In this document: positions 1 through 64,000 of the stretch, piece by piece
How positions within the stretch are numbered: the first letter of the stretch is position 1
How the letters are laid out: each line of letters starts with the position of its first letter
Assembly (NCBI GenBank): GCA_963849065.1
Contig: CAWKFM010000003.1
Coordinates: 44,292-108,291 of the forward strand
DNA from: an uncultured Acidobacteriota bacterium
Lineage (GTDB): Bacteria > Acidobacteriota > Terriglobia > Terriglobales > Acidobacteriaceae
Length of the DNA stretch: 64,000 nucleotides
Direction of reading: 5' to 3'
Program-made: the position numbers and the translations under genes
Notes under the pieces: model-generated
Told to the model about the DNA's origin: nothing
The model's database searches: none
What the model saw: only the letters and a program-made list of their open reading frames with translations

Positions 1-1680
1 CACCGCATGCTGCGCGGCGCGGTGCACGATCCCACGGCGGCGCGCATGAATGGTGTCGCGGGGCACGCGGGCGTCTTTTCGACCGCCGACGATCTGGCAA
101 AATTTGCGCAGGACATGCTGACCGGCTTCCACGTGCTTTCGCCTCTGTCAGTGGAGAAGATGACGACGCCGCAGCAGCCGCCGACCGCCTCTGTGCTGCG
201 CGGGCTGGGTTGGGATATCGACTCGCCATTCTCCAGCAATCGCGGCGAGTTTTTTCCCGTGGGCTCCTTTGGACACACCGGGTTCACCGGTACATCGATA
301 TGGATCGATCCGGTGACCAGCAGCTATGTAATCGTGCTGACCAACGCGGTGCATCCGCGCGGCGGCAAGACGGCGTCGGTAGTTTCGCTGCGGAGCCGCA
401 TCGCCTCCGCCGTGGCGCAGGAGCTGCACTTGACGGTGAGCGAGGAGCAGAAGCTCCGTCTGGCGCGCATCACCGGCTATAACGAGGCGATGACGGGCGG
501 CCGGCTGGTAACGGCCCGCAATGGCCGGGTGTGCACCGGCATCGACGTGCTAGAAGCGCACGACTTTCGCGAGCTGCGCGGAATCCGAAACGGCGGGACG
601 ACGCGCGTAGCTTTGGTGACCAACCAGACGGGCGTCGATGCGCAGGGCCGGCGCACCATCGACCTGCTGGCCAAGGCGCCCGGAGTGGCGCTGGCGGCAA
701 TCTTCAGTCCGGAGCACGGCGTAACGGGAACCCTGGACACCACGGCGATTGGAAATTCGAAGGACGTGGCGACCGGGATTCCGGTGTACAGCGTCTATGG
801 CGACAGCAGCGCCAAGCGGCATCCGCCGCTGGAGATCCTGCAATCGGTAGATGCGGTGGTGTACGACATCCAGGACATTGGCACGCGCTTTTACACCTAC
901 GAGACGACGCTGGGATATTTTCTGGAGTCCACGGCCAAAACCGGCAAGCGGATGATCGTGCTCGACCGCCCGAACCCGATCAACGGCGTAAGCGTGCAAG
1001 GTCCAATCAGCGACTCAGGCCGCGAGAGCTTTACCAACTACAGCCCGCTTCCGGTACGGCACGGAATGACCATCGGCGAGTTGGCGCGCTATTACAACGG
1101 CGAGCGCGGCATTGGCGCGCAGTTGACCGTGGTTCCGATGGAGGGATCGGAGCGCGGCGACTGGCTGGATTCGACCGGCGTGCTGTGGGTGAATCCCTCG
1201 CCCAACATGCGCAGCCTGACCGAAGCGGCGCTCTATCCGGGCGTGGGACTGATCGAAGGGACGAACATTTCGGTGGGCCGCGGGACGGACACTCCGTTTG
1301 AGCTGGTGGGTGCCCCGTGGATCGACGCGCGGCAACTGGCGGAGTATCTGAACGCGAGGGCAATCGGCGGGGTGCGCTTTGTGCCGACGGAATTCACCCC
1401 CAGCGCCGACCTGTATGCGCAGAAGAAGTGCGGCGGAGTGAACATCCTCGTGACCGACCGCAATGCGCTGGACGCTCCCGAACTAGGCGTGGAGATCGCC
1501 TCGGCGCTGCACGCGCTCTATCCCGCGCAGTACGAGTTGAAGAACCTCGACAAGCTGATGGTGAACGAGACAGTGAGCAAGGCGATCGGCGCAGGCCAGG
1601 ACCCGCGGCGGATTTGGATGGAGTGGAACGCGGCAATCGAAGGATTCCGGAAGACGCGGGCGAAGTATCTGCTGTACTGA
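1..1680 (+). CDS. 5'-truncated fusion: end of a beta-lactamase-fold serine hydrolase domain followed by a complete DUF1343/NamZ-type exo-beta-N-acetylmuramidase domain
   Basis: The frame is open from nt 1 (listed ORF 7..1680). The first ~45 aa (GHAGVFSTADDLAKFAQDML) resemble the C-terminal end of beta-lactamase-fold hydrolases. The rest (LVTNQTGVD, FSPEHG, VYDIQDIGTRFYTYETT, LDRPNPING, RHGMTIGELARYYN, NPSPNMRS, EGTNISVGRGTDTPFE) matches DUF1343 as remembered. Confidence 0.8.
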   Translation, partial: HRMLRGAVHDPTAARMNGVAGHAGVFSTADDLAKFAQDMLTGFHVLSPLSVEKMTTPQQPPTASVLRGLGWDIDSPFSSNRGEFFPVGSFGHTGFTGTSIWIDPVTSSYVIVLTNAVHPRGGKTASVVSLRSRIASAVAQELHLTVSEEQKLRLARITGYNEAMTGGRLVTARNGRVCTGIDVLEAHDFRELRGIRNGGTTRVALVTNQTGVDAQGRRTIDLLAKAPGVALAAIFSPEHGVTGTLDTTAIGNSKDVATGIPVYSVYGDSSAKRHPPLEILQSVDAVVYDIQDIGTRFYTYETTLGYFLESTAKTGKRMIVLDRPNPINGVSVQGPISDSGRESFTNYSPLPVRHGMTIGELARYYNGERGIGAQLTVVPMEGSERGDWLDSTGVLWVNPSPNMRSLTEAALYPGVGLIEGTNISVGRGTDTPFELVGAPWIDARQLAEYLNARAIGGVRFVPTEFTPSADLYAQKKCGGVNILVTDRNALDAPELGVEIASALHALYPAQYELKNLDKLMVNETVSKAIGAGQDPRRIWMEWNAAIEGFRKTRAKYLLY

Positions 1681-1698
1681 GGCGTGTATGGGGAGCCG

Positions 1699-3192
1699 AT
1701 GGGACTGAACGCGCTGGATGTAGCCGTGATCGTGGTCTATCTGGCCTGCGTTACCCTGTTCGGGATGCGCTTCCGGAAGCAGACCGGCACGCTCAAGGGC
1801 TACTTTCTGGCGGAGAAGACCATCCCCTGGTGGGCAATCTCTCTCTCCATTGTGGCGGCGGAGACCAGCACGCTGACCATCATCAGCGTGCCGGGGATGG
1901 CCTATGAGCGCGACTTCGGCTTCCTGCAGCTGGTTATCGGCTACCTGGTGGGACGCGTCATTATTTGCGCCCTGCTGATTCCGCATTACTTCCGGGGCGA
2001 ACTGGTGACGGCCTACCAGCTGATCGAGCGGCGCTTTGGACAGAAGCTGCGGACGCTGACGGCGGGGCTGTTTCTGATTACGCGCGCGGCGGCCGAAGGG
2101 GTGCGGGTCTTTGCCGTGGCCATCGTGGTGGGCATCGCGCTCTCTAGCTTTTTGGGCGGGCTGGGAGATTTCGCGCGCGACGTGGCGGCCATCGGGATCG
2201 TCAGCCTCCTCACCTTGATTTACACCTTCGAGGGCGGCATGGCGGCCGTCATCTGGACCGACGTGGTGCAGCTGGCGGTGTATGTGACGGGCACGCTGGT
2301 GGGTTTTTTCACCATTCTGCACCTGGTTCCTGGTGGCTGGCATACGGTGCACGGCATGGCCGCCGAGGCGGGCAAGTTCCGCGTCTTCTACTTCGGGTGG
2401 AATTTTTATAAGAGCTACACCTTCTGGTCGGGACTGGTGGGCGGCGCGTTTTTGACCACGGCGAGCCATGGCACCGACCAGCTGATTGTGCAGCGGCTGC
2501 TCTCGTCGCGCAGCGAGCGGCAGGCCAAGCTTGCGCTGCTGGCCAGCGGAGTGATGGTGCTCTTCCAATTCTCGCTCTTTCTGCTGGTGGGGGCCATGCT
2601 GTTTGTCTTCTACCGGCTCTTTCCGCCAGGGATGGCGTTTACGCGAACCGATACGATCTATCCGACGTTCATTGTCACGCGGATACCGCATGGCGTCAGC
2701 GGACTGCTGATCTCGGCCATTCTGGCGGCGGCCATGGCGAACCTGAGCGCGGCGCTGAACTCGCTCTCCTCCACCACCATCGTGGACTTTTATTCCCGCC
2801 TAAATCCCCAGGCAAGCGAGCAGCGCCGGGTGTCTCTGTCGCGGCTGGCTACGGTAGGCTGGGCCGTGGTGCTGTTTGCGCTGGCCATTGTGGCGCGGCG
2901 CGGCGGACGGGTGCTGGAGGCAGGCTTGTCGATTGCCTCCGTGGCCTACGGTTCCCTGCTGGGAGTTTTTCTGCTGGGGGTGCTGACGCGCCGGGCTACC
3001 GAGGAGGGAGCAATGGTGGGCATGCTCTGCGGCTTTGGGCTGAATCTCTACCTGTGGCAGTACACCCGGGTTCCCTTCACCTGGTATGTGGCGCTTGGAA
3101 GCCTAACGACCTTCGCGGTGGGCTACGGCGCAAGTTTCCTGATCGGAGCGCCAAAGATGGAGATCGCAGCGGGGGCAAGCGATGGCCAATGA
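1699..3192 (+). CDS. sodium:solute symporter (SSS) family transporter
   Basis: About 500 aa polytopic membrane protein with roughly 13 hydrophobic segments and SSS-like sequence. ATG at 1699 (GTG 1684 also possible). Its stop overlaps the murQ start. Confidence 0.7.
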   Translation: MGLNALDVAVIVVYLACVTLFGMRFRKQTGTLKGYFLAEKTIPWWAISLSIVAAETSTLTIISVPGMAYERDFGFLQLVIGYLVGRVIICALLIPHYFRGELVTAYQLIERRFGQKLRTLTAGLFLITRAAAEGVRVFAVAIVVGIALSSFLGGLGDFARDVAAIGIVSLLTLIYTFEGGMAAVIWTDVVQLAVYVTGTLVGFFTILHLVPGGWHTVHGMAAEAGKFRVFYFGWNFYKSYTFWSGLVGGAFLTTASHGTDQLIVQRLLSSRSERQAKLALLASGVMVLFQFSLFLLVGAMLFVFYRLFPPGMAFTRTDTIYPTFIVTRIPHGVSGLLISAILAAAMANLSAALNSLSSTTIVDFYSRLNPQASEQRRVSLSRLATVGWAVVLFALAIVARRGGRVLEAGLSIASVAYGSLLGVFLLGVLTRRATEEGAMVGMLCGFGLNLYLWQYTRVPFTWYVALGSLTTFAVGYGASFLIGAPKMEIAAGASDGQ

Positions 3193-4045
3193 GTTGGACC
3201 GGCTGAGCGCACTGGAGCTTGCCACGCGCATGAACCGCGCCGACGCCAGGGTTTCGCGGGCGGTGCGCGGAGCTCTGCCGCAGATTGCCGAGGCGATCGA
3301 AGTGATCCGCGAGCGGCTGTCGCGTGGCGGACGCCTGATTTACGTGGGCAGCGGGACCAGCGGACGAATCGGCGCGCTGGACGCCTCCGAGTGTCCGCCC
3401 ACCTTCGGCACCGCTCCGGCGATGGTGCAGGCGATGATCGCCGGAGGCAACGAGGCGCTGGAGATTGCCAGCGAGGGCAGCGAGGATTCGGCTGAGCTGG
3501 GCGCCAGCGACATGGCCGGGCGCAGGCCGGGACGCAAGGATGTGGTGGTCGGGCTCTCAGCCAGCGGAAATACACCCTACACCGTGGCGGCCCTGCAACA
3601 TGCGCGGCGCAAGGGCGCGGCCACCATCGCGGTGGTCTGCCGCAAAGGCTCGGAGCTGGCCAAGGTCTGCGGCATTGCCATCGAAGCCGAGGTAGGCGCC
3701 GAGGTGCTGGAGGGTTCGACCCGTCTCAAGGCGGGCACGGCGGAGAAGATGATCTGCAACATGCTGACTACCGGCGCCATGGCCCGCCTGGGATATGTGT
3801 ACGGCAACCTCATGGTGCAGGTGCAGATGAAGAACGCCAAGCTGGTCGAGCGCGGCATCGCCATCGTGCGGCGGGTGGCCAAGATCGAGCGTCCTGTGGC
3901 GGTCCGGGCGCTCGACCAGGCCGAGGGGAAAATTCCCGTGGCGCTGGTCATGCTGCGCGCGGGAGTGACAAAAGCCGAGGCGGTGCGGCGGCTGCGGCGC
4001 GCGGGTGGAAATATCCGCGCGGCGATGGAAATCTCAGAAGACTGA
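3182..4045 (+). CDS. murQ: N-acetylmuramic acid 6-phosphate etherase
   Basis: SIS-domain protein with GSGTSGRIGALDASECPPTFG, GLSASGNTPYT and EGSTRLKAGTAEKMICNMLTT, which are characteristic of MurQ. Confidence 0.9.
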   Translation: MANELDRLSALELATRMNRADARVSRAVRGALPQIAEAIEVIRERLSRGGRLIYVGSGTSGRIGALDASECPPTFGTAPAMVQAMIAGGNEALEIASEGSEDSAELGASDMAGRRPGRKDVVVGLSASGNTPYTVAALQHARRKGAATIAVVCRKGSELAKVCGIAIEAEVGAEVLEGSTRLKAGTAEKMICNMLTTGAMARLGYVYGNLMVQVQMKNAKLVERGIAIVRRVAKIERPVAVRALDQAEGKIPVALVMLRAGVTKAEAVRRLRRAGGNIRAAMEISED

Positions 4046-4158
4046 AATAGCCAACGCATCGGCTGCATACGGCGATGCCGGGCAGCCCGCAACTTTTTGA
4101 GCGAGCGACCGGCTGATACACTGGCGGTATCGCATCTGTTCCGCTCCGAATCCCACTC

Positions 4159-5352
4159 ATGACGACTCACAAGCATCGCGGGCTACTTCCATTCCTTGGG
4201 GTGGCGAGCGGTGCGAGCGTGGCGACGATTTACTACAACCAGCCGCTGCTGCTGGAGATGAGCCGCACCTTCCATGCCTCCTCCGCCCAGATTGGGACGG
4301 TGGCGGTGGCGACGCAGGTGGGTTATGCGGCGGGGATTCTGGTGTTTGTGCCGATGGGCGACGTGGCGGAGCGCCGCGGACTGATCGTGAAGCTCTTCGC
4401 GGCGGTCACCGTGGCGCTGCTGGCGGCAGGCTTCTCGCCGTCGCTGTGGACCCTGGTTGCGTCCAGCGTGGCGATTGGAATCACCGCCTCGGTCACGCAC
4501 GTGCTGGTCCCGATCGCACCGGAGCTGGCCGAGCCGGACGAGAGCGGACGCGCCATTGGAACCGTGATGACCGGACTTCTGCTGGGAATCCTGCTGGGAC
4601 GGGCCGCCAGCGGCTGGGTGGCTGCGATGCTGGGATGGCGTGCCGTCTTTCTGGCCGCGGCCGCAGTGACCGCAACGTTTGTGCCGCTGCTGCGGTGGAG
4701 GCTCCCGAATCTTCCTCCGGTGCAGGCGGTGAGTTACACAGAGGCAATCGGCTCGCTGTGGAAACTCATCATGGAGCAGCCGACGTTGCGCGAGGCATCG
4801 GCCATCGGATTCCTGATCTTTGCGGCCTTTTCCGCGTTCTGGACGAACCTGTCGTTTTTGCTGGGAACACCGCATTACCGCCTGGGAGCCGGCGTGGCGG
4901 GCAGCTTTGGCGCCCTGGGCGCGGCGGGAGCGCTGGCGGCGTCGTTTGCCGGACGGCTGGCCGACCGCAATGGAGCGCGCTGGGTCATCGCATTAGGGCT
5001 GGCAATGTTGGGCTCGGGCTACGCGGTGCTGTGGTTTGCGGGATACCACATGGCGGGCTTGATCCTGGGCGTGATCATTCTCGACGTAGGCGAGCAGGCG
5101 CTGCAGATTGCCAACCAGACGCGGATTTTCAGTCTTGTAGAAGGCGCGCGCAGCCGGGTAAATACCATCTACATGATCGTATTTTTTCTCGGAGGAGCGG
5201 CTGGTTCGGCCATCTCCACCGCCGCCTGGGCGCACTGGCAGTGGAATGGCGTGTGCGCCCTCGCCCTGGCCCTGATCGCGCTGGCAGGAGTTCGCCACGC
5301 CCTCGGCGGACGCAGAGACGCCCGCTCCCCAATCACAGCCGCATGGTCATGA
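4159..5352 (+). CDS. MFS transporter
   Basis: 397 aa with about 12 hydrophobic helices and an MFS-like D-x-x-E-R-R-G loop (GDVAERRG) after TM2. Confidence 0.7.
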   Translation: MTTHKHRGLLPFLGVASGASVATIYYNQPLLLEMSRTFHASSAQIGTVAVATQVGYAAGILVFVPMGDVAERRGLIVKLFAAVTVALLAAGFSPSLWTLVASSVAIGITASVTHVLVPIAPELAEPDESGRAIGTVMTGLLLGILLGRAASGWVAAMLGWRAVFLAAAAVTATFVPLLRWRLPNLPPVQAVSYTEAIGSLWKLIMEQPTLREASAIGFLIFAAFSAFWTNLSFLLGTPHYRLGAGVAGSFGALGAAGALAASFAGRLADRNGARWVIALGLAMLGSGYAVLWFAGYHMAGLILGVIILDVGEQALQIANQTRIFSLVEGARSRVNTIYMIVFFLGGAAGSAISTAAWAHWQWNGVCALALALIALAGVRHALGGRRDARSPITAAWS

Positions 5353-5902
5353 AGATGGCGTCCACGTCGCGGCTGTAGTAGCGCTCCAGCACCTTGACCC
5401 GCTTGAAACCGAGCTTATCGTAAAACGCTAGGGCGGAGTGGTTGTTGACCGCGACCTCCAGCACGACCATGAAGGCGGTCAGCTTGCGCAGCCGTTCGCA
5501 GGCGGCGTTCATCAGCAGGGTTCCCAGATTATGGCGGCGGGCATCAGGATGCACGTCGATCGTGATGATGTGGCCGTACCCCTGTTTCTGGAAATGGAAG
5601 GTGACGAAGCCGGCGATGGGGCGGCGTGGAGAGTTCGGCTGGGCCTTGGCCGGACGCGTGCCTACGGGCGGTGCGTCCGCGGCCAGCGGATCGGCGTCGG
5701 TCTCTGGGTTGGTCTCGGCGTCGGGCTCCGCGTCCCACTCGGCAACCACGGTAAAGGCGCGGCGCTGCTCGATGAAGCTGGCAAGTTCCGGACGGCTGTA
5801 GGCAATGCCCGGATCGAAGCACAGCCGGTCCAGCTTGAACAGCGTCTCGAAGTCGCGCCTCTCGTAGTCGCGCAGGGTAAAGATGGATGTGGTTTGAGTC
5901 AT
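5333..5902 (-). CDS. GNAT family N-acetyltransferase (RimI-like) with an acidic/Pro-rich insertion
   Basis: GNAT core (ITIDVHPDARRHNLGTLLM, ALAFYDKLGF). About 45 aa of low-complexity insert (EWDAEPDAETNPETDADPLAADAPP...). Confidence 0.75.
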   Translation of the reverse strand: MTQTTSIFTLRDYERRDFETLFKLDRLCFDPGIAYSRPELASFIEQRRAFTVVAEWDAEPDAETNPETDADPLAADAPPVGTRPAKAQPNSPRRPIAGFVTFHFQKQGYGHIITIDVHPDARRHNLGTLLMNAACERLRKLTAFMVVLEVAVNNHSALAFYDKLGFKRVKVLERYYSRDVDAIFMTMRL

Positions 5903-6053
5903 GCGGCCAGAGCATATGGTAGCAGATGCCCAGCGCCTGCGGCCGGCAGCGAAGCGTTACCCATCTCCACCGCCGGGCAGAACTGGCCCGGGCCGCTATG
6001 CAGGAGCGGGAAGCGCGATTGCGCTCCCCGCTCCGCACCGAGGAGTTCACCGG

Positions 6054-6620
6054 TCAGGCGGCGGCGTGGGACTGGAGGTGATGGTCGATGAACAGGTTCA
6101 GCATCTCCTGGTTGAAGGCGGGGATATCCGACGGCTGGCGGCTGGACACCAAGTTGCCGTCGCGCACCACCTCTTTGTCATACCAGTACGCTCCGGCGCT
6201 GGTGAACTCGTCCTTGACGGCGTTGTAGCTGGTCAGGTGGCGCCCCTTCACGAGATGGGCGGCGATCAGCAGCAGTCCTCCGTGGCAGATGGCGGCGATG
6301 GGGCGCCGGGTTTCGCTGATGCGGCGGACAAACTCCTGGGCCAGGGGCTCGGTGCGCAGGGCCTCGGCATTGCCGCGGCCTCCCGGCAGCAGCAGCGCGT
6401 CGAACTTCTCGGGATCGGCTTCGGCCAGGGTCTGGTCCACCTGGACGTTCTTCGTAGCTTTTTCGTGCTGAGCGGCTTTGATCTCACCGCCGTGGGGTGC
6501 GATCACTACGGTTGTTGCTCCGGCTTCTTCCAGGGCCTTGCGCGGCTTGATGAGCTCATCTTCCTGGAACAGATCGGTGGCGAGGATGGCAACGCGGAAT
6601 CCTGCGAGACGATCGGACAT
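6054..6620 (-). CDS. DJ-1/PfpI family (type 1 glutamine amidotransferase-like) protein
   Basis: Nucleophile elbow AAICHGGLLL, LLLPGG motif, 188 aa. Confidence 0.85.
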   Translation of the reverse strand: MSDRLAGFRVAILATDLFQEDELIKPRKALEEAGATTVVIAPHGGEIKAAQHEKATKNVQVDQTLAEADPEKFDALLLPGGRGNAEALRTEPLAQEFVRRISETRRPIAAICHGGLLLIAAHLVKGRHLTSYNAVKDEFTSAGAYWYDKEVVRDGNLVSSRQPSDIPAFNQEMLNLFIDHHLQSHAAA

Positions 6621-6704
6621 AATGCTTCTTCCTCCTGGTTTGCGTCAGATGAGATGCACCCAGGAGCTCCAGGGGTTATCGCTTTATTTATAGGTCCTAT
6701 AAAT

Positions 6705-7844
6705 TTAAGTTAGGGAGAGCAAGGTCGTGCTGCGCTTCAGCTGACCGCAGGCGGCGTAAATGTCCAGCCCCCGCGGACGGCGCAGGTAGGTGGGGATGCC
6801 GGCGCCGACCAGCACCTGCTGGAAGCCTTCCACGGCTGCGGCGGTCGGGGTCTGGAACGCAATCTCCGGGCCCGGATTCAGCGCGATAAGGTTGATCTTG
6901 GCGCGGATGCCGCGCAGCAAAGCGACCACCTCGCGGGCATTTTCCGGCGCGTCATTCACCCCCGAAAGCAACACATATTCAAAGGTCAGGCGCTCGCGGC
7001 TGCGCAGCGGAAACCTCCGCGCAGCTCCCAGCAGATCGCCCAGCTTCCACTTGCGGTTGATCGGCATGATGCGTTCGCGCAACTCGTCGTTGGAGGCGTT
7101 GAGCGAGATGGCCAGATGCGGACGCACCGGCTCGGCCCCGAAGTCGGCGATGCGCGGAACAATGCCCGAGGTCGAAACCGTCATGCGCGATTCGGGGATC
7201 GCGGCGCCTTCCACCAGCAGCCGGACGGCGCGCATGAAGTTCTCATAGTTCAAAAATGGCTCGCCCTGTCCCATAAAGACCAGATTGATCCGGTCCCGGC
7301 CGATTTCAATCTGCTGGTCATTGAGAACCAGCAGCACCTGTCCCACAATTTCCCCGGCGGTGAGGTTGCGCTGCAACCCCAGCAGTGCGGTCATGCAGAA
7401 CTTGCAGTTCACCGCGCATCCCGCCTGCGAGGAGAGACAGATGGTGGCCCTCCGGTTGGGCGAGGCCGCTCCGGTGTTTGGTCTGGCGGTATTGAGTTCC
7501 GCGCCGTCTTCGGCTTCGTCGCCGGCGCCATCGCCGTCGGGCATCCACACGGTTTCCACGCTCTGCCCGTCGGCGAAGCGCACCAGGTAGCGCACCGTCC
7601 CATCGCGCGAGACAAAGCGCTGGTCGATGGCGGGAAACCCGATGCGGTAGCCTTCCTCCGCCATCCGCGCCCGCAGCGGCTTGGGCAGGGTCGAGATCTC
7701 GTCCAGGGCTGCCACCCGTTGCCCGTACAGCGCATCAAAGAGCTGGCGGGCGCGGTAGCGGGGTTCGCCCAAGGCTTCGACGAGCGCCGTAAGCTCTTGA
7801 TTTGTCAGTCCCAAAAGTTCGAATTGTTGCAGGTCGGTATGCAT
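6705..7844 (-). CDS. rlmN: 23S rRNA (adenine2503-C2)/tRNA methyltransferase, radical SAM
   Basis: CAVNCKFCMT (CxxxCxxC), FMGQGEPFLNYEN, and a C-terminal ACGQL motif typical of RlmN/Cfr. Confidence 0.9.
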   Translation of the reverse strand: MHTDLQQFELLGLTNQELTALVEALGEPRYRARQLFDALYGQRVAALDEISTLPKPLRARMAEEGYRIGFPAIDQRFVSRDGTVRYLVRFADGQSVETVWMPDGDGAGDEAEDGAELNTARPNTGAASPNRRATICLSSQAGCAVNCKFCMTALLGLQRNLTAGEIVGQVLLVLNDQQIEIGRDRINLVFMGQGEPFLNYENFMRAVRLLVEGAAIPESRMTVSTSGIVPRIADFGAEPVRPHLAISLNASNDELRERIMPINRKWKLGDLLGAARRFPLRSRERLTFEYVLLSGVNDAPENAREVVALLRGIRAKINLIALNPGPEIAFQTPTAAAVEGFQQVLVGAGIPTYLRRPRGLDIYAACGQLKRSTTLLSLT

Positions 7845-8026
7845 CTAATGTTTATCTGTTGATTAATTGATCCAGAAAAGCCAGACAGCGTTATCCCGAT
7901 TCAGTATGATTGTATCGTGCCTGTGATGGAGAGCTCGCCAGCCGCCGTGGCAAGAAAAAAGGGGTTGGCAGTGCAAGACGCGTGGAAGATATGGCGCCGT
8001 ATGCTCTTTGTGGTGCAGGAGGCCCG

Positions 8027-9325
8027 ATGAACCAAGAGACGAATAACCTGAATTCCGCGCTGCGCAATGCCCGCAGGACAGTCCTGCCCAACGGCCTCAC
8101 CATCATCAGTGAAGAGATGCCCCAGATCCGCTCGGTGTCGGCCGGAGTTTGGATCCGCACCGGCTCGCGCCACGAAGCGCCGGAGGTCAACGGAATCTCC
8201 CACTTCGCCGAACACATGGTCTTCAAAGGCACCACCACCCGCACCGCCGAGATGATCGCCCGTCAGGTCGATTCCTTCGGTGGAAATCTGGACGCCTTTA
8301 CCGCCAAGGAGTGCGTGTGCTTCAACGTCAAGGTTCTCGACGAGCACCTGCCCGACGCCATGGACGTGCTGACCGACCTGGTGCTGAACCCGTCCTTCAA
8401 TGACGCGGACGTTAAGAAGGAGCGCGGCGTCATCATGGAAGAGATCAAGATGGATGAGGACAACCCCGACTATCTTGTTCATGAGATCTTCGTGCAGAGC
8501 TTCTGGAAGGACCATCCGTTGGGCAGGCCGATTCTGGGCACCCGCGACACAGTGAAAAAGTTCGGTCCGGAGCTGCTGTTCGACTACTACCGGGAGCGCT
8601 TCCAGGCCGGAAACATGGTGGTGGCCGCCGCCGGCAACCTGCAGCACGATCAGTTCCTGGAGCTGGCCACGCGCAAGTTCGCCCACCTGCCGGCGCTCAG
8701 CAGCGAGCTGCGCGACATGGCTCCCAAGCCGACCGCCAAAATTTCCATGCGCAACAAGAAATCGCTGGAGCAGGTGCAGCTGTGCATCGGAGTTCCCTCC
8801 TACTCGATTTCGCACGAGAACCGCTACGCCTCCTTTGTATTGAACACCCTGCTGGGCGGCGGCATGAGCTCGCGCCTCTTCCAGAACATCCGCGAAAAGC
8901 AGGGGCTGGTTTACTCCATCTTCAGCGAGCTGAATCCCTACCGCGACACCGGCTGCCTGGCGGTCTATGCGGGCACCTCGAAGGAGTCGGCGCCCAGGGT
9001 GGTGCAATCGGTGCTGAAGGAGTTCCGCGACCTGAAGGAAGTTCCGGTGACCGCCGAAGAGCTGATCCGCGCCAAGGCCCAACTGAAGGGCAGCCTGATG
9101 CTGAGCCTGGAGTCCTCCATGGCGCGCATGAGCAACCTGGCCCGCCAGGAGATGTATTACGACCGCTTCTATGGCATGAACGAAATCACCGCGCGCATCG
9201 AGGCGGTGCAGGTGGAAGACGTGCAGAAGGTCGCACGGGAGTTCTTCATCGGAGAGCAGATTGCAGTCACGGTTCTGGGAAATCTGACCGGGCTGAAACT
9301 CTCCAGAGACCAGATCTGCTGCTGA
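8027..9325 (+). CDS. M16 family zinc peptidase (insulinase-like)
   Basis: Inverted zincin motif HFAEHMVFKGT. ATG 8027 is preceded by GCAGGAGG. The longer ORF from 7910 lacks support. Confidence 0.85.
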   Translation: MNQETNNLNSALRNARRTVLPNGLTIISEEMPQIRSVSAGVWIRTGSRHEAPEVNGISHFAEHMVFKGTTTRTAEMIARQVDSFGGNLDAFTAKECVCFNVKVLDEHLPDAMDVLTDLVLNPSFNDADVKKERGVIMEEIKMDEDNPDYLVHEIFVQSFWKDHPLGRPILGTRDTVKKFGPELLFDYYRERFQAGNMVVAAAGNLQHDQFLELATRKFAHLPALSSELRDMAPKPTAKISMRNKKSLEQVQLCIGVPSYSISHENRYASFVLNTLLGGGMSSRLFQNIREKQGLVYSIFSELNPYRDTGCLAVYAGTSKESAPRVVQSVLKEFRDLKEVPVTAEELIRAKAQLKGSLMLSLESSMARMSNLARQEMYYDRFYGMNEITARIEAVQVEDVQKVAREFFIGEQIAVTVLGNLTGLKLSRDQICC

Positions 9326-9556
9326 CCCTTCGGCCATATTTTATCTTGGGTGCCCTGGCCTCATGTTACTGAACACACATTACCTCTATGGCCGGGGGAT
9401 GACACTTTGCGTCACTGCACTCTGCCGCCCGATGTCACTTCTGGATGCGAAGCGGGAAATTCAAGCATAGTTCCCGCGCCGGGATGATTTCCTATCGCCA
9501 TGAATTGAATAATGATTAGCCAGACGGCGACGTCCTCCCGGCTGGCCCAACAACGA

Positions 9557-9572
9557 TGGCACTCCGATTGCC
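9557..9572 (+). promoter_or_regulatory. sigma54 (-24/-12) promoter of pilin gene 1
   Basis: TGGCACtccgaTTGCC, that is GG-N10-GC, 68 nt upstream of ATG 9639. Confidence 0.7.
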
Positions 9573-9638
9573 ACAACAGGGGCAGGACTTAAAGAAAGAA
9601 CGTCGTGCGCCGCACGAACCGGGAGAGAGATAATTACA

Positions 9639-10133
9639 ATGCGTAAACAAAAGGGTTTCTCACTGATCGAGCTTTTGATCGTCGTCGCGATCATCCTGAT
9701 CATCGCCGCTATCGCCATCCCCAACCTGCTGCGCTCGCGCATCGCCGCCAATGAAGCTTCCGCCGTGGGCTCGCTGCGCACCATCAACACCGCAGAAGTC
9801 ACCTATGCCGCAACCTATCCGGCACAGGGCTTTGCCACCGCGCTGTCCGTCCTGGGTGGCACCGGCGTCACTGCCACCTCCACCAATGCCCTGCTGCTGG
9901 ATAACGTTCTGGGCGGCGCCGCCGGCTCTTCGTCCTCGGCTCCCAACACCAAGAGCGGATACCAGTTCTACGTCACCGCCAGCGGCTCGCAGCCGGTTCC
10001 GACCTACACCAGCAACGCCAACCCGGTCACCGTGCAGCAGACCGGCGTGCGCTACTTCTATAGCGATGCCTCGGGCGTGATCCGTTACAACACTACGGCC
10101 ACCGCCAGCTCGGTTGACAGTCCCCTGCAGTAG
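9639..10133 (+). CDS. prepilin-type N-terminal cleavage/methylation domain protein (type IV pilin / pseudopilin), paralog 1
   Basis: MRKQKG|FSLIELLIVVAIILIIAAIAIPNLL: a class III signal peptide with Glu+5. 164 aa, no Cys. Confidence 0.85.
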   Translation: MRKQKGFSLIELLIVVAIILIIAAIAIPNLLRSRIAANEASAVGSLRTINTAEVTYAATYPAQGFATALSVLGGTGVTATSTNALLLDNVLGGAAGSSSSAPNTKSGYQFYVTASGSQPVPTYTSNANPVTVQQTGVRYFYSDASGVIRYNTTATASSVDSPLQ

Positions 10134-10156
10134 TAGCCAAGCAGTTGCTACGCACC

Positions 10157-10192
10157 GAGGCGCCACCAACCAGTGGCGCCTCGTTTGTTTTG
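10157..10192 (+). terminator. intrinsic terminator after pilin 1
   Basis: GAGGCGCCAC-caacca-GTGGCGCCTC followed by GTTTGTTTTG. Confidence 0.7.
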
Positions 10193-10296
10193 TGCAGAGT
10201 CCGATTTGTCGAATGACTCGTCTGCCCTGACGTTACCAATGGGTAGGCCCATTCATTACCATCCCTGCTGCAAATGACATTCTGGGACTAGCCCTG

Positions 10297-10310
10297 GTGA
10301 CATAGAGTGT
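10297..10310 (+). promoter_or_regulatory. conserved 14-nt box GTGACATAGAGTGT upstream of sigma54 promoter 2 (candidate enhancer-binding-protein site)
   Basis: The same box (GTGACATAGATTGT) recurs at 11180..11193 upstream of promoter 3. Each lies about 115-135 nt upstream of its -24 element. Confidence 0.3.
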
Positions 10311-10422
10311 TAATTCCAGGGGCAGGACAGGAACGGCGGAAGCCCTGGAAAAACTCTGCACGGACACGCTAATCCTTTCCCATCAATGAATAAGACCCAT
10401 GGCGCACAACGCCTTGGAACAA

Positions 10423-10438
10423 TGGCACGGCGATTGCT
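10423..10438 (+). promoter_or_regulatory. sigma54 (-24/-12) promoter of pilin gene 2
   Basis: TGGCACGgcgaTTGCT, an exact match to TGGCACG-N4-TTGCW, 63 nt upstream of ATG 10500. Confidence 0.8.
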
Positions 10439-10499
10439 AAAGTCAATACGCATACCAAATTCAGCAGCATGCTGCTAGAGCATCACTGGAGACTATACA

Positions 10500-11000
10500 A
10501 TGCGTAAACAAAAGGGTTTCTCACTGATCGAGCTTTTGATCGTCGTCGCGATCATCCTCATCATCGCCGCCATCGCCATCCCCAACCTTCTGCGCTCGCG
10601 CATCGCCGCCAATGAAGCTTCCGCCGTGGGCTCGCTGCGCACCATCAACACCGCAGAGGTCACCTACGCCGCAACCTATCCGGCACAGGGCTTTGCCACC
10701 TCGCTGGGCGTCCTGGGCGGCAGCGGCACCACTGCCAGCTCCGCCACGGCCCTGCTGCTGGATAACGTTCTGGGCGCGGCTTCGCCTGGTGGGTCTTCGT
10801 CCTCGGCTACCAACGTGAAGAGCGGATACCAGTTCTACATCACCGCCAGCGGCTCGCAGCCGGTTCCGACCTACACCAGCAACGCCAACCCGGTCACCGT
10901 GCAGCAGACCGGCGTGCGCTTCTTCTACAGCGATGCCTCGGGCGTGATCCGTTACAACACCACGGCCACCGCCAGCTCGTCTGACAGCCCGCTGCAGTAG
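10500..11000 (+). CDS. prepilin-type pilin/pseudopilin, paralog 2
   Basis: The first ~200 nt are nearly identical to paralog 1, with the same signal/cleavage motif. Confidence 0.85.
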   Translation: MRKQKGFSLIELLIVVAIILIIAAIAIPNLLRSRIAANEASAVGSLRTINTAEVTYAATYPAQGFATSLGVLGGSGTTASSATALLLDNVLGAASPGGSSSSATNVKSGYQFYITASGSQPVPTYTSNANPVTVQQTGVRFFYSDASGVIRYNTTATASSSDSPLQ

Positions 11001-11071
11001 TAGCCCGGCAGCAGTCGCTGCCAGTAATTCAGCACCAGGCGAAGATTCCCGGGGGGGTTCAAGCCTGACGC

Positions 11072-11108
11072 AATGAGGCGCCACTCACAGTGGCGCCTCA
11101 TTGTTTTG
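11072..11108 (+). terminator. intrinsic terminator after pilin 2
   Basis: AATGAGGCGCCACT-cac-AGTGGCGCCTCATT followed by GTTTTG. Confidence 0.7.
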
Positions 11109-11179
11109 CCGGCACAACGGGGTTGCTGCCTGCGCTGCACGAAAGGCCAATGGTGGTTCATTACCAGCATCCTCCCCCA

Positions 11180-11193
11180 GTGACATAGATTGT
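11180..11193 (+). promoter_or_regulatory. second copy of the conserved box (GTGACATAGATTGT)
   Basis: See 10297..10310. Confidence 0.3.
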
Positions 11194-11327
11194 CCATCCC
11201 CAATAGCGCGCAACGTCACTTTCAGGGTTAAACACCTAGGCAGGGCTAGCTGATTAGAACCTGATTCTTGGCATAACTTGCTTATTATCAATGTATAGCA
11301 GGATGTCCAACTTACGCCCAGCATAAA

Positions 11328-11343
11328 TGGCACGGCGATTGCT
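11328..11343 (+). promoter_or_regulatory. sigma54 (-24/-12) promoter of pilin gene 3
   Basis: TGGCACGgcgaTTGCT, 61 nt upstream of ATG 11403. Confidence 0.8.
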
Positions 11344-11402
11344 TAATTCCAGGGTGCATCCTCAATTCAGCACACATGCACAAGGATCACCGGAGACCAG
11401 CT

Positions 11403-11894
11403 ATGCGTAAACAGAAGGGCTTCTCACTCATCGAGCTTCTCATCGTCGTGGCGATCATCCTCATCATCGCCGCCATCGCCATTCCGAACCTCCTGCGTTC
11501 GCGCATCGCTGCCAATGAAGCTTCGGCCGTCGGCTCGCTGCGCACCATCAACACCGCGGAAGTCACCTACGCCGCGACCTATCCGACACAGGGCTTTGCC
11601 ACTGACCTGGGCACGCTGGGCGGCACCGCCGCCACGGCCAGCTCGGCCTCCGCTCTGCTCCTGGATAACGTTCTGGGCGCCGTGGGCGGTGTTCCGGGGA
11701 CTCCCAACACCAAGAGCGGATACCAGTTCTACATCACCGCCAGCGGCTCGGCGCCGATCTCCTCCTACATGTCGAACGGCAATCCGGTCACCGTGCAGCA
11801 GACCGGCGTGCGCTACTTCTACAGCGATTCGTCGGGCGTGATCCGTTACAACACCACGGCCACCGCCAGCTCGTCTGACAGCCCGCTGCAGTAA
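11403..11894 (+). CDS. prepilin-type pilin/pseudopilin, paralog 3
   Basis: Same MRKQKGFSLIELLIVVAI start. The listed ORF starts at 11376, but ATG 11403 aligns with paralogs 1 and 2. Confidence 0.85.
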   Translation: MRKQKGFSLIELLIVVAIILIIAAIAIPNLLRSRIAANEASAVGSLRTINTAEVTYAATYPTQGFATDLGTLGGTAATASSASALLLDNVLGAVGGVPGTPNTKSGYQFYITASGSAPISSYMSNGNPVTVQQTGVRYFYSDSSGVIRYNTTATASSSDSPLQ

Positions 11895-11931
11895 GCGTTC
11901 AGAACTGCAGGACAATAGAGGTTTTCAAACC

Positions 11932-11963
11932 AAGGAGGAGCTCATGGCTCCTCCTTCTCTATT
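11932..11963 (+). terminator. hairpin/terminator after pilin 3
   Basis: AAGGAGGAGC-tcatg-GCTCCTCCTT. The downstream T-tract is weak. Confidence 0.5.
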
Positions 11964-12066
11964 GCACAACGCTGGATACACAACCAGGTTCCCCGCACTG
12001 ACGGGCCGATGAACTTTTGGTAAGCTGACGCTGTCGAAGCCCTCGACTATAATCAGACATAAGAGC

Positions 12067-13020
12067 ATGGCCGCAATCGAGATACAGGGACTGGAAAAGT
12101 CCTACAAGACCGGTTTCTTCAGAAATAAACTGAAGCAGGGCCTCAAGCCGCTGACCCTTTCCGTCGAAGAAGGCGAAGTCTTCGGCTGCCTGGGGCCCAA
12201 CGGAGCGGGCAAGACCACCACCCTGAAGCTTTTGCTGGGGCTGGTGTTTCCCACCGCAGGCACGGCCCGCATTCTGGACCGCCCGCTGGGCGATATCGGC
12301 GTCAAGCGCTCCATCGGCTTTCTCCCCGAACAACCCTATTTCTACGACCACCTGACCCCGCTGGAACTGCTGGACTATTACGCCCGCCTCAGCGGAGTGG
12401 ACCCCCGCGAGCGCAAGCGCAAGGTGGACACCGCCCTGGCGCGGGTAGGCATGAGCGATGCCGCCAAAACCCAGTTGCGCAAGTTTTCCAAGGGCATGCT
12501 GCAAAGGGTGGGCATTGCCCAGGCCATCGTGCATGACCCCAAGCTGGTCCTGCTCGACGAGCCTATGAGCGGCCTCGATCCCATTGGCCGCCGCGAGGTG
12601 CGCGACCTGGTGCAGCAGCTCAATGAAGAGGGCAAGACGATCTTTTTCTCCACCCACATTCTCAGCGATGCCGAAACCCTCTGCGACCGCGTGGCCGTGC
12701 TCAACAAGGGCGAGTTGAAGGGCGTCGGCGTGGTGGCCGACCTGCTGCGCGAGGTAAGCGGCAATGTGGAAGTGGTGTGCGGCGGAGCCCAGGCGATTCC
12801 CGCGCTCTCTGCCATGGGCGCGACCTGCCATGCCACCGGCGACGTGGTGCGCGCCCTGCTGCCCGAGCCTTCGCTGGAAACCGCCCTGGCCACGCTGCGC
12901 AAGACTCAGGCCCGCCTCATCAGCGTCACCCCGGTGCAGGCCACGCTGGAAGATTACTTCCTGGCGCGCATCGGCGATGAAAAGCCGGGAGACCAAAAGC
13001 CGCATGAGGTGCGAGCATGA
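12067..13020 (+). CDS. ABC transporter ATP-binding protein (ABC-2 type exporter)
   Basis: Walker A GPNGAGKTT, signature FSKGMLQR, Walker B LVLLDEP. Confidence 0.85.
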   Translation: MAAIEIQGLEKSYKTGFFRNKLKQGLKPLTLSVEEGEVFGCLGPNGAGKTTTLKLLLGLVFPTAGTARILDRPLGDIGVKRSIGFLPEQPYFYDHLTPLELLDYYARLSGVDPRERKRKVDTALARVGMSDAAKTQLRKFSKGMLQRVGIAQAIVHDPKLVLLDEPMSGLDPIGRREVRDLVQQLNEEGKTIFFSTHILSDAETLCDRVAVLNKGELKGVGVVADLLREVSGNVEVVCGGAQAIPALSAMGATCHATGDVVRALLPEPSLETALATLRKTQARLISVTPVQATLEDYFLARIGDEKPGDQKPHEVRA

Positions 13021-13796
13021 CCGGACGGCTCTGGGCAATTGCCTACAACACCTATCGCGAAGCGGTGCGCGACCGCGTGCTCTATAACCTGATTCTGTTC
13101 GCCCTGCTGATCGTGGGCTCGTCGGTTATCTTCGGCCAGATCTCCCTGGAGATCAACCGCATCGTCCTCATCAACCTCGGACTGACGGCAATCTCCCTGT
13201 TCGGCATCGTCATCGCCATCTTCATCGGCATCGGCCTAGTCTCCAAAGAGATCGAAAAAAAGACGCTCTACACCGTGCTGGCGGCGCGTCCGGTCCGGCG
13301 CTGGGAGTTCATCACCGGCAAGTTCCTGGGCTTGGTGATGACCCTCACGGTGAACGCCCTGCTGATGAGCGTGGGCTTCTTCGCCGCGCTGCTTTATGTC
13401 TCGCACCGGCTGGGCCGCGGCGATCTGCAACTGGTCACGGCGGTCTATTTCATCCTGCTGGAATTCGTGATGATCACCGCCCTGGCGCTGCTGTTCTCCA
13501 CCTTTTCCACCCCGGTGTTCTCCTCCATCTTCGCCTTCGCCATCTTCGCCATCGGCACCTTTGGCGACGATCTGCGCGGCCTTGCCCGCATGACCCAGGG
13601 CGTGACTCACTGGGTGATGACCGCGGCGGCCTACCTGGTGCCCAACTTCGCCGCGCTCAACGTCATCAGCCAGGTGGCCCATGACACCCCGGTGGAACCC
13701 AGGCTGATCCTGCTGAACACCCTGTACGTTCTGGCCTACACGGCGGCCGTGCTCACCGCCTCGGTCTGGATCTTCGAGCGGCGCAATCTGAAATGA
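13017..13796 (+). CDS. ABC-2 family transporter permease
   Basis: 259 aa with 6 hydrophobic segments. 4-nt start/stop overlap with the ATPase gene. Confidence 0.7.
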   Translation: MTGRLWAIAYNTYREAVRDRVLYNLILFALLIVGSSVIFGQISLEINRIVLINLGLTAISLFGIVIAIFIGIGLVSKEIEKKTLYTVLAARPVRRWEFITGKFLGLVMTLTVNALLMSVGFFAALLYVSHRLGRGDLQLVTAVYFILLEFVMITALALLFSTFSTPVFSSIFAFAIFAIGTFGDDLRGLARMTQGVTHWVMTAAAYLVPNFAALNVISQVAHDTPVEPRLILLNTLYVLAYTAAVLTASVWIFERRNLK

Positions 13797-14737
13797 CCAG
13801 GAATCTGCGCATGGGGACAAGTCTCGGGCTGCTGCTGGCGGCATTGCTGGCGGCCAGCGCGCTCCTGCTGCGCCAGGTCGACCGGGTACGCGATGACGAG
13901 CCGCTGCAGGAGGTCCTCTACATCCCTTCGCCCACCGTGGTCAAGCGCATGAGCCTTGGCTACTCCGGGCTGCTGGCAGACATCTACTGGACCCGGGTGG
14001 TGCAGTACTTCGGCACCAAGCACCGCGCCAAATCGAAGCAGTACCTCATCCTCAAGCCGTTGCTGCAGATGACCGCCGCATTGGATCCCAAGCTGCTTCC
14101 CACCTATCAGTTCGGCTCGGTTTTCCTCTCCCAGAAGCCGCCCGAGGGCGCCGGCGATCCCCAGGCCGCTGCCGCGCTGGTCGAGCAAGGCATCCGTGAG
14201 AATCCCCAGGCCTGGCGCCTGTACTACGATCTCGGCTACATCTACTGGCTGGAGATGAAGGACCCGCTCAAGGCCGCCGATGCCTTCGAGCGCGGCTCCA
14301 AAATTCCCGGCGCCCTGCCCTGGATGCGGGTGATGGCAGCGGCCCTGGAAGCCCATGCCGGCGAAACCGAGACCGCAACCTACATGTGGACCAACATCCT
14401 CAAGAGCACCGACGATCCCAACCTGCGCAAGAACGCCATCAACCGCCTGCGCTGCCTGCGCGTCGATAGCGACGTCCAGCGGCTGCAGGACGCGGTGGAC
14501 CAGTTCACCAAACAGACCGGACGGCTGCCCGCCAACTGGCAGGAGATGATCTCGGCCGGCTTGCTCTACGGCCTGCCGGTGGACCCGCGCGGCGACCTCT
14601 ACCGCCTGGTGAACGGCCGGGTGCAGGTGGCGCAGCCCGACTATTTCCCCTTCATCACCCGCGGTCTTCCTCCCGGCCAGGCGCCCGCAGCCCTGCCCGG
14701 CGAACCGGGTTACAAGGTTCCCAAACACCTGTTATGA
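13793..14737 (+). CDS. membrane-anchored helical-repeat (TPR-like) protein
   Basis: N-terminal TM/signal anchor followed by helical repeats. ATGA overlaps on both sides. Confidence 0.5.
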   Translation: MTRNLRMGTSLGLLLAALLAASALLLRQVDRVRDDEPLQEVLYIPSPTVVKRMSLGYSGLLADIYWTRVVQYFGTKHRAKSKQYLILKPLLQMTAALDPKLLPTYQFGSVFLSQKPPEGAGDPQAAAALVEQGIRENPQAWRLYYDLGYIYWLEMKDPLKAADAFERGSKIPGALPWMRVMAAALEAHAGETETATYMWTNILKSTDDPNLRKNAINRLRCLRVDSDVQRLQDAVDQFTKQTGRLPANWQEMISAGLLYGLPVDPRGDLYRLVNGRVQVAQPDYFPFITRGLPPGQAPAALPGEPGYKVPKHLL

Positions 14738-15405
14738 GAAAATATTTTACTGGAAGCTACCTGCTGCTGTGCTTCTGCACCTCCCTGCTCTGGGCCCAGC
14801 CAAACGGCATCACGGCCCGCGAGGCGGCAGAAAAAATCGATGCGCGCTATGACAGCATGAAATCCCTGCGCGCCGATTTCACGGAAAATTATTCTGGCGC
14901 GGGAATCCAGCGCAGCGAAAGCGGAACCCTGTGGCTGAAGAAGCCCGGCAACATGCGCTGGGACTACGCCGCGCCGCACCAGAAGATCTTCCTCATCGAC
15001 GGCAGTACCGCCTGGTTCTATGAGCCGGACGAGCGCCAGGCCCGTCACATGAAGGTGAAAAGTCTGGACGATCTGCGCTCCCCCCTGCGCTACCTGCTGG
15101 GCCGCACCCGCCTCCAGAAAGAGCTGCGCGGCCTCTCGCTCGCCGTGGACGTGGCGCCGGAGAAAGCCGGAGACGTGGTACTGCGCGGGATCCCCGTGGG
15201 CATGGAAGACCGTGTCTCCGAAGTCCTGCTGGAGAGCGACCCGCAGGGCTATCTGCGCCGCATCGTGATGGACGAGCTCGATGGCAGCAAAACCGAGTTC
15301 CGCCTGGACCACCAGCAGGAAAACGTCGCAATCCCCAACTCGGAGTTCCACTTCCAGCCGCCGCCCGGTGTGGAAGTCCTCGAAGGCGAACAGTTGGCAC
15401 CCTGA
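14734..15405 (+). CDS. LolA-like outer-membrane lipoprotein carrier protein
   Basis: Signal peptide. LWLKKPGNMRWDY...IFLIDGSTAWFYEPDERQ is typical of the LolA fold family. Confidence 0.7.
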   Translation: MRKYFTGSYLLLCFCTSLLWAQPNGITAREAAEKIDARYDSMKSLRADFTENYSGAGIQRSESGTLWLKKPGNMRWDYAAPHQKIFLIDGSTAWFYEPDERQARHMKVKSLDDLRSPLRYLLGRTRLQKELRGLSLAVDVAPEKAGDVVLRGIPVGMEDRVSEVLLESDPQGYLRRIVMDELDGSKTEFRLDHQQENVAIPNSEFHFQPPPGVEVLEGEQLAP

Positions 15406-15430
15406 CTGCCTTTGCTTTCGTCCCTGCAGT

Positions 15431-15457
15431 GTCATCCTGAGCAACGCGAAGGACCCT
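15431..15457. repeat. REP-like short palindromic element GTCATCCTGAGC-N-GCGAAGGACCC
   Basis: Intergenic. A related copy, GTCATTCCCAACAACGTGAGGAATCCC, lies at 25134..25160. Confidence 0.4.
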
Positions 15458-15516
15458 CCGCCGCCAAAATGTCCTCTCCCGTCCCAGGGTCATTTCGGCC
15501 ACCGCAATGCCCGCTC

Positions 15517-15837
15517 TCAGGACTTCGCTTTCTTCGCAGCTTTCGATTTTCCGGTACTGTTGAGGGCCGCCGCCTGCCGAACTAGTGCCTTGAACGCGGA
15601 CTCATCAACTTCTTCCCCTTCGTGGATGTCGATCGCCCGCCGTGTATTTCCCTCGAGACTCGAGTTGAACAGACGCCCCGGATCGGGCAGAAACGCGCCC
15701 TTGGCAAAGGTAAGCTTCACCACTTTCTTGTAGCATTCGCCCGTGCACAGAATGCCGTCATGCGACCAAACCGGCGTGCCCATCCACTTCCACTCCTCAA
15801 CCACGTCGGGGTCTGCTTCCCTGATGAGCCTGCGCAT
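15517..15837 (-). CDS. DUF1801 (YdhG-like) domain protein
   Basis: LIREADPDVVEEWKWMGTPVWSHDGILC...LTFAKGA pattern. Confidence 0.7.
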   Translation of the reverse strand: MRRLIREADPDVVEEWKWMGTPVWSHDGILCTGECYKKVVKLTFAKGAFLPDPGRLFNSSLEGNTRRAIDIHEGEEVDESAFKALVRQAAALNSTGKSKAAKKAKS

Positions 15838-16084
15838 TCTGCTCAGGGTTTCCCCGCGCCAGTCCCCCAGTTCGGCGATTCTTTTGGAGATAAGCTCCGA
15901 TGCCGATTGCCCTTGGCCCGCGCCCGTCTTATTCAGGTCCTGGTCCTATCTCCGCCACTGACGCTGGGAACTTCTGAGATTGGGATAAAAGTCGGCTTCT
16001 CTGGACTACAATCCCTGAGGGATCACAATGTTACACTGAAGCCCAGGGGCCGCGCGGTGCATTGGCCGTACGCGGAGGAGATGA

Positions 16085-17287
16085 ATGGCCGAATTCGTAA
16101 TTCGGGTTGCGGACGAGCGCGGCAAGGTGCAGGAAAAGGCCGAGTCGGGCTACTCCGCTGCGGAAATTCGAGACCGCTATCAGCAATCCGGCTATCTGGT
16201 GTACTGGGTCAAGCCGCGCGGGCTGCTCTCCGGCGGCGAAATCCGGCTGCGGCGGCGGCGCAAGGTCAAGCTGGAAGAGTTCGTCATCTTCAACCAGCAG
16301 TTCCTCACCCTGATTCGCGCCGGACTTCCCATTGTGCAGGCCCTGGACCTGCTGGCCAAACGCCAGCGCAACCAGTACTTCCGTATGCTGCTGGAAGATG
16401 TGCGAGACCGCACCAAGGGCGGAGACCTGATCTCCGACGCCTTCGACAAACAGGGCGCGTTTCCCAAGATCTACTCCACCACGCTGATGGCGGGCGAAAA
16501 GAGCGGCAACCTCGATGAGGTGCTCACCCGCTTCGTCTCCTTCCAGCGCCTGGGGCTCACCTTCCGCAAAAAGCTGATTGCTTCGCTGGTCTACCCGGTT
16601 CTCCTGGTGTGCGGCGTCATCGGCCTGGTGACGATGCTGGTCACCTTCGTCATTCCCAAATTTTCCGAGCTGTTTTCCGATCTGAACCAGAAGCTGCCGC
16701 CGCTCACCGAGTTCACCATCAGCACGGCAATGGCCCTGCGCCACTACCTGCCGCTGATTGTCATCGCCTCGGTTTCGATCTTCCTGGGCTTGAACCGCTG
16801 GTCCAAAACGCCGCAGGGCGCCGAGACCCTGGACCGCTTCAAGCTGAACCTCCCCGTGGTGGGCACCATCTGGCAGCGCTACCAGATCGCGGTATTCTCG
16901 CGTATGATGTCTACCCTGCTCGCTGGCGGCCTGCCGCTGGTCACCTCGCTGGAGACCGCGGGCCAGTCGATGTCCAGCCGCCTCATCGTCATGGGCATCG
17001 CCGAAGCCTCCAAGAGCGTGCGCGAGGGCCAAACGTTGGCGCAGAGCCTGGAGCAGACCGGGGTCTTCCCCGATCTGGCAGTGGAGATGGTCGAGGTCGG
17101 CGAAGCCACCGGCGCGCTGCCCACCATGCTAAGTTCGGTGGCGGAGTTTTACGAAGAAGACGTGCAGTCGGCACTGGCGGCGGCCATGTCGCTCATCGAG
17201 CCGGTCATTCTGGTGGTGATGGGCCTGGTGGTCGGCTTTATCCTGATCTCGCTCTACCTGCCGATCTTCAGCTTTACCGCCGCCTGA
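16085..17287 (+). CDS. pilC: type II secretion system F family / type IV pilus platform protein
   Basis: 400 aa with two GspF repeats and 3 TM segments (FNQQFLTLIRAGLPIVQAL; FSRMMSTLLAGGLPLVTSL). Confidence 0.85.
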   Translation: MAEFVIRVADERGKVQEKAESGYSAAEIRDRYQQSGYLVYWVKPRGLLSGGEIRLRRRRKVKLEEFVIFNQQFLTLIRAGLPIVQALDLLAKRQRNQYFRMLLEDVRDRTKGGDLISDAFDKQGAFPKIYSTTLMAGEKSGNLDEVLTRFVSFQRLGLTFRKKLIASLVYPVLLVCGVIGLVTMLVTFVIPKFSELFSDLNQKLPPLTEFTISTAMALRHYLPLIVIASVSIFLGLNRWSKTPQGAETLDRFKLNLPVVGTIWQRYQIAVFSRMMSTLLAGGLPLVTSLETAGQSMSSRLIVMGIAEASKSVREGQTLAQSLEQTGVFPDLAVEMVEVGEATGALPTMLSSVAEFYEEDVQSALAAAMSLIEPVILVVMGLVVGFILISLYLPIFSFTAA

Positions 17288-17325
17288 CACCGGCAGCCGC
17301 GCCCGCACCAGGCGCAACGAGGGTT

Positions 17326-18963
17326 ATGACACAAGAGCTTTTTGTAGGACCGGTTACCGACGCAAACGAGGAGCAACAACGGGCCCAGGAGTTGGCGCGC
17401 CGCTACCGCTGCGAGTACATCGAGCTGAAGGGCTTCAAGATTCACCACGAACTGTTCCGCAAGGTTCCGGTCGAGCTGATGTTCCGCTTCAACTTCATTC
17501 CGCTCGAGGAACTCGCCGACGGACGCCTCGCCATTGCCTTGCCCGATCCCAGCCAGTTGATGGTCATCGACGAGATCGGCCTGCTTCTCAACCGCCGCGT
17601 GGCGCCCCGCGTCGCCACCCTCACCGAGATCACCGACATCCTCAAGAAGACCGAGCAGTCGCAGCGCGTGCTCGACGAAGCCGGCGAAACCTTCACCCTC
17701 GACGTGGTGCATGACGACGACGCCAACGGCGAGGAAAATCTTTCCATCGAAAAGCTGACCCAGGAAGATGACACCAGCCCCATCATCAAGCTGGTCGGCT
17801 CCACCATCTTCTCCGCCCTGGAGCGGCGAGCCAGCGATATTCACATCGAAACCCGCGACGACTGCGTGGTCATCAAGTACCGCATCGACGGCGTCCTGCA
17901 GGAGGCGATGAAGCCCATCGGCAAGGAGCATCACTCCACCATCATCTCCCGCATCAAGGTCATGAGCGAGCTCGACATTGCCGAGCGCCGCGTGCCCCAG
18001 GACGGCCGCTTCCGCGTGCGCTACCGCGGACGCTTCATCGACTTCCGCGTCTCCATCATGCCCAGCATCCACGGCGAAGACGCCGTGCTGCGCGTGCTCG
18101 ACAAGGAGTCGATGAGCGAGCAGTTCCACAAGCTCACCCTCGACGTGGTCGGCTTCAGCGATTACGACCTCAAGAAGTTCCGCCAATATATCGCCGAACC
18201 CTACGGCATGGTGCTGGTCACCGGCCCCACCGGCTCGGGCAAAACCACTACTCTCTACGCCGCACTCAATGAGATCAAGTCCGACGAGGACAAGATCATC
18301 ACCATCGAGGACCCGGTCGAGTATCAGCTGCGCGGCATCACCCAGATTCCGGTGAACGAGAAAAAGGGCCTCACCTTTGCCCGCGGATTGCGCTCCATCC
18401 TCCGCCACGATCCGGATAAAATCATGGTCGGCGAAATCCGCGACCAGGAGACGGCGCAGATCGCCATCAACTCCGCGCTCACCGGCCACCTGGTCTTCAC
18501 CACCGTCCACGCCAACAACGTGGTGGACGTCATCGGACGCTTTTTGAACATCGGCGTCGAGCCTTACAATTTTGTCTCTTCGCTCAACTGCATCCTGGCC
18601 CAGCGGCTGGTGCGTCTCATCTGCCAGCACTGCAAGCAGGAGGTGCAATACAGCGACGAGCAATTGGAACTCGCCGGCTTGCGGCCCGAGGAGTGGCGCG
18701 GCGTGCCGTTCTACGAAGGCCCCGGTTGCATGGAGTGCGCCGGCACCGGCTTCCACGGACGCACCGCCATCCACGAACTGCTGGACTTGACCGATCACAT
18801 CCGGGAACTGATCCTGGAGCGGCGTCCCAGCTCCGAGATCCGCCGCGCGGCGCGCGACGAAGGCATGAACTTCCTGCGCGAGTCGGCGCTGGACAAGGTC
18901 CGCGCCGGAGTTTCCACGCTCAAGGAAGTCAACAAAGTCACCTTTATCGAGTCGACCCGCTGA
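17326..18963 (+). CDS. pilB: GspE/PilB family secretion ATPase
   Basis: T2SSE_N domain, Walker A GPTGSGKTT, Asp/His boxes, tetracysteine CQHC...CMEC. ATG 17326 is in frame within ORF 16609..18963. Confidence 0.9.
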   Translation: MTQELFVGPVTDANEEQQRAQELARRYRCEYIELKGFKIHHELFRKVPVELMFRFNFIPLEELADGRLAIALPDPSQLMVIDEIGLLLNRRVAPRVATLTEITDILKKTEQSQRVLDEAGETFTLDVVHDDDANGEENLSIEKLTQEDDTSPIIKLVGSTIFSALERRASDIHIETRDDCVVIKYRIDGVLQEAMKPIGKEHHSTIISRIKVMSELDIAERRVPQDGRFRVRYRGRFIDFRVSIMPSIHGEDAVLRVLDKESMSEQFHKLTLDVVGFSDYDLKKFRQYIAEPYGMVLVTGPTGSGKTTTLYAALNEIKSDEDKIITIEDPVEYQLRGITQIPVNEKKGLTFARGLRSILRHDPDKIMVGEIRDQETAQIAINSALTGHLVFTTVHANNVVDVIGRFLNIGVEPYNFVSSLNCILAQRLVRLICQHCKQEVQYSDEQLELAGLRPEEWRGVPFYEGPGCMECAGTGFHGRTAIHELLDLTDHIRELILERRPSSEIRRAARDEGMNFLRESALDKVRAGVSTLKEVNKVTFIESTR

Positions 18964-19844
18964 TGCTGGAACGTAAAACTACCATCCGCCTGCCCCGCGT
19001 CGCCTGCGAAGTTACTGCGCAGGGCGTGGCCGCCGCCCGCGCCGAGGGCAAGACGGGCGCCATCGGCGCCATCCACAGCTGCGCCCTGCCCTCTGGAGCT
19101 CTCACGCCCTCGCTCACGGCGCAAAACGTGCAGGACTCCAAAGCGCTCAGCGATGCCATCGCCCAGGCCCTCACGGCCGTCGGCGGGCGCGGTCAGGAGG
19201 TCATCGCGGTGCTGCCCGATTCGGTGCTGCGCGTCACCCTGCTGGATTTCGATTCGCTGCCCGAGCGGCGTCAGGAAGCCGATGCCACGGTGCGCTTCCG
19301 CCTGCGCAAGTCGCTGCCCTTCGACATCGAAAAGGCTGCGCTCAGCTTCGACGTGCAGCGCACCCCAAAGGGTGTGCGCGTGGCCGCCGCCGTCGTGCTG
19401 CACTCCGTGCTGGAAGAATACGAGTCGGCCTTCCGCGCCGCCGGCTGCTCGCCCGGCGTGGTCATGCCCTCCAGCCTGGGAGCCCTGGGTGCGGTCAACG
19501 AGCCGCGTCCCACCATGCTGCTCAAGGTCGGGCAGGACTCGACCGCCGTGGCCGTGGCCAGCGACGGCCAGCTGCTGCTCTTCCGCATCCTGGAAGGAGC
19601 CGGCAACGGAGCCCTCGGTGTCCGCCAGCTGGCCGACGATATTTATCCCTCGCTGGTATATTTTCAGGACAACTACGGCATGAGCGTGGAAACCGTGCTG
19701 GTCAGCGGAATCCGCGAGTTGGCTACAATCTCCGCCGCCTTGCAGGAGCAGACCGGCGTCAAGGTGCGGGAGCTGATCGAGACCAGCGCAGTCAATGAAA
19801 AACTGCGCAACGAATTTGCAGGCGCCATCGGCGCCCTGCGCTAA
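18963..19844 (+). CDS. pilM: PilM-like (actin-fold) pilus assembly protein
   Basis: Its ATG overlaps the pilB stop (TGATG). Size and position are right, and the sequence resembles PilM/GspL N-terminal regions. Confidence 0.6.
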   Translation: MLERKTTIRLPRVACEVTAQGVAAARAEGKTGAIGAIHSCALPSGALTPSLTAQNVQDSKALSDAIAQALTAVGGRGQEVIAVLPDSVLRVTLLDFDSLPERRQEADATVRFRLRKSLPFDIEKAALSFDVQRTPKGVRVAAAVVLHSVLEEYESAFRAAGCSPGVVMPSSLGALGAVNEPRPTMLLKVGQDSTAVAVASDGQLLLFRILEGAGNGALGVRQLADDIYPSLVYFQDNYGMSVETVLVSGIRELATISAALQEQTGVKVRELIETSAVNEKLRNEFAGAIGALR

Positions 19845-19862
19845 GGAACGAGGAACCCGACC

Positions 19863-20633
19863 TTGCGACTGAACATCAATCTCGCCACCAAGCCGTACCA
19901 GGATGTGCGCCGCGTGCTGCGGCAATGGGGCGGGCTGGTGCTGCTGCTTGCGCTGTGCACCAGCTGGCTGCTATGGACGGCGTACACCAACTGGCAGCAA
20001 TCGCGCGAGGTCAACGCCAAGATCGCCGTACTGAACTCCGAAATCGCCGCCCTCGACCACCAGCATGCCGAGGCCCTGGCCATGGTCCAGCTTCCCGCCA
20101 ACCTCCCGGTGCTGGACGATTCCAAGTTCCTCAACGGATTGATTGCGCGCAAGGCCTTCTCCTGGACCCGCGTCTTCATGCAATTGGAACAGATCATGCC
20201 GGACAAACTGCACGTGCTTTCCATCCAGCCCTCGCTCTCCCCCAAAACCGATACGGTGGAAGTCCACATGACGGTTGCCGGAACCTCGCGCGACGCCGCC
20301 GTGGAACTGGTCAAGCGGCTGGAGCAGTCCCCCTCGTTCCGCAATGCGCGCATCGAGGAAGAGAGCGCCGTCAAGCTGCAGAAGGAAACTACCGACACCG
20401 TGCAGTTCCACCTGACGGCCGTCTACGTTCCGCAACCCGTTCCCGCCGCCAGAACGGCGGACGAGAGTAGCAAACCTGTCGCCAAGGCGTCCGGCAAGGC
20501 TGCTGAATCCAACGTTGCCGCGGGCAAACCTTCCGGATCCAAAGCCGCGGGGACCCAAGCCGCGCAAATCCAAGCCGCGCCAACCAAGGCTGCCGGAACC
20601 AAGGTCGCCCAAGCCACAGGAGGGCCGCAATGA
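19863..20633 (+). CDS. pilN: PilN-like fimbrial assembly protein with Ala/Lys/Gly-rich tail
   Basis: LNINLATKPY followed by a single TM, and the position after pilM. TTG start. Confidence 0.6.
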   Translation: MRLNINLATKPYQDVRRVLRQWGGLVLLLALCTSWLLWTAYTNWQQSREVNAKIAVLNSEIAALDHQHAEALAMVQLPANLPVLDDSKFLNGLIARKAFSWTRVFMQLEQIMPDKLHVLSIQPSLSPKTDTVEVHMTVAGTSRDAAVELVKRLEQSPSFRNARIEEESAVKLQKETTDTVQFHLTAVYVPQPVPAARTADESSKPVAKASGKAAESNVAAGKPSGSKAAGTQAAQIQAAPTKAAGTKVAQATGGPQ

Positions 20634-21190
20634 CCGTCGAGCTCCGCGACGTGCGAACGCAACTGCTGATTGCCGTGGCCGTGCTGCTGTTGCTGGACAT
20701 TGCGGCGGTGGCCGTGCTGCTTTCTCCGGCCGGACGCTCGCCCAAAGCGAGGCAGCAGGCCTATGAACAATTGCGGCTGGTCAAGATGAATAAGGCTCGC
20801 TCGACCGTCTCCACCAAGGATATGGACCGCAACATCGCCACCGCCCGCCAGCAGGAGCAGGACTTCGACCGCGACCGGCTCACCGGGCGCTATTCGGAGA
20901 TGTCGGAGCTGTTGTCCCACATCGCGGGCGACGCCGGCGTTAACGTCAGCGACGTAAAATATGACGAGCAGGCATCCAAGCAGAAGGAGAAAACCACGCC
21001 GCCAGGATATGAGGGCATCGGCATCACCATGCAGGTGCACGGCAGCTATACGCAGGACATGCGGTTTATCAACGCCGTGGAGCGGCAGCACATGCTGCTG
21101 CTGGTTGACTCGGTCAGCTTTGGCGGAATGCAGAGCGACGAGCTGACGGTTTCGGTCCACCTCACCACCTATCTGAGGAGCGAGGCATGA
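20630..21190 (+). CDS. pilO: PilO-like pilus assembly protein
   Basis: ATGA overlap, N-terminal TM plus a coiled region, and position in the operon. Confidence 0.5.
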   Translation: MTVELRDVRTQLLIAVAVLLLLDIAAVAVLLSPAGRSPKARQQAYEQLRLVKMNKARSTVSTKDMDRNIATARQQEQDFDRDRLTGRYSEMSELLSHIAGDAGVNVSDVKYDEQASKQKEKTTPPGYEGIGITMQVHGSYTQDMRFINAVERQHMLLLVDSVSFGGMQSDELTVSVHLTTYLRSEA

Positions 21191-21753
21191 AGGCGGTAGC
21201 CACCGGTAAGACCAAACAGTGGGTCGCCATCGCACTGGTGCTGGCCGCCGTTTTCATGGTCGCGCGCGCCTTTCTCTCCAATGGAGGCGCGCCCCAGCCG
21301 GTCGCGGTGGCCACGGCTCCCGCCCAGAGTTCGGCCGCTCCGGCCGAGGAATCGCTGGACCCCAGGTTGCACCTGAACCTGCTGGCCAGCTCCGAGGCGA
21401 TCAAGTACGAGGGCGATGGAAGAAACATCTTCCGGGCTGGCGCCGCGGCGGTGGCGATTCCCCCGGTGAAGGTCTCGCCGCTGCTGGCCAAACAGCAGCA
21501 GGAACAGGCGGCCAAAGCGGCGCAGGCGTTGGCGAACATTCCCCCGCCGATTAACCTGAAGTTCTTCGGCTTCAGCAACAAGCCAGGGGAAACCCCCAAA
21601 GCGTTTCTCTCCCAGGGCGACGACGTGTGGATCGCACGCGAGGGAGATGTGGTGGACCGTCATTACAAGATCGTCCACATCTCACCCACCGCGGTGGAAG
21701 TGGAAGACCTGCTCAACAGCAACCGCCAGAGCATCCGGCTGACGCAGGGATAG
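21187..21753 (+). CDS. PilP/GspC-like periplasmic protein
   Basis: ATGA overlap, N-terminal TM, and a C-terminal beta-rich segment (FLSQGDDVWIAREGDVVDRHYKIVHISPTAVEVEDL) like PilP/GspC HR domains. Confidence 0.35.
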   Translation: MKAVATGKTKQWVAIALVLAAVFMVARAFLSNGGAPQPVAVATAPAQSSAAPAEESLDPRLHLNLLASSEAIKYEGDGRNIFRAGAAAVAIPPVKVSPLLAKQQQEQAAKAAQALANIPPPINLKFFGFSNKPGETPKAFLSQGDDVWIAREGDVVDRHYKIVHISPTAVEVEDLLNSNRQSIRLTQG

Positions 21754-21758
21754 CAGAG

Positions 21759-22739
21759 ATGGGCTGTCACCTTCCACGGCACGGAATCGGCAAACGGCGG
21801 GACTCCGGCTACATGCTGCTGATCCTCATGCTGGCCGTCGCCATGCTCGCCATCACCCTGCTGCAGGTGTCGTTCAACTACCGCCGCACCATCCAGCGCG
21901 ACCGCGAGGTGGAGATGATCCACCGCGGCGTGCAATACGAGCGCGCCGTCCGGCTCTACTTCCGCAAGTTCGGCACCTATCCCAACACCCTCGAGCAGTT
22001 GGAAAACACCAACAAAATCCGCTTTCTGCGCAAGCGCTACAAGGACCCCATGGCTCCCGATGGACAGTGGCAGATCGCCCACATCACAGACATCAAGCTG
22101 ACAGGCACGGGTCTCACCGCTCTGGCGGCCACCGTCGGCGGAGCCGGCGCAGCCGGCACCGCCAATCCAGCTCAGACGATTGCCGGCGGACTGACCGGTA
22201 CGGCCACCACGTCTGCCTTCGGCACAACGGCAACAAACCAGAGCACGACCGGCAGCATATTTGGCTCGTCCGGCAACACCACTGGCACCGCCACCACACC
22301 TGGCACCGGCAGCACAACTGGCAGCACTGGTGGGCAGACAACCAGTTCCGGCGACAACTCCCAGACCTCCCCGGGAACCAGCTCCGGCACCGGCCCGGCG
22401 GATACCAACAGCACCTCCACCAATGGCGCGGGACCGCTCCTGGGCGGCGGCCCCATGCTAGGTGTCATCAGCAAATCCAAGGTAGAGGGAATTCACTCCT
22501 TCAACGACAAGAACCATTACAACGAGTGGTACTTCATTTACGACCCGTCCCAGGACAAGGGCCAGCAACTCACCGGCCCCTACAATCCCAACCTGACCCT
22601 CGGTTTAACCACCACCACCGGAACCCCCGCCGGACAGCCTGGCGCCACCTCGGGTGCGCCTGCCGCCGCCGCGCCCGGCACCACCCCAGCTGCCGCTCCA
22701 ACCTCGGCCACGCCCCCTCCCACCACGACCGCGCCCTGA
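21759..22739 (+). CDS. pseudopilin-like membrane-anchored protein with a long Thr/Gly/Ser/Ala/Pro-rich low-complexity region
   Basis: N-terminus GKRRDSG|YMLLILMLAVAMLAI resembles a degenerate prepilin leader (no Glu+5). GspG-like helix (QRDREVEMIHRGVQYERAVRLYFRKFGTYPNTLEQL). About 100 aa of T/G/S-rich sequence and a PAAAP-rich tail. Confidence 0.5.
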   Translation: MGCHLPRHGIGKRRDSGYMLLILMLAVAMLAITLLQVSFNYRRTIQRDREVEMIHRGVQYERAVRLYFRKFGTYPNTLEQLENTNKIRFLRKRYKDPMAPDGQWQIAHITDIKLTGTGLTALAATVGGAGAAGTANPAQTIAGGLTGTATTSAFGTTATNQSTTGSIFGSSGNTTGTATTPGTGSTTGSTGGQTTSSGDNSQTSPGTSSGTGPADTNSTSTNGAGPLLGGGPMLGVISKSKVEGIHSFNDKNHYNEWYFIYDPSQDKGQQLTGPYNPNLTLGLTTTTGTPAGQPGATSGAPAAAAPGTTPAAAPTSATPPPTTTAP

Positions 22740-22763
22740 TCCGGCCATCGCGCCGCGCAATTT

Positions 22764-22794
22764 AAAACCCCCATCCTTTTCGGACGGGGGTTTT
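22764..22794. terminator. bidirectional intrinsic terminator between convergent genes
   Basis: AAAACCCCC-(13 nt)-GGGGGTTTT, with an A-run and a T-run on either side. Confidence 0.7.
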
Positions 22795-22836
22795 GAGGTT
22801 CGTAGCGGTCAAGCCGCCAGCCGGGCCCGCGCGCAC

Positions 22837-23196
22837 CTATGCGCTGAACGACGAGCCGCAACCGCAGGTGCTCTTCACGTTGGGGTTTTCAAACTTGAAG
22901 CCGGCGCCTTCCAGGGTCTCAATGTAGTCCACCGTGGCGCCCTGCAGATACATCAGCGAAGTCGCGTCGATGAATACCTTCAGGTCTCCGAACTCAAACG
23001 TCTTGTCCATGGCTCCGGCGCCGTTCTCAAACTGCATGCTGTAGGAGAAGCCGGAGCATCCGCCGCCCACCACACCTACGCGCAGGCCGCTGGGAACCGG
23101 AGTTTGCTGAGCCATGATCTCCTTTACCTTTGCAATGGCGGACGGAGTGAGGGTGAGGGGTGCGTTCTTAACTTCGGGGGTAGTGGTCGTGGACAT
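22837..23196 (-). CDS. erpA: iron-sulfur cluster insertion protein (HesB/IscA/ErpA family)
   Basis: GGGCSGFSY and a C-terminal CGCGSSF. Confidence 0.85.
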   Translation of the reverse strand: MSTTTTPEVKNAPLTLTPSAIAKVKEIMAQQTPVPSGLRVGVVGGGCSGFSYSMQFENGAGAMDKTFEFGDLKVFIDATSLMYLQGATVDYIETLEGAGFKFENPNVKSTCGCGSSFSA

Positions 23197-23502
23197 GGCT
23201 TTTCTTCTCCTCGGCGAAAATCCTAATATAGCAAATCTCGGGGCTTCAGTGTCACCTGTCGGTGGCGCTAAACCGGGCAGATTTCAACGCTTGTAATTTT
23301 GATGCATCCGCAACTCCGGGAGTCGCAAAAGTTCTCAGCCCTGCCGCAATGCCGCATCCAGGTTGCCCCGCCCGCCCCAGAAAGCGGACAATTATTCCTG
23401 CTTGACTCTTGCCAAATCGTGCCTATAATCCCTTGATCTAGTTCGCCGCAGCGGTGGGGTGGCAGGGAGCCATCCTTGTGCTCACGACGAACTGCACAGG
23501 TG

Positions 23503-23778
23503 ATGTCTATGGAACCAATGTCTGTGTTGCTGACGATTTGGGGCGTGGTGACCACCGTGCTGGTGGTCCTGCTGATCTACCGCAGTGCGCTCGCCAGGCA
23601 TGAGGACGACGAACTCTTTCTTACCCGCGCGGATGCGCAATTCGAGCAGGAACAACAGGAGCTGACGGTCCGCATGAACCGGCTGCGCCCCTTCCTCAAC
23701 ATCCTGGCTGCCTCCAGCGGGGTGCTGATCCTGCTCATGGCAGGCCTGTGGGTGTGGCGCGGCTGGACCCGAATGTAG
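23503..23778 (+). CDS. small two-TM membrane protein, unknown function
   Basis: Two hydrophobic helices flank a charged helix. The start is uncertain. Confidence 0.35.
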   Translation: MSMEPMSVLLTIWGVVTTVLVVLLIYRSALARHEDDELFLTRADAQFEQEQQELTVRMNRLRPFLNILAASSGVLILLMAGLWVWRGWTRM

Positions 23779-23837
23779 CTTCGATAGAATGTAGCTCCGC
23801 GGTAGCTCCCCGTGAAGAGCTGCCGCCCGCAAATCCG

Positions 23838-25034
23838 CTACTCCTTGGGTAACGCTCCCTGGGGGTACGCCTCAAACACCAGCGGGTTGGGACGCTTCGC
23901 GTTGCCTACCCGCACCACTTTCTTCCCTTCCAGAAAGCCGATCAGCGATTCCTGCAGAATCTCCCCCCGCCATCCCGCCAGCACCTCCGGCAGGGCCGTG
24001 CCTTCTTGATCGAGGAACCAGCGCACAATCTCCTGCAGGTCGCTGGTCGTCGCCAGCAATGCGGTATCCACATCGGTCTCCGCCGCCAGGTTGGCCACCG
24101 CCACCGAGAGCAGCTTGGTCAGCACCGCCACCTGCGGCGGGTCGTCGCGCCGCTCGTTGCTGGGCAGCTCGGCCTCCGCAATGGCGCGGGCTTGCGCCAC
24201 GGCGTCCACCACATCCTGCTCGGCCTTGCGCAGCATCCGGCTGTCCATGCCGCGAATCGAAAACAGGTCCTCGACGCTGGCCGGAGAGCGGCGCGCAATC
24301 TCAATCAGCATGCTGTCGCCCAGCACCCGCGACGCCGGAACGTTGAGGCTCGCAGCCTGCCGGTCGCGCCAGCGCCACACCTCCCGCAGCACCGCCAGCT
24401 GGCGGCGGCTCAGCCGCGCGCTGCCGGAGATCCTCCACCGCTCATCCTCGCGCAGTACGTTTTTCACCAGGTCATCGCACTCGCCCCGCACCCAGCTGGT
24501 GCGCTCCAGCTTGCCGGCGCGCTCCAGAATCTTTTCCCGCATCGGCAGCAGGTAGCGCACATCGTCGGCGGCATATTCCAGCTGCACCGGACGCAGCGGG
24601 CGCTTGCGCCAGTCGCTAAAGCTCTCCCCGCCGTTCACCTTCGCGTTCAAAACCCGCAGGCACAGATTGGTGTGCGAGAGCGGATATCCATACCCCAGCA
24701 GCCCGGCGGCCACCTGCAGATCCAACACGCAGGCCGGAGCCGCCTCGGCTCCCTTGGCACAGAACTTCACCTCCTGGCGGGCGGCCACGGTCACCAGTTC
24801 CCGACCCGGCGCGGCGAGCAGCTCCCACATCGGACGCAGTCCGGGAAACACAATGGGATCGACGATGAAAATCTCTTCCGGGGTGGAGAGCTGCACCAGG
24901 CACAGCTCCGGCTCGTAGCGGCCCTCGGAGATGAACTCCGTATCCAGCCCGATGATGGTTTGTGAGGAGAGCTGGCGCAGTAATGTTTCAAACTTCGGCG
25001 CGGAATCGACGTAGAGTGTGTGATTAAGTGGCAT
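23838..25034 (-). CDS. rnd: ribonuclease D
   Basis: DEDD 3'-5' exonuclease motifs (GLDTEF, YAADDV) plus an HRDC-like region. Confidence 0.8.
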   Translation of the reverse strand: MPLNHTLYVDSAPKFETLLRQLSSQTIIGLDTEFISEGRYEPELCLVQLSTPEEIFIVDPIVFPGLRPMWELLAAPGRELVTVAARQEVKFCAKGAEAAPACVLDLQVAAGLLGYGYPLSHTNLCLRVLNAKVNGGESFSDWRKRPLRPVQLEYAADDVRYLLPMREKILERAGKLERTSWVRGECDDLVKNVLREDERWRISGSARLSRRQLAVLREVWRWRDRQAASLNVPASRVLGDSMLIEIARRSPASVEDLFSIRGMDSRMLRKAEQDVVDAVAQARAIAEAELPSNERRDDPPQVAVLTKLLSVAVANLAAETDVDTALLATTSDLQEIVRWFLDQEGTALPEVLAGWRGEILQESLIGFLEGKKVVRVGNAKRPNPLVFEAYPQGALPKE

Positions 25035-25133
25035 CAGCGAACTTCATTCTAAAAGAAGCAGGCGCCGCCTGACTAGCGCGCAAGCCGCACAGACCTGATC
25101 GAAACTGCGCAAACCGAGCCTGGTCTTTAAGTC

Positions 25134-25160
25134 GTCATTCCCAACAACGTGAGGAATCCC
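25134..25160. repeat. REP-like element GTCATTCCCAACAACGTGAGGAATCCC
   Basis: Intergenic. Same architecture as 15431..15457 (GTCAT(T/C)CC ... GGA(A/C)(T/C)CC). Confidence 0.4.
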
Positions 25161-25284
25161 TGCGCCGCTCCAATCTCCCAATCCGCCCCAGAGGCTTTTC
25201 AACCGACAATCGAACTCCGCAGGTGCCCCATATTTGCCCGCCTCTGGCAAATGTGGGATCGCACCAAGCCGGCATCTAAGAGAT

Positions 25285-26859
25285 CTACACCACCACGCTG
25301 GAGACATTCTGCACCGAGGGTGCGCTCCTCAGCTCGGCCAGCACCTCGGCAGAGACCTGCTCATCCACCTGCACGATCGCCAGCGCCTGCCGCCCTTCGC
25401 GCCCCAGCGAGAGGCGGGCAATGTTGATGCCATGCTTGCCCAGCAGCGTGCCGATGGAGCCCACCACGCCGGGCGCATCCAGATTCGAAAACACGATGAA
25501 CCGCCCGTCCAGTTGCGATTCGATCTCGATCCCATTCAGCCGCGTCAGCCGCGGCGATGTCCCATGTAGAAGCGTGCCGCTGCAATCCACCGACCCGGTA
25601 GGACCGATCAGATTGAGCTGGATCAGGTTGACCCGCGCGTTGGGATTGACCCGCAGCTCGCGCACCACCACGCCCCGCTCGTCGGCCGAGGCCAGCGCGT
25701 TGATGATGTTGGTGTGCCCATTGTCTTCCGTGCCCAGAATGGCGGCCACGGCGGCGCTGCGGATCAGCTGCGTCTTCCAGCCGCCGATCTCGCCCTCAAA
25801 CTTCACCTCGATCTCGGCCAGGTTGGAGCGGAACAGCTGCGCCGCCAGCCGTCCCAGCTTGCCCGCCAGCCCCATGTACGGCTTGATCTGCTGGTACTCC
25901 ACGTCGGAGAGCGAGGGCAGGTTGACCGCGTTCTGCGCAATGCCCTCCAGCAGGTAGTCGCGCACCTGCCTCGCAATCTGGATGCCCACCGCCTCCTGTC
26001 CCTCGCGGGTGGAAGCGCCCAGGTGCGGCGTGGCAAGCAGGTTGGGCGCCGAGAGCAGCCCGTTGTTGCGCGGCGGCTCCTCGCGGAAGACGTCGAGCGC
26101 CGCGGCGGCGATGCGTCCGCAGTGCAGCGCGGCTTCCACCGCGCCTTCGTCCACCAGCTCGCCGCGGGCGCAGTTCACCAGGCGAACTCCGGGCTTCATC
26201 TGCGCAATGGAGTCAGCGTTGATCATGTTGGCCGTCTGGTGGGTCAGCGCCACGTGCAGCGAAATGTAGTCGGCCTGGGCGTACAAGGCCTCCAGCGAAA
26301 TCAGCTCGATGCCCAGCTCCTTGGCCCGCGAGGGTGACAGGTAGGGATCGCTGCCCACCACCTTCATGCCGAAGGCGCGGGCCCGCGCCGCCGTCTCGGT
26401 GCCGATCCTTCCCAGTCCGACGATGCCCAGTGTCTTGCCGGAAAGCTCGGTGCCCTGCAGATTCTTTTTGTCCCACTTGCCAGCCCTGGTGCTCTGGTCG
26501 GCGCGTGAAATGTGGCGGGCCATGGCCAGCATCAGGCCCAGCGTCAGCTCGGCCACCGAGACCGCGCTGGCGCCGGGAGCATTCATCACCACAATGCCCC
26601 GGCGGGTGGCAACCTCCACGTCGATGTTGTCCACCCCCACCCCGGCGCGGCCGATGACGCGCACACTGCCGGCGGCTTCGATCAACTCCGCGTCGGCCTG
26701 CACCGCCGAGCGCACAATCAGCGCATCAGCATCGTGAACGGCGAGTTTAGGGTCCAGGACAAACTGCTCCGGGGTAATGACGGTGCAGTTGGGAATCTCC
26801 TCCAGCACCTTCATGGCTGCACCGGCAATTTTCTCCGCCACCACGATCTTCACATTCAC
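25285..26859 (-). CDS. serA: D-3-phosphoglycerate dehydrogenase (long form with ACT domain)
   Basis: NAD-binding GIVGLGRIG, catalytic R/E/H context, 524 aa with ASB/ACT C-terminal domains. Confidence 0.9.
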   Translation of the reverse strand: MNVKIVVAEKIAGAAMKVLEEIPNCTVITPEQFVLDPKLAVHDADALIVRSAVQADAELIEAAGSVRVIGRAGVGVDNIDVEVATRRGIVVMNAPGASAVSVAELTLGLMLAMARHISRADQSTRAGKWDKKNLQGTELSGKTLGIVGLGRIGTETAARARAFGMKVVGSDPYLSPSRAKELGIELISLEALYAQADYISLHVALTHQTANMINADSIAQMKPGVRLVNCARGELVDEGAVEAALHCGRIAAAALDVFREEPPRNNGLLSAPNLLATPHLGASTREGQEAVGIQIARQVRDYLLEGIAQNAVNLPSLSDVEYQQIKPYMGLAGKLGRLAAQLFRSNLAEIEVKFEGEIGGWKTQLIRSAAVAAILGTEDNGHTNIINALASADERGVVVRELRVNPNARVNLIQLNLIGPTGSVDCSGTLLHGTSPRLTRLNGIEIESQLDGRFIVFSNLDAPGVVGSIGTLLGKHGINIARLSLGREGRQALAIVQVDEQVSAEVLAELRSAPSVQNVSSVVV

Positions 26860-28028
26860 TCTCCGCTCTTGCGTGCTTTTGCGTACACCAGTTGCGCGGC
26901 GCGAAGGCCGTCGCCAAACTGGAAGCTATCCGGCTTCAGCTGCATCACAACCTGCTCCAGCCCGCCGATGATCGCAATGCAATCCAGGTAGTCGAGATAG
27001 CCAATGTGGGCGATGCGCAGGATCTGGCCCTTCATCTCGCCCTGGCCATCGGAGAGCACTCCGGCAAACTCTTTCTTGAAGCCCTTGACCACGTCGCTGG
27101 AGGAAACGCCCGCGGGCGCCTTGATGGCCGTGACGGCGGCGGCGTGGGAGGTGGAGAACAGTTCGAGTCCCAGCGCTTCGGCCGCGGTCCGAGTGCACAG
27201 GGCGCAGAGTTCGGCGTTGGCCACCAGCAGGTCGCGTCCCTTGGCCAGGTCGCCGCCTCCCTGCTGCTCCAGGTAGTCGAGTGCCGCGCCCATGGCGGCG
27301 ATCAGCGCCACCGACGGGGTGTAGGCGCTTTCGCCCTTAACCGCGTTCTTGCGCTCCTTGCGCAGGTCGAAGTAATAGCGCGGCTGCGTGCTGGTCTCCA
27401 TGCGGGCCCAGGCGCGCTCGCTGGCGGCCAGGTAGGCCAGGCCGGGAGGAATCATCAACGCCTTCTGCGAGCCGCCGATAATCATGTCGATGCCGTCGCC
27501 GTCCAAGTCGAAGGCCGTGGTGCCCAGCCCGGTGATGGCGTCCACCACCAGCAGCGCGTCGGTTCCCTTCACCAGTTTGGCCAGCGCCGAGACATCGTGA
27601 CGCACGCCGGTCGAGGTTTCCGTGGCCTGCACAAACACGACCTTCACATCCGGAGTCAGCAGAGCCTTGACTTCCTCGATGGGAAACGTCTGCCCGTAAG
27701 GCTTGGTGAGCACCGCCGCCTGGCAGCCGAACGCCTTGGCCAGCGCAACCCAGCGCTCGCCGAATTTGCCGGCAGACAGCACCAGAACCTTGTCGCCCGG
27801 GCTGGTCAGATTGGTGACCGCGGCTTCCATGGCTCCGGTGCCCGAGGCGGCCAGCACCACCACATCGTTGCTGGTGCCGATGAAGACCTTCAACTGAGCC
27901 AGCACTTTGAGAAACAGCGCACGGAATTCCGGCGTGCGGTGGTGAAGGTCGGCGGCGGCCATGGCAAACTGCGCGGCCGGAAGCAGGGGCGTCGGGCCGG
28001 GGGTGAAAAGACGAGTCTTACGGAACAT
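26856..28028 (-). CDS. class V aminotransferase (serine-pyruvate / phosphoserine aminotransferase type)
   Basis: FTPGPTP N-terminus and PLP-lysine context GGSQKAL. 4-nt overlap with serA. ATG 28028 was chosen over the extended ORF start at 28208. Confidence 0.8.
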   Translation of the reverse strand: MFRKTRLFTPGPTPLLPAAQFAMAAADLHHRTPEFRALFLKVLAQLKVFIGTSNDVVVLAASGTGAMEAAVTNLTSPGDKVLVLSAGKFGERWVALAKAFGCQAAVLTKPYGQTFPIEEVKALLTPDVKVVFVQATETSTGVRHDVSALAKLVKGTDALLVVDAITGLGTTAFDLDGDGIDMIIGGSQKALMIPPGLAYLAASERAWARMETSTQPRYYFDLRKERKNAVKGESAYTPSVALIAAMGAALDYLEQQGGGDLAKGRDLLVANAELCALCTRTAAEALGLELFSTSHAAAVTAIKAPAGVSSSDVVKGFKKEFAGVLSDGQGEMKGQILRIAHIGYLDYLDCIAIIGGLEQVVMQLKPDSFQFGDGLRAAQLVYAKARKSGE

Positions 28029-28262
28029 GAAACCTTCTCCTGAAAGTGAATGCGGTGCGCGAGGCGAGACAACAATGCGGATGCAACACCCAAGCTTCGA
28101 ACGCGCCATCATAAAGCTCTGTGGGGAGTACTTGCAAGCGAAGGTCCAACCATTGTTCCGGTTAGCCGCCGCATCGGAAACCGTTACCCTTCCGTCCATC
28201 CTTGGCAACTTTGCGCAACGATTAACGATTCCGTTATCCCAGCCTCCAAAACCATTGCCTTA

Positions 28263-29570
28263 ATGGTGAATCGTTCCTCCGCTCCTGTGCTCTGGTTTAT
28301 AGTGGAGTTTCATACGGAAGAGAAGCCATTGTATTTCCTGAATTCCCGTTTTCGCCGGCTCTCCCGGGGCCTAGTTTTTCGATTCGCGCCCGTGTTTATG
28401 CTATTCCTAGCCTCCTGCGCGCGCACGGGCCCGGTCGGCAGCGGAGAAATCATGTACGTTTCGGCGCCCTCGGCCAACCTCCGCGACCACGTCTCCGCCG
28501 TCTACAACCGCGTCGGCACGGTCACCAACGGCGATCGCGTCGTCGTCTTGGAGCGCCAGCACCGCTTCGTACGCGTGCGCACCGCACAGAAGGTGGAAGG
28601 CTGGATCGAGTTGCGCGCGCTGGTGCCCCGCGAAACCTTCGATCAGTTCCAGCATCTCAGCAAAGACAATCGCACCACGCCCGTCGAGGGCCACGGTCTC
28701 ACCCGCGTCGAGCTGAACATGCACGTCTCTCCCGGACGCGAGACCGACACGCTCTACCAGCTCGCCGAAAATTCCAAGGTGGAAATGCTCAAGCGCGCCG
28801 CCACTGTGCGCGCCACGCCTGAGGAAGTCGCCGCTAAAAAAGCCGCCGAGCTGGCCCGTGCCGCAGGCGAACCCATAAAGCCCGAGCCGAAAAAGAAACT
28901 CCATACCCAGCCACCGGCCGCGCCTGTGTCGAAGCCAGCTCAGCCGGCGGCCGCGCCTGCGAATCAAGCAGCGCCAGCAAGCCATCCCGAAGAAGCCCAG
29001 CCCAAGCCGATGGACGACTGGTGGCTGGTGCGCGATGCGCAGGGCCACACCGGCTGGGTGCTGGCGCGCATGGTTGATCTCGATCTCCCTCTCGATGTGG
29101 TGCAGTATGCCGAGGGCCAGCGCATCCTTTCGGCCTTTGTGCTCAACACCGTGCAGGACGAGCAGAAGGGCACCATCCCCCAGTACCTGGTGCTGCTCAA
29201 CGAAAACCACGACGGCATCGCCTATGACTTCAACCAGGTTCGCGTCTTCACCTGGAACCTGAAGAAGCATCGCTATGAGACCGGCTACCGCGAACACTTC
29301 ATCATGGGATATTTTCCGGCCACGGTCTCGACGGAGAACTTTGACCGCGAGGGCATCGAGCCGGTCTTCACCTTGCGCGAACAGAACGAGGACGGCTCCA
29401 TCACTCCGCGCAAGTACCGGCTCATCGGCAACGTAGTGCGGCAGGTGCTGGCTCCCGGTGAGGTGCCGCCTCATGCCGCCCATTCACCCGACGAGCCCAA
29501 GTCGAAGTCCGCGGCGGAAAAGAAATTGCTTCACCACAAAAGCGGCGCGCCCCCCGGCAAAAAATCCTGA
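28263..29570 (+). CDS. SH3b-domain protein with Ala/Pro-rich linker (possibly a lipoprotein)
   Basis: LFLASCA lipobox-like segment and SH3b-like sequence (LRDHVSAVYNRVGTVTNGDRVVVLERQHRFVRVRTAQKVEGWI). The start is uncertain (28263 or about 28398). Confidence 0.5.
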   Translation: MVNRSSAPVLWFIVEFHTEEKPLYFLNSRFRRLSRGLVFRFAPVFMLFLASCARTGPVGSGEIMYVSAPSANLRDHVSAVYNRVGTVTNGDRVVVLERQHRFVRVRTAQKVEGWIELRALVPRETFDQFQHLSKDNRTTPVEGHGLTRVELNMHVSPGRETDTLYQLAENSKVEMLKRAATVRATPEEVAAKKAAELARAAGEPIKPEPKKKLHTQPPAAPVSKPAQPAAAPANQAAPASHPEEAQPKPMDDWWLVRDAQGHTGWVLARMVDLDLPLDVVQYAEGQRILSAFVLNTVQDEQKGTIPQYLVLLNENHDGIAYDFNQVRVFTWNLKKHRYETGYREHFIMGYFPATVSTENFDREGIEPVFTLREQNEDGSITPRKYRLIGNVVRQVLAPGEVPPHAAHSPDEPKSKSAAEKKLLHHKSGAPPGKKS

Positions 29571-29691
29571 ATTCCGGACTCCGGCTCAGGACTTCATGGC
29601 AAAATTTCCCGCCCAAACTTCTACGCAGGGCAATCCATCCCCGCAGGGCCAACGCGAATCCTACTCTCTGCAAAACGGAGGAATTGCGGTC

Positions 29692-29916
29692 ATGGCTGAA
29701 AAGATCAAGAAGTTGGACCTCCAGCGGGATTATAAGAAGTTCCTTTACTTCATCGATGGCGAGGGCAACGTTTGCCACAAGCCGAAGAGCGGAGGAGGCG
29801 AGTCGAAGGTCCTGTTGCAGCATGCCGTAGAGCGTGACAACCAGTACCTCTACTTCATCGACAAGCAGGGCGACATCTCGCGCTCGCCCCGCGGCCAGAA
29901 AAAGAAAGCCGCATAA
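29692..29916 (+). CDS. small protein with an internal duplicated (F/Y)LYFID-G-(N/D)(V/I) repeat
   Basis: KKFLYFIDGEGNVCHKPK and NQYLYFIDKQGDISRSPR are visible in the translation. The start is uncertain. Confidence 0.35.
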   Translation: MAEKIKKLDLQRDYKKFLYFIDGEGNVCHKPKSGGGESKVLLQHAVERDNQYLYFIDKQGDISRSPRGQKKKAA

Positions 29917-29953
29917 TGCCGCAGCCGGTTCTGAGCAGGCGCCCCGCCGTGCC

Positions 29954-31651
29954 ATGAGTTGCGCGATCAGCAACCCAGGCTGGAACATGTACGTCTTCCG
30001 CGACGGCAGGCGCACCGTCAGCGGAACGGAGTTGGTCACCTGCCTGCGGGCTGCGCTGCTGCGCTGGCGCAGTGCGACTCCGGAGGACTGCGAAGACCGC
30101 CTGCTGGCCGCGCTGATCGCCGCCGGAGAGCTGGAATGTGCGTTGCTGGACGGCTCCGAAGGCAATGCTTCCCTGCCAGATATCTCTTGCGAAATTGCCT
30201 CGGAGATCACCGACGCACTGGCCGAGGGTCTCTTCACCAAACATAAAGATTCACTTTCATCAATCTTGCAGAAGGTGGAGCAACTCCGCATCGGAGATCG
30301 CTGCGAGGTTGCCGTGCAGGAGGGATTCGCCTACTATGCGCTGCACCCGCGCAAAGTAGCCATGCTCATCGAGGAGCTAGGGTACGGCACACGCCTCGAA
30401 ACGTGCGTCTGCGTGCTGGGAATCCGCAGTATCGGAGTCACCCTGGGTGCGGTGGCCTGCGCCGCGCTTACCCTGCGCGGCATCCCTTGCCGGCGCATCA
30501 GCGTGCGGCCCACAGGCCATCCTTATGATCGCCGGTTGGAGGTGAGCCCACTTCTGCGCCAATGGATTGAGCTGGCCGGCGATGCGGAGTTCCTGATCAT
30601 AGACGAAGGGCCGGGCATCAGCGGCTCGTCTTTTCTGGCGGTGGCCGAGGCGCTGGAAGGCTGTGGAGTCGCGAACAGCCGGATTCACCTGATCGGCAGC
30701 CGCGCGGTGGATCCTGCGACGTTGCGCGCCGCCGATGCAAGCCGGCGCTGGCGGCGCTACCACTTTCACCTGATTCAGTCGGCGCCGCTGGCTCCGCCCG
30801 GCGCGGGTATGGACATTTCAGGCGGCGAATGGCGAAGGCATTTTCGCTATCCGGCGGACACCATGCCCGCGGCATGGCCGTCGCTGGAGCCAGCCAGGTT
30901 TCTGGCGCGCGACGAGCAGAGCATCTTCCGCTTCGAAGGCTTTGGACACTATGGCGAGGCTGTGGGCGCTCGGGCAGCACTGCTGGCAGACCGCGGCTAC
31001 GCGCCACGCTATTTGGGCCACCGCCGTGGCTTTGGCGAATATGCCCTGGTGCCCGGACGGACGCTGACATTAGCCGATTGCTCGCGTGAATTGCTGGAGA
31101 GAATGGCGAGCTATCTGGCCTTGCGCTGCACCGGCTTTGCAAGCCAGGCGGAGCAGACCCCCGAGTTGGAAACCATGCTGCGCTGGAACTGGCTGAACGA
31201 ATTCGGCGAAGAGCTAGCCGGCGCGGAGTCGCAGATGAATACGGAGCGTGTGGCGATCTGCGACGGACGCATGCTGCCGCACGAATGGCTGCGCACCGAG
31301 CCGGGAGTGCTGCTGAAGCTGGACGCAGGCACCCACGGCGACAATCATTTTTTCCCCGGCCCCTGCGACATTGCCTGGGATGTGGCGGGAACCATCGTGG
31401 AGTGGCAGATCGGAGGCAACGCGCGCGACTACTTCGTCGGCGAATACATGCGGCGCTCCGGCGACACGATTCGCGAACGGCTCCATCCCTACCTGCTGGC
31501 CTACACCACGTTTCGCATGGGATGGTCGCGGATGGCAGCGGCAGCCATGCAAGGTGAATTCGACGCGGCGCTGCTGGAACGCGACTACCAGCGCTACCGG
31601 ACGCAGGCGCAGTTCCTGCGGCTGCGCAGCGGGGCAGCGCAATCGGCGTGA
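29954..31651 (+). CDS. hypothetical two-domain protein (N-terminal PRTase-like FLIIDEGPGISGSS, C-terminal kinase-like HGDNH...DIAWD)
   Basis: Long ORF with normal coding composition directly upstream of hypF. The motif resemblance is weak. Confidence 0.5.
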   Translation: MSCAISNPGWNMYVFRDGRRTVSGTELVTCLRAALLRWRSATPEDCEDRLLAALIAAGELECALLDGSEGNASLPDISCEIASEITDALAEGLFTKHKDSLSSILQKVEQLRIGDRCEVAVQEGFAYYALHPRKVAMLIEELGYGTRLETCVCVLGIRSIGVTLGAVACAALTLRGIPCRRISVRPTGHPYDRRLEVSPLLRQWIELAGDAEFLIIDEGPGISGSSFLAVAEALEGCGVANSRIHLIGSRAVDPATLRAADASRRWRRYHFHLIQSAPLAPPGAGMDISGGEWRRHFRYPADTMPAAWPSLEPARFLARDEQSIFRFEGFGHYGEAVGARAALLADRGYAPRYLGHRRGFGEYALVPGRTLTLADCSRELLERMASYLALRCTGFASQAEQTPELETMLRWNWLNEFGEELAGAESQMNTERVAICDGRMLPHEWLRTEPGVLLKLDAGTHGDNHFFPGPCDIAWDVAGTIVEWQIGGNARDYFVGEYMRRSGDTIRERLHPYLLAYTTFRMGWSRMAAAAMQGEFDAALLERDYQRYRTQAQFLRLRSGAAQSA

Positions 31652-31763
31652 GTGGCATCACACGGGATGGTGACACGCGCCCTCCCCGGAAGTGACTCCG
31701 GAAACTAGCCTGCTGATGGGGCAACGCGCACATTGATAGCGGCCCGATGCGAAAAGGGGAAGC

Positions 31764-34150
<2,387 letters not shown>

Positions 34151-34160
<10 letters not shown>

Positions 34161-34420
34161 CAGTGCCGGGAAAGATCGTCAGTGTGAGCGGCGAAGATTT
34201 GGCACGGCAGGCCCGCGTTGATTTTGGCGGCGTGCTGAAGGAAGTGAACCTGGCCTACGTTCCGGAGGCGCAGATTGGCGAATACGTGCTGGTCCATGTC
34301 GGCTTCGCCATCAGCGTGGTGGACGAGGAAGAGGCGGGCAAGGTTTTCGGCTATCTCAAAGAGATGGGCGAGCTGGGCGAGTTGGGCGATCTGACGCCGA
34401 ATCCGGGAGTAAAGCAGTGA
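34151..34420 (+). CDS. hypC: hydrogenase maturation chaperone HypC/HupF family
   Basis: [11 protein letters not shown]-terminus. Confidence 0.95.
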
Positions 34421-35526
34421 AATATCAATCGGAGTATCGCGACGCAGGCGCCGCGCAGGGCTTTGCGCAGCAGATTCGCAAAATCACCACGCGGCCCTGG
34501 ACGCTCATGGAGATCTGTGGCGGACAGACCCACGCCATCGTGAAATTTGGGCTGGACGAGTTGCTGCCGGAAAAGATTGAACTGGTGCATGGGCCGGGCT
34601 GTCCGGTGTGCGTCACGCCGCTGGAACTGATCGACAAGGCGGTGCAGATCGCAATGCGGCCCGAGGTCATCTTCTGCTCCTTTGGCGACATGCTGCGGGT
34701 GCCGGGAAGCGATTCCGATCTGTTCGGCATCAAGGCGCGCGGAGGCGATGTGCGCATTCTGTATTCGCCGCTCGAAGCGCTGAAGATCGCGAAGGAAAAT
34801 CCCAACAAAGAGATTGTTTTTTTCGCCGTTGGCTTTGAGACGACGGCTCCGGCACATGCCATGGCCGTTTATCAGGCCAAGCAGCAGGGGATCAAGAATT
34901 TCTCGGTGCTGGTATCGATCGTGCTAGTGCCGCCGGCGATGGAGGCGATACTGGGTTCGGAGACCAATCGGGTGCAGGGATTTCTGGCCGCCGGACACGT
35001 CTGCGCCATCATGGGCTATGACGAATACCTCCCGATTGCGGCCAAGTACAAGGTTCCCATCGTGGTGACGGGATTTGAGCCGCTCGATATTCTGCAAGGC
35101 ATTGAGATGTGCGTGGCGCAGCTGGAAGAAGGGCGCCACGAGGTGGAGAACCAGTACACGCGGGCGGTTACCGAGGGCGGAAACCTGCCGGCGCAGCACT
35201 ACATCAAGGAAGTGTTCCGCGTGGTGAACCGCAAGTGGCGCGGCATTGGAGAGATTGGCTCCAGCGGCGTGGGCCTGCGTCCGGAATACGCCGAGTATGA
35301 CGCCGAGCTGCGCTTCAACGTGGGCGGCTATACTGCAGAGGAGAGCCCGCTGTGCATCAGCGGCCTCATCATGCAAGGTCAGAAGAAGCCGCACGAGTGC
35401 AGCGCCTTCGGCAAGCAGTGCACGCCGGAGAAGCCGCTGGGCGCGCCCATGGTTTCCAACGAAGGCGCCTGCGCCGCGTACTACCGTTACCGCCGCGCCG
35501 AGCTGGCCACCGCGGGAAAGAGATAA
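34417..35526 (+). CDS. hypD: hydrogenase maturation protein HypD
   Basis: [14 protein letters not shown] and FETTAP motifs. Confidence 0.95.
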
Positions 35527-35529
35527 CCG

Positions 35530-36585
35530 ATGACCACCCTGAAAGACTTTACGCTAAGCTGCCCGCTCCCGATCAGCGACTATCCGACGGTGACGCTGGC
35601 CCACGGCGGCGGCGGCAAGCTGATGCATCAGCTGATCGAGAAGATGATTCTTCCGGCCTTCAACAGCCCTCTGCTGGAGACGCGGCACGATGGCGCGGTC
35701 TTCGATCTGGGCGGCGCGCGGCTGGCTTTCACCACCGACTCTTACGTGGTCAATCCTCTGTTTTTTCCCGGCGGCGACATCGGTTCGCTGGCCATCAACG
35801 GCACGGTCAACGATCTTTCGATGTGCGGCGCGCGTCCGGTTTACCTGAGCTGCGGCTTCATTCTCGAAGAAGGACTCGCGATGGAGACGCTGTGGGCGGT
35901 GGTGCAGAGCCTGAAGCGCTCGGCCGAAATTGCCGGCGTGCAACTGGTGACCGGCGACACCAAGGTGGTCGATCGCGGCAAAGGCGACGGCGTGTTCATC
36001 AACACGGCGGGAGTGGGCGTGATCGAACACGGATTGACGATCGCGCCGGCCAGTGTGCGAGAGGGCGACGTGGTGCTGCTCAGCGGCGATGTGGGCTGTC
36101 ACGGCATCGCCATTATGGCCATGCGGCAGGGCTTGGAGTTCGAGTCGGCGATTGAGAGCGACTGCGCTCCGTTGAACGGGCCGGTGCAGGATTTGATCGC
36201 GGGACAAATCGCTGTGCACTGCCTGCGAGACCTAACACGCGGCGGATTGGGCACTACGCTGATCGAAATTGCCGAGGCCACGGGATTGCAGATCACCATC
36301 GACGAGTTGAGGATTCCGGTGCGCGACGACGTAGCCGGCGCCTGCGAGGTGCTGGGCTTCGACCCGCTGTACCTGGCCAACGAGGGGCGCATGATCGTCT
36401 TTGTGCCGGAGAGCGATGCCGGGCGCGCGCTGGAGTTGCTGCGCGGCAATCCGAACTCCGCCGGGGCCGTGGAGATTGGCCGCGTCTCCTCGGGTGGCGG
36501 AGGCCTGGTGAAGATGAAGAGTCGCATCGGCACCATGCGCATTATCGACATGCTGAGCGGAGAGCAACTGCCGCGCATCTGCTGA
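35530..36585 (+). CDS. hypE: hydrogenase maturation protein HypE
   Basis: PurM-like fold with the C-terminal PRIC motif. Confidence 0.95.
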
Positions 36586-36627
36586 ACCCGGCGCTTGCTC
36601 GGGCTTCGCGTCGGGTAGGCGGCAAAT

Positions 36628-36680
36628 GGCGCCGCTCCGGCCGCGGAGGCTCAGGCGTCGGCGCCCGGTTTTGTTTTGGC
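36628..36680 (+). terminator. possible terminator after hypE
   Basis: GGCGCCG...CGGCGCC outer stem with inner CTCCG/CGGAG stem, then GGTTTTGTTTTGG. Confidence 0.35.
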
Positions 36681-36789
36681 TTTTGCCAATTCGCCTCCCA
36701 GGGCGGGACGCCGACACATCCTCAGGTGAGCATCATCACATCGTCGGGTTTACTCCACGCCTACACTCGATTGCAGAATGGTGGGGGCG

Positions 36790-36808
36790 GTCTTTTGTGC
36801 CAAAAGAC
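36790..36808. promoter_or_regulatory. inverted repeat GTCTTTT-gtgcc-AAAAGAC upstream of hoxE
   Basis: Perfect 7-bp arms ending 36 nt upstream of ATG 36845. Confidence 0.25.
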
Positions 36809-36844
36809 TGCGCTGTGTAATGAATTCGGACCGAGGAGCGATGC

Positions 36845-37378
36845 ATGCAACTTACACCGAAGACAATTCCGCCCCCCTCCGACGATAAGCGGTGGAAGTT
36901 CGTCGACAGAACGATGCGCCGTCACGGTCACGAACCGCACGCGCTGATCGAGGTGCTGCATTCGGTGCAGGAAACCTTCGGCTTTCTCACCGACGACGCC
37001 CTGAAGTACGTGGCGGCCTCGCTGCGGGTGCCGTTAAGCAAAGTGTATGGCGTGGCCACCTTTTACCACTTCTTCACCATGGAGCCAGCGGGCGAGCATA
37101 CCTGCGTCATCTGCACCGGAACAGCATGTTACATCAAGGGCGCGCCCGCACTGCTGAACGCGGTGGGCGAGGTTGCCGGAATCAAGGCGGGCGAAACCAC
37201 TCCCGACGGCAGGCTGTCGTTGCTCACGGCGCGCTGCGTGGGCTCCTGCGGACTGGCGCCGGCGGTGGTCTTTGACACCCAGCTAACCGGCAAGATGACC
37301 ACCGAATCGATCAAGCAGCGGATCTCGGCCTACGTGGGCAGTGAGCCCGAATCGCTGGTGGTAGAGGAGCACCGATGA
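36845..37378 (+). CDS. hoxE: bidirectional hydrogenase diaphorase subunit (NuoE-like, 2Fe-2S)
   Basis: NuoE-type Cys pattern (CTGTAC...CVGSCGLAP). Confidence 0.85.
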   Translation: MQLTPKTIPPPSDDKRWKFVDRTMRRHGHEPHALIEVLHSVQETFGFLTDDALKYVAASLRVPLSKVYGVATFYHFFTMEPAGEHTCVICTGTACYIKGAPALLNAVGEVAGIKAGETTPDGRLSLLTARCVGSCGLAPAVVFDTQLTGKMTTESIKQRISAYVGSEPESLVVEEHR

Positions 37379-39033
37379 ATCAGGACGATCTGGCCAATAT
37401 CGCGGCCCAGGCCAAACAGAGCGACAGCAGCTACGATCACGTCGTCAAGGTCTGCGTGGCTTCCAGCTGCCTCTCCGCCAACTCCGAGCACGTGAAGACG
37501 CTGCTGGAGCGCGAAGTGAAGCAGCGCGGCCTGGAGAGCTGCTGCAAGGTGAAGGGAGTGGGCTGCATGGGGCTGTGCGCCGCCGGCCCGCTGGTGTCCG
37601 CCGACAGCAACGAGAAGAGGTTCCAGGGCGTGACCCCGGAAGACGCCGCCGCCATCATCGACAGCGTGGTGGACGATGTGCCCGCCCCCGCCGCGCTGGC
37701 GATGGACAGCAAGCTGGAGTTCTTCGTCAAGCAGAACAAGATCGTGCTCGAAAACTGCGGCGAAATCGACCCCGAGCGGATCGAGGACTATATCTCCGCG
37801 GATGGCTACGAGGCGCTGTTTCACTGCATCACCCGGCTTGAACCGCTGGGCGTTATCGAGCAGATCACGCGCAGCGGCCTGCGCGGACGCGGCGGCGCCG
37901 GATTCCCCACCGGGCTTAAATGGATTACGGTGCACAAGGCAGGCGGCGACCGCAAATTCGTCATCTGCAATGCCGACGAGGGCGATCCCGGTGCCTTCAT
38001 GGACCGCAGCGTGCTGGAAGGTGATCCGCACCGCGTGCTCGAAGGCATGGCGATTGCCGGCTATGCGGTGGGAGCCCATCGCGGCTTCATCTACTGCCGC
38101 GCCGAGTATCCGCTGGCGGTCGAGCGGCTGCGCCAGGCGATTCGCCAGGCCGAGAGCCACGGAATGCTGGGCATGAACATCGGCGACACTCACTTCGACT
38201 TCAAAGTCGAAGTCCGGCTAGGCGCGGGCGCCTTCGTCTGCGGCGAGGAGACGGCCCTGATCGCCTCCATCGAGGGCGGGCGCGGCACGCCGCGTCCACG
38301 TCCTCCGTTCCCAGCGCAGACAGGACTGTGGAATGCGCCCACGCTGATCAACAACGTGGAAACCTTCGCCAACGTTGCGCCCATCATCCGCCGCGGCGGC
38401 GAATGGTTTGCCTCCCTCGGCACCGAGAAGAGCAAGGGGACCAAGGTCTTCGCGCTCTCCGGGCGCGTGCAAAACACCGGTGTCATCGAGGTCCCCATGG
38501 GCATGACGCTGCGTGAGATCATCTTCGGGCTGGGCGGAGGAATCCCCGAAGGCCGCCGCTTCAAGGCCGTGCAGTTGGGCGGCCCCTCGGGCGGCTGCGT
38601 TCCAGAGCAGCACCTCGACATCCCGGTGGACTATGACTCGTTGGCCAGCGTCGGCTCCATCATGGGCTCGGGCGGAATGATCGTAATGGATGAAAGTTCC
38701 TGCATGGTCGATGTGGCCAAGTTCTTCATGGATTTCTGCATGTCGGAGTCCTGCGGCAAGTGCGTTCCCTGCCGCGTGGGCACCACCCAGATGCAGAACA
38801 TCCTGGAGCGCATTACGGATGGCGGCGCCGGGGAACACGAACTGGCATTGCTGCACCGGCTGGCTGGCATGGTGAAGGCGGCGAGCCTGTGCGGGTTGGG
38901 GCAGACGGCTCCCAATCCCACGCTGACCACCCTGCGATACTTTATGGACGAATATCGCGCGCACATCGAAGAGGGACGCTGCCCGGCCGGGGTCTGCCAT
39001 CCGGCGAAGGCGGAAGCGGAGGTGGGCGCGTGA
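37375..39033 (+). CDS. hoxF: bidirectional hydrogenase diaphorase subunit (NuoF-like, FMN/NAD(P)H-binding)
   Basis: GRGGAGFPTGLKW, ESCGKCVPCRVG, and an N-terminal thioredoxin-like 2Fe-2S domain. Confidence 0.9.
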   Translation: MNQDDLANIAAQAKQSDSSYDHVVKVCVASSCLSANSEHVKTLLEREVKQRGLESCCKVKGVGCMGLCAAGPLVSADSNEKRFQGVTPEDAAAIIDSVVDDVPAPAALAMDSKLEFFVKQNKIVLENCGEIDPERIEDYISADGYEALFHCITRLEPLGVIEQITRSGLRGRGGAGFPTGLKWITVHKAGGDRKFVICNADEGDPGAFMDRSVLEGDPHRVLEGMAIAGYAVGAHRGFIYCRAEYPLAVERLRQAIRQAESHGMLGMNIGDTHFDFKVEVRLGAGAFVCGEETALIASIEGGRGTPRPRPPFPAQTGLWNAPTLINNVETFANVAPIIRRGGEWFASLGTEKSKGTKVFALSGRVQNTGVIEVPMGMTLREIIFGLGGGIPEGRRFKAVQLGGPSGGCVPEQHLDIPVDYDSLASVGSIMGSGGMIVMDESSCMVDVAKFFMDFCMSESCGKCVPCRVGTTQMQNILERITDGGAGEHELALLHRLAGMVKAASLCGLGQTAPNPTLTTLRYFMDEYRAHIEEGRCPAGVCHPAKAEAEVGA

Positions 39034-39752
39034 ACCATCCCGGGCTTGAGATCCGCACCCTGACGATCGACAACCGCGAGTGCGGCGGCCGCTCCGACCA
39101 GACCATTCTGGAGGTGGCCGAAGAGAATGGCATCTTCATTCCGACGCTCTGCCGGCTCGCGGGCTTGAGCAACATCGGCGCCTGCCGCATGTGCCTGGTC
39201 GAGGTCAAGGGCAACAACAAACTGATGCCAGCCTGCGTCACCATCATTCAGGAGGGCATGGAAGTCACGGTCAACTCTCCGCGGCTGGCCGAGTACCGCC
39301 AGCTGACCCTGGAAATGCTGTTCAGCGAACGCAACCATATCTGTTCGGTGTGTGTGACCAACGGCCACTGCGACCTGCAATCGCTGGCGCAGAAGCTGGG
39401 CGTCAACCACATCACCATCCCTTACCTGCATCCCCTGATGCCGGTCGATGCCTCGCACCCGCGCTTCATTGCCGACCACAACCGCTGCATCCTATGCACA
39501 CGCTGCATACGGGTTTGCCAGGAGATCGAAGGCGCACGCACCTGGGACATGATGGGCCGCGGCACCAAGGCCAGGGTGATCACGGACCTGAATCGTCCGT
39601 GGGGCGAGAGCGAGAGCTGCACCGGCTGCGGCAAATGCGTGCAGGTATGTCCCACCGGCGCACTGAGCGATAAGGGACAGGCCGCCGGCGAGATGCTCAA
39701 GCGCCGCGCCTTTTTGCCCTACTTGAACATGATGCGGGAGGTGGGCAAATGA
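39030..39752 (+). CDS. hoxU: bidirectional hydrogenase diaphorase Fe-S subunit (NuoG N-terminal-like)
   Basis: GTG 39030 overlaps the hoxF stop. 2Fe-2S CRLAGLSNIGACRMC plus 4Fe-4S CILCTRCIRVC and CTGCGKCVQVCP. Confidence 0.85.
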   Translation: MNHPGLEIRTLTIDNRECGGRSDQTILEVAEENGIFIPTLCRLAGLSNIGACRMCLVEVKGNNKLMPACVTIIQEGMEVTVNSPRLAEYRQLTLEMLFSERNHICSVCVTNGHCDLQSLAQKLGVNHITIPYLHPLMPVDASHPRFIADHNRCILCTRCIRVCQEIEGARTWDMMGRGTKARVITDLNRPWGESESCTGCGKCVQVCPTGALSDKGQAAGEMLKRRAFLPYLNMMREVGK

Positions 39753-40312
39753 GCGAAGTAACGCAGAGCGAAGTGACTCCGAGCAAAGCGCGAGTGGCAA
39801 CGGTTTGGCTGGACGGATGCTCGGGCTGCCACATGTCTCTACTGGACATGGACGAGCGGCTAATTCTGCTCGGGGAAAAAATTGAGCTCGTCTACAGCCC
39901 GCTGGTGGACGCCAAGCAGTTTCCCGAGAATGTGGATGTGGCCCTGGTCGAGGGCTCGGTGAGCACAGATGAGGACCTGCACAAGATCAAGCTCATCCGC
40001 AAGAATTCCAAGGTTCTGGTGTCGCTGGGCGACTGCGCGGTGACCGGCAACATCCCCTCCATGCGTACGCTGTTTCCGCTGGCCAAGGTGATGGAGCGCG
40101 TCTACGTGGAGAACTCCACCATCAACTGCCACGCGCCCACTAAGAACGTGCCCAAGCTGCTGGAGCGAGTGCGCCCGTTGCACGAGGTGGTGGCCGTGGA
40201 CATCTACTTGCCAGGCTGCCCGCCTTCGGCCGACAACATTTTCCATGTGATCAGCGAACTGCTGGAAGGGCGCATGCCGGAGATGGATTCCAGCACGCGC
40301 TTCGGATCCTAG
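39749..40312 (+). CDS. hoxY: [NiFe]-hydrogenase small subunit (group 3)
   Basis: [11 protein letters not shown] and YLPGCPP cluster ligands. Confidence 0.9.
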
Positions 40313-40319
40313 GAGCTGT

Positions 40320-41738
40320 ATGCCGACACTGACGATCGATCCCGTTACCCGTATCGAGGGCCACGCCCGCATCACGTTGCAGCTGGACGAGCAGGGAGAG
40401 GTGCAGGACGCGCGCTTCCATGTGACCCAGGTGCGCGGCTTTGAAAAGCTCTGCGAAGGACGTCCCTTCACCGAGATGCCGGCGCTGATGGCGCGCATCT
40501 GCGGCATCTGTCCCACCAGCCACCTGCTGGCCTCCAGCAAGGCCTGCGATGAGATCATGGCGGTGCGCATCCCGGAGACGGCGGAGAAGCTGCGCCGCAT
40601 CATGAACCTGGCGCAGATCATTCAGTCCCACGCGCTCAGCTTCTTCTATCTCTCGTCGCCGGACTTTCTGTTGGGGATGGACGCCGATCCGGAGGAGCGC
40701 AACATCTTGGGCGTGGTGCGCAAGCATCCGGCGATGGCGCGCGACGGCATCAAGCTGCGCCAGTTCGGACAGCGCGTGCTGGAGAGTCTGGGCGGCAAGC
40801 GGATTCACCCAGGCTGGATCGTGCCCGGCGGCGTGAGCCATCCGCTGGAGGCCGCGCAGCGCGACCAGATTCTGGCCGAGCTTCCCGAAGCCATCCGCAT
40901 CACGCGCGCCACGCTGCACTGGTTCAAATCACAGATTGAAAGCTTCCACGCCGAAGTGCGCTCGTTCGCCAATTTTCCCTCGCTGTTCATGGCCTTGGCT
41001 AACGACGGCAACCAGCTGGCGGCCTACAGCGGCTGGCTGCGCTTCATGGACGCCAACCTGAACATCGTGGCCGACCACATCACCGGCCTCGATTACCAGA
41101 ACTACATCGGCGAATCCAGCAACGACGACTCGTATCTGAAATCCACCTACTTCAAGCCGCTCGGGCTGGCCGCGGGAATGTATCGCGTAGGACCGCTGGC
41201 GCGGCTGAACATGTGCCGGTCGGCGGGAACCCCGCAGGCCGACGAGGAGATGGCGGAGTTCCGCGAGCTGGAACACCACTCGGTTCTCAGCTCTTTCTAC
41301 TACCACTATGCACGGCTGATCGAGATCCTGTTCTCGCTGGAGCGCATGGAAACCCTGCTGCGCGATCCGGAAATTCTGGGCAAGAATGTGCGCGCGCATG
41401 CCTCGCCCAACAACTTCGAGGGCGTGGGCATCCTGGAAGCGCCGCGGGGCACGCTGATTCATCACTACCGCATCGACCAGAACGGATTGATCGAGTCGGC
41501 CAACCTGGTGATTGCAACCGGCCACAACAATCTTGCGATCAACCGTGGCGTTCTGCAGGTGGCGCGGCAGTTCGTGCGCGGCAACACGCTGGAGCAGGGC
41601 ATGCTGAATCGCGTGGAAGCCGTGGTGCGCGCCTTCGATCCCTGCCTGAGCTGCTCTACCCACGCCGCGGGCCAGATGCCTCTGCTGATCGAGCTAATGG
41701 GCGCCGATGGCACGGTATTGGACCGGCTGCGCCGGTAG
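40320..41738 (+). CDS. hoxH: [NiFe]-hydrogenase large subunit (group 3d-like)
   Basis: N-terminal [10 protein letters not shown] and C-terminal DPCLSCSTH Ni-Fe ligand motifs, with a C-terminal extension for proteolytic maturation. Confidence 0.95.
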
Positions 41739-41744
41739 CGCTGC

Positions 41745-42239
41745 ATGTCAGGCGATCCGCGCGTGCTGCTGATTGGATATGGCAACGTCCTGCGCGGCGA
41801 CGATGCGCTGGGCCCGATGGCCGTAGAGCGCTTGCGCTCCGTGTTGACCGGCAGCGCGACAGACGTAGAGTTACTGAGCTGCCATCAACTGGCTCCCGAG
41901 CTGGCCGAGCAGCTTGCACACTGCAAGCTTGCACTCTTTGTGGACGCGGTGGACTGCGGCGAGCCGGGCACGGTGCGCGTGCAACAGCTGTCTCCCGAGG
42001 CAGGGGATGCCAACAGCTTCACACACCACGTCCAACCCGCGTCGCTGCTTGCGCTGGCTCGCGAACTCTATGGACGCGCGCCCGAGGCACTGCTGGTGAC
42101 CGGCTCAGGCGCAACGTTTGACGGACGCGAGAGCCTTAGCGAGCAGGGCCGCAAAGCACTGCATGAAATCTGCCGCCTCGTTCCGCAACTGATTGTGGAT
42201 TTCCGCGCGCACGGTGATGTGATGGCGATGAAGGAGTGA
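41745..42239 (+). CDS. hoxW: hydrogenase maturation endopeptidase
   Basis: LLIGYGNVLRGDDALG and a downstream FVDAV motif. Confidence 0.85.
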   Translation: MSGDPRVLLIGYGNVLRGDDALGPMAVERLRSVLTGSATDVELLSCHQLAPELAEQLAHCKLALFVDAVDCGEPGTVRVQQLSPEAGDANSFTHHVQPASLLALARELYGRAPEALLVTGSGATFDGRESLSEQGRKALHEICRLVPQLIVDFRAHGDVMAMKE

Positions 42240-42464
42240 AAAGATGGCGCAGGCCGAGTTTGTATTCCGGTCAACAGCCGTTTCGTTTGCTATCAATAGG
42301 TTTTGCAGATCCAGCAGCACAGCACATTATGACCAGAATGCAATTGGCGAACTGGGCACTTGTCAGGTCGAACCCTTCTCCGTAAGATTCGGGCACTGGT
42401 TTGTGAACGTCTGGTGACAGACAGCCACGCAGTTTGCCTTGACGAAGAAACAGAGCCCCTGACG

Positions 42465-42884
42465 ATGACGGTAAAAAAGACCATTCTCTGCGTGGACGAC
42501 GAGCAGAACCTGTCCATCCATAAACTCACCCTCGAGACCCGCGGCTACCGCGTGTTGACATGCAATACAGCGGCCGAGGCCTTCAACATTATCTCCCGAT
42601 GTGGGGTGGACTTGGTGTTAAGCAACGTGGATCTTCCCGATGCGCCCTCCCCCGAACTGGTCCGCCGCATCAAGGCCCTCAGCGCGGATATTCCGATAGT
42701 GCTGCTGAGCTCCCGTATGCGGATCTTCCATACCGACGCACCGGTGGATCTGCTGTTGAGAAAAGGCACGTATGCGCAGGCTGAGCTGTTGGAGCGCCTG
42801 CGGCTATTGTTGACGAAGCGCCGCGGCCCCCGGCGTACAGCCACATCTCCGGCAGCCATCGAACAGCGCGCTTCCGCTTGCTAA
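42465..42884 (+). CDS. single-domain response regulator (receiver only)
   Basis: ILCVDDEQN and VDLVLSNVDLPD (phospho-acceptor Asp context). ATG 42465 lies within ORF 42360..42884. Confidence 0.7.
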   Translation: MTVKKTILCVDDEQNLSIHKLTLETRGYRVLTCNTAAEAFNIISRCGVDLVLSNVDLPDAPSPELVRRIKALSADIPIVLLSSRMRIFHTDAPVDLLLRKGTYAQAELLERLRLLLTKRRGPRRTATSPAAIEQRASAC

Positions 42885-42928
42885 CCCGGTTGGCTGCGTC
42901 CGCTCGTGTAAAATGGACGTAGAGACCT

Positions 42929-43660
42929 ATGGCAGCGATTATTCAAGTCGAGAATGTCAGCAAGACCTATCGCATCGGGAAAGTGGACGTGCCGGCGGTG
43001 CGCGGCGTCTCCTTCGAGGTGGACAAAGGAGAATTTCTCAGCGTGGTGGGCCCATCGGGCAGCGGCAAGTCCACCCTCTTTTACATTCTCGGCGGACTGG
43101 CGCAGGCCGACTCCGGCCGCGTGCTCGTCGATGGCACCGACTTTGCCCGCACCTCGGACTCCGAGAGAACGCTACTGCGGCGGCGCAAGATCGGCTTCGT
43201 GTTCCAGAAGTTCAATCTGCTTCCGACCCTCACCGCCCGCGACAATATCAGGATCGCCCTCGACATCGCCGGCGAAAGCGCCAACCACGATGACGAATAC
43301 TTCCGCTATATCACCCAACTGCTCGGCATCGACAAGCGCCTCGATCACCGCCCCAGCGAGTTGAGTGGCGGCGAGCAGCAACGCGTGGCCCTGGCGCGTG
43401 CCCTCATTAATAAACCGGCCATCGTGCTGGCCGACGAGCCCACCGGAAATCTCGATACGCAGAATTCCAACGTGGTTCTGGATATGTTGCAACGCTCCAA
43501 CCGGGAGCTGGGCCAGACCGTGCTGATGATTACCCACAACCCAGAAGCGGCAAACTACGGCAACCGCATCCTGCACTTCCGCGACGGTCAGGTGGTCGCA
43601 CCGGAGTTGGACCCGCAGTGGACCGGTGCCCTGCACGAAGCGCCGCACGGCGGTCAGTAA
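42929..43660 (+). CDS. ABC transporter ATP-binding protein (LolD/MacB/FtsE-like), no adjacent permease
   Basis: Walker A GPSGSGKST, LSGGEQQRVALARAL, Walker B VLADEPTGNLD. Confidence 0.85.
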   Translation: MAAIIQVENVSKTYRIGKVDVPAVRGVSFEVDKGEFLSVVGPSGSGKSTLFYILGGLAQADSGRVLVDGTDFARTSDSERTLLRRRKIGFVFQKFNLLPTLTARDNIRIALDIAGESANHDDEYFRYITQLLGIDKRLDHRPSELSGGEQQRVALARALINKPAIVLADEPTGNLDTQNSNVVLDMLQRSNRELGQTVLMITHNPEAANYGNRILHFRDGQVVAPELDPQWTGALHEAPHGGQ

Positions 43661-43697
43661 ATATGCGGATGTCCACAGCTTAGCGCCCTAGCCCGGT

Positions 43698-43726
43698 TTG
43701 ACAGAGCAAAGTGCTTTGTCTAAGAT
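43698..43726 (+). promoter_or_regulatory. sigma70-type promoter for the tRNA genes
   Basis: TTGACA-N17-TAAGAT. The -10 element ends 11 nt before the tRNA-Gly 5' end. Confidence 0.6.
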
Positions 43727-43737
43727 AAAACAGTCGA

Positions 43738-43812
<75 letters not shown>

Positions 43813-43823
43813 GTAATTTCTAG

Positions 43824-43849
43824 AAACCCTCGCCTGCGCGCGAGGGTTT
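43824..43849 (+). terminator. hairpin between the two tRNA genes
   Basis: AAACCCTCGC-ctgcgc-GCGAGGGTTT. There is no clear T-tract, so the function is uncertain. Confidence 0.3.
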
Positions 43850-43906
43850 GCCGTGAGGGGCGCCTGCTCCTCGATTTTGTCCAGTCTTGCAGGATTCGCT
43901 GGAAGG

Positions 43907-43981
<75 letters not shown>

Positions 43982-44126
43982 AAATTCTCCCGCAAATAAC
44001 TGAAAGTGAATGCTTTCCAGAATTTCTCATGATCGGCCTCGTTGTGGCTGAATGGGGAAAAATTGGCCAAAATCAGGCACATTTTGGCTCGAAAGCGGAC
44101 AAAAAGCGGACAATGCTTTTTGCCCC

Positions 44127-45239
44127 TTAATTTTTGCGGGTTCCCTCACCTTGAGGTGCGAATTCGTCAGTATCCATGAGGGTTTGCTCATACTTCAGCA
44201 TCGCTTGCCGCTTGTGTTCAGCCGTGGGGTGGACATACCGCTGGACGATCCGGATGGAGCTGTGGCCGAGGATTGCCGCCAGCGTAGCCAGATCGACCCC
44301 AGCTTGGGCAAGTCTGGTTGCAAAGGTATGACGGAAGTCGTAGAGCACGAAATCGAGAGCCTTGAGGCCCTTCTTCTTGTCCACCTTGATGGCAGCATCG
44401 TGCCCCCGATTGAGACGCACGATGTGCTTTCCTGGCTTTGTAGGGGATGGAAATATCCAAGGCGAGTCCTTCTTCTTGGGGTTCTTTTCCATGCGACGGG
44501 CAAGGATCGACTTGCTCTCAGCCGTCAGGTCGAGCGTCCGCCTCGCCGCCTTGGATTTTCCTTGCCTGATATGGAGCTGTCCCCGTTCGAGGTCTATGTC
44601 TGCCTTGCCGAGGGACAGGACCTCCTCCGGACGCATACCCTGATTCCGCATCAGCCTCGCCAAATCCCAGAGATTCTTGTTTTTCGCGGCTCGCAGGAAG
44701 TAGTCCTTCTCTTCCGCTGCGGTTATTACGTGCATCCTGACCGCATCAGCATCAGACGGAATCTTGACGTTGCGAACGGGATTCTCTCGATGCCACCGTT
44801 GCTTGATTGCATATCGGAAGAACTTCGACAGTGCGTGAAGGTCATGCCGCAGAGTGATGTCGCGAACTTCATGCTCAGTGACTCGCCACGCCTTAAACGC
44901 TTCTACCCTGCCCTCATGAATCAGCGACACCGACTCCCTGCCAAAGAACATCTTTAGGCTCGTGAAGCTGGTCTCGATTCTCAGGAAGCTATTGGGGTGC
45001 GACCTGTGCTCCACCTTCACCCAGTCCAAGAAATCAGTGGCGGCGTCACTGAATTCGCGTACGACCATGTGCCGGGACGGATTTCGTCCCTCAGCCAAGG
45101 CAATGCGATGCTCAGCCTCGAGTTGCTTCGCTCGCGTCTCGTTTTGTTTCGTGGCGGCCAAGTCTGTCTTTCCGTTGTACTCCTTGCCTGCTACCTTGAA
45201 GCGGTAACTCCACTTCCCGCATCGCTTTCTCAGCGGCAT
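44127..45239 (-). CDS. int: tyrosine-type site-specific integrase
   Basis: C-terminal catalytic region (YDFRHTFATRLAQAG, LGHSSIRIVQRYVH) and an N-terminal SAM-like domain. ATG 45239 (GTG 45242 also in frame). Confidence 0.9.
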   Translation of the reverse strand: MPLRKRCGKWSYRFKVAGKEYNGKTDLAATKQNETRAKQLEAEHRIALAEGRNPSRHMVVREFSDAATDFLDWVKVEHRSHPNSFLRIETSFTSLKMFFGRESVSLIHEGRVEAFKAWRVTEHEVRDITLRHDLHALSKFFRYAIKQRWHRENPVRNVKIPSDADAVRMHVITAAEEKDYFLRAAKNKNLWDLARLMRNQGMRPEEVLSLGKADIDLERGQLHIRQGKSKAARRTLDLTAESKSILARRMEKNPKKKDSPWIFPSPTKPGKHIVRLNRGHDAAIKVDKKKGLKALDFVLYDFRHTFATRLAQAGVDLATLAAILGHSSIRIVQRYVHPTAEHKRQAMLKYEQTLMDTDEFAPQGEGTRKN

Positions 45240-45552
45240 CACTTGTCTCCTGTAGTCTCGTTTCCAGCCATGCGTCCACCCGATCTTTCGGATACCAGAT
45301 TCGTCGCCCCACCTTGAGGTAGGCGGGGCCCCTCCGCTGGCATCTCCAATCTGCTAGAGTCGCTGGCGATAAGCCCAAGTTCTGTGCCAGTTCCTCAGGC
45401 GAGATCAAACTATCAGGCAACACGAATAGACCTCGACCCAGTTTCCCCGCACCGGATGGCGGCTTTATGTTGAGCGGCTCAGAGGGACCGAACCTCGTTT
45501 CCATTGGTGGTGCCAACGACGCACCTACGACTGCTCCGCATCTGTGGTTCAC
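45112..45552 (-). CDS. xis: excisionase/AlpA-like helix-turn-helix DNA-binding protein
   Basis: ISPEELAQNLGLSPATLADWRCQRRGPAYLKVGRRIWYPKDRVDAWLE. Alternative start at 45504. The 3' end overlaps int by about 130 nt in another frame. Confidence 0.7.
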   Translation of the reverse strand: MNHRCGAVVGASLAPPMETRFGPSEPLNIKPPSGAGKLGRGLFVLPDSLISPEELAQNLGLSPATLADWRCQRRGPAYLKVGRRIWYPKDRVDAWLETRLQETSDAAEKAMREVELPLQGSRQGVQRKDRLGRHETKRDASEATRG

Positions 45553-45624
45553 GCTGCTGACGACTTCTTTCGCTTTCGTGTGCGTGGCAAGTCCTTACCA
45601 TCCTTTCCGAAGGTTTTCTGAACT

Positions 45625-45642
45625 TCACAATTTGTTTTGTGA
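45625..45642. promoter_or_regulatory. inverted repeat TCACAA-N6-TTGTGA upstream of xis
   Basis: Perfect 6-bp arms in the xis upstream region. Confidence 0.25.
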
Positions 45643-45821
45643 CAGCTGTAGCCCGTTTGAACTGAACCACGCGCGGAGATTTCGTCTCACACTCGTTCCA
45701 GATTGCGCCAGGAGGGCAAGGGACCGAGGAAGGAATCGTGGCGCCCACTGGCAATGACCGCCCACGATAGGAGCCTTGGGGTGCGGCCTCTGTGGTATTT
45801 TGCATTGCTGCGGCAGTTGCG

Positions 45822-46019
45822 CTAATGATCGCCGTGTCTATCAGCCTTTCCGTCGTTTCCGGCCGCTAAGTGCACAAAGCTGGCCTGCGTTCTGGCGTGC
45901 GATGCCCTGCACCGCACCCCGTCTAGGTGCACGATGACGAGCCCCAGACACGTCCAGAAAGCCATTGAGATCAGCAGGCCAAGCAAGATTCCCTTAGCCG
46001 GCGCTAACGAATCGAACAT
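45822..46019 (-). CDS. small membrane protein, unknown function
   Basis: ATG 46019 is preceded by GAGGAGG. It has one strongly hydrophobic helix (ILLGLLISMAFWTCLGLVIV). Confidence 0.4.
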   Translation of the reverse strand: MFDSLAPAKGILLGLLISMAFWTCLGLVIVHLDGVRCRASHARTQASFVHLAAGNDGKADRHGDH

Positions 46020-46029
46020 TTCGTCCTCC

Positions 46030-46368
46030 TCACCCGGCTGGATCAGAGAGCACCTCTGGAATGATCGCATCGCCATCTTCCTGGGTCCGCCGCCGCACTA
46101 GCCGCGGTGGCGCCTCCGGCACAAATGCGCGCTGGTCCCCGCACCTTCCGCGCGCCTGCTTGTTGGTGATGAAAGAGTGAACCGTGGTCTCGAACGTCCC
46201 GATCGCTTCACGCGGTGTGAGACAGGCCCGATATGCTTGGAAGAGTCCATAACACTCCTGACATCCCCCCTTGATACCCGCTTGCTCGTCCTTCGCGGGG
46301 TTGTAGGCTGGATGGCGGGAACATCGCCCACTGATTCGATACACAACCCGAAACGCCACCTTGACCAT
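46030..46368 (-). CDS. hypothetical Cys-containing small protein
   Basis: ORF in a low-GC region, immediately upstream of 45822..46019 on the same strand. The start is uncertain. Confidence 0.3.
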   Translation of the reverse strand: MVKVAFRVVYRISGRCSRHPAYNPAKDEQAGIKGGCQECYGLFQAYRACLTPREAIGTFETTVHSFITNKQARGRCGDQRAFVPEAPPRLVRRRTQEDGDAIIPEVLSDPAG

Positions 46369-46575
46369 AAATTTCCTCTCGGTTGGAAAACATACCATAC
46401 ATAGTCATTATATTCCTACAATGATTTTTATGTACGGGCTGGAGGGCCATCATTGGCAGGTGAAATCGCCGCGCGACTCCACACTACTCCGAGAATCGAT
46501 ACGCCGGATGACGGACGGCGGACTGGCGATGAGCGGGATGCGAGGTTTGCGTTAGTCTTAAGGGAGGAGACCGTG

Positions 46576-47397
46576 ATGCAGGAATCAGCCGCGTTGCCGC
46601 CTATCAATCCAGATTCGCTCCAGCAAACTGTCGACACCTTCCGTGTTTATTGCGGCGTTGTACTCCTATCATTCGCCCAGCATGGTCAGGGGCTTCGAGA
46701 GACTATCGCGCGAAGATTCGTCGCCAGAGGAATGATTTGCACGCAGAACATTTTGGCTGTATGGCGGGCCGGAAGCGAGCATGACGCCTGGATTCTCCAT
46801 CGGTCGCTAATCGACCGCCTTTTCCATCTTCGTTACCTGGGTGAAACGGGCGGGTTCTCTGAATTTGACGATTTTTCGTTTGCGTCATTATACGAAGCCC
46901 GGCAGCGGCTGCTGGCAGACCCAGACATGAGGAGCGAGCTTCCGGAAAGCCTGAAGGATACACAGCAACGAGACAAGGCGCGATACGAACAGATCCCTCC
47001 CAGGCAATCCCGATGGCGGCGTCCGAAAGCAAGGGACGTGGCAAAGCAGATGGATCTCTGCTTTCTATACTCGTGCGCTTACGATTCTGCCTCGGCTCAA
47101 ATCCATCCAACGTCCGATGAAGGCGACGCTGATTTCGAGATATTGACGAAGCCGTTAGGGACGGTTGCTCTTCCCAGCTCGATTGTCGTTACAAATTCAA
47201 TCCTCATTCACGCCATACTCGTTCAAGAAGCCCTGAATGTTAGCGAGATGCGCTGGCACTCCCTCGCCTATGATTTCCTAGACCATGTGCTTTTGTTTCT
47301 CAAAACCGGGGAACAGCGGTTTCAATCGACCATGCGTGAGATCGCTCAGTTCTGGCCCACATCGCCGCTTTGCAAGCCGCCCAGCGGCAAGAACTGA
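46576..47397 (+). CDS. hypothetical helical protein (273 aa), first gene of the unknown trio
   Basis: ATG 46576 lies 6 nt after GGGAGGAG. I recognise no confident family. There is a weak resemblance to AbiV/DUF5677-like helical proteins (ILHRSLIDRLFHLRYL ... YDSASAQIH). Confidence 0.6.
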   Translation: MQESAALPPINPDSLQQTVDTFRVYCGVVLLSFAQHGQGLRETIARRFVARGMICTQNILAVWRAGSEHDAWILHRSLIDRLFHLRYLGETGGFSEFDDFSFASLYEARQRLLADPDMRSELPESLKDTQQRDKARYEQIPPRQSRWRRPKARDVAKQMDLCFLYSCAYDSASAQIHPTSDEGDADFEILTKPLGTVALPSSIVVTNSILIHAILVQEALNVSEMRWHSLAYDFLDHVLLFLKTGEQRFQSTMREIAQFWPTSPLCKPPSGKN

Positions 47398-47523
47398 TCG
47401 ACACGGCTGCTGAGTTGGATGCCAATTCTCCGACGAACGCTGAGTTTAGCTGCCGCCGCCGTTACCGCCCGTTGATTGTCGGTAGGTTTGTCGTACCATT
47501 ATATCGGCCGCACATGGAGAATA

Positions 47524-48168
47524 ATGTCAAACCTTGATTGGTTCTTCCGCAGCAGCCGTTCCGCACCGAACCGTGGCGAACGTTTCAGCCAGCTCTACTT
47601 GCTACGTAGGGACATCGACACTTGTTTCGGAGTCAATCCAAATACAGGATTACCGTTCTGCGTCGTAGACCCGACCACAGGTGCGCGCACCAGCTGCGAG
47701 GCGATCTGGCCTGGCACGATGGCCATTCTTGCTGGCATTGACCTTCTTGGCAAGTTCCGTGCGGGGACCGACGTAACTCGGGGTCCGGGTAGTGTGAGTG
47801 TCAGGCAGCGATTCGTAGATTTTTCAAGGCTATATCTGAGTCTCTCGGAGACAGACGCATATCTGGTCTACCATCTGCGGAACTCGTTACTGCACTCGTT
47901 CGGTCTAAATTCCGAAAAGACAGACGACAAAGGCACAGTCACCGCGACGTACGACTTCATTCTTAGCCGCGGTGCGGGCAAGCTGCTTGAACATTTCACA
48001 AGCGACTTCTACCGCGTGGACGTGCAGTGTCTTCGTGACCTTTTCGAACGAGCTATTGCGAGGTACGAAGCCGAGCTACGTGACAATTCGCGCAGCGATT
48101 ACCAAGATCTTAATGATAAGTTCAATGCAATGTTTCCCAAGCACGCGAAGCCCATGAGCGTGATTTAG
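47524..48168 (+). CDS. hypothetical protein (214 aa) with an Rx4H HEPN-like motif
   Basis: ATG 47524 follows GGAGA. The motif YHLRNSLLHSFGL fits the HEPN R-x4-6-H signature. Confidence 0.6.
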   Translation: MSNLDWFFRSSRSAPNRGERFSQLYLLRRDIDTCFGVNPNTGLPFCVVDPTTGARTSCEAIWPGTMAILAGIDLLGKFRAGTDVTRGPGSVSVRQRFVDFSRLYLSLSETDAYLVYHLRNSLLHSFGLNSEKTDDKGTVTATYDFILSRGAGKLLEHFTSDFYRVDVQCLRDLFERAIARYEAELRDNSRSDYQDLNDKFNAMFPKHAKPMSVI

Positions 48169-48293
48169 TTAGAACCTACTTCGGGACAACTTCAGCATAC
48201 GGGCAGCTGTACAACCCGAAGGCTATTGAGTCGGGTGCAATGCGCGGTCTTAGAGGCCGTCGAGTGTGACTTGGCGGAACCGGAGAAGAATGA

Positions 48294-51200
48294 ATGGCGC
48301 TTTCATTGGATGATCTAGTTAAGGACGGTAGGCTAGAACGGCTGTTTTCCAAGCACTGCCGCGACTGCGCTCTGCAGCTTTGGGTGCTACAGATAAAGTC
48401 CGACAACGGAATCGAGAACCGACTCCTCTACGGACGACTTCTTCCCTACAATTACTCTAACAACACTTGGTCCGCCGCGGAGGATGACCATTTTGAATCG
48501 GTTGGGGAGCACAAGGCTCAAATCATTCGACTCAGCCTGTACATCAAGAGCACCGGCACCGAGGCGTTACTGAAACATCTGAGTGAGGGCCACGCCGTGT
48601 CGCGCATCAGCGAGGACTTGAAGCTGACGCTGTCCCCGAAGCTAGCCGAGCGGATAGGAACGACAACGCTCAGTTCACACTTGGTTTATCGCCCAGTCGC
48701 CTACCTGCTGAATCGAGATTCGCGAGATCGAACCGCACCTTTGAGTCCACACGGGGGCGCGGGCGCATTCAGTGCATCTCTGACTCCAACCGATAAGATA
48801 GCATTGCTTCGCATTGGATCGGATTGTGATGAGGCTTTGGCGACATTTATTGTCAAACAGCTGGATTTCGACACTGGCTTGGACTTCGGGGACAGAGATC
48901 TCGGCCGATTAGGTGATTTGGAGCTGTTGGTCTTTCCGACCCTGGACGACAGCGAGCGGGAACTGTTGAGCGTGGGCTGGAAAGTAAAACCCAGAGTTCT
49001 CGCCGTGAAGCTGAATCCGATTCAACTCCCGCGCTATGACAGATTCCATGTCCGTCTGAGTGTATTCAACGACAGCCAACTCGTTCATTCAAGTATCGCA
49101 ACTGTCGAGTGCGTCGAGGGCCGTGAATTTGAGTGCGAGTTCGAGGTGCCTGAGCAACTGCGCACGGTTGTCGACGAAACGGAGGTCGAGATTCATGGAT
49201 CATCCTCGATCAACGACGACCGAACTTGCGATCTGTGTTGCAGATGGCGGGTCGGCTATGTACGGGAAATTACCGTCAACGGCCATGTGAACGGACGAGG
49301 AGGTGGCTCTGTCCGGCTCGGCTGGCTCGAAAAGGTGACAAAATCCGCAGCCGCTTCGAAACGGCTACAAGCGGCTCAGACCATCAATCAGGGAGGCACG
49401 GGGTTTTCGACTCACGTGGGAGACCGAAAGGCCGATCCATGGGTTCCCATTAACCGTGGCGTCAGATCACTATTTGCCCGAGTGCATCCGCCGCAGTCGG
49501 ACGGACGTTTTTTTGAACGTCTGAGCGAAGGCAGCGGCTTGGGACGCTTGGAGTTTGTGGAATGGGTAAAGGCCCTATTGGTTAGGCACCAAAATCATCA
49601 GGTCATAATTTTTGACCCTTTCTTTGAGGACGCAGGCATTGGACTCGTCGTTCCAAATGCGGGGAGCCACGGCGATTACATCGTTTTTACATCGCTGCCC
49701 AAGCCCGCAACGCAAGAAGCCAGCACTCGGATCAACAATCTGCTGGCTAGCTGCGAGCAGCTCAAGCCTTTGATGAGGGGGATCAGATTGCGCGTGTACG
49801 GTCTGAAGTACGGAACACTACACGACCGTTATTTCCTAATCGTCGGTCAGGACGGATTACCAACCGCCGGCTTCCATCTCTCGAACTCCATCCAAAAGGC
49901 AAATGAGAATTACCCTCTGCTGATTACGCCGATACCTCCTGACGTCTTGCTCAAGGTAAACAAATACGCGTCCAAACTTCTAACGCAAGCATTTGAGGCA
50001 TTTTCTAGTACCGAAGCCGATACTTCAAGGGTGCAGCTACTCTTCGACTCGAAAGCCGCGCTCGCTACGTCCCCTAAACGCATTGAACCGTTGAGGTTTC
50101 TCGACAAAGGCGTCGCTGGCGATGTCCTGGCCGGGTGGACGGGGGAGCAGTCGCTTCGGAGTTTGGAAGGCGACGCCCTTAGGGAGAAAATGAGGGACTT
50201 GGGCTTGCTGAACGGCGAATCGCTTGTTCTAAAGGAGGCCCCTGGGCTTAAGGGCTGCGTCGATCAACAGGCAGGGAACTTCACGAACTTCGGCGCCAAA
50301 TGGGACGTACTCGGCGAGATCCTGGCCAACTCGCATGCGGGAAATACGATCCATGCAGTCGAGCTATCGGCGGAAACGGATTTTCTGACCTTTTTGGCTG
50401 AGTTTTTGAGCGGCTCATTTGGTCGAGTACATAACGACGAGGTCGATGCACCAATCGCGCACGTCGCTAGCACCTACTTCAAAGACGCTATTGAAACGCT
50501 GCTTGCCGCATCCCATCAGCCTGAGCACTTTTTCCATCCCGTTAAGTACGCCGTCCTGAGCTGGTCGGAGTTCTTCGCCGTACAAATCCTGTGGCACCAC
50601 GCTCCAGCTGCATTACTTTCAATGACAGAAGCGCAAGCTGCAACAGTGCCGGAGGATAGTAGGCAATCCGATGCGGTTAAGCTTTCCTTGCTGAGTCAAA
50701 TAGTGAGTGAGATCGCACTCGGGGCGCAATTCGGACTTGCCGGCTTACAGCGGGACCGACTGATTTGCAGCCCCAATGGCTTACTTAAGTGGATGGGGCT
50801 GAATTCTCTCGAATCGCAGCTCCAAAAACCGAATGGCGTGCGCGAGGTCGTTCAATATACGGCGTCGTTCAGTCACAGGGAGAGGATACAGGTACTGGGT
50901 TGGATGACCCAACACTCTGCGGGGCGACAGAATGGCGAGACTATTTATCGTGGTCTGATCGATTCTCTCCATGAGGTTTTACCGCGGGCGCTAACCGCGG
51001 AGGATGCTGATCTCTTGGTGGATTCCATGCGCGGACATATGCGGGCCCTAGGCTGGGGTGAGCCATGGCTTTATCGGGACGTAATATCCCCTCTGTTCGT
51101 AGATGGACGCGTTTCCGCAGATGACCTTTGTCGTATTTGGGTCAAGGAGTTGCTCGCTTATTTGGAGCAAGCCCTCAGGGATGAAACGGGCATCTTCAAG

Positions 51201-51578
51201 AGAAGCGCAGAAGGCAGGGTCACAGAGGTAGCAGCGTTTCTGTTCGGTCGCAGCGGCCTTCAGCAGCAAAGGGAGAGCGTAAAGGTGCTTAGGTCAGTAC
51301 TCACCAGAGTTCGGCGAGACGTTCATCAGCCTCTAGCTAGTACGTCGAACTGGAACAAATGGAACATTTCCATAATCGTTGCAATGTGGATTTTCGCTTT
51401 TACGAAGTGGGCCGCGCACTTCCTGGTGAAGCCTAGCGAAATTGAACCGGAGCTAGAACGACTTTCAACTGACGCACGTCTCGTTGCCCTCGTCAGGCCG
51501 GTAATCGACTGGCAGTCAGACCGAGGTGTAGAGCCAGGCGCGCTTGCACAGTTTATAGAAGAAGTGGGGGCAATCTGA
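48294..51578 (+). CDS. large hypothetical protein (1094 aa) with a central MIT_C/PLD-fold-like module
   Basis: ATG follows GGAGAAG. The motif pair QVIIFDPFF ... GTLHDRYFLIVG resembles the xDPYx...HDRxI pair of the MITD1 C-terminal PLD-like domain (from memory). The large flanking N- and C-terminal regions are unassigned. Confidence 0.7.
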   Translation: MALSLDDLVKDGRLERLFSKHCRDCALQLWVLQIKSDNGIENRLLYGRLLPYNYSNNTWSAAEDDHFESVGEHKAQIIRLSLYIKSTGTEALLKHLSEGHAVSRISEDLKLTLSPKLAERIGTTTLSSHLVYRPVAYLLNRDSRDRTAPLSPHGGAGAFSASLTPTDKIALLRIGSDCDEALATFIVKQLDFDTGLDFGDRDLGRLGDLELLVFPTLDDSERELLSVGWKVKPRVLAVKLNPIQLPRYDRFHVRLSVFNDSQLVHSSIATVECVEGREFECEFEVPEQLRTVVDETEVEIHGSSSINDDRTCDLCCRWRVGYVREITVNGHVNGRGGGSVRLGWLEKVTKSAAASKRLQAAQTINQGGTGFSTHVGDRKADPWVPINRGVRSLFARVHPPQSDGRFFERLSEGSGLGRLEFVEWVKALLVRHQNHQVIIFDPFFEDAGIGLVVPNAGSHGDYIVFTSLPKPATQEASTRINNLLASCEQLKPLMRGIRLRVYGLKYGTLHDRYFLIVGQDGLPTAGFHLSNSIQKANENYPLLITPIPPDVLLKVNKYASKLLTQAFEAFSSTEADTSRVQLLFDSKAALATSPKRIEPLRFLDKGVAGDVLAGWTGEQSLRSLEGDALREKMRDLGLLNGESLVLKEAPGLKGCVDQQAGNFTNFGAKWDVLGEILANSHAGNTIHAVELSAETDFLTFLAEFLSGSFGRVHNDEVDAPIAHVASTYFKDAIETLLAASHQPEHFFHPVKYAVLSWSEFFAVQILWHHAPAALLSMTEAQAATVPEDSRQSDAVKLSLLSQIVSEIALGAQFGLAGLQRDRLICSPNGLLKWMGLNSLESQLQKPNGVREVVQYTASFSHRERIQVLGWMTQHSAGRQNGETIYRGLIDSLHEVLPRALTAEDADLLVDSMRGHMRALGWGEPWLYRDVISPLFVDGRVSADDLCRIWVKELLAYLEQALRDETGIFKRSAEGRVTEVAAFLFGRSGLQQQRESVKVLRSVLTRVRRDVHQPLASTSNWNKWNISIIVAMWIFAFTKWAAHFLVKPSEIEPELERLSTDARLVALVRPVIDWQSDRGVEPGALAQFIEEVGAI

Positions 51579-51599
51579 ATCGAACGCGTGTTGGGTTGG

Positions 51600-52826
51600 C
51601 TATGCGGCAGCCATGGGAATCACCTCACCGAACGGTGCCGGATGATCCTTGGTGGCCGCCCATAGGACTGGATGGTTCGGTGCGGCGTCTGGAAAGGAGC
51701 CCTCAAGGTCGGTGAAGACCACGAGCGCCTGCGGCTGGATCGAATGCTCCTCGATGTATTCAAAACAGGGGCAGAAGCTGGTCCCACCGCCGCCTACTGG
51801 TTCGAGCGTAATCGGCTCGCCCTGTTCGAAGACGGCGGCGTTATGGACCCTGGTGTCGAAGTAGAGGACATGCACCCGCTGGGGCCTCCGCTCCGAGATG
51901 ATGGAGTTCAGTTCATCCTGGAAAAGCCCGAGCTGGCGGCGGTTGATCGAGCCGGAGCAGTCCACGCCGACCACGATTTCACCCACGCCATCCTTGCGAA
52001 TGCTTGGCAGGTACAGGCCTGAGGCAATGTGGCGCCGGTTGGGAGACGACCAGGAGTAGTCCTCGGGGATTGCCGCGGCGAATGAATTCCGGAGTGCGGC
52101 CCGCCAGTCCACGGTTGCCCGATCCGCCGCCTCCACGGCACGGCGCATGCCGCCGGGAGCTTTGCCAGCCATGCGAGCGACCAATTCGGCCTGTTCAACA
52201 GCTCCGGTCCAGCTCATCTGCTGCTTCTCGATCTGGTCGCTGGTCGCCGACGCGCCTTCCTTGTCGGGGTTGGGCGCATCGATGACCTGGCCAAAACCGC
52301 CGTCCGTCACTGGAACCTTGTGCGCTGGAGCCCCTTCGTCTCCCTGGGCCGAAGGATCTCCGGACCCGGAATTCGTGGAGCCGTCGCCACTGCCGCCGGC
52401 AGCGTCGCCGTCTTTGTCCTCGGCGATCAAGTTGTAGATCCGCTCTGCGCTCAGGTTCCGAAATGCCGGATCATAGAGTGCACCGGCAGGGAGAGCGAGG
52501 TTTGCATCCCGAACGAGCGGGTTGATGGCGTAGTCGCAGGCGACGTTCCAGCGTTTTGCCGAACGCGTTCCCCGCCGGGTATGGTGTTGCAGTGCCGGAT
52601 GCATGACTTCGTGCGCCAAGCAGCCAAGCAGCTCCGGCGGCGTCAGTTTCGCCACGAATTCAGGGTTATAGAACAGGGAGACGCCATCGGTCGCCATGGT
52701 GTCGATCGATGGTGTCTCCACGTCCTTGAGCCGCAGAATCAGAACCCCAAAGAATGGGAAATCGAGCAGCAGTTTTGTCCGGCCTTGCTTGAGCCGCACG
52801 GCTGGGGAGAGTGTTCTTGCAGTCAT
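51600..52826 (-). CDS. VWA-domain protein with N-terminal putative metallopeptidase domain (DUF2201-like)
   Basis: HEVMHPALQHH (HExxH), VACDYAINP, and VWA MIDAS-like VGVDCSGSI. Alternative start at 52913. Confidence 0.75.
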   Translation of the reverse strand: MTARTLSPAVRLKQGRTKLLLDFPFFGVLILRLKDVETPSIDTMATDGVSLFYNPEFVAKLTPPELLGCLAHEVMHPALQHHTRRGTRSAKRWNVACDYAINPLVRDANLALPAGALYDPAFRNLSAERIYNLIAEDKDGDAAGGSGDGSTNSGSGDPSAQGDEGAPAHKVPVTDGGFGQVIDAPNPDKEGASATSDQIEKQQMSWTGAVEQAELVARMAGKAPGGMRRAVEAADRATVDWRAALRNSFAAAIPEDYSWSSPNRRHIASGLYLPSIRKDGVGEIVVGVDCSGSINRRQLGLFQDELNSIISERRPQRVHVLYFDTRVHNAAVFEQGEPITLEPVGGGGTSFCPCFEYIEEHSIQPQALVVFTDLEGSFPDAAPNHPVLWAATKDHPAPFGEVIPMAAA

Positions 52827-53099
52827 AAGTTGGCCCCGTGTGGTTGCTTCAGTTCTGGCAATGCGCTTGCCATTCTGATTCGTATTTGGTTGGTGATGTC
52901 TGGGATACAACAAAAGTGGACTTCCAAATCATTGGCGGGCTGTAGTCTATTCGTGCGAACAGTAAATCACGCGGTCCCAGCGAGTAGCTTCCTGTTTTTG
53001 CCCGTCTTAGCAGAACTGCTCACACTAATGTGATTTTGTGTAATTCCTTTTTGTCGTTGCAGAGTATTATTATTTTTTCCAAAAAAGTGATAGGGAGTC

Positions 53100-54923
53100 A
53101 TGATTGAACATCTTAGTGTGAGCCGTGCAGCCTATTTCTACAGGCGCAAGAAGCGTTTCTCAAATGTCGCGATCGACACGCTTTTTAAGACGCTGCGGTC
53201 GAATGCCAGTACGCCTTCAAGGAACTTATTCCGGGTCGATCGCGTTGCGTTCAGGAACTCGAGATATTCTGCAATATGCTTTTCGTTCGAGCGTTCTCCC
53301 GCATTCCTCGACAACGAAGCCGAAGTTATTGAGTGTATCTTCGGGTTTTTACTGATCGTGGAGAAAGGCGATTTCGTAGCCGTTCTTAAGTCAGGTCTCG
53401 ATCTCCCCTCGGCCTTCAAGTCTAATTATCTCGACAAGGTCGGCAGCGAGCGGGTCGAGCGCGCCATCGCCCGACATGATGCGGTCTTCGAGAAGCTGCG
53501 ACTTAAGAATATGTCTACTTCGAAGCTCGCGCTGCGCTCCAAGACGCTTGAGGCCACTGATCTGGTAAATGCGGTGGCGACGTCAAGCGCCAGCCGCTTC
53601 GCGCCGCAGGGCTACAGTGTGCGGCGGTCCGATGGTACCTATTCGGCGACGCCTAGTACGGGACGTATCTCTATCCGCGCTGACCGGGCAGGCTACGAGG
53701 AGATTGTACGTTGGGCCAGCGAGGTTATGGATTTGCTCGCAGCCGACAGTGGAGAGATCTCGGCCTTCATCCGAAACTTCGCTCGACCGATCGACCTGTC
53801 TGCGATCCCCAGTGGCGTGAGACCAACTTATGTTGCAATCGACGTGCCGAGTCTTGCCAGCGTTTTGTTGGAGGCGGGGGAACGTACCGTCCGGCTTGTT
53901 CGGCAAAATCAAAGCAGCTTCGTCGAAATGACCAAGGTCGAGATCGATCACATTCTCGAGGAACTCGACCGAAGCTTCCCCATACAGCCCGAGCAGATAC
54001 AGAACCATATTGTGCATCCGGACGACCAAGCTCGAATCGGCTTGGTTAAAGTGGGCAAGACGCGAATCTCCCTGCCAAGCTTCACGCTGCCCCTGTTAAC
54101 GAGTATTTTCGTTGAAAATGCCGCCCTTCCGGTTGGGGCCGACCCCGACCGCAGGCCACTCACCCGCTATCTCGATCGCGAAGACCTTTTCACCGTCCTC
54201 TTCAACGATTTCGCGCTCGCTTACATTGATGGCTCCTTGTACCGGGACGAGGCGCTCCTCGGCGGAGGCATGGACTTTCTTCGCCATCTACAAGCGGCGC
54301 TTCCGCTTGCCCAAACGACCAGCGAGAAAGGAGAATTCGCTGCTGGCCAAGAAGCATTTGACGATACGTCGGTATTTCGGGCCATCGTCGACGACATTGC
54401 ACGCGACGCTGATGTGCTGCTGTGCGATGACCTTGGCGACGAGTGGGCAGACTTTATCGGTATCAGCACCGTGACTCGTCCTGTGATGGTTAGTTTCTAC
54501 CACGCCAAGCATGGGGAGAGATCGCTCAGCGCCTCAGCCTTTCATGATTCAGTGGGACAGGCAATTAAGAATCTCGGGCGCATGACGCTGCCATCTGAGG
54601 CCATGCCAGCCAAATATGCGTCTTGGGAGACGCCCTATCGCGGCGCCGGGGCAGTAACCGCAATCCCAAGAATGATACGCGGCGGTGGACGGTTAGAGAT
54701 TGAACATAAGATTCAGGAGGTACGTAGCGCGCCAGACCTGCTAAAACGGGTCTTTATTGTCACTTCGTCGCTGAGCCGAGCGCAGGTCGAGTACGCCTTC
54801 ACAGCCGCTGCTGCGGGCGAGCCACTTTCGGCACACTTCGTCCAGCTTTATTGGTTGCTCATGTCCTACTTCTCTGCTTGCACTGAGATCGGTGCGATTG
54901 GCTATGTTGTGTGTCAGCCTTGA
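53100..54923 (+). CDS. hypothetical protein (607 aa) with a PD-(D/E)xK-like C-terminal signature
   Basis: ATG follows AGGGAG in an AT-rich divergent promoter region. VLLCDDLGDEWADFIGIS-x12-VSFYHAKHG fits D...(E/H)xK nuclease cores. The overall architecture recalls the 'sporadically distributed' TIGR04141/DUF6119 family (memory only). Confidence 0.65.
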   Translation: MIEHLSVSRAAYFYRRKKRFSNVAIDTLFKTLRSNASTPSRNLFRVDRVAFRNSRYSAICFSFERSPAFLDNEAEVIECIFGFLLIVEKGDFVAVLKSGLDLPSAFKSNYLDKVGSERVERAIARHDAVFEKLRLKNMSTSKLALRSKTLEATDLVNAVATSSASRFAPQGYSVRRSDGTYSATPSTGRISIRADRAGYEEIVRWASEVMDLLAADSGEISAFIRNFARPIDLSAIPSGVRPTYVAIDVPSLASVLLEAGERTVRLVRQNQSSFVEMTKVEIDHILEELDRSFPIQPEQIQNHIVHPDDQARIGLVKVGKTRISLPSFTLPLLTSIFVENAALPVGADPDRRPLTRYLDREDLFTVLFNDFALAYIDGSLYRDEALLGGGMDFLRHLQAALPLAQTTSEKGEFAAGQEAFDDTSVFRAIVDDIARDADVLLCDDLGDEWADFIGISTVTRPVMVSFYHAKHGERSLSASAFHDSVGQAIKNLGRMTLPSEAMPAKYASWETPYRGAGAVTAIPRMIRGGGRLEIEHKIQEVRSAPDLLKRVFIVTSSLSRAQVEYAFTAAAAGEPLSAHFVQLYWLLMSYFSACTEIGAIGYVVCQP

Positions 54924-55027
54924 AGACCAAGAGTCGAACTGTCCTGACGTAGCATTCCAAAAGTCACGGTTCTTTCGAGCACGTGACTAGCTGGGAGTGG
55001 ATCTAAACGCCGTTGGAACAGCGCATC

Positions 55028-55049
55028 GGACGAGGGTGTCGCCTCGTCC
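55028..55049 (+). terminator. hairpin downstream of the 607-aa gene
   Basis: GGACGAGG-gtgtcg-CCTCGTCC, with no T-tract. Confidence 0.3.
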
Positions 55050-55357
55050 ACGGGACGACGACTTTATACTTCTGAGATACTGCAATCGCGCGACTGGACG
55101 TGTCTATGCTGACCATACTTCACCCGTTTGAACCAAGACGACACTGCAAATATGCGAATAAACCTCGGCAGGAAGTCGGGCATGAATGATAGAGAATCTT
55201 GTCAATGGCTGGAAACGCCCCATTCGAGAACAATTTGCCATTGCCTGGCGGACAGATTCGCCGCACAATCGAAGTAAGATCCACAAATCTGGTCGGTAGG
55301 GAATAACAAGGACCACATGCGCTGGGCCGTAGGCGGCTGGAGAAACAACGATGCTCA

Positions 55358-56716
55358 ATGCGCACCCGTAGGAGCGAATGCGTGAGCCTTTACAACGACC
55401 AACAAGAGTTCCTGCGCAGCTTACGCGATCTGATCGAGAACCGTCATCGCAAGTTCGCGGGTGCGCAGTTTAGAGTTGCGTTCGTCCGCGATGAAAAAGG
55501 TGTAAACCAATTCCTCACCGGATGCGCACTGTTGCTTGAAAATCAAGCAATCTCCCGTCCTGCACAGGACTATAGGTACATTGTATTGGCGGAGGAGTGG
55601 GTAGAGGGTGACGAGGCAGTCCTGCACAGGATCGAACAGATTGTCAGCGGCACAGGAGCAATCGCTAATGCAGCGGTGGGCCGCACATTTACGCACGCCA
55701 CGCTGACGCGCAAGTTTGATGCGGCTATACGGGGATGGGGAGGTTGGGAATTCTCTAGTCGCGTGGACCACACAGCCCAGGAGCGGGAGACTTACCTGCG
55801 TCAAGAACCATTGCTTGCGTTTGGGCTGAGGCCCTATAACTCTGCTTTCGAGGCCATCCTAAGATGGGTTTTCGAGGAAAAGAACACCGATTTCTATCCG
55901 CCTGGAAACAGAGCTCCGAACCAAGGCGAGTTTCTTACACTGGTCGCCGACACGCGTGCTCGGATCGTGAGGGCTGAGTGGCTGCCAGGTCTCGTCAACG
56001 CCGAAGTTGAACTGGGAGTCGATCCAAGAGAGGTTGAGGCTCAGTTTCTATTTGCAGGGGCGGAAGACGATACCCGTACACTGAACACGGGTTCGCTCTC
56101 CTTAAAGTGTGAAGTCCCGGAAGGCACGCGCACCACGAGGCTCATGCTGGTCCATTCGACCAATGACTGTATCTCTAAGATCCTACTGAATGGAGAGTAC
56201 GACACATACGGACCTCAGCCGTTGGCTCTCAGTGCAATCAGAAAAGCAGAGCTCGACCTGAAAGAAGGTGAAAACGACCATGTGGAATATAAACCATGGG
56301 TTTCGCCAAAGTCTCCGGAGAAGGAAGCAGAGCTCGTCGAAACAATCATCGCATTTGCCAACACTGGTGGTGGACGGCTTTATGTTGGAGCCGCGGATAG
56401 CGGCAACCCACTCGGTGACACGGCTCTGTCGAAAGCGTTCAAGGTTGAATCCGATATGGCCGCGATCCAGCAGGCTGAGAGAATCAAGAGCCTCAAACGC
56501 GAGAAGATAAAGCCAGTGCCCCCGGTCCGAGTGGAACTGATCACGGTTTTTGGCGAGCGCCTAGTTCTAGTTGAAGTCGAGCGCGGGAGCAGGCGACCAT
56601 ATTCAACATTTGAAAACAAAGTATTCGTCCGCAAGGGCGGGAGTAACAGGCTCGCGGATCCACACTCGGAGCTTCCCGCCCTCAGCCCACAGTCTCTGCT
56701 GCCGGATGGCTCCTGA
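55358..56716 (+). CDS. hypothetical protein (452 aa) with a C-terminal AlbA_2 (Schlafen-like, 'divergent AAA') domain
   Basis: EGENDHVEYKPW...ETIIAFANTGGGRLYVGA...RPYS...VFVRKGGSN matches the AlbA_2 pattern. The ~300-aa N-terminal region is unassigned. Confidence 0.65.
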   Translation: MRTRRSECVSLYNDQQEFLRSLRDLIENRHRKFAGAQFRVAFVRDEKGVNQFLTGCALLLENQAISRPAQDYRYIVLAEEWVEGDEAVLHRIEQIVSGTGAIANAAVGRTFTHATLTRKFDAAIRGWGGWEFSSRVDHTAQERETYLRQEPLLAFGLRPYNSAFEAILRWVFEEKNTDFYPPGNRAPNQGEFLTLVADTRARIVRAEWLPGLVNAEVELGVDPREVEAQFLFAGAEDDTRTLNTGSLSLKCEVPEGTRTTRLMLVHSTNDCISKILLNGEYDTYGPQPLALSAIRKAELDLKEGENDHVEYKPWVSPKSPEKEAELVETIIAFANTGGGRLYVGAADSGNPLGDTALSKAFKVESDMAAIQQAERIKSLKREKIKPVPPVRVELITVFGERLVLVEVERGSRRPYSTFENKVFVRKGGSNRLADPHSELPALSPQSLLPDGS

Positions 56717-56880
56717 TTTGGAGGATGTGTGAAGGAATATAGCGTCGATTTCACCAGCTCTCCCTCTGGTCGGAAGCCGATCACTGTGGCAATAGGATTG
56801 GTTTCCAATGCACTGTTGAAACTCGATACAGTGGTTGTTGGATTGTATTCGGTCGATTGAAGCACTCGGTACGGATCTGC

Positions 56881-56942
56881 AACCATAAAATGGCCGCTAA
56901 TGATTACAGCCATAAATTGGCCGTTCTGGCCAACTTATGGTT
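56881..56942. repeat. three copies of a ~14-nt motif (two direct, one inverted) between convergent genes
   Basis: AACCATAAAATGGCC (56881-95), GCCATAAATTGGCC (56909-22), and GGCCAACTTATGGTT (56928-42), which is the reverse complement of AACCATAAGTTGGCC. Confidence 0.6.
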
Positions 56943-56964
56943 GTAGTGTCAGGGGAAAGATTTG

Positions 56965-57996
56965 TCATGCGATTAGCTCCATGTAATCCGACATTCTCAC
57001 CAGAATTTGATCCACTCCGGGTGCTGGCGCGGGTTGGGGTGCCGGATCGGTTGGCTTCGGATCGGGCATGTGGACCGCCATGGCCGGAACCTCCGCTGTT
57101 CCGGAGACATGGCCGATGGCCGCAGATTCATCCAAGGCGTCATAGCCGCGATGCTTCATCGCGTGCTTGATCTTGGCTGCGAGTTCGTTCGCGATTCCCG
57201 CCGCCCGAGTGCGCGCCGCGGGATGCTGGGCGAGGTCCTGGCGGGTAAACCTGGAGAGCCGGGAGTTTGTCTCCTGCGCGAGCGCCGTTAGTTCTTCGTC
57301 GTTGGTTACGTTCAACCGTGGAACGAGATCGGCGATCTCGGTTACGTTGCGGAGAGTGGACGTATGCAAACGGGCTTTCGGCCGCTCCAATTGCGCGGCG
57401 AGGTGGGCGACCGCCTGTATGAGGCGCGACCACAACTCGGACGTGGCGCGCGTGAGGGACTGCTTCACCTGCTGATCGATCTCGCGGGCGACGCGAGCCT
57501 TCTCCTCCGCGCCAAGCGTGACGCGGAAATCCTCGCCACAGGGAATGGGGAGAATGTCGGTCGTCAGGTCGAACTTCTCAGTGAGCTGCGACCAGTCCGG
57601 GTAGTCGCTATCGCGGTACAGAAGGCCAAGGCTGTTGCGGGCCTGTTCGCGATAGGTTGGATAGGCGTCGAGAAACTCTCGCACCAACTGTTCGAATGCC
57701 GTCTTGAACTCGCTCATCTGGCTGGTGAACTCGAAATAGAGGTGGGACGGGAGCAAGCGGTAGCCCTCGTCCGACCAGGGCAGAGTCACTTTGTAGAAGT
57801 ACTGGCGGATCTGGCCTGCGAGGTTGCGCAGTTCCTCCAGCTTCTCGGCCTGGTCGAGCAGATGCTTGTTGTAGCGGCCGGCGTTCGAGTTTGCTTCGTG
57901 GGACTGCGCTACCTCCTCAGACACCCGCCTGTCGAACTTGCGTGCGCTCCACATCGTGATATGAAGACAGATCAGCATTGCTTTGTCGGAAATCAT
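56965..57996 (-). CDS. DUF3150-like protein
   Basis: N-terminus MISDKAMLICLHITMWSARKFDRR resembles the DUF3150 'WSGRK' start. It lies directly downstream of the AAA gene. ATG 57996 lies within ORF 56965..58230. Confidence 0.55.
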   Translation of the reverse strand: MISDKAMLICLHITMWSARKFDRRVSEEVAQSHEANSNAGRYNKHLLDQAEKLEELRNLAGQIRQYFYKVTLPWSDEGYRLLPSHLYFEFTSQMSEFKTAFEQLVREFLDAYPTYREQARNSLGLLYRDSDYPDWSQLTEKFDLTTDILPIPCGEDFRVTLGAEEKARVAREIDQQVKQSLTRATSELWSRLIQAVAHLAAQLERPKARLHTSTLRNVTEIADLVPRLNVTNDEELTALAQETNSRLSRFTRQDLAQHPAARTRAAGIANELAAKIKHAMKHRGYDALDESAAIGHVSGTAEVPAMAVHMPDPKPTDPAPQPAPAPGVDQILVRMSDYMELIA

Positions 57997-58039
57997 TTCG
58001 TTTTCAAGCCTCCAGACGTAGCCCTGGATCGGTCCAGAG

Positions 58040-59050
58040 CTACGCGAGTAAATCGCTGTGAGTGATGGCGAATTGGGTGAATTCGGGGGTGGTCGCAATG
58101 GCCGGGTCACGGAGCAGAGCATCGCGCATGGACAGGACCTGCAGCTCATCCGGAAGACGCTCGAGGTAGAGCTTCGCCTTCGCAATCGAGCTATCAGTGA
58201 TGCGGCGGCCGAGTGCGGTGGCAATTGCAATCTGGGCCGACGGATCGCTGGGCAAGGGCGCGCCGGTTGGGTTCAGGAGAATCTCGTCAATCGAAGGCAG
58301 GGCGTGAAAAAGGTTAAGGAAGCCGATGAACTCCGCGGCTACGCCGTCACCCACTGCGCCTTGAATAAGGTGCATGAGCAGCATCTCGTAGACGTCCGCG
58401 GTGACGTTGGCCTTCCGGGCGTCAATTCCGTCCATCGCCCTGGATACCATTTCCCAGGAGCGCGGCGTCGGCCAGGCGTTGACACCCGACCGCACGGCCG
58501 AGTCGTGCAACAACTCCGTCCGGAAGCGAAGAAATGCGATGATTTCCGGCCTGATCCCTGCCTTGCCGGCCCAGATGCACCACTCGCCGAGATCCGGTTC
58601 CAGCGTGAGATGCAGGAAGCGGTTGAGCAAAGGGCGCGGCATGGAATAGCTGACGCCACGCTCGGAAGCGGGATTGCCCGCGGCAAGCACCGACCATCCA
58701 TCGGGGAGCCGATAGTCGCCAAGCGCACGATCGAGAACGAGCTGATAGCAGGCGGCCTGCGTCATCGGTGGCGCGGAGGTCAATTCATCGAGAAAGAGTA
58801 TGCCCTCGCCGCCTGTGGGGAGGAAATTCGGCGTGATCCATTCCGTGCGGTCGTCCTTGATGCGCGGCAGACCACGGAAGTCGACGGGATCGAGCTGGAC
58901 GGCGCGTACATCAATAAAGTCGCGCTTCAACTGCTGCGCGACCTGCTTAACGAGTTGGGATTTGCCGACGCCACAGGCGCCCCAGATATGGAGCGCAACG
59001 TTTTGAGGGACTGCGGTGATAAGCGCTTCAACAAGGTGCGAAGGTTTCAT
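58040..59050 (-). CDS. MoxR/CbbQ-like AAA+ ATPase (AAA_5)
   Basis: Walker A GACGVGKS, Walker B ILFLDELT, and AAGNP followed by the sensor region. Confidence 0.85.
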   Translation of the reverse strand: MKPSHLVEALITAVPQNVALHIWGACGVGKSQLVKQVAQQLKRDFIDVRAVQLDPVDFRGLPRIKDDRTEWITPNFLPTGGEGILFLDELTSAPPMTQAACYQLVLDRALGDYRLPDGWSVLAAGNPASERGVSYSMPRPLLNRFLHLTLEPDLGEWCIWAGKAGIRPEIIAFLRFRTELLHDSAVRSGVNAWPTPRSWEMVSRAMDGIDARKANVTADVYEMLLMHLIQGAVGDGVAAEFIGFLNLFHALPSIDEILLNPTGAPLPSDPSAQIAIATALGRRITDSSIAKAKLYLERLPDELQVLSMRDALLRDPAIATTPEFTQFAITHSDLLA

Positions 59051-59065
59051 GAGTATTGTCCTTTG

Positions 59066-59094
59066 AACAGAAAAACGGCCTACTGAAGGCCGTT
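59066..59094 (-). terminator. intrinsic terminator (minus strand) immediately upstream of the AAA ATPase gene
   Basis: On the minus strand: AACGGCCT-tcagt-AGGCCGTT followed by TTTCTGTTC. The T-tract ends about 20 nt before ATG 59050. Confidence 0.5.
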
Positions 59095-59410
59095 GGGACG
59101 CGAGTGTGATGAGTTGGCATTCGCGGCTTATGGACGCGTGTGGTTGAGTTTCCAGAGGAGTCGAAGATGGATGGGGCGTGAGTGCGGCTGTGAGGCGCTC
59201 AGAGCTACTGGAGCCTGGGCAGGCCGTGCAGGCCGGGTTAGATTGTGAGTGAATTTACCTTCGGATTACCGATTCCCTTTGCGCCTCGTCCGCGCAGCTT
59301 CCTTGACATGCAACCGCCAGTGTCCGGCATGATATAGCCTATTCGTGCCTTACCTCGACGAGATTCTCAAGAGAGCGTTTCCGCCACTCGCTCGCCATAC
59401 CCAAGCTCCT

Positions 59411-59761
59411 TCATGGGCGGTTTCCCTCGTCCATGAGCGCAGCCACTTCCCGCACCAGGACGGGCAGCTTCGACTGGACGATGTCCCAGACGATGCGTTC
59501 ATCCACCTGGGCATAGGCATGAACCAGAATATTGCGAAAGGCAACGATGCTGCGAAAGTCGGTAATCCTTGCTGCCAGTGTGGCGTCCACGCGGGCGAGC
59601 TGCGCGAGCGCCTCGCCGATAATAGCAAAGGCCCGCTCCACTGCCATACGCAGCATCGCGTCCTGCTGGTAATTCGCAAAGCTCTTGCCGGCCGTGAACT
59701 GCGAGGCCAGTCCGGCGGCCTCCTGAATGTCATAGAGATACTTCCGCGCCTCAAGCCGCAT
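59411..59761 (-). CDS. hepT: HepT-like HEPN (DUF86) toxin
   Basis: RNILVHAY (Rx4HxY). Overlaps the upstream MNT gene by 11 nt. Confidence 0.85.
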   Translation of the reverse strand: MRLEARKYLYDIQEAAGLASQFTAGKSFANYQQDAMLRMAVERAFAIIGEALAQLARVDATLAARITDFRSIVAFRNILVHAYAQVDERIVWDIVQSKLPVLVREVAALMDEGNRP

Positions 59762-60059
59762 AGAGGAGCGCCTTACTTTGCTCGATACTCTGGCGGAAAT
59801 ATGGATTCCTGATGGCAGAACCCACGACAAGATCGACGGATCGTCCGAAGAGTTGCTCCAGCGATTCCTTGAAACCGAAAAATGAAGCGGCATAGCCGCC
59901 GTCCGGCATGGCTTCGAACTCCACCAGAAAATCGAGGTCGCTGTGCTCCGGATCGTAGGCATCGCCGAGGGCCGAACCGAACAGTTCCAACTGGCGGACG
60001 TGAAACTGGCGGCAGAGCTGGATCAACTCAGCCCGATGTTCCGCAATGGTGGAATTCAT
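59751..60059 (-). CDS. mntA: MNT-type nucleotidyltransferase antitoxin
   Basis: ELFGSALGD...DLDFLVEF (GS-x10-DxD minimal NTase motif). Confidence 0.85.
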   Translation of the reverse strand: MNSTIAEHRAELIQLCRQFHVRQLELFGSALGDAYDPEHSDLDFLVEFEAMPDGGYAASFFGFKESLEQLFGRSVDLVVGSAIRNPYFRQSIEQSKALLYAA

Positions 60060-60273
60060 GGTTTCCGCTCTCCATTTAGGGCATATCCCAGCAACTCCCT
60101 ATTGTCGCAGAAGTGCTGCTCATATGCGCATCCGGTATCCGTCGCCATGCTCAAAGCCGAACGGCATGAGCATGTGTAGATGCTAGCGATCCCGGAATGC
60201 AGTAGTCCCACACTCTTTAAGGTCGTCGAGTTCGCGAAGAAATGCACCCCACGGCTTCGGAATACGATCTGTT

Positions 60274-60954
60274 TTAGTCATTGGGCAAGTGCGCCGTAAC
60301 GAGATTGGACAGTACATGCCAAGCCCGCGCTTCTGGTGATCGATTTGTCAGCAACCAGTCTCGCTCCACCGGTGTCATATTTTCCCGGCTGAAGGTGTCT
60401 TCTTTTGCAAGCAGCGATCCGCGCAGAACTTCTTCCTGCCGCGCCAGCTGCGACGCAACTTCTGGCTGCTGTTTTTCTTCCGCGACCTTTCTCGCTAGGG
60501 TTATCGTGAATCCAAGCCGGTTCTGCAAATCACGGACCTTCGCTTCGCGCCGAACCCACTCCCAATCCATTCCGACAAAATGCCTGACCAACCATGGCAA
60601 TCCCTCCGCAACACGCCGATCCAGGTCGGGTTGCGCCAAAGTCATAACCAGAAACTGTGCGGGATTCCAGGAGGGCAAACCAGTTCGAAAGTACCCGTAT
60701 GCTGGATAGCCGAGATTGGACAACTCCTGAGCAAAATCCGCCGGCACCGATTCCGCATCTTTCCGGATAGGTAGCTTGGTCGCATCGAACTCCAGACCAA
60801 GTTTGCATAGTTTCGGTAGCCATTGAGCAGGAACCGGACGTGTTCCATGCTCCCAGAGCGAGACAAGGGTCTGCGATACCCCGAGACGGCGGGCCAACTC
60901 GTGCTGGTTCCATCCATGCTGTTTTCGTAAGGTCCTGAGATCAGCGCTGGCCAT
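60274..60954 (-). CDS. XRE-family helix-turn-helix regulator with an unassigned C-terminal domain
   Basis: LRKQHGWNQHELARRLGVSQTLVSLWEHG. Confidence 0.8.
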   Translation of the reverse strand: MASADLRTLRKQHGWNQHELARRLGVSQTLVSLWEHGTRPVPAQWLPKLCKLGLEFDATKLPIRKDAESVPADFAQELSNLGYPAYGYFRTGLPSWNPAQFLVMTLAQPDLDRRVAEGLPWLVRHFVGMDWEWVRREAKVRDLQNRLGFTITLARKVAEEKQQPEVASQLARQEEVLRGSLLAKEDTFSRENMTPVERDWLLTNRSPEARAWHVLSNLVTAHLPND

Positions 60955-60982
60955 GACGCCTCCTTCCTGCGAGATATAGAAT

Positions 60983-61000
60983 ATTACATATTGATGTAAT
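60983..61000. promoter_or_regulatory. candidate operator ATTACAT-N4-ATGTAAT upstream of the XRE gene
   Basis: Perfect 7-bp inverted repeat in an AT-rich stretch, 29-46 nt upstream of ATG 60954. Confidence 0.4.
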
Positions 61001-61073
61001 TATCAACAACCGGGTCGGCGCGTCTGCAGTAGTACCGGAAGCCTCTATCACTGCCAGCGTCCCATCGCCGTTT

Positions 61074-61283
61074 TCAGCCATCCCCATCGGACGGAACGGA
61101 TTGGCTCCTCTGAGGACTGGCCGGAGTCTTCCTGGCGACAAGATCCCGCAGCAAGTTGATCTCTTCCCTCTGTCTCACCCAATCCGCGATCAAGGCCTCA
61201 AGCGGCCTACGGGCAATCGATAAGTAGTGGGAGTCGTCGTTGGAGGCAGAAATGTCCAAGAGGATCAAGAGTAAGAAGTTCAT
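61074..61283 (-). CDS. small hypothetical protein coupled to the HNH gene
   Basis: Its ATG overlaps the HNH stop by 4 nt. Confidence 0.3.
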   Translation of the reverse strand: MNFLLLILLDISASNDDSHYLSIARRPLEALIADWVRQREEINLLRDLVARKTPASPQRSQSVPSDGDG

Positions 61284-61777
61284 GAGACTCTCGGTCGGAT
61301 TGAACCCTTGAGGAGGTTGCAGAGCCGATGCGCCGCTTGAATGTTGTCTGGGTGGTCATCGCGCCTTGCCGCTCCCATACCCTTGGGCTCGATGTGGTCG
61401 GGGACCACGTCATTGCAGTCGGTAAGCGGCAGGTGACAGATTCCGCAGTTTCCTTTTTGCGTGAAGATTTTCTGGGTGAGCACTTTCCGCAATTCCGCAG
61501 GCGAGCGAAGTTCCCGGTATCCTCTGGGATGATTCGGGTCGTCGATTCGCTCGACGCCCATTGATAGGCGTCCGGTCTTGGACGCCTCCTCGCGGCCGCA
61601 GCAGAAACGGGAGTGGTGGATGGGACAAGATTGGTTTCGGTGAAGTTTCACGGAAGTGCCCTCGTGTGTTTTGGTGGTTGCTGTGCATATCTTTGCCGGT
61701 GGGGTGTTTTGCTTCGTTCTGCTTCGGTCAAGGGATCGAAAAGCGGAGCGGATCCAGGCGCTCGCTGCGGAGCTCAT
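61280..61777 (-). CDS. HNH endonuclease
   Basis: CGICHLPL...VPDHIEPKG...DNIQAAHRLCNLLKGS (HNH/HNN core). The start is uncertain (61777 or 61561). Confidence 0.7.
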   Translation of the reverse strand: MSSAASAWIRSAFRSLDRSRTKQNTPPAKICTATTKTHEGTSVKLHRNQSCPIHHSRFCCGREEASKTGRLSMGVERIDDPNHPRGYRELRSPAELRKVLTQKIFTQKGNCGICHLPLTDCNDVVPDHIEPKGMGAARRDDHPDNIQAAHRLCNLLKGSIRPRVS

Positions 61778-62051
61778 GCGAATGCGCCTCGATGGAGCTG
61801 GAGCCAGACATTATCGGGCAATCGCCGAGTTGGAACGCAACCTGACTCGAGCGGGTCTGGCCGGCATGAGGCGGGCCAAGCTGGAAGGACGCCACATCGG
61901 CCGCCGCGCCCTGGAACTGGACGAGATCGCGATCCAGAACCAGCGAGCCGAGGGGCGCAGCCTCCGCGGCACCGCCCTGGACCACCACATCTCGACCGCC
62001 ACCATCCTGAATGTTGTGTTTCTTCTGGCCGTTGTGGCAAAGTTGCCCTAA
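61656..62051 (+). pseudogene. 5'-truncated serine recombinase (resolvase/invertase) remnant
   Basis: Only the C-terminal part is present (AIAELERNLTRAGLAGMRRAKLEGRHIGRR...EGRSLRGTALDHHISTATI). No catalytic Ser domain is present, and the upstream space is occupied by the HNH gene on the other strand. Confidence 0.5.
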
Positions 62052-62081
62052 GATTCTCAAGTCAAGCAAACCGGCATTCAT

Positions 62082-64000
62082 ATGCACGCGGCCCCGCTGG
62101 CGCGTGCTCGGCCATGGAGGCCCGTGTTGTCCAATTTCAGTGAAAAAGTCGCGTTCATCTGGTCTGTTGCGGATCTGCTCCGTGGGCCATATAAGCCCCA
62201 TCAGTACGGCAGGGTCATCCTGCCACTCACTGTTCTGCGCCGCCTGGATTGCGTTTTGGAGCCGACCAAGCAGAAGGTTCTGGACCGGCACGCCGCGCTC
62301 AAGGCAGCCGGCAGCATCAAGGACATGGAGCCGATCCTGAACCGCGTCTCCAGACATTCGTTCCACAACACCAGTAAACTCGATTTCCAGAAGCTGAAGG
62401 GCGACCCGGACAAGATCGCCACCAATCTGGCGCACTACATAAAGAACTTCTCCACGGACGCGCGAAAGATCTTCGAGCACTTCGAGTTCGACAAGGAGAT
62501 CGGCAAGCTGGCGGAGGCGGACCGCCTCTTCCTGGTCGTCTCCAAGTTTGCCGACATCGACCTGCACCCCGACGCCGTGCCCAACCACGAGATGGGCTTG
62601 ATCTTCGAGGACCTCATCCGGCGCTTTAATGAAGCGTCGAACGAAACGGCCGGCGACCACTTCACGCCGCGCGAGGTCATCCGGCTGATGGTGAACCTGC
62701 TGTTCACTCCGGATTCCGGAGTCCTGCGCACCAAGGGCATCGTGCGCACGCTGTACGATCCGGCATGCGGTACCGGCGGTATGTTGAGCGTGGCCGAGGA
62801 GTTCCTGCGTGAGCTGAACCCGGACGCCAAGCTCGAAGTCTTCGGCCAGGATTACAACGACGACGCATACGCAGTCTGTTGCTCGGACATGATGATTAAG
62901 GGCCAGTCGCCGGAGAACATTTGCTTCGGCAACAGCTTCACCGCCGATGGGCTGCCGGGGAAGAAGTTCGAATACCTGCTGGCGAATCCGCCCTTCGGCG
63001 TCGAGTGGAAGCCGGAGGCCGACGCCATCGTCAAGGAACACGAGGAGCAGGGCTTCGGCGGGCGCTTTGGCGCCGGGCTGCCGCGCATCAACGACGGCTC
63101 CTTCCTATTCATCCAGCACATGATCTCCAAGATGAAACCAGAGGGCGCGCGGCTGGCCATCGTCTTCAACGGCTCGCCGCTGTTCACCGGAGACGCCGGT
63201 TCGGGCGAAAGCGAGATCCGCCGCTGGATCATCGAGCGGGACTGGCTGGAGGCGATCATCGCCCTGCCGGACCAGATGTTTTACAACACCGGCATCTCCA
63301 CCTACATCTGGGTGCTCACCAACCGGAAGCGCAAGGAGCGCCGCGGCAAGGTCCAGCTTATCAATGCCACCGACCTCTTCCAAAAGATGAGGAAGAGTTT
63401 GGGCAACAAGCGCAACGAACTCTCCGACGAGAACATCGCCGAGATCGTTGGCATATACGGCGACATCACGAAGAATGGCCGTTCCAAGCTCTTTGATAAC
63501 TCCGACTTTGGCTATCGGCAGATCACCGTTGAGCGCCCGCTGCGGCTGGCCTTCCAGGTCACTGCGGAGCGCATCGAGGAGCTCCAGCAGGAGATGGCCT
63601 TCCAGAAGCTGGCGACAAGCAAGAAGAAGGGCAAGGAAGGCCGGCGCGAGATTGAGGCTGGGAAAAAGCTCCAGCAGGAGATCGTTGCTATGCTCGAAGG
63701 CATGGTCAGTGCCACGGCGGAAGAGAGCCGCCCGGCTTTTGAGCAGCGTCTTGCGGAAGAGTTAAAGTTGGCCGAAGTGAAGCTGGCCGCGCCGGTTCGG
63801 AAGGCAATTCTCAATACCATGTCCGAGCGCGACGAGAGCGCGGACATTTGCCTCGATGCTGACGGCAACCCGGAGCCGGACAGCGAACTGCGCGACTACG
63901 AGAACGTGCCGCTCAAGGAAGACATTCGCGAATATTTCCGCCGTGAGGTTCTGCCGCACGTGCCGGACGCTTGGATCGATGAGGCGAAGACGAAGATTGG
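62082..64000 (+). CDS. hsdM: type I restriction-modification system DNA methyltransferase subunit, 3' end outside the window
   Basis: My own translation of this frame: NFSEKVAFIWSVADLLRGPYK, DPACGTGGML (SAM binding), LLANPPFG (NPPF catalytic motif), FLFIQHMISK. The frame stays open to nt 64000, so it is absent from the ORF track. Start candidates are ATG 62082 and GTG 62124. Confidence 0.9.
   Translation, partial: MHAAPLARARPWRPVLSNFSEKVAFIWSVADLLRGPYKPHQYGRVILPLTVLRRLDCVLEPTKQKVLDRHAALKAAGSIKDMEPILNRVSRHSFHNTSKLDFQKLKGDPDKIATNLAHYIKNFSTDARKIFEHFEFDKEIGKLAEADRLFLVVSKFADIDLHPDAVPNHEMGLIFEDLIRRFNEASNETAGDHFTPREVIRLMVNLLFTPDSGVLRTKGIVRTLYDPACGTGGMLSVAEEFLRELNPDAKLEVFGQDYNDDAYAVCCSDMMIKGQSPENICFGNSFTADGLPGKKFEYLLANPPFGVEWKPEADAIVKEHEEQGFGGRFGAGLPRINDGSFLFIQHMISKMKPEGARLAIVFNGSPLFTGDAGSGESEIRRWIIERDWLEAIIALPDQMFYNTGISTYIWVLTNRKRKERRGKVQLINATDLFQKMRKSLGNKRNELSDENIAEIVGIYGDITKNGRSKLFDNSDFGYRQITVERPLRLAFQVTAERIEELQQEMAFQKLATSKKKGKEGRREIEAGKKLQQEIVAMLEGMVSATAEESRPAFEQRLAEELKLAEVKLAAPVRKAILNTMSERDESADICLDADGNPEPDSELRDYENVPLKEDIREYFRREVLPHVPDAWIDEAKTKI

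What the first reader, a model, noticed from the sequence alone, without database searches (positions are those of the whole stretch)
46576..51578. Candidate undescribed three-gene defense/abortive-infection-like module (273 aa + 214 aa + 1094 aa)
Three co-directional genes, each with its own Shine-Dalgarno (GGGAGGAG, GGAGA, GGAGAAG), are transcribed from an AT-rich divergent region (46399-46575). They end 21 nt from a convergent gene. I recognise none as a housekeeping or MGE-maintenance family. The middle protein has an Rx4H HEPN-type motif, and the giant protein has a PLD-fold-like DPF...HDRY pair embedded between about 460-aa and 500-aa unknown regions. Small helical proteins paired with a giant multidomain protein, in the most AT-rich part of an island next to other immunity genes, is the classic footprint of a phage-defense operon. 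I cannot match it to any named system from memory.
Basis: inference. Interest (0 to 1): 0.8.

Follow-up and report, generated by a model that had tools for sequence, protein, structure and literature searches.

The report
Juno defence gene, not a trio
The 1094-aa gene belongs to the VPA1262 family, named Juno in a 2026 preprint and shown there to block phages on its own; the two small genes in front of it are unrelated genes that occur without it elsewhere, so this is a stack of separate immunity-type genes in an integrated island, not a new three-gene system.

Summary
The three co-directional ORFs, their ribosome-binding sites and the quoted motifs are real. They are not a conserved module. 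The 1094-aa protein is a full-length member of NCBIfam NF040699, the VPA1262 family (1077 bits, cutoff 325). [quoted passage not shown] None of 85 other Juno loci carries a relative of either upstream gene, and no neighbour family recurs in more than 6 of 78 loci. Orf1 is a DUF5677 protein. Orf2 belongs to an unnamed family of about 200 aa with a conserved RNxxxH motif. Each of the two occurs elsewhere without the other, and orf2 relatives sit as inserts inside phage tail, baseplate and portal/terminase modules. In Juno relatives at 17-28% identity, eight of the ten invariant residues lie in residues 441-545 (DP, HDR, S-x-S, T). This is an alpha/beta domain whose motif order and strand order resemble the phospholipase-D fold, but every statistical test was sub-threshold. 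My inferred mechanism is a variable C-terminal solenoid that senses phage and a PLD-like hydrolase that acts after dimerisation. The HEPN reading of orf2 rests on the motif only.

The parts
46576..47397 (+). orf1, 273 aa, a DUF5677 protein; independent gene, function unknown
   Evidence: Pfam PF18928, E 8.6e-17, 62 bits against a cutoff of 27. 117 homologues. Invariant residues include R51, R76, R81, R149, H177, N207, E218. Relatives lie in other islands without orf2 or Juno.
47524..48168 (+). orf2, 214 aa, member of an unnamed family of about 200 aa with a conserved RNxxxH motif; independent gene
   Evidence: 327 homologues and no Pfam, NCBIfam, PHROG or PADLOC family. The AF2 model is confident, pLDDT 92.8 and pTM 0.90. 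No significant PDB neighbour.
47878..47895 (+). RNSLLH motif of orf2 (R119-H124)
   Evidence: Translation. R119 and N120 are invariant and H124 is at least 90% conserved in 109 sequences. The motif sits at the C-terminal end of predicted helix 109-124.
48294..51578 (+). orf3, 1094 aa, Juno (VPA1262 family) single-gene anti-phage defence protein
   Evidence: NCBIfam NF040699, 1077 bits against a cutoff of 325, residues 26-1033 against profile positions 1-1025 of 1026; NF040700 N-terminal domain, 415 bits. Family phenotype reported in bioRxiv 10.64898/2026.08.01.741415.
48294..49256 (+). Juno residues 1-321: beta-rich N-terminal region, tandem beta-sandwich-like
   Evidence: AF2 secondary structure. 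Weak Foldseek hits to C2 and Ig-like sandwiches. Mean pairwise identity 23-25% among distant members.
49581..49991 (+). Juno residues 430-566: conserved alpha/beta core, PLD-like (candidate catalytic domain)
   Evidence: Eight of the ten invariant columns of the whole protein across 41 members at 17-28% identity lie here: D441, P442, H510, D511, R512, S530, S532, T545. Mean pairwise identity is 40% against 17-25% elsewhere. Strand/helix order is b-a-b-a-b-b-b-a-b-a. One divergent member hits Pfam PLDc_2 at E 8.9e-4, 19.6 bits, below the cutoff of 27.
49614..49622 (+). DPF (D441-P442-F443), end of the first strand of the core domain
49821..49832 (+). HDRY (H510-Y513), the HxK-like position with R in place of K
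49881..49889 (+). SNS (S530-S532), the GSxN-like position
50091..51575 (+). Juno residues 600-1094: all-alpha solenoid, the most variable part (candidate sensor)
   Evidence: AF2 model. Best Foldseek hits are armadillo-repeat proteins, E about 1e-3 to 1e-2. Mean pairwise identity 17-20%. For cyanobacterial relatives tblastn aligns only residues 1-577.

Best explanation
The interval holds three separate genes stacked in an island integrated next to tRNA-Gly/tRNA-Cys. It is not a three-gene system. [quoted passage not shown] (Shown) Neither upstream gene accompanies Juno anywhere else, and the DNA shared with 79%-identical Juno genes starts at most about 75 nt before the ATG and ends at the stop codon. 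(Inferred) Juno is a one-protein sensor and effector. N-terminal beta-sandwich domains and a fast-evolving C-terminal armadillo-like solenoid would recognise a phage component. The only strongly conserved part, residues 430-566, is a single-copy phospholipase-D-like hydrolase domain with the motif DP ... H-D-R-Y-x5-D ... S-N-S-x-Q. Single-HKD PLD enzymes such as Nuc, BfiI and Zucchini need two copies to build one active site (established knowledge of that superfamily). I therefore expect Juno to be switched on by dimerisation or oligomerisation after sensing, and then to cut nucleic acid, or less likely phospholipid, which stops phage replication or kills the infected cell. (Inferred) orf2 is a stand-alone toxin or abortive-infection-type gene, possibly a HEPN-like RNase, that also travels as an insert in prophages. 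orf1 (DUF5677) is a further island gene of unknown role.
For: Family membership: NF040699 at 1077 bits against a cutoff of 325, full length. Phenotype of the family as a single gene. No partner: tblastn and profile HMM searches find no orf1 or orf2 relative in 85 other Juno loci with flanks of up to 6-8 kb on each side. The commonest neighbour family occurs in 6 of 78 loci. Cassette limits. Defence-island context of the family: among the largest neighbours of Juno in 46 genomes are mad3 (6), mad8 (5), OLD/GajA/AriA (4-6) and PtuA (4). In the window, PDC-S71 and a Schlafen-domain gene follow. Core domain: invariant residues concentrate in 441-545, with 40% identity there against 17-25% elsewhere; PLDc_2 is the best Pfam hit for a divergent member, E 8.9e-4, collinear from the first strand to the H-D-R position; the top hhalign alignment to E. 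coli ClsA places HDRYILI on HTKSVLV; a 99-column collinear alignment to an eight-domain Cls/Pss profile has P = 0.01; the secondary-structure order fits. Variable solenoid. Independence of orf2 and orf1.
Against: The PLD assignment fails every formal threshold. The window protein has no Pfam hit. Profile searches of PDB sequences find nothing. Whole-model Foldseek shows no PLD fold among the top 50 hits. hhalign weakens to P = 0.098 with a richer query. The motif has R for K, and the acidic residue is displaced from the canonical +7: usually +8 in divergent members, D520 (+10) in the window protein. No data here or in the preprint show the substrate, the trigger or the oligomeric state. Co-transcription of the three genes in this organism is not excluded: same strand, no terminator-like site in the gaps, and similar GC3 of 0.595-0.605. 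The phenotype comes from Pantoea and Vibrio homologues whose sequences I could not compare directly with this one.
Confidence: 0.72

Rival explanations
1. In this lineage the three genes form one operon that works together. For example, DUF5677 and the RNxxxH protein would regulate or extend Juno.
For: Same strand; no terminator-like site in the two 125-nt gaps; nearly identical GC and GC3. The same arrangement appears in an independent sequencing run, but the sequence is identical, so it is probably the same organism.
Against: Zero co-occurrence in 85 Juno loci, 12 orf2-family loci and 10 orf1-family loci. Juno relatives at 77-80% identity stand alone behind unrelated or divergent genes. Shared DNA starts at most about 75 nt upstream of Juno. 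Juno alone protects.
Confidence: 0.07
2. orf1 and orf2 form a two-gene toxin-antitoxin or defence pair (a DUF5677 partner plus a HEPN-like toxin) that merely sits upstream of Juno.
For: They are adjacent and co-directional. orf2 has a conserved RNxxxH motif. One orf2 relative follows a minimal nucleotidyltransferase, as in MNT-HEPN pairs. The two closest DUF5677 relatives are also followed by a small gene.
Against: That small gene is unrelated to orf2. Other DUF5677 relatives have no orf2-family gene downstream. No orf2 locus contains a DUF5677 gene. The gap is 126 nt. Profile-profile comparison shows no relation between the two families.
Confidence: 0.1
3. The conserved Juno core is not a PLD-type hydrolase. 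It is either a different enzyme or a non-catalytic assembly or ligand-binding domain, and protection arises another way, for example by sequestering a phage protein.
For: All PLD tests are sub-threshold. The motif departs from HxK(x)4D(x)6GSxN. Strongly conserved segments also lie outside the core, at 141-162 and 381-407.
Against: The invariant polar residues H, D, R, S, S and T cluster in one small domain. PLDc_2 is the top Pfam hit, and its alignment runs collinearly up to the H-D-R position. The strand order matches.
Confidence: 0.3

Closest known systems
Juno / VPA1262 family (V. parahaemolyticus VPA1262, WP_005477100.1; P. agglomerans WP_397323501.1; bioRxiv 10.64898/2026.08.01.741415)
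   Same: Full-length match to the NCBIfam family model. About 1100 aa. A single gene with no conserved partner. Carried in mobile elements next to other defence genes.
   Different: It comes from a high-GC environmental bacterium whose nearest relatives are in peat and bog metagenomes and Smithella/Syntrophorhabdales MAGs at 64-80% identity. It has not been tested. Its identity to the two tested proteins is unknown because I could not retrieve them.
Single-HKD phospholipase-D-family nucleases (Nuc, BfiI, Zucchini) and PLD-domain defence proteins (Mokosh MkoB, DISARM DrmC); named from my own knowledge, not tested here
   Same: The order of elements: first strand ending in (D)PYF, then helix-strand-helix, then three consecutive strands carrying H-x-basic and a Ser/Asn-rich turn. 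There is one copy per polypeptide, which implies dimerisation.
   Different: R replaces K. The acidic residue is displaced from +7: usually +8 in divergent members, D520 (+10) in the window protein. S-N-S-x-Q replaces GSxN. The domain is embedded between beta-sandwich and solenoid domains, with no helicase partner. Similarity is below all thresholds.
HEPN ribonuclease toxins and abortive-infection proteins (AbiV, Csx1/Csm6, MNT-HEPN pairs), compared with orf2
   Same: An R-N-x3-H motif with N after R, conserved across the family. A small, mostly helical protein. One relative follows a minimal nucleotidyltransferase gene. Mobile, stand-alone and phage-borne.
   Different: No HEPN-clan Pfam hit in any of 109 members. 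Foldseek hits to AbiV (E 3.3) and Csx1 (E 6.8) are not significant. A four-strand beta insert follows the motif helix. There is no MNT partner in the window.
Pfam DUF5677 (PF18928), compared with orf1
   Same: Matches above the gathering cutoff. Found in islands next to restriction, helicase and recombinase genes.
   Different: No function is known. A DUF5677 gene tested in Enterococcus was not among those reported to give protection.

Membership tests
Juno / VPA1262 family | Full-length match to NCBIfam NF040699 above its cutoff | tested here: met
   1077 bits against a cutoff of 325; residues 26-1033 against profile positions 1-1025 of 1026.
Juno / VPA1262 family | VPA1262 N-terminal domain (NF040700) | tested here: met
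   415 bits against a cutoff of 80, residues 76-564.
Juno / VPA1262 family | Acts as a single gene, with no conserved partner gene | tested here: met
   The commonest neighbour family occurs in 6 of 78 loci. Single-gene constructs protect.
Juno / VPA1262 family | Anti-phage protection phenotype | not testable with these tools
   Shown only for the Pantoea and Vibrio homologues.
Phospholipase D (HKD) superfamily | HxK(x)4D(x)6GSxN motif | tested here: not met
   The family has H-D-R-Y ... S-N-S-x-Q. The K position is R, and the spacing to the acidic residue and the Ser/Asn turn both differ.
Phospholipase D (HKD) superfamily | Pfam PLDc or PLDc_2 match above the gathering score | tested here: not met
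   The window protein has no hit. The best family member scores 19.6 bits against a cutoff of 27, E 8.9e-4.
Phospholipase D (HKD) superfamily | PLD fold by structure comparison | tested here: inconclusive
   Whole-model Foldseek shows no PLD among the top 50 hits, which the larger domains dominate. A domain-only search could not be run. The secondary-structure order is compatible. hhalign gives P = 0.01 to 0.098.
HEPN superfamily (orf2) | Rx4-6H motif | tested here: met
   RNSLLH; R119 and N120 invariant, H124 at least 90% conserved.
HEPN superfamily (orf2) | Sequence-profile match to a HEPN-clan family | tested here: not met
   0 of 109 members. No PADLOC, NCBIfam or PHROG hit.
HEPN superfamily (orf2) | HEPN helical-bundle fold | tested here: inconclusive
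   The model is confident, but the best HEPN hits, AbiV at E 3.3 and Csx1 at E 6.8, are not significant.
DUF5677 (orf1) | Pfam PF18928 match above the gathering score | tested here: met
   62.1 bits against a cutoff of 27.1.
Hypothetical three-gene system | Co-localisation of the three families in other genomes | tested here: not met
   No co-occurrence outside the window's own sequence.

The most novel reading that the evidence does not exclude
orf2 represents an uncatalogued single-gene toxin or abortive-infection family. It is about 200 aa, has conserved RRD, D, R and RNxxxH residues, and has a confidently predicted fold without a PDB neighbour. It moves between prophage structural modules, conjugative elements and defence islands. 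It would be either a very divergent HEPN RNase or a new fold, and it is absent from Pfam, PADLOC, NCBIfam and PHROGs.
Probability: 0.25. Interest if true: 0.55.

Novelty: new member of a known kind. Interest (0 to 1): 0.3.

Why it matters
The finding mainly shows that the candidate three-gene system breaks down into a known single-gene defence (Juno) and two unrelated neighbours, so it should not be pursued as a new system. Two useful by-products remain. First, no mechanism has been published for Juno. The conservation analysis narrows the likely catalytic centre to ten invariant residues, eight of them in one PLD-like domain (D441, P442, H510, D511, R512, S530, S532, T545), and identifies the C-terminal solenoid as the variable, probably phage-sensing part. 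This gives direct mutants to test. Second, the orf2 family is a widespread, unannotated, phage-borne gene with an enzyme-like set of conserved residues, and it is a reasonable candidate for a defence or toxin screen.

Tried and rejected
1. A PADLOC scan of the three proteins gave no hit; the v2.0 library (2023) has no model matching Juno.
2. Pfam at relaxed thresholds found nothing consistent on 26 and 41 full-length Juno members or on 109 orf2 members.
3. PDB sequence and profile searches found nothing for all three proteins or for the Juno core.
4. Foldseek of the whole Juno model gave only weak armadillo and beta-sandwich hits. Foldseek of orf2 against PDB and BFVD gave nothing significant apart from two uncharacterised phage proteins at E 0.01-0.03.
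5. hhalign found no relation between orf1 and orf2, or between orf2 and a neighbouring RiboL-PSP HEPN protein.
6. hhalign of the Juno core against E. coli ClsA, ClsB and an eight-domain Cls/Pss profile gave collinear but non-significant alignments, unstable with query depth; the reversed control gave P = 0.46.
I replaced it with contig look-ups and a viral scan.
8. A viral scan for DUF5677 found nothing.
9. A search for the island's att repeat found nothing inside the window.
10. The representative search with the Juno core listed only Juno-like proteins among the best 150, so it did not bridge to annotated PLD proteins.
Full report
OBSERVATION. Three + strand ORFs lie at the stated coordinates: 46576-47397 (273 aa), 47524-48168 (214 aa) and 48294-51578 (1094 aa). 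Each is preceded by the quoted purine-rich site 4-6 nt before its ATG. The last ORF ends 21 nt before a convergent ORF at 51600-52913. The quoted motifs translate as stated. The 'AT-rich' description holds only in relative terms. The divergent region is 53.7% GC and the three genes are 53-54%, against 62.8% left of the tRNA genes. Another kilobase of the island (56001-57000) is lower at 51.9%. The two gene-to-gene gaps are 126 and 125 nt, and the simple scans find no terminator-like or sigma-70-like site in them.

SETTING. tRNA-Gly (43738-43812) and tRNA-Cys (43907-43981) are followed by a tyrosine integrase (44127-45242, - strand) and an HTH_17 excisionase-like gene. GC content drops at this point. 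Downstream of the three genes lie a DUF2201 metallopeptidase/VWA gene, a 607-aa PADLOC candidate PDC-S71 (E 9e-119), a Schlafen AlbA_2-domain protein and a MoxR-like AAA ATPase. The region is therefore cargo of an integrated element. Its right end is not in the window.

WHAT THE GIANT GENE IS. Pfam, PADLOC and PHROGs give nothing. NCBIfam NF040699, 'VPA1262 family protein', matches end to end at 1077 bits against a cutoff of 325, and the N-terminal domain model NF040700 also matches. A literature search found a preprint dated 3 August 2026 (bioRxiv 10.64898/2026.08.01.741415). It renames this family Juno. [quoted passage not shown] The preprint gives no mechanism, and no other paper in the library describes the family.

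IS IT A THREE-GENE MODULE? No.
- A scan of one genome per species returned 78 loci with Juno relatives at 35-66% identity, with up to 6 kb of flank on each side where the contig allowed.
- Contig look-ups added relatives at 77-80% identity.
- tblastn, and then profile HMMs built from 109 orf2 relatives and 100 orf1 relatives, find no orf1 or orf2 relative in any of the 85 Juno loci. The only exception is a Logan contig identical to the window.
- Clustering all neighbouring ORFs within 3 kb shows that the commonest neighbour family occurs in only 6 of 78 loci.
- The 79%-identical relatives sit behind a divergent radical-SAM gene or small unrelated genes.
- DNA similarity to the window begins at most about 75 nt before the ATG and ends at the stop codon.
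- A PADLOC scan of the largest neighbours of Juno in 46 genomes finds MADS components, OLD/Gabija/PARIS-type ATPases, Septu PtuA and others. The family is a typical single-gene occupant of defence islands.

THE TWO SMALL GENES. orf1 is a DUF5677 protein (PF18928, E 8.6e-17). Its closest relatives, at 84% and 78% identity, are followed by a conserved 192-aa gene unrelated to orf2. More distant relatives have no orf2-family gene downstream: the 59-60% relative (L100/L101) is followed only by PadR and ABC-transporter genes after a gap of about 500 nt, P0291's locus has no called gene after it, and P0317's sits beside a large serine recombinase. One study tested a DUF5677 gene in Enterococcus and did not list it among the protective genes.

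orf2 has 327 detectable relatives of about 190-220 aa in many phyla and matches no family in any library. R119 and N120 are invariant, H124 is at least 90% conserved, and L27-R28-R29, D73 and R96 are also invariant. Its contexts differ every time:
- after a RiboL-PSP HEPN gene and before an HNH gene;
- 50 nt after a minimal nucleotidyltransferase gene;
- beside a type III restriction system in a conjugative element;
- inside phage structural modules, between sheath/tube and tape-measure genes, between baseplate genes and a TIR gene, and between portal and terminase genes.

The AF2 model of orf2 is confident (pLDDT 92.8, pTM 0.90). Foldseek finds no significant PDB neighbour: AbiV scores E 3.3 and Csx1 scores E 6.8. 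Against BFVD it finds only two uncharacterised phage proteins. The HEPN idea therefore rests on the motif and one MNT-adjacent relative.

HOW JUNO PROBABLY WORKS. An AF2 model built from 116 sequences (mean pLDDT 77.6) shows four regions:
- a beta-rich N-terminal region (residues 24-321);
- a low-confidence but conserved stretch (323-416);
- an alpha/beta domain (417-568) with the order b-a-b-a-b-b-b-a-b-a;
- an all-helical C-terminal half (600-1094).

Foldseek on the whole model gives only weak hits, to armadillo repeats and to C2/Ig sandwiches. A search of 1.8 billion representative proteins with the core profile found 423 clusters at E of 0.001 or better, and the 150 listed are Juno-like. 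Aligning 40 of them at 17-28% identity with the window protein leaves ten invariant columns in the whole protein: G207, W424, D441, P442, H510, D511, R512, S530, S532 and T545. Mean pairwise identity is 40% in the core, 23-25% in the N-terminal part and 17-20% in the solenoid. For cyanobacterial plasmid homologues, tblastn aligns only residues 1-577.

The core motif order is DPYF at the end of the first strand, then H-D-R-Y-x5-D, then G-F-H-L-S-N-S-x-Q-x-A. Together with the strand order, this resembles the phospholipase-D fold. The supporting statistics are weak:
- One divergent member hits Pfam PLDc_2 at E 8.9e-4 (19.6 bits, cutoff 27), collinear from the first strand up to the H-D-R position.
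- The top hhalign alignment to E. coli ClsA places HDRYILI on HTKSVLV.
- An eight-domain Cls/Pss profile gives a 99-column collinear alignment at P = 0.01. This falls to P = 0.098 with a deeper query, and the reversed control gives 0.46.

I therefore say that Juno probably works like a single-HKD PLD enzyme, but I do not file it as a member of that superfamily. Single-HKD enzymes form their active site across a dimer (established knowledge of Nuc, BfiI and Zucchini). From this I infer activation by dimerisation after the variable solenoid or the beta-sandwich domains bind a phage component, followed by phosphodiester cleavage. Substrate, trigger and outcome (direct interference or abortive infection) are untested.

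VERDICT. The defence flavour is right. The three-gene system is refuted. The giant gene is a new, untested member of a family already named and validated. Residual novelty lies in the unannotated orf2 family and in the mechanistic predictions for Juno.

Noticed in passing
window 53100-54923 (+): The 607-aa protein matches the PADLOC candidate defence family PDC-S71 end to end (E 9e-119). It has no Pfam domain.
   Followed up: partly
window 55358-56716 (+): The 452-aa protein has a C-terminal Schlafen AlbA_2 domain (E 5e-19). It is another likely defence gene in the same island.
   Followed up: no
window 51600-52913 (-), 56965-58230 (-), 58040-59050 (-): A DUF2201 metallopeptidase/VWA gene, a weak DUF3150-like gene and a MoxR-like AAA ATPase look like backbone genes of the integrated element. 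They are separated by the PDC-S71 and Schlafen cargo.
   Followed up: no
window 43738-45552: Left end of the island: tRNA-Gly, tRNA-Cys, a tyrosine integrase and an HTH_17 excisionase-like gene. No att direct repeat lies inside the window, so the right end is beyond 64000.
   Followed up: partly
L095 5935-6516; L099 5863-6441: The two closest DUF5677 relatives are each followed, after about 40 nt, by the same conserved 192-aa gene (MEDDFEIRW...). It is unrelated to orf2 and could be a different partner for DUF5677.
   Followed up: partly
L091 4642-5651: An orf2 relative lies 50 nt downstream of a 102-aa NTP_transf_2/Polbeta gene. This is the arrangement of MNT-HEPN toxin-antitoxin pairs, seen once in about seven independent contexts.
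   Followed up: partly
L088/L102 5001-5645; L104 3980-4549; L105 about 4001-4555: orf2 relatives sit as inserts inside phage structural modules: between tail tube and tape-measure genes, between baseplate genes and a TIR-pentapeptide gene, and between portal and terminase genes.
   Followed up: yes
window 48714-48779 and 49434-49514 (Juno residues 141-162 and 381-407): Two segments of Juno are strongly conserved in sequence (SPHGGAGAFSAS; DPW...P..S...FF) but predicted with low confidence. They may be interface or ligand-contact loops.
   Followed up: no
   Followed up: no

What the first reader, a model, noticed from the sequence alone, without database searches (positions are those of the whole stretch)
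48294..51578. 1094-aa orphan protein with a MIT_C/PLD-fold-like core
QVIIFDPFFEDAG and, about 70 aa later, GTLHDRYFLIVG reproduce the xDPYx...HDRxI spacing I remember from the MITD1 C-terminal phospholipase-D-like domain and its prokaryotic relatives. The rest of the protein (N-terminal ~460 aa, C-terminal ~500 aa, largely helical) has no motif I can place. A membrane- or nucleic-acid-targeting effector with large sensor regions is plausible.
Basis: inference. Interest (0 to 1): 0.7.

Follow-up and report, generated by a model that had tools for sequence, protein, structure and literature searches.

The report
Juno-family defence protein, PLD-like core
This 1094-residue gene is not an orphan: it belongs to the VPA1262 ("Juno") family, which was recently shown to protect bacteria from phages, and its most conserved part is a phospholipase-D-type domain resembling human MITD1 that most likely acts as the nuclease of the system.

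Summary
The protein is not an orphan. It matches NCBIfam NF040699 "VPA1262 family protein" end to end (1077 bits, cut-off 325) and has hundreds of full-length relatives. [quoted passage not shown] It gave no domain or mechanism.

- An AF2 model of residues 400-575 (pLDDT 83.6) has MITD1's MIT_C domain as its best PDB match (E 7.6e-5). Tdp1, BfiI, Zucchini, PLD3 and PPK1 follow.
- At about 20% identity, only W424, D441, P442, H510, D511, R512, S530 and S532 remain invariant.
- Divergent cores hit the PADLOC models for Menshen NsnC (19 of 32) and PDC-S05 (18 of 32).
- Pfam MIT_C and PLDc thresholds are not met.

The gene stands alone in a low-GC island next to tRNA-Cys and an integrase, among other defence genes. 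The most likely mechanism is a single-chain sensor-effector with an HDR-type PLD nuclease. It probably needs to dimerise, and the fast-evolving helical C-terminus probably acts as the sensor. This is a new member of a known family, with a testable mechanistic lead.

The parts
48294..51578 (+). Complete gene for a 1094-aa VPA1262/Juno-family protein, including the stop codon
   Evidence: ORF list and translation. NCBIfam NF040699 at 1077 bits covers residues 26-1033. Homologues align over 100% of the length from residue 1.
48294..49283 (+). N-terminal beta-rich domain (aa 1-330), function unknown; possibly regulatory or target-binding
   Evidence: AF2 secondary structure and pLDDT mostly 65-92. 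Weak Foldseek resemblance to beta-sandwich domains of complement C3 and GH2 enzymes. Invariant W30, Y46, W59, S151, S160, D202, R205, E210 and P215. No similarity to the PLD core.
49284..49538 (+). Linker (aa 331-415) that is conserved but predicted with low confidence
   Evidence: pLDDT below 50 over residues 322-419, yet W344, L345, R357, W383 and S402 are invariant.
49539..50003 (+). MIT_C-like PLD-fold core (aa 416-570), the putative catalytic effector domain
   Evidence: Core AF2 model pLDDT 83.6, pTM 0.81. Foldseek PDB top hits are MITD1, Tdp1, PPK1, BfiI, Zucchini and PLD3. Viral library top hits are PLD phosphodiesterase proteins. Mean pairwise identity is 40%, against 18-26% for the other regions. 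PADLOC NsnC and PDC-S05 HMM hits.
49599..49637 (+). Motif 1, QVIIFDPFFEDAG (aa 436-448): beta2 strand followed by invariant D441-P442
   Evidence: Its position matches the 'conserved Asp/Glu after beta2' of MIT_C-type domains.
49812..49847 (+). Motif 2, GTLHDRYFLIVG (aa 507-518): invariant H510-D511-R512 immediately before beta5
   Evidence: Corresponds to the 'HDR motif before beta5' and to the HxK position of the canonical PLD HKD motif (the latter is inference).
49878..49943 (+). Motif 3, LSNSIQKANENYPLLITPIPPD (aa 529-550): invariant S530, N531, S532, Q534, P541-P548 and D550
   Evidence: Equating it with the GSxN part of the HKD motif is inference.
50004..51575 (+). C-terminal all-helical domain (aa 571-1094), fast-evolving; putative sensor or specificity domain
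   Evidence: AF2 predicts it all-helical with pLDDT mostly 75-94. Weak resemblance to ARM/HEAT solenoids. Lowest conservation, 18% pairwise identity. tblastn to the full-length cyanobacterial family members aligns only residues 1-577.
43738..43981 (+). tRNA-Gly(GCC) and tRNA-Cys(GCA), the likely integration site and left border of the island that carries the gene
   Evidence: ARAGORN. GC falls from about 0.63 to about 0.55 just downstream.
44127..45242 (-). Tyrosine recombinase/integrase of the island
   Evidence: Pfam Phage_integrase E 5e-26 and NCBIfam Xer/integrase models.

Best explanation
The gene encodes a stand-alone, single-protein anti-phage defence factor of the VPA1262 ('Juno') family, carried on a tRNA-targeted integrative island. 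Its effector is the central HDR-type PLD-fold domain (aa 416-570), which resembles MITD1's MIT_C domain. D441, H510, R512 and S530/N531 are proposed to form half of a phosphodiesterase active site. Because the chain holds only one such lobe, two protomers would have to pair to complete the site, as in Nuc, BfiI and Zucchini. The enzyme would then cut nucleic acid, most likely DNA, during infection. The beta-rich N-terminal domain and the rapidly diverging helical C-terminal domain would keep the enzyme off until they recognise a phage cue. Shown here: family membership, the PLD fold, extreme conservation of the motif residues, single-gene organisation and mobile/defence context. Shown in the literature for homologues: phage protection. 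Inferred: nuclease chemistry, dimerisation, and the sensor role of the C-terminus.
For: Family: NF040699 at 1077 bits against a cut-off of 325; 432+ full-length homologues; 441 clusters at 50% identity, the top 150 with the same architecture. Defence: the Juno preprint reports more than 100-fold protection by the P. agglomerans and V. parahaemolyticus members. Fold: core model pLDDT 83.6; best PDB hits are MITD1 at E 7.6e-5, then Tdp1, PPK1, BfiI, Zucchini, PLD3 and Streptomyces PLD; the viral library gives PLD phosphodiesterases; the full-length model also finds PPK1, BfiI and Tdp1 with prob 1.00. Catalytic-type conservation: seven of the eight columns invariant at about 20% identity are D441, P442, H510, D511, R512, S530 and S532; 24 of 44 invariant residues lie in aa 441-558; the core has 40% pairwise identity against 18-26% elsewhere. 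Link to defence effectors: the NsnC HMM is hit by 19 of 32 cores (best 1.1e-6) and by the query itself at E 0.009 over aa 420-517; PDC-S05 is hit by 18 of 32 (best 1e-9). NsnC's PB-PLD1 domain is described as a MIT_C-like predicted nuclease with the same Asp plus HDR site. PDC-S05 protects against T7, T5 and T4. Nuclease precedent: DruE's MITD1-like PLD domains degrade ssDNA, and D1740A, D1917A and R1918A abolish defence. Stand-alone: the neighbours differ in every locus examined. Mobile/defence context: tRNA plus integrase plus a GC drop; PDC-S71, Schlafen/AlbA_2 and HepT-like genes nearby; conjugative plasmids. Single lobe: no second PLD-like region by hhalign. Soluble: no conserved transmembrane segment.
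Against: No biochemical data exist for any family member, and the Juno preprint gives no mechanism. Sequence-level links to Pfam MIT_C and PLDc are at noise level. Individual NsnC and PDC-S05 hits are mostly weak, at E 0.003-0.04. TM-scores to PLD structures are moderate, 0.4-0.57. MITD1, the closest structure, binds membranes and has no demonstrated catalytic activity. The canonical HKD lysine is replaced by arginine, and the H-to-S/N spacing differs from classical HKD. I could not inspect model coordinates, so whether D441, H510, R512 and S530 cluster in space was not verified. This particular protein was not tested for defence, and its identity to the two tested proteins was not measured. 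Dimerisation and the sensing role are analogies only.
Confidence: 0.6

Rival explanations
1. The PLD-like core targets membranes or lipids rather than nucleic acid. As in MITD1 it would bind acidic phospholipids, or it would hydrolyse phospholipid or cardiolipin. Defence would then work by damaging or remodelling the membrane (abortive infection) or by interfering with phage processes at the envelope.
For: MITD1, the best structural match, is known as a membrane-binding PLD fold, according to the title of Hadders et al. 2012 as cited. Classical PLDs and poxvirus F13-type proteins also appear among the hits. The query clade has a hydrophobic helix at aa 1027-1045 with a Kyte-Doolittle score of 1.77.
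Against: That hydrophobic helix is not conserved. The aligned segment is polar or amphipathic in divergent members, and only 17 of 61 have any window at or above 1.6, at scattered positions. The sequence-level relatives are predicted or proven nucleic-acid effectors: NsnC PB-PLD1 and DruE. Most of the structural hits after MITD1 are nucleases or DNA phosphodiesterases: Tdp1, BfiI, Zucchini and PLD3.
Confidence: 0.15
2. The HDR domain is a non-catalytic ligand-binding or oligomerisation module, for example for a nucleic-acid end, a nucleotide signal or a phage protein. The real effector activity would lie in the N-terminal beta-rich domain or the helical C-terminus, or the protein would act by sequestration or steric blocking.
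For: No enzymatic activity has been shown for MITD1. The HKD lysine is replaced by arginine. The N-terminal domain also has invariant polar residues (S151, S160, D202, R205, E210) of unknown role.
Against: An invariant His-Asp-Arg plus Asp plus Ser-Asn-Ser constellation at 20% identity is typical of an active site. The equivalent residues are required for DruE's nuclease activity and defence. No known effector fold was detected in the N- or C-terminal regions.
Confidence: 0.15
3. The gene is not a defence gene in this organism. It would be a different kind of island cargo, such as an interbacterial toxin or T6SS-associated effector (the founding member lies next to the T6SS effector VPA1263), or a DNA-processing enzyme of the mobile element itself.
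For: The founding member lies in VPaI-6 within the vpa1254-vpa1262 segment next to vpa1263. Juno was found in T6SS effector hotspots. The family often sits next to integrases and on conjugative plasmids.
Against: Two family members expressed alone in E. coli protect against four phages. No secretion marker, immunity gene or conserved partner accompanies the gene in any locus. No T6SS genes were seen among the island genes examined here. The mobile elements that carry it are of unrelated types, so a housekeeping role for the element is unlikely.
Confidence: 0.05

Closest known systems
VPA1262 family (NCBIfam NF040699) = 'Juno' anti-phage defence system (bioRxiv 10.64898/2026.08.01.741415)
   Same: Full-length match over residues 26-1033 at 1077 bits. 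Same length of about 1100 aa, same domain order, same invariant residues, single-gene organisation, and location in variable regions, islands and plasmids.
   Different: This copy comes from an unidentified bacterium with about 63% GC whose closest relatives are Smithella and Syntrophorhabdales MAGs at 64-66% identity. It has not been tested. Its identity to the two tested proteins was not measured; Enterobacterales and Erwiniaceae homologues are 37-48% identical.
MIT_C domain of human MITD1 (Pfam PF16565; PDB 2YMB, 4A5Z)
   Same: Best structural match. Same strand/helix order, Asp after beta2 (DPY versus DPF), HDR before beta5, and about 70-residue spacing between the two.
   Different: No significant sequence-profile match. 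MITD1 is a 249-aa eukaryotic ESCRT-III-binding cytokinesis protein with an N-terminal MIT domain. It is known to bind membranes, and no catalysis has been shown. After HDR, the VPA1262 core carries LSNSxQ...PLLxTPIPxD where MITD1 has GRGLDYF.
PB-PLD1 effector domain of Menshen NsnC (PADLOC PDLC03880; PMC12065111)
   Same: Direct HMM similarity covering DP[YF] through HDR (19 of 32 cores; query E 0.009). Described as MIT_C-like with the same predicted catalytic Asp plus HDR. Serves as an anti-phage effector module.
   Different: NsnC is a protein of about 240 aa with a ParB-like N-terminus that works in a three-gene system with NsnA and NsnB. Here the domain sits in the middle of a 1094-aa single-gene protein.
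PDC-S05 (PADLOC candidate with a RhuM-type domain; validated in 10.1101/2024.09.26.614923)
   Same: HMM similarity of the core to profile positions of about 195-279 of 306 (18 of 32 cores, best 1e-9). A single-gene system that protects against T7, T5 and T4.
   Different: It is a protein of about 300 aa with a Virulence_RhuM N-terminal part. It has no equivalent of the VPA1262 N-terminal or C-terminal domains.
DruE of type III Druantia (bioRxiv 10.64898/2026.05.13.724313)
   Same: MITD1-like PLD domains form the nuclease site. The Asp, the His..Arg and the Ser residues lining the pocket resemble D441, H510/R512 and S530, and their mutation abolishes defence.
   Different: DruE has two PLD lobes in one chain fused to an SF2 helicase, is driven by ATP, and works with partner proteins. 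The VPA1262 protein has one lobe and no NTPase motif. No direct sequence comparison was made here.
Single-HKD PLD nucleases (Nuc, BfiI, Zucchini/PLD6)
   Same: Same fold. One catalytic lobe per chain, which implies a homodimeric active site.
   Different: The canonical HxK(x)4D(x)6GSxN motif is replaced by HDR...(x17)SNS. There is an extra invariant Asp after beta2. No significant sequence similarity.

Membership tests
VPA1262 family (NCBIfam NF040699) / Juno | Whole-protein score above the curated cut-off of the NF040699 HMM, with end-to-end coverage | tested here: met
   1077 bits against a cut-off of 325; residues 26-1033 match profile positions 1-1025 of 1026. The N-domain model NF040700 scores 415 bits against a cut-off of 80.
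VPA1262 family (NCBIfam NF040699) / Juno | Shared architecture and length (about 1100 aa, core domain at about residue 400) with other family members | tested here: met
   Homologues cover 98-100% of the query. The 150 representatives listed place the core at about residues 390-440 of proteins of about 1050-1170 aa.
VPA1262 family (NCBIfam NF040699) / Juno | Confers protection against phages when expressed alone | not testable with these tools
   Shown only for the P. agglomerans and V. parahaemolyticus members. Transferred to this protein by homology.
VPA1262 family (NCBIfam NF040699) / Juno | Single-gene system with no conserved partner | tested here: met
   Six unrelated neighbourhoods examined.
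PLD superfamily (fold level) | PLD-type alpha/beta fold of the core domain | tested here: met
   Foldseek with the pLDDT 83.6 model gives MITD1, Tdp1, PPK1, BfiI, Zucchini, PLD3 and PLD at prob 0.97-1.00 and E 7.6e-5 to 1e-2. Viral PLD proteins are also found. This rests on a predicted structure, not an experimental one.
PLD superfamily (canonical HKD enzymes; Pfam PLDc, PLDc_2) | HxK(x)4D(x)6GSxN motif and a Pfam PLDc/PLDc_2 match | tested here: not met
   The sequence has H510-D-R512 with Arg in place of Lys, and S530-N531-S532 at different spacing. The query has no Pfam hit at E<=10. Only 1 of 32 cores hits PLDc_2, at E 0.0012.
MIT_C (Pfam PF16565) | Significant match to the PF16565 HMM or to a MIT_C profile | tested here: not met
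   No hit for the query. 1 of 32 cores hits at E 0.0098. hhalign gives prob 2.3% against a single sequence and prob 16%, P 0.0016 against a vertebrate profile.
MIT_C (Pfam PF16565) | Conserved Asp/Glu after beta2 and an HDR motif before beta5 on a PLD fold | tested here: met
   In the core model beta2 is aa 436-440 followed by D441, and H510-D511-R512 immediately precede beta5 at aa 513-517. These residues are invariant. The definition is taken from PMC12065111.
MIT_C (Pfam PF16565) | Closest structural neighbour is MITD1's C-terminal domain | tested here: met
   2ymb_C at E 7.6e-5; 4a5z with TMq 0.51 and TMt 0.56-0.57. These rank 1-3.
Menshen NsnC PB-PLD1-type effector domain | Match to the NsnC HMM over its C-terminal PLD-like part | tested here: inconclusive
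   The query hits at E 0.0092 (aa 420-517 against profile positions 122-210 of 242). 19 of 32 family cores hit, best 1.1e-6, always in the same profile region. This indicates domain homology. The protein is not a member of the Menshen system, since it has no ParB domain and no NsnA or NsnB neighbours.
PLD-type nuclease (function) | Phosphodiester cleavage of nucleic acid that depends on the motif histidine | not testable with these tools
   Inferred from DruE and from the predicted NsnC nuclease.

The most novel reading that the evidence does not exclude
HDR-type (MIT_C-like) PLD domains may form a distinct and widespread class of immune phosphodiesterase modules shared by Juno, Menshen NsnC, PDC-S05/RhuM-like proteins, BrxL and DruE. 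Juno would be its only known single-lobe, NTPase-free, self-contained sensor-effector form. It would be switched on by induced dimerisation when its hypervariable helical domain binds a phage component. By extension, eukaryotic MITD1 would descend from such a prokaryotic immune enzyme and might itself be catalytic.
Probability: 0.3. Interest if true: 0.7.

Novelty: new member of a known kind. Interest (0 to 1): 0.5.

Why it matters
The Juno/VPA1262 family has just been shown to defend against phages, but no domain, active site or mechanism has been published. This analysis locates the functional centre of the family in a 155-residue HDR-type PLD domain. It names the residues to mutate (D441, H510, R512, S530/N531), predicts a dimeric nuclease with a fast-evolving sensor domain, and connects Juno by sequence to effector modules in Menshen and PDC-S05 and by structure to DruE and MITD1. 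That makes the mechanism of a widespread single-gene immune system directly testable. It also adds a data point to the open question of whether MIT_C domains, including human MITD1's, are enzymes. For annotating this window, it replaces an apparent orphan with a known defence gene inside a tRNA-linked defence island.

Tried and rejected
- Pfam on the full protein at E<=10 found nothing.
- PADLOC on the full protein found nothing.
- phmmer and profile hmmsearch against PDB sequences gave only calsequestrin noise.
- hhalign of the family against the single MITD1 sequence gave prob 2.3%, in the wrong region.
- The MITD1 homologue search returned only vertebrate orthologues, so the MIT_C profile was shallow.
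- A literature search for 'MIT_C' was swamped by 'MitC' (mitomycin C).
- I looked for an att direct repeat of the tRNA-Cys 3' end and found none within the window, so the right border of the island probably lies beyond 64000.
- I looked for a conserved operon partner, including the upstream 230-aa ORF at 47476-48168 and DUF5677. These were not seen in the other loci examined; they were compared by product length and Pfam, not by sequence.
- A second, degenerate PLD lobe in the N- or C-terminal domains is not supported.
- A conserved transmembrane helix is not supported.
- Promoter and terminator scans were at chance level.
- There are no phage-encoded homologues in INPHARED.
- The exhaustive representative search listed only the top 150 hits, all from the same family. 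The distant tail (E 1e-24 to 1e-3), which might have shown other architectures, could not be examined.
Full report
OBSERVATION

The ORF at 48294-51578 on the + strand is real. It starts with ATG, encodes 1094 aa and is the only long ORF at that position. Homologues align from residue 1 to the end, so the start codon is correct.

NOT AN ORPHAN

NCBIfam, however, matches end to end. NF040699 'VPA1262 family protein' scores 1077 bits (cut-off 325) over residues 26-1033, and NF040700 'VPA1262 N-terminal domain' scores 415 bits over residues 76-564.
- A word-indexed search of 5.8 billion proteins found 432 relatives among 8000 scored candidates. The 120 best listed are mostly 1085-1181 aa (five are truncated) and 47-100% identical.
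- An exhaustive HMMER search with the core profile found 441 clusters at 50% identity. The top 150 have the domain at about residue 400 of a protein of about 1100 aa.
- A pattern-seeded scan of 185,579 species genomes gave 85 confirmed loci. These are in Alpha-, Beta- and Gammaproteobacteria, Smithella, Syntrophorhabdales, Chlorobi, Acidobacteria and a few others, so the distribution is sporadic, as expected for horizontally moving cargo.
- Five plasmids, four of them conjugative, carry the gene, and PGAP annotates four of the five as 'VPA1262 family protein'. No phage record carries it.

WHAT IS KNOWN ABOUT THE FAMILY

VPA1262 is a gene of V. parahaemolyticus island VPaI-6, a GMT mobile element. 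A preprint of August 2026 found a family member in a Pantoea agglomerans T6SS-effector hotspot and renamed the family Juno. [quoted passage not shown] The paper states that the function of the family was unknown. Its main text contains no mention of a PLD domain, nuclease, AlphaFold or abortive infection. The biological role is therefore already known for the family, but the mechanism is not.

TESTING THE PLD / MIT_C IDEA

Structure
- A full-length AF2 model has mean pLDDT 74.3 and pTM 0.48. It shows a beta-rich N-terminal domain (aa about 24-330), a low-confidence stretch (322-419), an alpha/beta core (416-568) and an all-helical C-terminus (about 600-1094).
- Foldseek of the whole model against the PDB gave weak E-values. 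Among its highest-probability hits were the PLD-superfamily proteins PPK1, BfiI and Tdp1, all at prob 1.00.
- A model of residues 400-575 alone is confident (pLDDT 83.6, pTM 0.81). Its top PDB hits are the MITD1 C-terminal domain (2ymb_C at E 7.6e-5; 4a5z with TM 0.51-0.57; prob 1.00). Yeast and human Tdp1, PPK1, BfiI, Zucchini/PLD6, PLD3 and Streptomyces PLD follow.
- The viral structure library independently returns PLD phosphodiesterase-domain proteins, PPK C-terminal domain 1 and poxvirus F13-type proteins.
- In the model, D441 directly follows beta2 (aa 436-440) and H510-D511-R512 directly precede beta5 (aa 513-517). This is exactly how the MIT_C-type site is described for NsnC PB-PLD1, MITD1 and BrxL in PMC12065111.

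Conservation
- In 40 close homologues the motifs are invariant.
- In 38 genomic homologues down to 27% identity, 24 of 44 invariant residues lie between 441 and 558. They include D441, P442, H510, D511, R512, G526, L529, S530, N531, S532, Q534 and the PLLxTPIPxD segment.
- In 61 cluster representatives only about 16-28% identical to the query, just eight columns remain invariant: W424, D441, P442, H510, D511, R512, S530 and S532.
- Mean pairwise identity in that set is 40% for the core, 23.5% for the N-domain, 26% for the linker and 18% for the helical C-terminus. The core holds 23 of the 34 columns conserved at 90% or more.

Sequence-profile links
- Links to Pfam are at noise level. One of 32 divergent cores hits PLDc_2 (E 0.0012) and one hits MIT_C (E 0.0098), while an unrelated family scores 3.7e-4.
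- hhalign against the single MITD1 sequence fails. I verified that sequence as identical to PDB 2ymb.
- hhalign against a shallow vertebrate MIT_C profile gives P 0.0016 and prob 16%, but it aligns DPF with DPY and HDR with HDR in register over 97 columns.
- The PADLOC library gives a clearer signal. The Menshen NsnC model is hit by 19 of 32 cores (best E 1.1e-6) and by the query itself (E 0.0092; aa 420-517 against profile positions 122-210 of 242). PDC-S05 is hit by 18 of 32 (best 1e-9), always over the same C-terminal profile regions.

Taken together, the core is a PLD-fold domain of the MIT_C/HDR type. It does not meet the formal Pfam thresholds for MIT_C or PLDc, and it lacks the canonical HxK...GSxN signature.

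MECHANISM

The strongest precedent for chemistry is DruE of Druantia. Its two MITD1-like PLD domains form a pocket lined by Asp, His, Asp-Arg-Tyr, His..Arg and Ser. Of the mutations tested, D1740A abolishes ssDNA degradation in vitro, and D1740A, D1917A and R1918A abolish defence. By analogy, D441, H510, R512 and S530/N531 here would form a phosphodiesterase site; this is inference.

The protein has only one such lobe. hhalign finds no second PLD-like region in the N-terminal, linker or C-terminal parts (best P 0.012). A complete PLD-type site would therefore need two protomers, as in Nuc, BfiI, Zucchini and the MITD1 dimer. This follows from established knowledge of the superfamily and was not tested here.

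No NTPase motif or other effector domain was detected. The helical C-terminus evolves fastest, and tblastn to the full-length cyanobacterial family members aligns only residues 1-577. That fits a role in recognising variable phage components.

The hydrophobic helix at 1027-1045 is specific to the query's clade and is not a conserved transmembrane segment. This argues against an integral membrane protein and slightly against the membrane-targeting rival. I could not read the model coordinates, so I did not verify that the conserved residues cluster in space.

CONTEXT IN THE WINDOW

- GC content falls from about 0.63 to about 0.55 downstream of about 42-44 kb.
- tRNA-Gly and tRNA-Cys lie at 43738-43981, followed by a tyrosine integrase at 44127-45242(-).
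- The island also carries a DUF5677 gene, a DUF2201 metallopeptidase/VWA gene that converges on the Juno gene, a strong PDC-S71 homologue (E 9e-119), a Schlafen/AlbA_2 protein, a MoxR-like AAA ATPase, a HepT-like RNase and an HTH protein.
- No att repeat was found inside the window.
- The neighbours of homologues differ in every locus examined. These were a radical-SAM gene; a prophage/polyvalent-protein region in Methylomagnum; a Type III R-M system in Smithellaceae; and NERD, toxin-antitoxin and integrase genes on an Agrobacterium plasmid. The gene is therefore self-contained, consistent with the single-gene activity reported for Juno.

VERDICT

The 'orphan' label is wrong. The locus is a new member of the known VPA1262/Juno defence family. 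What this analysis adds is a specific, testable mechanistic hypothesis (an HDR-type PLD nuclease with a variable sensor domain) and links to Menshen NsnC, PDC-S05, DruE and MITD1.

Interest is moderate, at 0.5. The family and its role are already described, but its mechanism is open, and the result touches the unresolved question of whether MIT_C domains are enzymes.

Noticed in passing
window 53100-54923 (+): A 607-aa protein matches the PADLOC candidate defence family PDC-S71 over its full length (E 9.3e-119). It has no Pfam or NCBIfam hit. It is a second uncharacterised candidate defence gene, about 1.5 kb downstream of the Juno gene.
   Followed up: partly
window 43738-45242: tRNA-Gly(GCC) and tRNA-Cys(GCA) are followed directly by a tyrosine integrase on the minus strand, and GC drops from about 0.63 to about 0.55. 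This marks the left end of an integrative island. No att direct repeat was found up to 64000, so the right end is probably outside the window.
   Followed up: partly
window 51600-52913 (-) and 58040-59050 (-): A DUF2201 putative metallopeptidase plus VWA-like protein converges on the Juno gene, with the two stop codons 22 nt apart. A MoxR-like AAA ATPase lies 5 kb away. I recall that these two usually occur as an adjacent pair (not checked here), but in this window they are separated by PDC-S71 and a Schlafen/AlbA_2 gene.
   Followed up: no
window 55358-56716 (+): A 452-aa protein has a C-terminal Schlafen/AlbA_2 domain (E 4.8e-19). From my recollection this domain is common in defence islands. 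Its N-terminal 300 aa have no hit.
   Followed up: no
window 59411-59962 (-), 59751-60059 (-), 60274-60954 (-): A HepT-like (HEPN) RNase toxin (E 5.6e-21) has an overlapping upstream 102-aa ORF that could be its MNT antitoxin; this ORF was not checked. An HTH_31/HTH_3 regulator follows. Together they look like a probable toxin-antitoxin module in the same island.
   Followed up: no
window 46453-48168 (+): A DUF5677 protein (314 aa) and an unannotated ORF of 230 aa (called as 214 aa on the identical Logan contig L001) lie just upstream on the same strand as the Juno gene. They were not seen next to the homologues in the other loci examined, so they are probably separate cargo.
   Followed up: partly
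homologues P0026, P0029, P0034, P0054, P0056, P0069 and locus L021 (insertion after the 'SLPK' loop, query aa about 470): Several Beta- and Gammaproteobacterial family members carry an insert of about 50 aa. It is a degenerate tandem copy of the helix-strand-HDR segment, for example NLAASCAYIHHLLIRIKLRIYGLKERQLDDRSIPL, and the HDR is often decayed to DDR, HER, PDH or HDH. This looks like a partial internal duplication of the catalytic strand.
   Followed up: no
window 48294-51578, protein aa 136-161 and 322-419: Two segments are predicted with very low confidence (pLDDT below 50) but contain invariant residues: the SPHGGAGAFSAS loop (S151, P152, S160), and W344, L345, R357, W383 and S402. They may become ordered only on oligomerisation or ligand binding. 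Their role is unexplained.
   Followed up: no
L005 (Methylomagnum ishizawai AP019783.1, 2807638-2826985): Here the family member sits between Arc-like repressors and a region encoding a phage portal protein, a Zeta toxin, InPase, Apex, and LPD1-type polyvalent proteins of about 1600 aa. So a prophage or conjugative-element cargo region carries Juno.
   Followed up: no
window 40320-41738 (+) and 42929-43660 (+): A NiFeSe-type hydrogenase large subunit and an ABC-transporter ATPase lie in the high-GC core genome just before the tRNAs. The nearest Juno homologues come from Smithella and Syntrophorhabdales MAGs. These are hints that the host is an anaerobic Desulfobacterota-like bacterium, but the organism was not identified.
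   Followed up: no

Follow-up and report, generated by a model that had tools for sequence, protein, structure and literature searches.

An interrupted ATPase-VWA operon

The window analyzed here, that is, the entire stretch of 64,000 nucleotides, contains, on a genomic island of a soil member of the Acidobacteriota, three minus-strand genes, the last of which is separated from the first two by a pair of genes on the plus strand. The relevant features are:

58040 to 59050, minus strand: gene for a MoxR-type AAA ATPase, opening the operon (exceeds the Pfam cut-offs for AAA_3 and AAA_5)
56965 to 57996, minus strand: DUF3150-like middle gene, 343 aa (sub-threshold DUF3150 match)
56952 to 56968, minus strand: 17 nt left behind from the start of the ancestral VWA open reading frame, ATGACAAATCTTTCCCC (junction alignment with unsplit loci)
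56959 to 56952, minus strand: left copy of the flanking direct repeat, CTTTCCCC, within the orphaned VWA start
52812 to 56951, minus strand: complete insert of 4,140 bp that lacks transposition genes (delimited by the loss of homology to L004, L005 and L006)
56877 to 56951, minus strand: Tn7-like left end (architecture as in L009, L013, L016, L019, L058, L064, L076, L077 and L107)
55358 to 56716, plus strand: cargo gene 2, 452 aa, C-terminal Schlafen/AlbA_2 domain (Pfam SLFN_AlbA_2, E 5e-19)
53100 to 54923, plus strand: cargo gene 1, 607 aa, PDC-S71 homologue (PADLOC PDC-S71, E 9e-119)
52812 to 52936, minus strand: degraded Tn7-like right end (alignment with the right ends of L013, L016, L017, L064, L058 and L107)
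52804 to 52811, minus strand: right copy of the flanking direct repeat, CTCTCCCC, where homology to unsplit loci restarts
51600 to 52826, minus strand: gene for an HExxH metallopeptidase with a VWA domain (Pfam DUF2201_N and DUF2201)

All five open reading frames of the first-pass annotation were recovered at these positions. The ATPase scores 31.5 bits against Pfam AAA_3, where the cut-off is 27, and 23.8 bits against AAA_5, where it is 22; it has readable Walker A (GACGVGKS) and Walker B (ILFLDE) motifs, and shares 94-98% protein identity with the product of the first gene in the contiguous triads of L004, L010 and L014. The middle gene starts 43 nt past the ATPase stop codon, as annotated at first. 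Its DUF3150 match is confined to the N-terminal 110 residues and, at 18.7 bits, falls below the Pfam gathering threshold of 24.9 bits. Similarly weak matches occur in 12 of 21 members of the family (best E 5e-4) and, because all are sub-threshold, the label DUF3150-like denotes remote resemblance rather than membership. This gene has 754 homologues at E<=1e-10, and the AF2 model of its product is helical (pLDDT 70), with no neighbour found in a PDB search. The VWA gene matches DUF2201_N (E 5e-55), the VWA-like DUF2201 (E 6e-30) and VWA_CoxE (E 5e-6) in Pfam, and contains the motif HEVMH and a DCSGS MIDAS. From residue 5 on, its product is 87-96% identical to the VWA proteins of contiguous triads, whereas junction alignment indicates that the first five codons (MTART) are derived from a transposon end and replace an ancestral MTN.

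Related Acidobacteriota loci show what the uninterrupted arrangement looks like. Among the 78 in which the DUF gene can be seen together with the start of the VWA gene, the three genes are contiguous in 68, with the DUF stop and VWA start overlapping as ATGA; the TGA of this ancestral overlap is the stop codon of the middle gene in the window. The expectation that ATPase and VWA partners normally sit together was borne out, and the tight operon in most relatives places them in one system rather than two unrelated ones. A Walker-motif AAA+ ATPase and a MIDAS-containing VWA partner from the same operon, the features of a MoxR-VWA pair, are both present here, with the operon interrupted in the window itself. 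The association of the three minus-strand genes is not due to chance, and their arrangement across loci identifies them as one predicted operon. It is found on plasmids, on an integrase island at a tRNA gene, and in several copies per genome, contexts that agree with its initial description as a mobile-element module. At the AAA|DUF junction, L006 and L018 contain another, duplication-flanked type of insertion.

Ten of the 78 loci have an interrupted DUF|VWA junction, with different cargo each time, as expected of the variable hotspot that had been suggested. The homology of the window to contiguous loci (87-89% DNA identity; the break was defined against L004, L005 and L006) stops at 56952 and resumes at 52811. 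About 120 related loci were compared and neither intervening gene turned up in them, which supports the original reading of the two genes as an insertion and not a conserved core.

Ends of the inserted element

The left end is intact and consists of a 5'-TGACA terminus and three copies of a 19-nt repeat, GGCCAATTTATGGTTGTAG: L1 (56946-56928, inverted), 5 nt, L2 (56922-56904), 8 nt, and L3 (56895-56877). The repeat motif occurs five times in the window versus 1.05 occurrences expected. At the right end, one terminal repeat unit has been lost, the inner repeats are decayed and the terminus reads ...AACA; the terminal repeat R1, the one recognisable repeat of this end, retains together with the terminus (52835-52812) 18 of 24 matches to relatives, and R1 contains an ATG at 52826-52824. 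Both hallmarks of Tn7-like ends, 5'-TG...CA-3' termini and several transposase-binding repeats per end, are found in this copy. The first-pass annotation had proposed looking for flanking repeats; a default repeat search returned nothing but a hairpin, and it was comparison with relatives that revealed conserved transposon ends. The direct repeat that flanks the element (CTTTCCCC / CTCTCCCC) is 8 nt long, with 7 of 8 positions matching, and includes the expected CTYTC inside and three extra nucleotides on the left.

A tblastn search of all 64 kb identified no tns homologue: TnsA, TnsB, TnsC/TniB and TnsD/TniQ are all absent. Without TnsAB, this copy is a non-autonomous derivative at best, and given that it lacks transposase genes, it is identified by its ends and position alone. 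Both insertion junctions are spanned by independent short-read contigs from four soil metagenome runs. Three runs provide the following crossings: an X2 contig extends over 52713-56952, an X1 contig over 56242-57047 and an X3 contig over 55831-57047.

A transposon family at the VWA start

Across 88 loci (L001-L088, mostly genome loci), all close matches to GGCCAATTTATGGTTGTAG (0-3 mismatches) are located at split DUF|VWA junctions; outside these, there are three isolated matches with 4 mismatches (in L025, L031 and L081). The architecture of the ends, TG..CA termini with arrays of the 19-nt repeat, is constant across operons whose DUF proteins are only 44-50% identical. Insertion at the junction occurs in a single orientation, a few bases past the DUF stop and within the first VWA codons, and the same junction and orientation are shared by the window, 10 genome loci and about two thirds of 34 metagenome copies. 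The targeting is not absolute because 7 or 8 of the 34 metagenomic copies do not adjoin a VWA gene.

Seven of the 13 complete elements are flanked by perfect 5-bp target duplications, all of different sequence (CTCTC, ATCTT, GATGA, CACGA, GAGAC, AACGA and GACAT), and five more by near-perfect ones (4 of 5 positions). The smallest element, an empty copy in L076, measures 331 bp and the largest 10.8 kb; short copies (0.3-2.7 kb) that lack tns genes are common, tandem arrays occur, and L058 contains decayed tnsA/B copies. Their cargo is varied, with predicted roles in defence, toxin-antitoxin pairs, metal resistance and signalling. In both clades, the right end supplies an ATG in frame with the VWA gene, yielding proteins that begin with MPVVT, MTVRT or MTART, and the 5' coding region of this gene is the most conserved stretch around the junction.

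Three copies (L107, L109 and L121) are autonomous and encode, adjoining the right end, a TnsA-TnsB fusion, TnsC and TnsD. The 897-aa fusion matches PDB chain 9bw1_M (E 7e-289) as well as the TnsB chains 7svw and 8rdu (TnsB chains, E 5e-13); its Pfam matches to rve and Mu-transpos_C fall just under the cut-offs, whereas the PDB matches are very strong. The 398-aa protein matches TnsC (8fcu_Q, E 1e-102) and the 585-aa protein matches TnsD (8v32_J, E 4e-54) over its N-terminal 300 residues, and Pfam additionally detects TniQ (E 1e-16) and TniB/AAA_22 among the proteins of the autonomous copies. No match was obtained for the C-terminal approximately 280 residues of TnsD, as would fit recognition of another DNA target. 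Among solved systems, the core of the Peltigera cyanobiont type I-B CAST is the nearest relative.

Cargo genes of the window copy

Residues 2-607 of the product of cargo gene 1 align with positions 4-589 of the 589-position PDC-S71 model, a full-length match. Like PDC-S71, it is a single-gene entity; its homologues (579 proteins, 57-87% identity, across phyla) occur in plasmid-like and prophage-like contexts. The N-terminal half of its AF2 model (pLDDT 80) resembles RdgC. The PDC entries are candidate, not tested, defence systems (PMC11514479), and a literature search for PDC-S71 returned no paper on this family. The family of cargo gene 2 is rare (16 proteins); its homologues lie beside BREX (L126) and near CBASS (L127), and none was found beside an S71 homologue. 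The PDC-S71 homologue, a candidate defence gene, and the AlbA_2 gene are independent of each other, and both most likely act against phages.

Origin of the split

Taken as a whole, the evidence makes it highly probable that the plus-strand pair was brought in as cargo by a Tn7-like transposon, now non-autonomous and partly decayed, that splits a single operon of a mobile-element backbone. By analogy with Tn7, TnsD would bind the conserved 5' coding part of the VWA gene, approximately 15-45 bp to the right of the insertion point, and recruit TnsC and TnsAB, which would cut out the element and paste it in. The window copy would have arrived by such TnsD-guided insertion, or descend from a copy that did, and may later have lost the tns genes and part of the right end, so that the cargo became fixed in place. 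Because the right end contains an in-frame ATG, the VWA gene keeps an intact open reading frame; its translational coupling to the DUF gene was probably lost, and its transcription would now come from within, or through, the element.

The element might instead still be mobile: its intact left end and the remaining right terminal repeat would suffice for an autonomous copy at another site of that genome to mobilise it in trans, a scenario that we consider rather unlikely. The left end of the window copy is as well conserved as those of autonomous copies, a single terminal right repeat is also seen in L058, tns-less copies of small size abound in the family, and there are several triad copies per genome. 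Against this stand the modest 18/24 conservation of the right terminal repeat, the decay of the inner right repeats, the atypical flanking repeat, and the lack, in any locus, of an autonomous copy from the close clade (approximately 90% identity). A cassette inserted by a tyrosine or serine recombinase, or in integron-like fashion, with the repeats as recombinase-binding sites, is a much more doubtful proposition. L1 and L2 do form a palindrome with a 5-nt spacer that is reminiscent of a recombinase core, the island encodes a tyrosine integrase, and the AAA|DUF junction of L006 and L018 has received a different, duplication-flanked insertion. Yet the 5-bp duplications vary in sequence between loci, which fits staggered-cut transposition and argues against a fixed crossover core; moreover, the genes that accompany these ends are tnsAB-tnsC-tnsD, with no recombinase among them, and the termini are TG..CA.

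Two further explanations are so improbable that they can practically be set aside. Nothing but their position in the window favours considering the plus-strand genes as a conserved part of the AAA/DUF3150/VWA module. Against it, neither was found to have a homologue in the related loci, their homologues elsewhere are found in unrelated contexts, and in the source metagenomes the read depth is 5-8x for the cargo versus 15-40x for the triad genes. Equally negligible is the prospect that the split is an assembly chimera of two genomes joined at repeated triad sequences: the triad is indeed multi-copy in the community, and contigs break at triad edges, but both junctions are crossed independently (by X2, and by X1 and X3) and show the exact transposon-end structure known from other loci.

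Relationship to known systems

Tn7-like transposons are a well-known kind of element. In E. coli, Tn7 lands downstream of glmS, at attTn7, where no open reading frame is touched. The Tn5053/Tn402 'res hunters' of the Tn7 superfamily use TniQ-type selectors to target res sites on other mobile elements. Also within this superfamily, Tn6022-type elements insert within comM (Faure 2023, PMC10293859). The family described here differs from these latter groups in its target and, whereas comM is disrupted, the VWA gene is repaired by the ATG of the element. Like Tn7, it inserts in one orientation and at a set distance from a conserved coding sequence. The two also have in common TG..CA termini, transposase-binding repeats arranged in arrays, a right-end location of the tns genes, the 5-bp duplication, tandem arrays, and a target gene that is left functional (Benler 2021, PMC8649781). 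Unlike Tn7, it lands inside the first VWA codons, replacing the start codon; L2 and L3 of the left end are, in every copy, oriented opposite to the canonical Tn7 layout; and TnsE was not noticed.

The autonomous relatives encode the three proteins of the Peltigera type I-B CAST core, likewise ordered and placed beside the right end. A fused TnsA-TnsB, a TnsD-type selector for homing and the 5-bp duplication are further shared features. In contrast to that system, no CRISPR-Cas module or second TniQ was noticed on reading of the present copies, the hosts belong to the Acidobacteriota, attachment occurs at the VWA start in a mobile-element operon instead of the chromosomal attachment site used by the CAST, and the window copy lacks all three genes.

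The interrupted operon itself resembles known pairs of a MoxR AAA+ ATPase and a VWA protein, such as RavA-ViaA, CoxD-CoxE and CobS-CobT, and vWA-MoxR conflict systems have been proposed from comparative genomics. As in these pairs, a MoxR-type ATPase is encoded with a MIDAS VWA protein, adjacent and co-oriented in the unsplit relatives; the differences are the N-terminal HExxH peptidase domain (DUF2201_N) of the present VWA protein and the helical DUF3150-like protein encoded between the two. The module has no PADLOC match and no sequence relative in the PDB.

Implications

The puzzle of a 'split system' is explained here by a known mechanism. No description of the DUF|VWA landing site was found in the published surveys examined. 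The operon is itself found on plasmids and islands, with several copies in a genome, so the transposon would travel on other mobile elements. Whether the VWA start is a previously undescribed Tn7-like homing site, at which the transposon turns the operon of its carriers into an integron-like cargo platform, with tandem arrays and varied cargo, while donating a start codon to the interrupted gene, is to our mind an evenly balanced proposition. For Tn7 biology, the findings add an attachment site inside the operon of another mobile element and a case of a transposon end rebuilding the start of its target gene; given that the TnsD core is shared with a structurally solved TnsD and the C-terminal part is different, this pair could serve in target-specificity-swap studies. 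The conserved, tightly bounded AAA/DUF3150-like/VWA module is singled out as a candidate backbone function of plasmids and islands. To our knowledge, very few mobile elements have been described in Acidobacteriota, and the 19-nt end repeat beside a DUF2201 gene can serve as a simple guide to variable cargo in this phylum, candidate defence genes among it.

The triad operon and its interruption

The open reading frame (ORF) map of the window bears out exactly the gene layout described in the first-pass annotation, with three minus-strand genes (the triad) of which the second and third are separated by two plus-strand genes:

59050-58040, minus strand: AAA ATPase gene (AAA), 336 aa
57996-56965, minus strand: DUF3150-like gene (DUF), 343 aa, beginning 43 nt past the ATPase gene
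55358-56716, plus strand: one of the two genes between DUF and VWA
53100-54923, plus strand: the other gene between DUF and VWA
52826-51600, minus strand: VWA metallopeptidase gene (VWA), 408 aa, 4,139 nt beyond DUF
52812-56951: the whole inserted element, 4,140 bp

In Pfam searches, the ATPase matches the MoxR-type families AAA_3 and AAA_5, each above threshold, and the VWA protein combines DUF2201_N (HExxH peptidase, E 5e-55) with DUF2201 (VWA-like, E 6e-30). The middle protein, like 12 of 21 relatives, matches DUF3150 below threshold, so that the label "DUF3150-like" denotes a remote sequence resemblance; the AF2 model of this protein is a helical bundle with no significant Foldseek neighbor. 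The triad proteins gave no match in PADLOC or NCBIfam, the AAA and VWA proteins have no sequence relative in the PDB, and nothing useful on DUF3150 and DUF2201 was found in the literature.

Homologs of the DUF3150-like protein number 754 at E<=1e-10, the close ones all from soil or peat metagenomes. The 80 genome loci retrieved by alignment of DUF3150-like proteins belong nearly all to Acidobacteriaceae/Terriglobales, with at most three copies per genome, and some triad relatives adjoin BREX. Among cultured bacteria, Edaphobacter aggregans DSM 19364 and Telmatobacter bradus DSM 23630 possess the operon (L040, L051, L043). Distant Rhodovastum and Burkholderia plasmid homologs (33-36% identity) keep the three genes together near T4SS, ParB and toprim genes; a megablast search of the window region against plasmids returned no match. 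The triad is marked as a mobile-element backbone module by its presence on conjugative plasmids and within islands, and by its recurrence as several copies in a genome. Its DNA homology is sharply bounded, extending from 30-70 nt before the AAA gene to the VWA stop. In four soil metagenome runs that hold window sequence (X1-X4), sequencing depth over the two inserted genes is like that of the flanks (5-8x), and the triad genes reach 15-40x. This 3- to 5-fold excess is consistent with numerous related copies of the triad in the community. The VWA stop (51599/51600) is the exact point at which contigs from the same runs diverge. In this soil community, the operon is a multi-copy module with sharp boundaries.

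When window proteins were mapped by tblastn on all loci fetched, AAA, DUF and VWA proved contiguous in 68 of the 78 loci with a visible DUF/VWA junction and split at that junction in 10; the AAA/DUF junction is interrupted in 6 of 77. In unsplit loci, the stop codon of DUF overlaps the start codon of VWA as ATGA. None of the loci mapped in this way carries a homolog of either intervening window gene, in agreement with the earlier proposal that these genes form a cassette inserted at a variable hotspot of the module. The DNA homology of the window to three numbered related loci (L004, L005 and L006, 87-89% identical) breaks at 56952 and restarts at 52811.

Ends of the element and target site duplications

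The first-pass annotation had suggested checking for flanking repeats around 52.9-56.9 kb. A generic search yielded only a left-end hairpin and chance pairs, but comparison with relatives made the end structure visible. On the minus strand, with a slash at the element boundary, the left junction reads ATGA-CAAAT-CTTTCCCC / TGACA-CTACAACCATAAGTTGGCC-AGAAC-GGCCAATTTATGGCTGTAA-TCATTAGC-GGCCATTTTATGGTTGCAG and the right junction reads GGCCAACTTATGACTGCAAGAACA / CTCTCCCCAGCC. The same type of left end is found in L009, L013, L016, L019, L058, L064, L076, L077 and L107, and a right end of the same kind, with two to four 19-nt repeats followed by TGACA, in L013, L016, L017, L058, L064, L076 and L107. 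The outermost 24 nt of the left and right ends form inverted repeats (TGWCACTACA...TTGGCC). The 19-nt repeat occurs five times in the window, compared to 1.05 occurrences expected. Among loci L001-L088, mostly genome loci, matches with 0-3 mismatches are confined to split DUF/VWA junctions, and at four mismatches there are three isolated matches away from such junctions.

The left end contains three 19-nt repeats (L1-L3, in repeat numbering). In every copy (for example, window 56877-56951), repeats L2 and L3 share the orientation of the right-end repeats, and repeats L1 and L2 are therefore palindromic, with a 5-nt spacer, a layout unlike the left end of canonical Tn7. The palindrome was rated terminator-like in a simple promoter/terminator scan.

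Perfect 5-bp target duplications, all different in sequence, flank 7 of the 13 complete elements, and in five more the 5-bp flanks agree at four of five positions. Locally varying duplications together with TG..CA termini are the signature of DDE transposition, as opposed to a fixed recombination core. Elements range in size from 331 bp to >10 kb; the smallest (L076, 934-1264) has nothing between its two ends, is flanked by a perfect 5-bp duplication (CACGA) and is an empty, MITE-like derivative.

Autonomous copies encode a Tn7-like core

Scanning metagenome contigs for the right-end pattern yielded 34 loci, in about two thirds of which a VWA gene follows directly or past a tandem second element. 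Three copies are complete and carry tns genes, namely, L107 (10.8 kb), L109 (9.7 kb) and L121 (6.1 kb). In each, genes for proteins of 897, 398 and 585 aa adjoin the right end and read inward. The 897-aa protein matches the TnsAB "integrase" of PDB 9bw1 (E 7e-289), the 398-aa protein matches TnsC of PDB 8fcu (E 1e-102), and the N-terminal 300 residues only of the 585-aa protein match TnsD of PDB 8v32 (E 4e-54). Pfam assigns TniQ and TniB/AAA_22 to proteins of the autonomous copies, with rve and Mu-transpos_C slightly under the cut-off. These PDB structures represent the TnsABCD transpososome of the type I-B CAST from a Peltigera membranacea cyanobiont (PMC12585508), and the TnsAB fusion is a known variant (PMC10293859). 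Among known systems, the nearest protein core is the solved one of type I-B CAST; no CRISPR module was seen in the element copies inspected. The mechanism of the element is that of Tn7-like transposons, and a tyrosine-recombinase or integron-like cassette is rejected in view of the sequence-variable duplications and the linked tns genes. At L058, decayed tnsA/B genes adjoin a CzcCBA efflux operon.

Targeting of the VWA gene

The right end supplies an ATG in frame with VWA in both operon clades, and the repaired N-termini read MPVVT..., MTVRT... or, in the window, MTART..., where the ancestral ones are MTN... or MR.... Since insertion occurs past the DUF stop, that codon is left intact; thus, the element enters an ORF and yet rebuilds it. 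The 5' coding region of VWA is the most conserved stretch near the junction, with a majority-base frequency of 0.92 compared to 0.77 upstream in the close clade; in the distant clade, a conserved block spans roughly +30 to +90 of VWA. By analogy with Tn7, a TnsD-type selector would bind this region, beside the right end, at a predicted site roughly 15-45 bp rightward of the insertion. Two elements stand in tandem at one junction in L093, L105 (5793-9014), L106 and L116; the newer one presumably sits beside VWA, the order expected if the selector binds within VWA. In L090, L096, L098, L101, L102 (=L111), L109 and L112, the same right end is present with no VWA gene after it; among these, the autonomous copy L109 has a perfect duplication, GACAT. 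Such copies are off-target events or products of a second targeting pathway.

With respect to VWA transcription, the promoter/terminator scan was uninformative, promoter-like sites being fewer than in shuffled sequences. No RNA run with window sequence was found; all runs that contain it are DNA metagenomes of soil or peat.

State of the window copy

In three runs of a single soil study, independent short-read contigs cross both junctions of the window copy, which rules out an assembly artefact. The left end is intact. The right end retains one terminal repeat (18/24 matches), lacks one unit and has decayed inner repeats; three additional bases (CCC) are present at the left junction, and the flanks (56952-56959 and 52804-52811) form an 8-nt imperfect repeat, compared to 5 bp in relatives. 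There is no tns homolog anywhere in the window. We consider it somewhat more probable than the converse that this copy is a fixed remnant, the main alternative being that it is still mobilizable in trans.

Cargo

The 607-aa cargo protein is a full-length match to the PADLOC candidate defense family PDC-S71 (E 9e-119) and belongs to a widespread, well-conserved family (579 matches at 57-87% identity across phyla), with homologs in plasmid-like and prophage-like DNA. Its AF2 model (pLDDT 80) shows a resemblance of the N-terminal ~300 residues to RdgC, a DNA-binding ring protein (Foldseek E 4.5e-5, TM 0.36). The C-terminal half contains an invariant DDLGDEWADF...FYHAK motif, which is also present at the C-termini of plasmid proteins that carry a DEAD/DEAH helicase annotation. 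At most, one may reasonably guess at a DNA-binding sensor joined to a nuclease-like effector. The 452-aa cargo protein has a C-terminal Schlafen/AlbA_2 domain (Pfam), and its family counts only 16 members; of three homolog contexts, two lie beside BREX or near CBASS and none beside an S71 homolog. A two-gene system is rejected, as homologs of the two proteins are never paired in five contexts (three AlbA_2, two S71), and the window genes are therefore independent cargo. Tn7-like elements often carry defense genes (PMC8649781). Cargo in relatives is mixed, including a HigBA-like toxin-antitoxin pair with a SEC-C protein, a CheB/CheR-PAS protein with a histidine kinase, a mer operon, DUF2321 and DUF5677 proteins, PadR and TetR regulators, and MacB/FtsX permeases.

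Other insertions in the triad and the surrounding island

The AAA/DUF junction is a second insertion hotspot, with a mechanism different from that of the element. A 5.5-kb insert with SAM synthetase, FGase and TPR protein genes occupies it in L006 (4495-10001) and L018 (4490-10001); a degenerate copy of the AAA 3' end flanks it on the right, as would be left by gene-end-replacing integration. Other inserts at this junction contain three consecutive tyrosine recombinase genes (L081, 6467-10001) or a Ser/Thr kinase-TPR protein gene (L016, 6373-10001), and a further one lies in L009 (605-2274). Elsewhere, an IS21-family element interrupts VWA at codon ~54 (L005, 11187-13650), and DUF is truncated by a DDE transposase gene (L017, 10915-12500). 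In L019 (11033-17600), the left end is intact, but a degenerate ~140-nt copy of the DUF 3' end forms the right side of the insert, and beyond it comes an empty target site that is itself intact; this arrangement probably arose by recombination between two copies of the triad. L053 (5321-7558) and L054 (5325-7562) contain, 1.4 kb upstream of the triad, another and distant AAA-VWA pair (38% and 28% identity to the window proteins) whose two genes are not separated by a DUF3150-like gene.

The following features surround the operon in the window:

43738-43981: tRNA-Gly and tRNA-Cys
45242-44127: tyrosine integrase, after the tRNAs
45552-45112, minus strand: small ORF overlapping the integrase gene
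46453-51578: DUF5677 protein, 230-aa protein and 1,094-aa VPA1262-family protein, between integrase and VWA
~59411-59761 and 59751-60059: HepT/MNT toxin-antitoxin pair, on the triad side opposite the integrase
within 59411-60954: XRE-type regulator, 226 aa
within 61280-64000: 165-aa protein with an HNH-like motif seen by eye, conserved near many triads
61656-62051: resolvase-like C-terminal remnant
from ~62130, running past the window end: type I restriction-modification methylase (HsdM-like, NPPF motif)

GC content drops from ~0.63 to ~0.54 immediately past the tRNA genes, and 43738-45552 marks one boundary of a genomic island extending beyond the window; no second copy of the tRNA-Cys 3' end was found within the window. 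The genes of 46453-51578 are likely further island cargo. The Tn7-like copy in L064 likewise carries a DUF5677 protein, and the 230-aa protein has no matches. The namesake of the VPA1262 family lies in vpa1254-vpa1262 of Vibrio parahaemolyticus island VPaI-6, a region that has been replaced with a marker (bioRxiv 10.1101/2023.03.28.534373). The XRE-type regulator is conserved upstream of AAA in L010 and L017 (92-96%), and the 165-aa protein has no Pfam match. With its integrase, toxin-antitoxin, restriction-modification and neighboring genes, the setting thus places the operon inside an integrase island rich in defense-type genes.

A VWA or MoxR attachment site appears in neither of two surveys of Tn7-like elements (PMC10293859, PMC8649781), which include only four acidobacterial hosts. 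The Tn7-like mechanism is known; on what was checked, the unusual traits of this element are its homing into the operon of another mobile element and its provision of a start codon for the interrupted gene.
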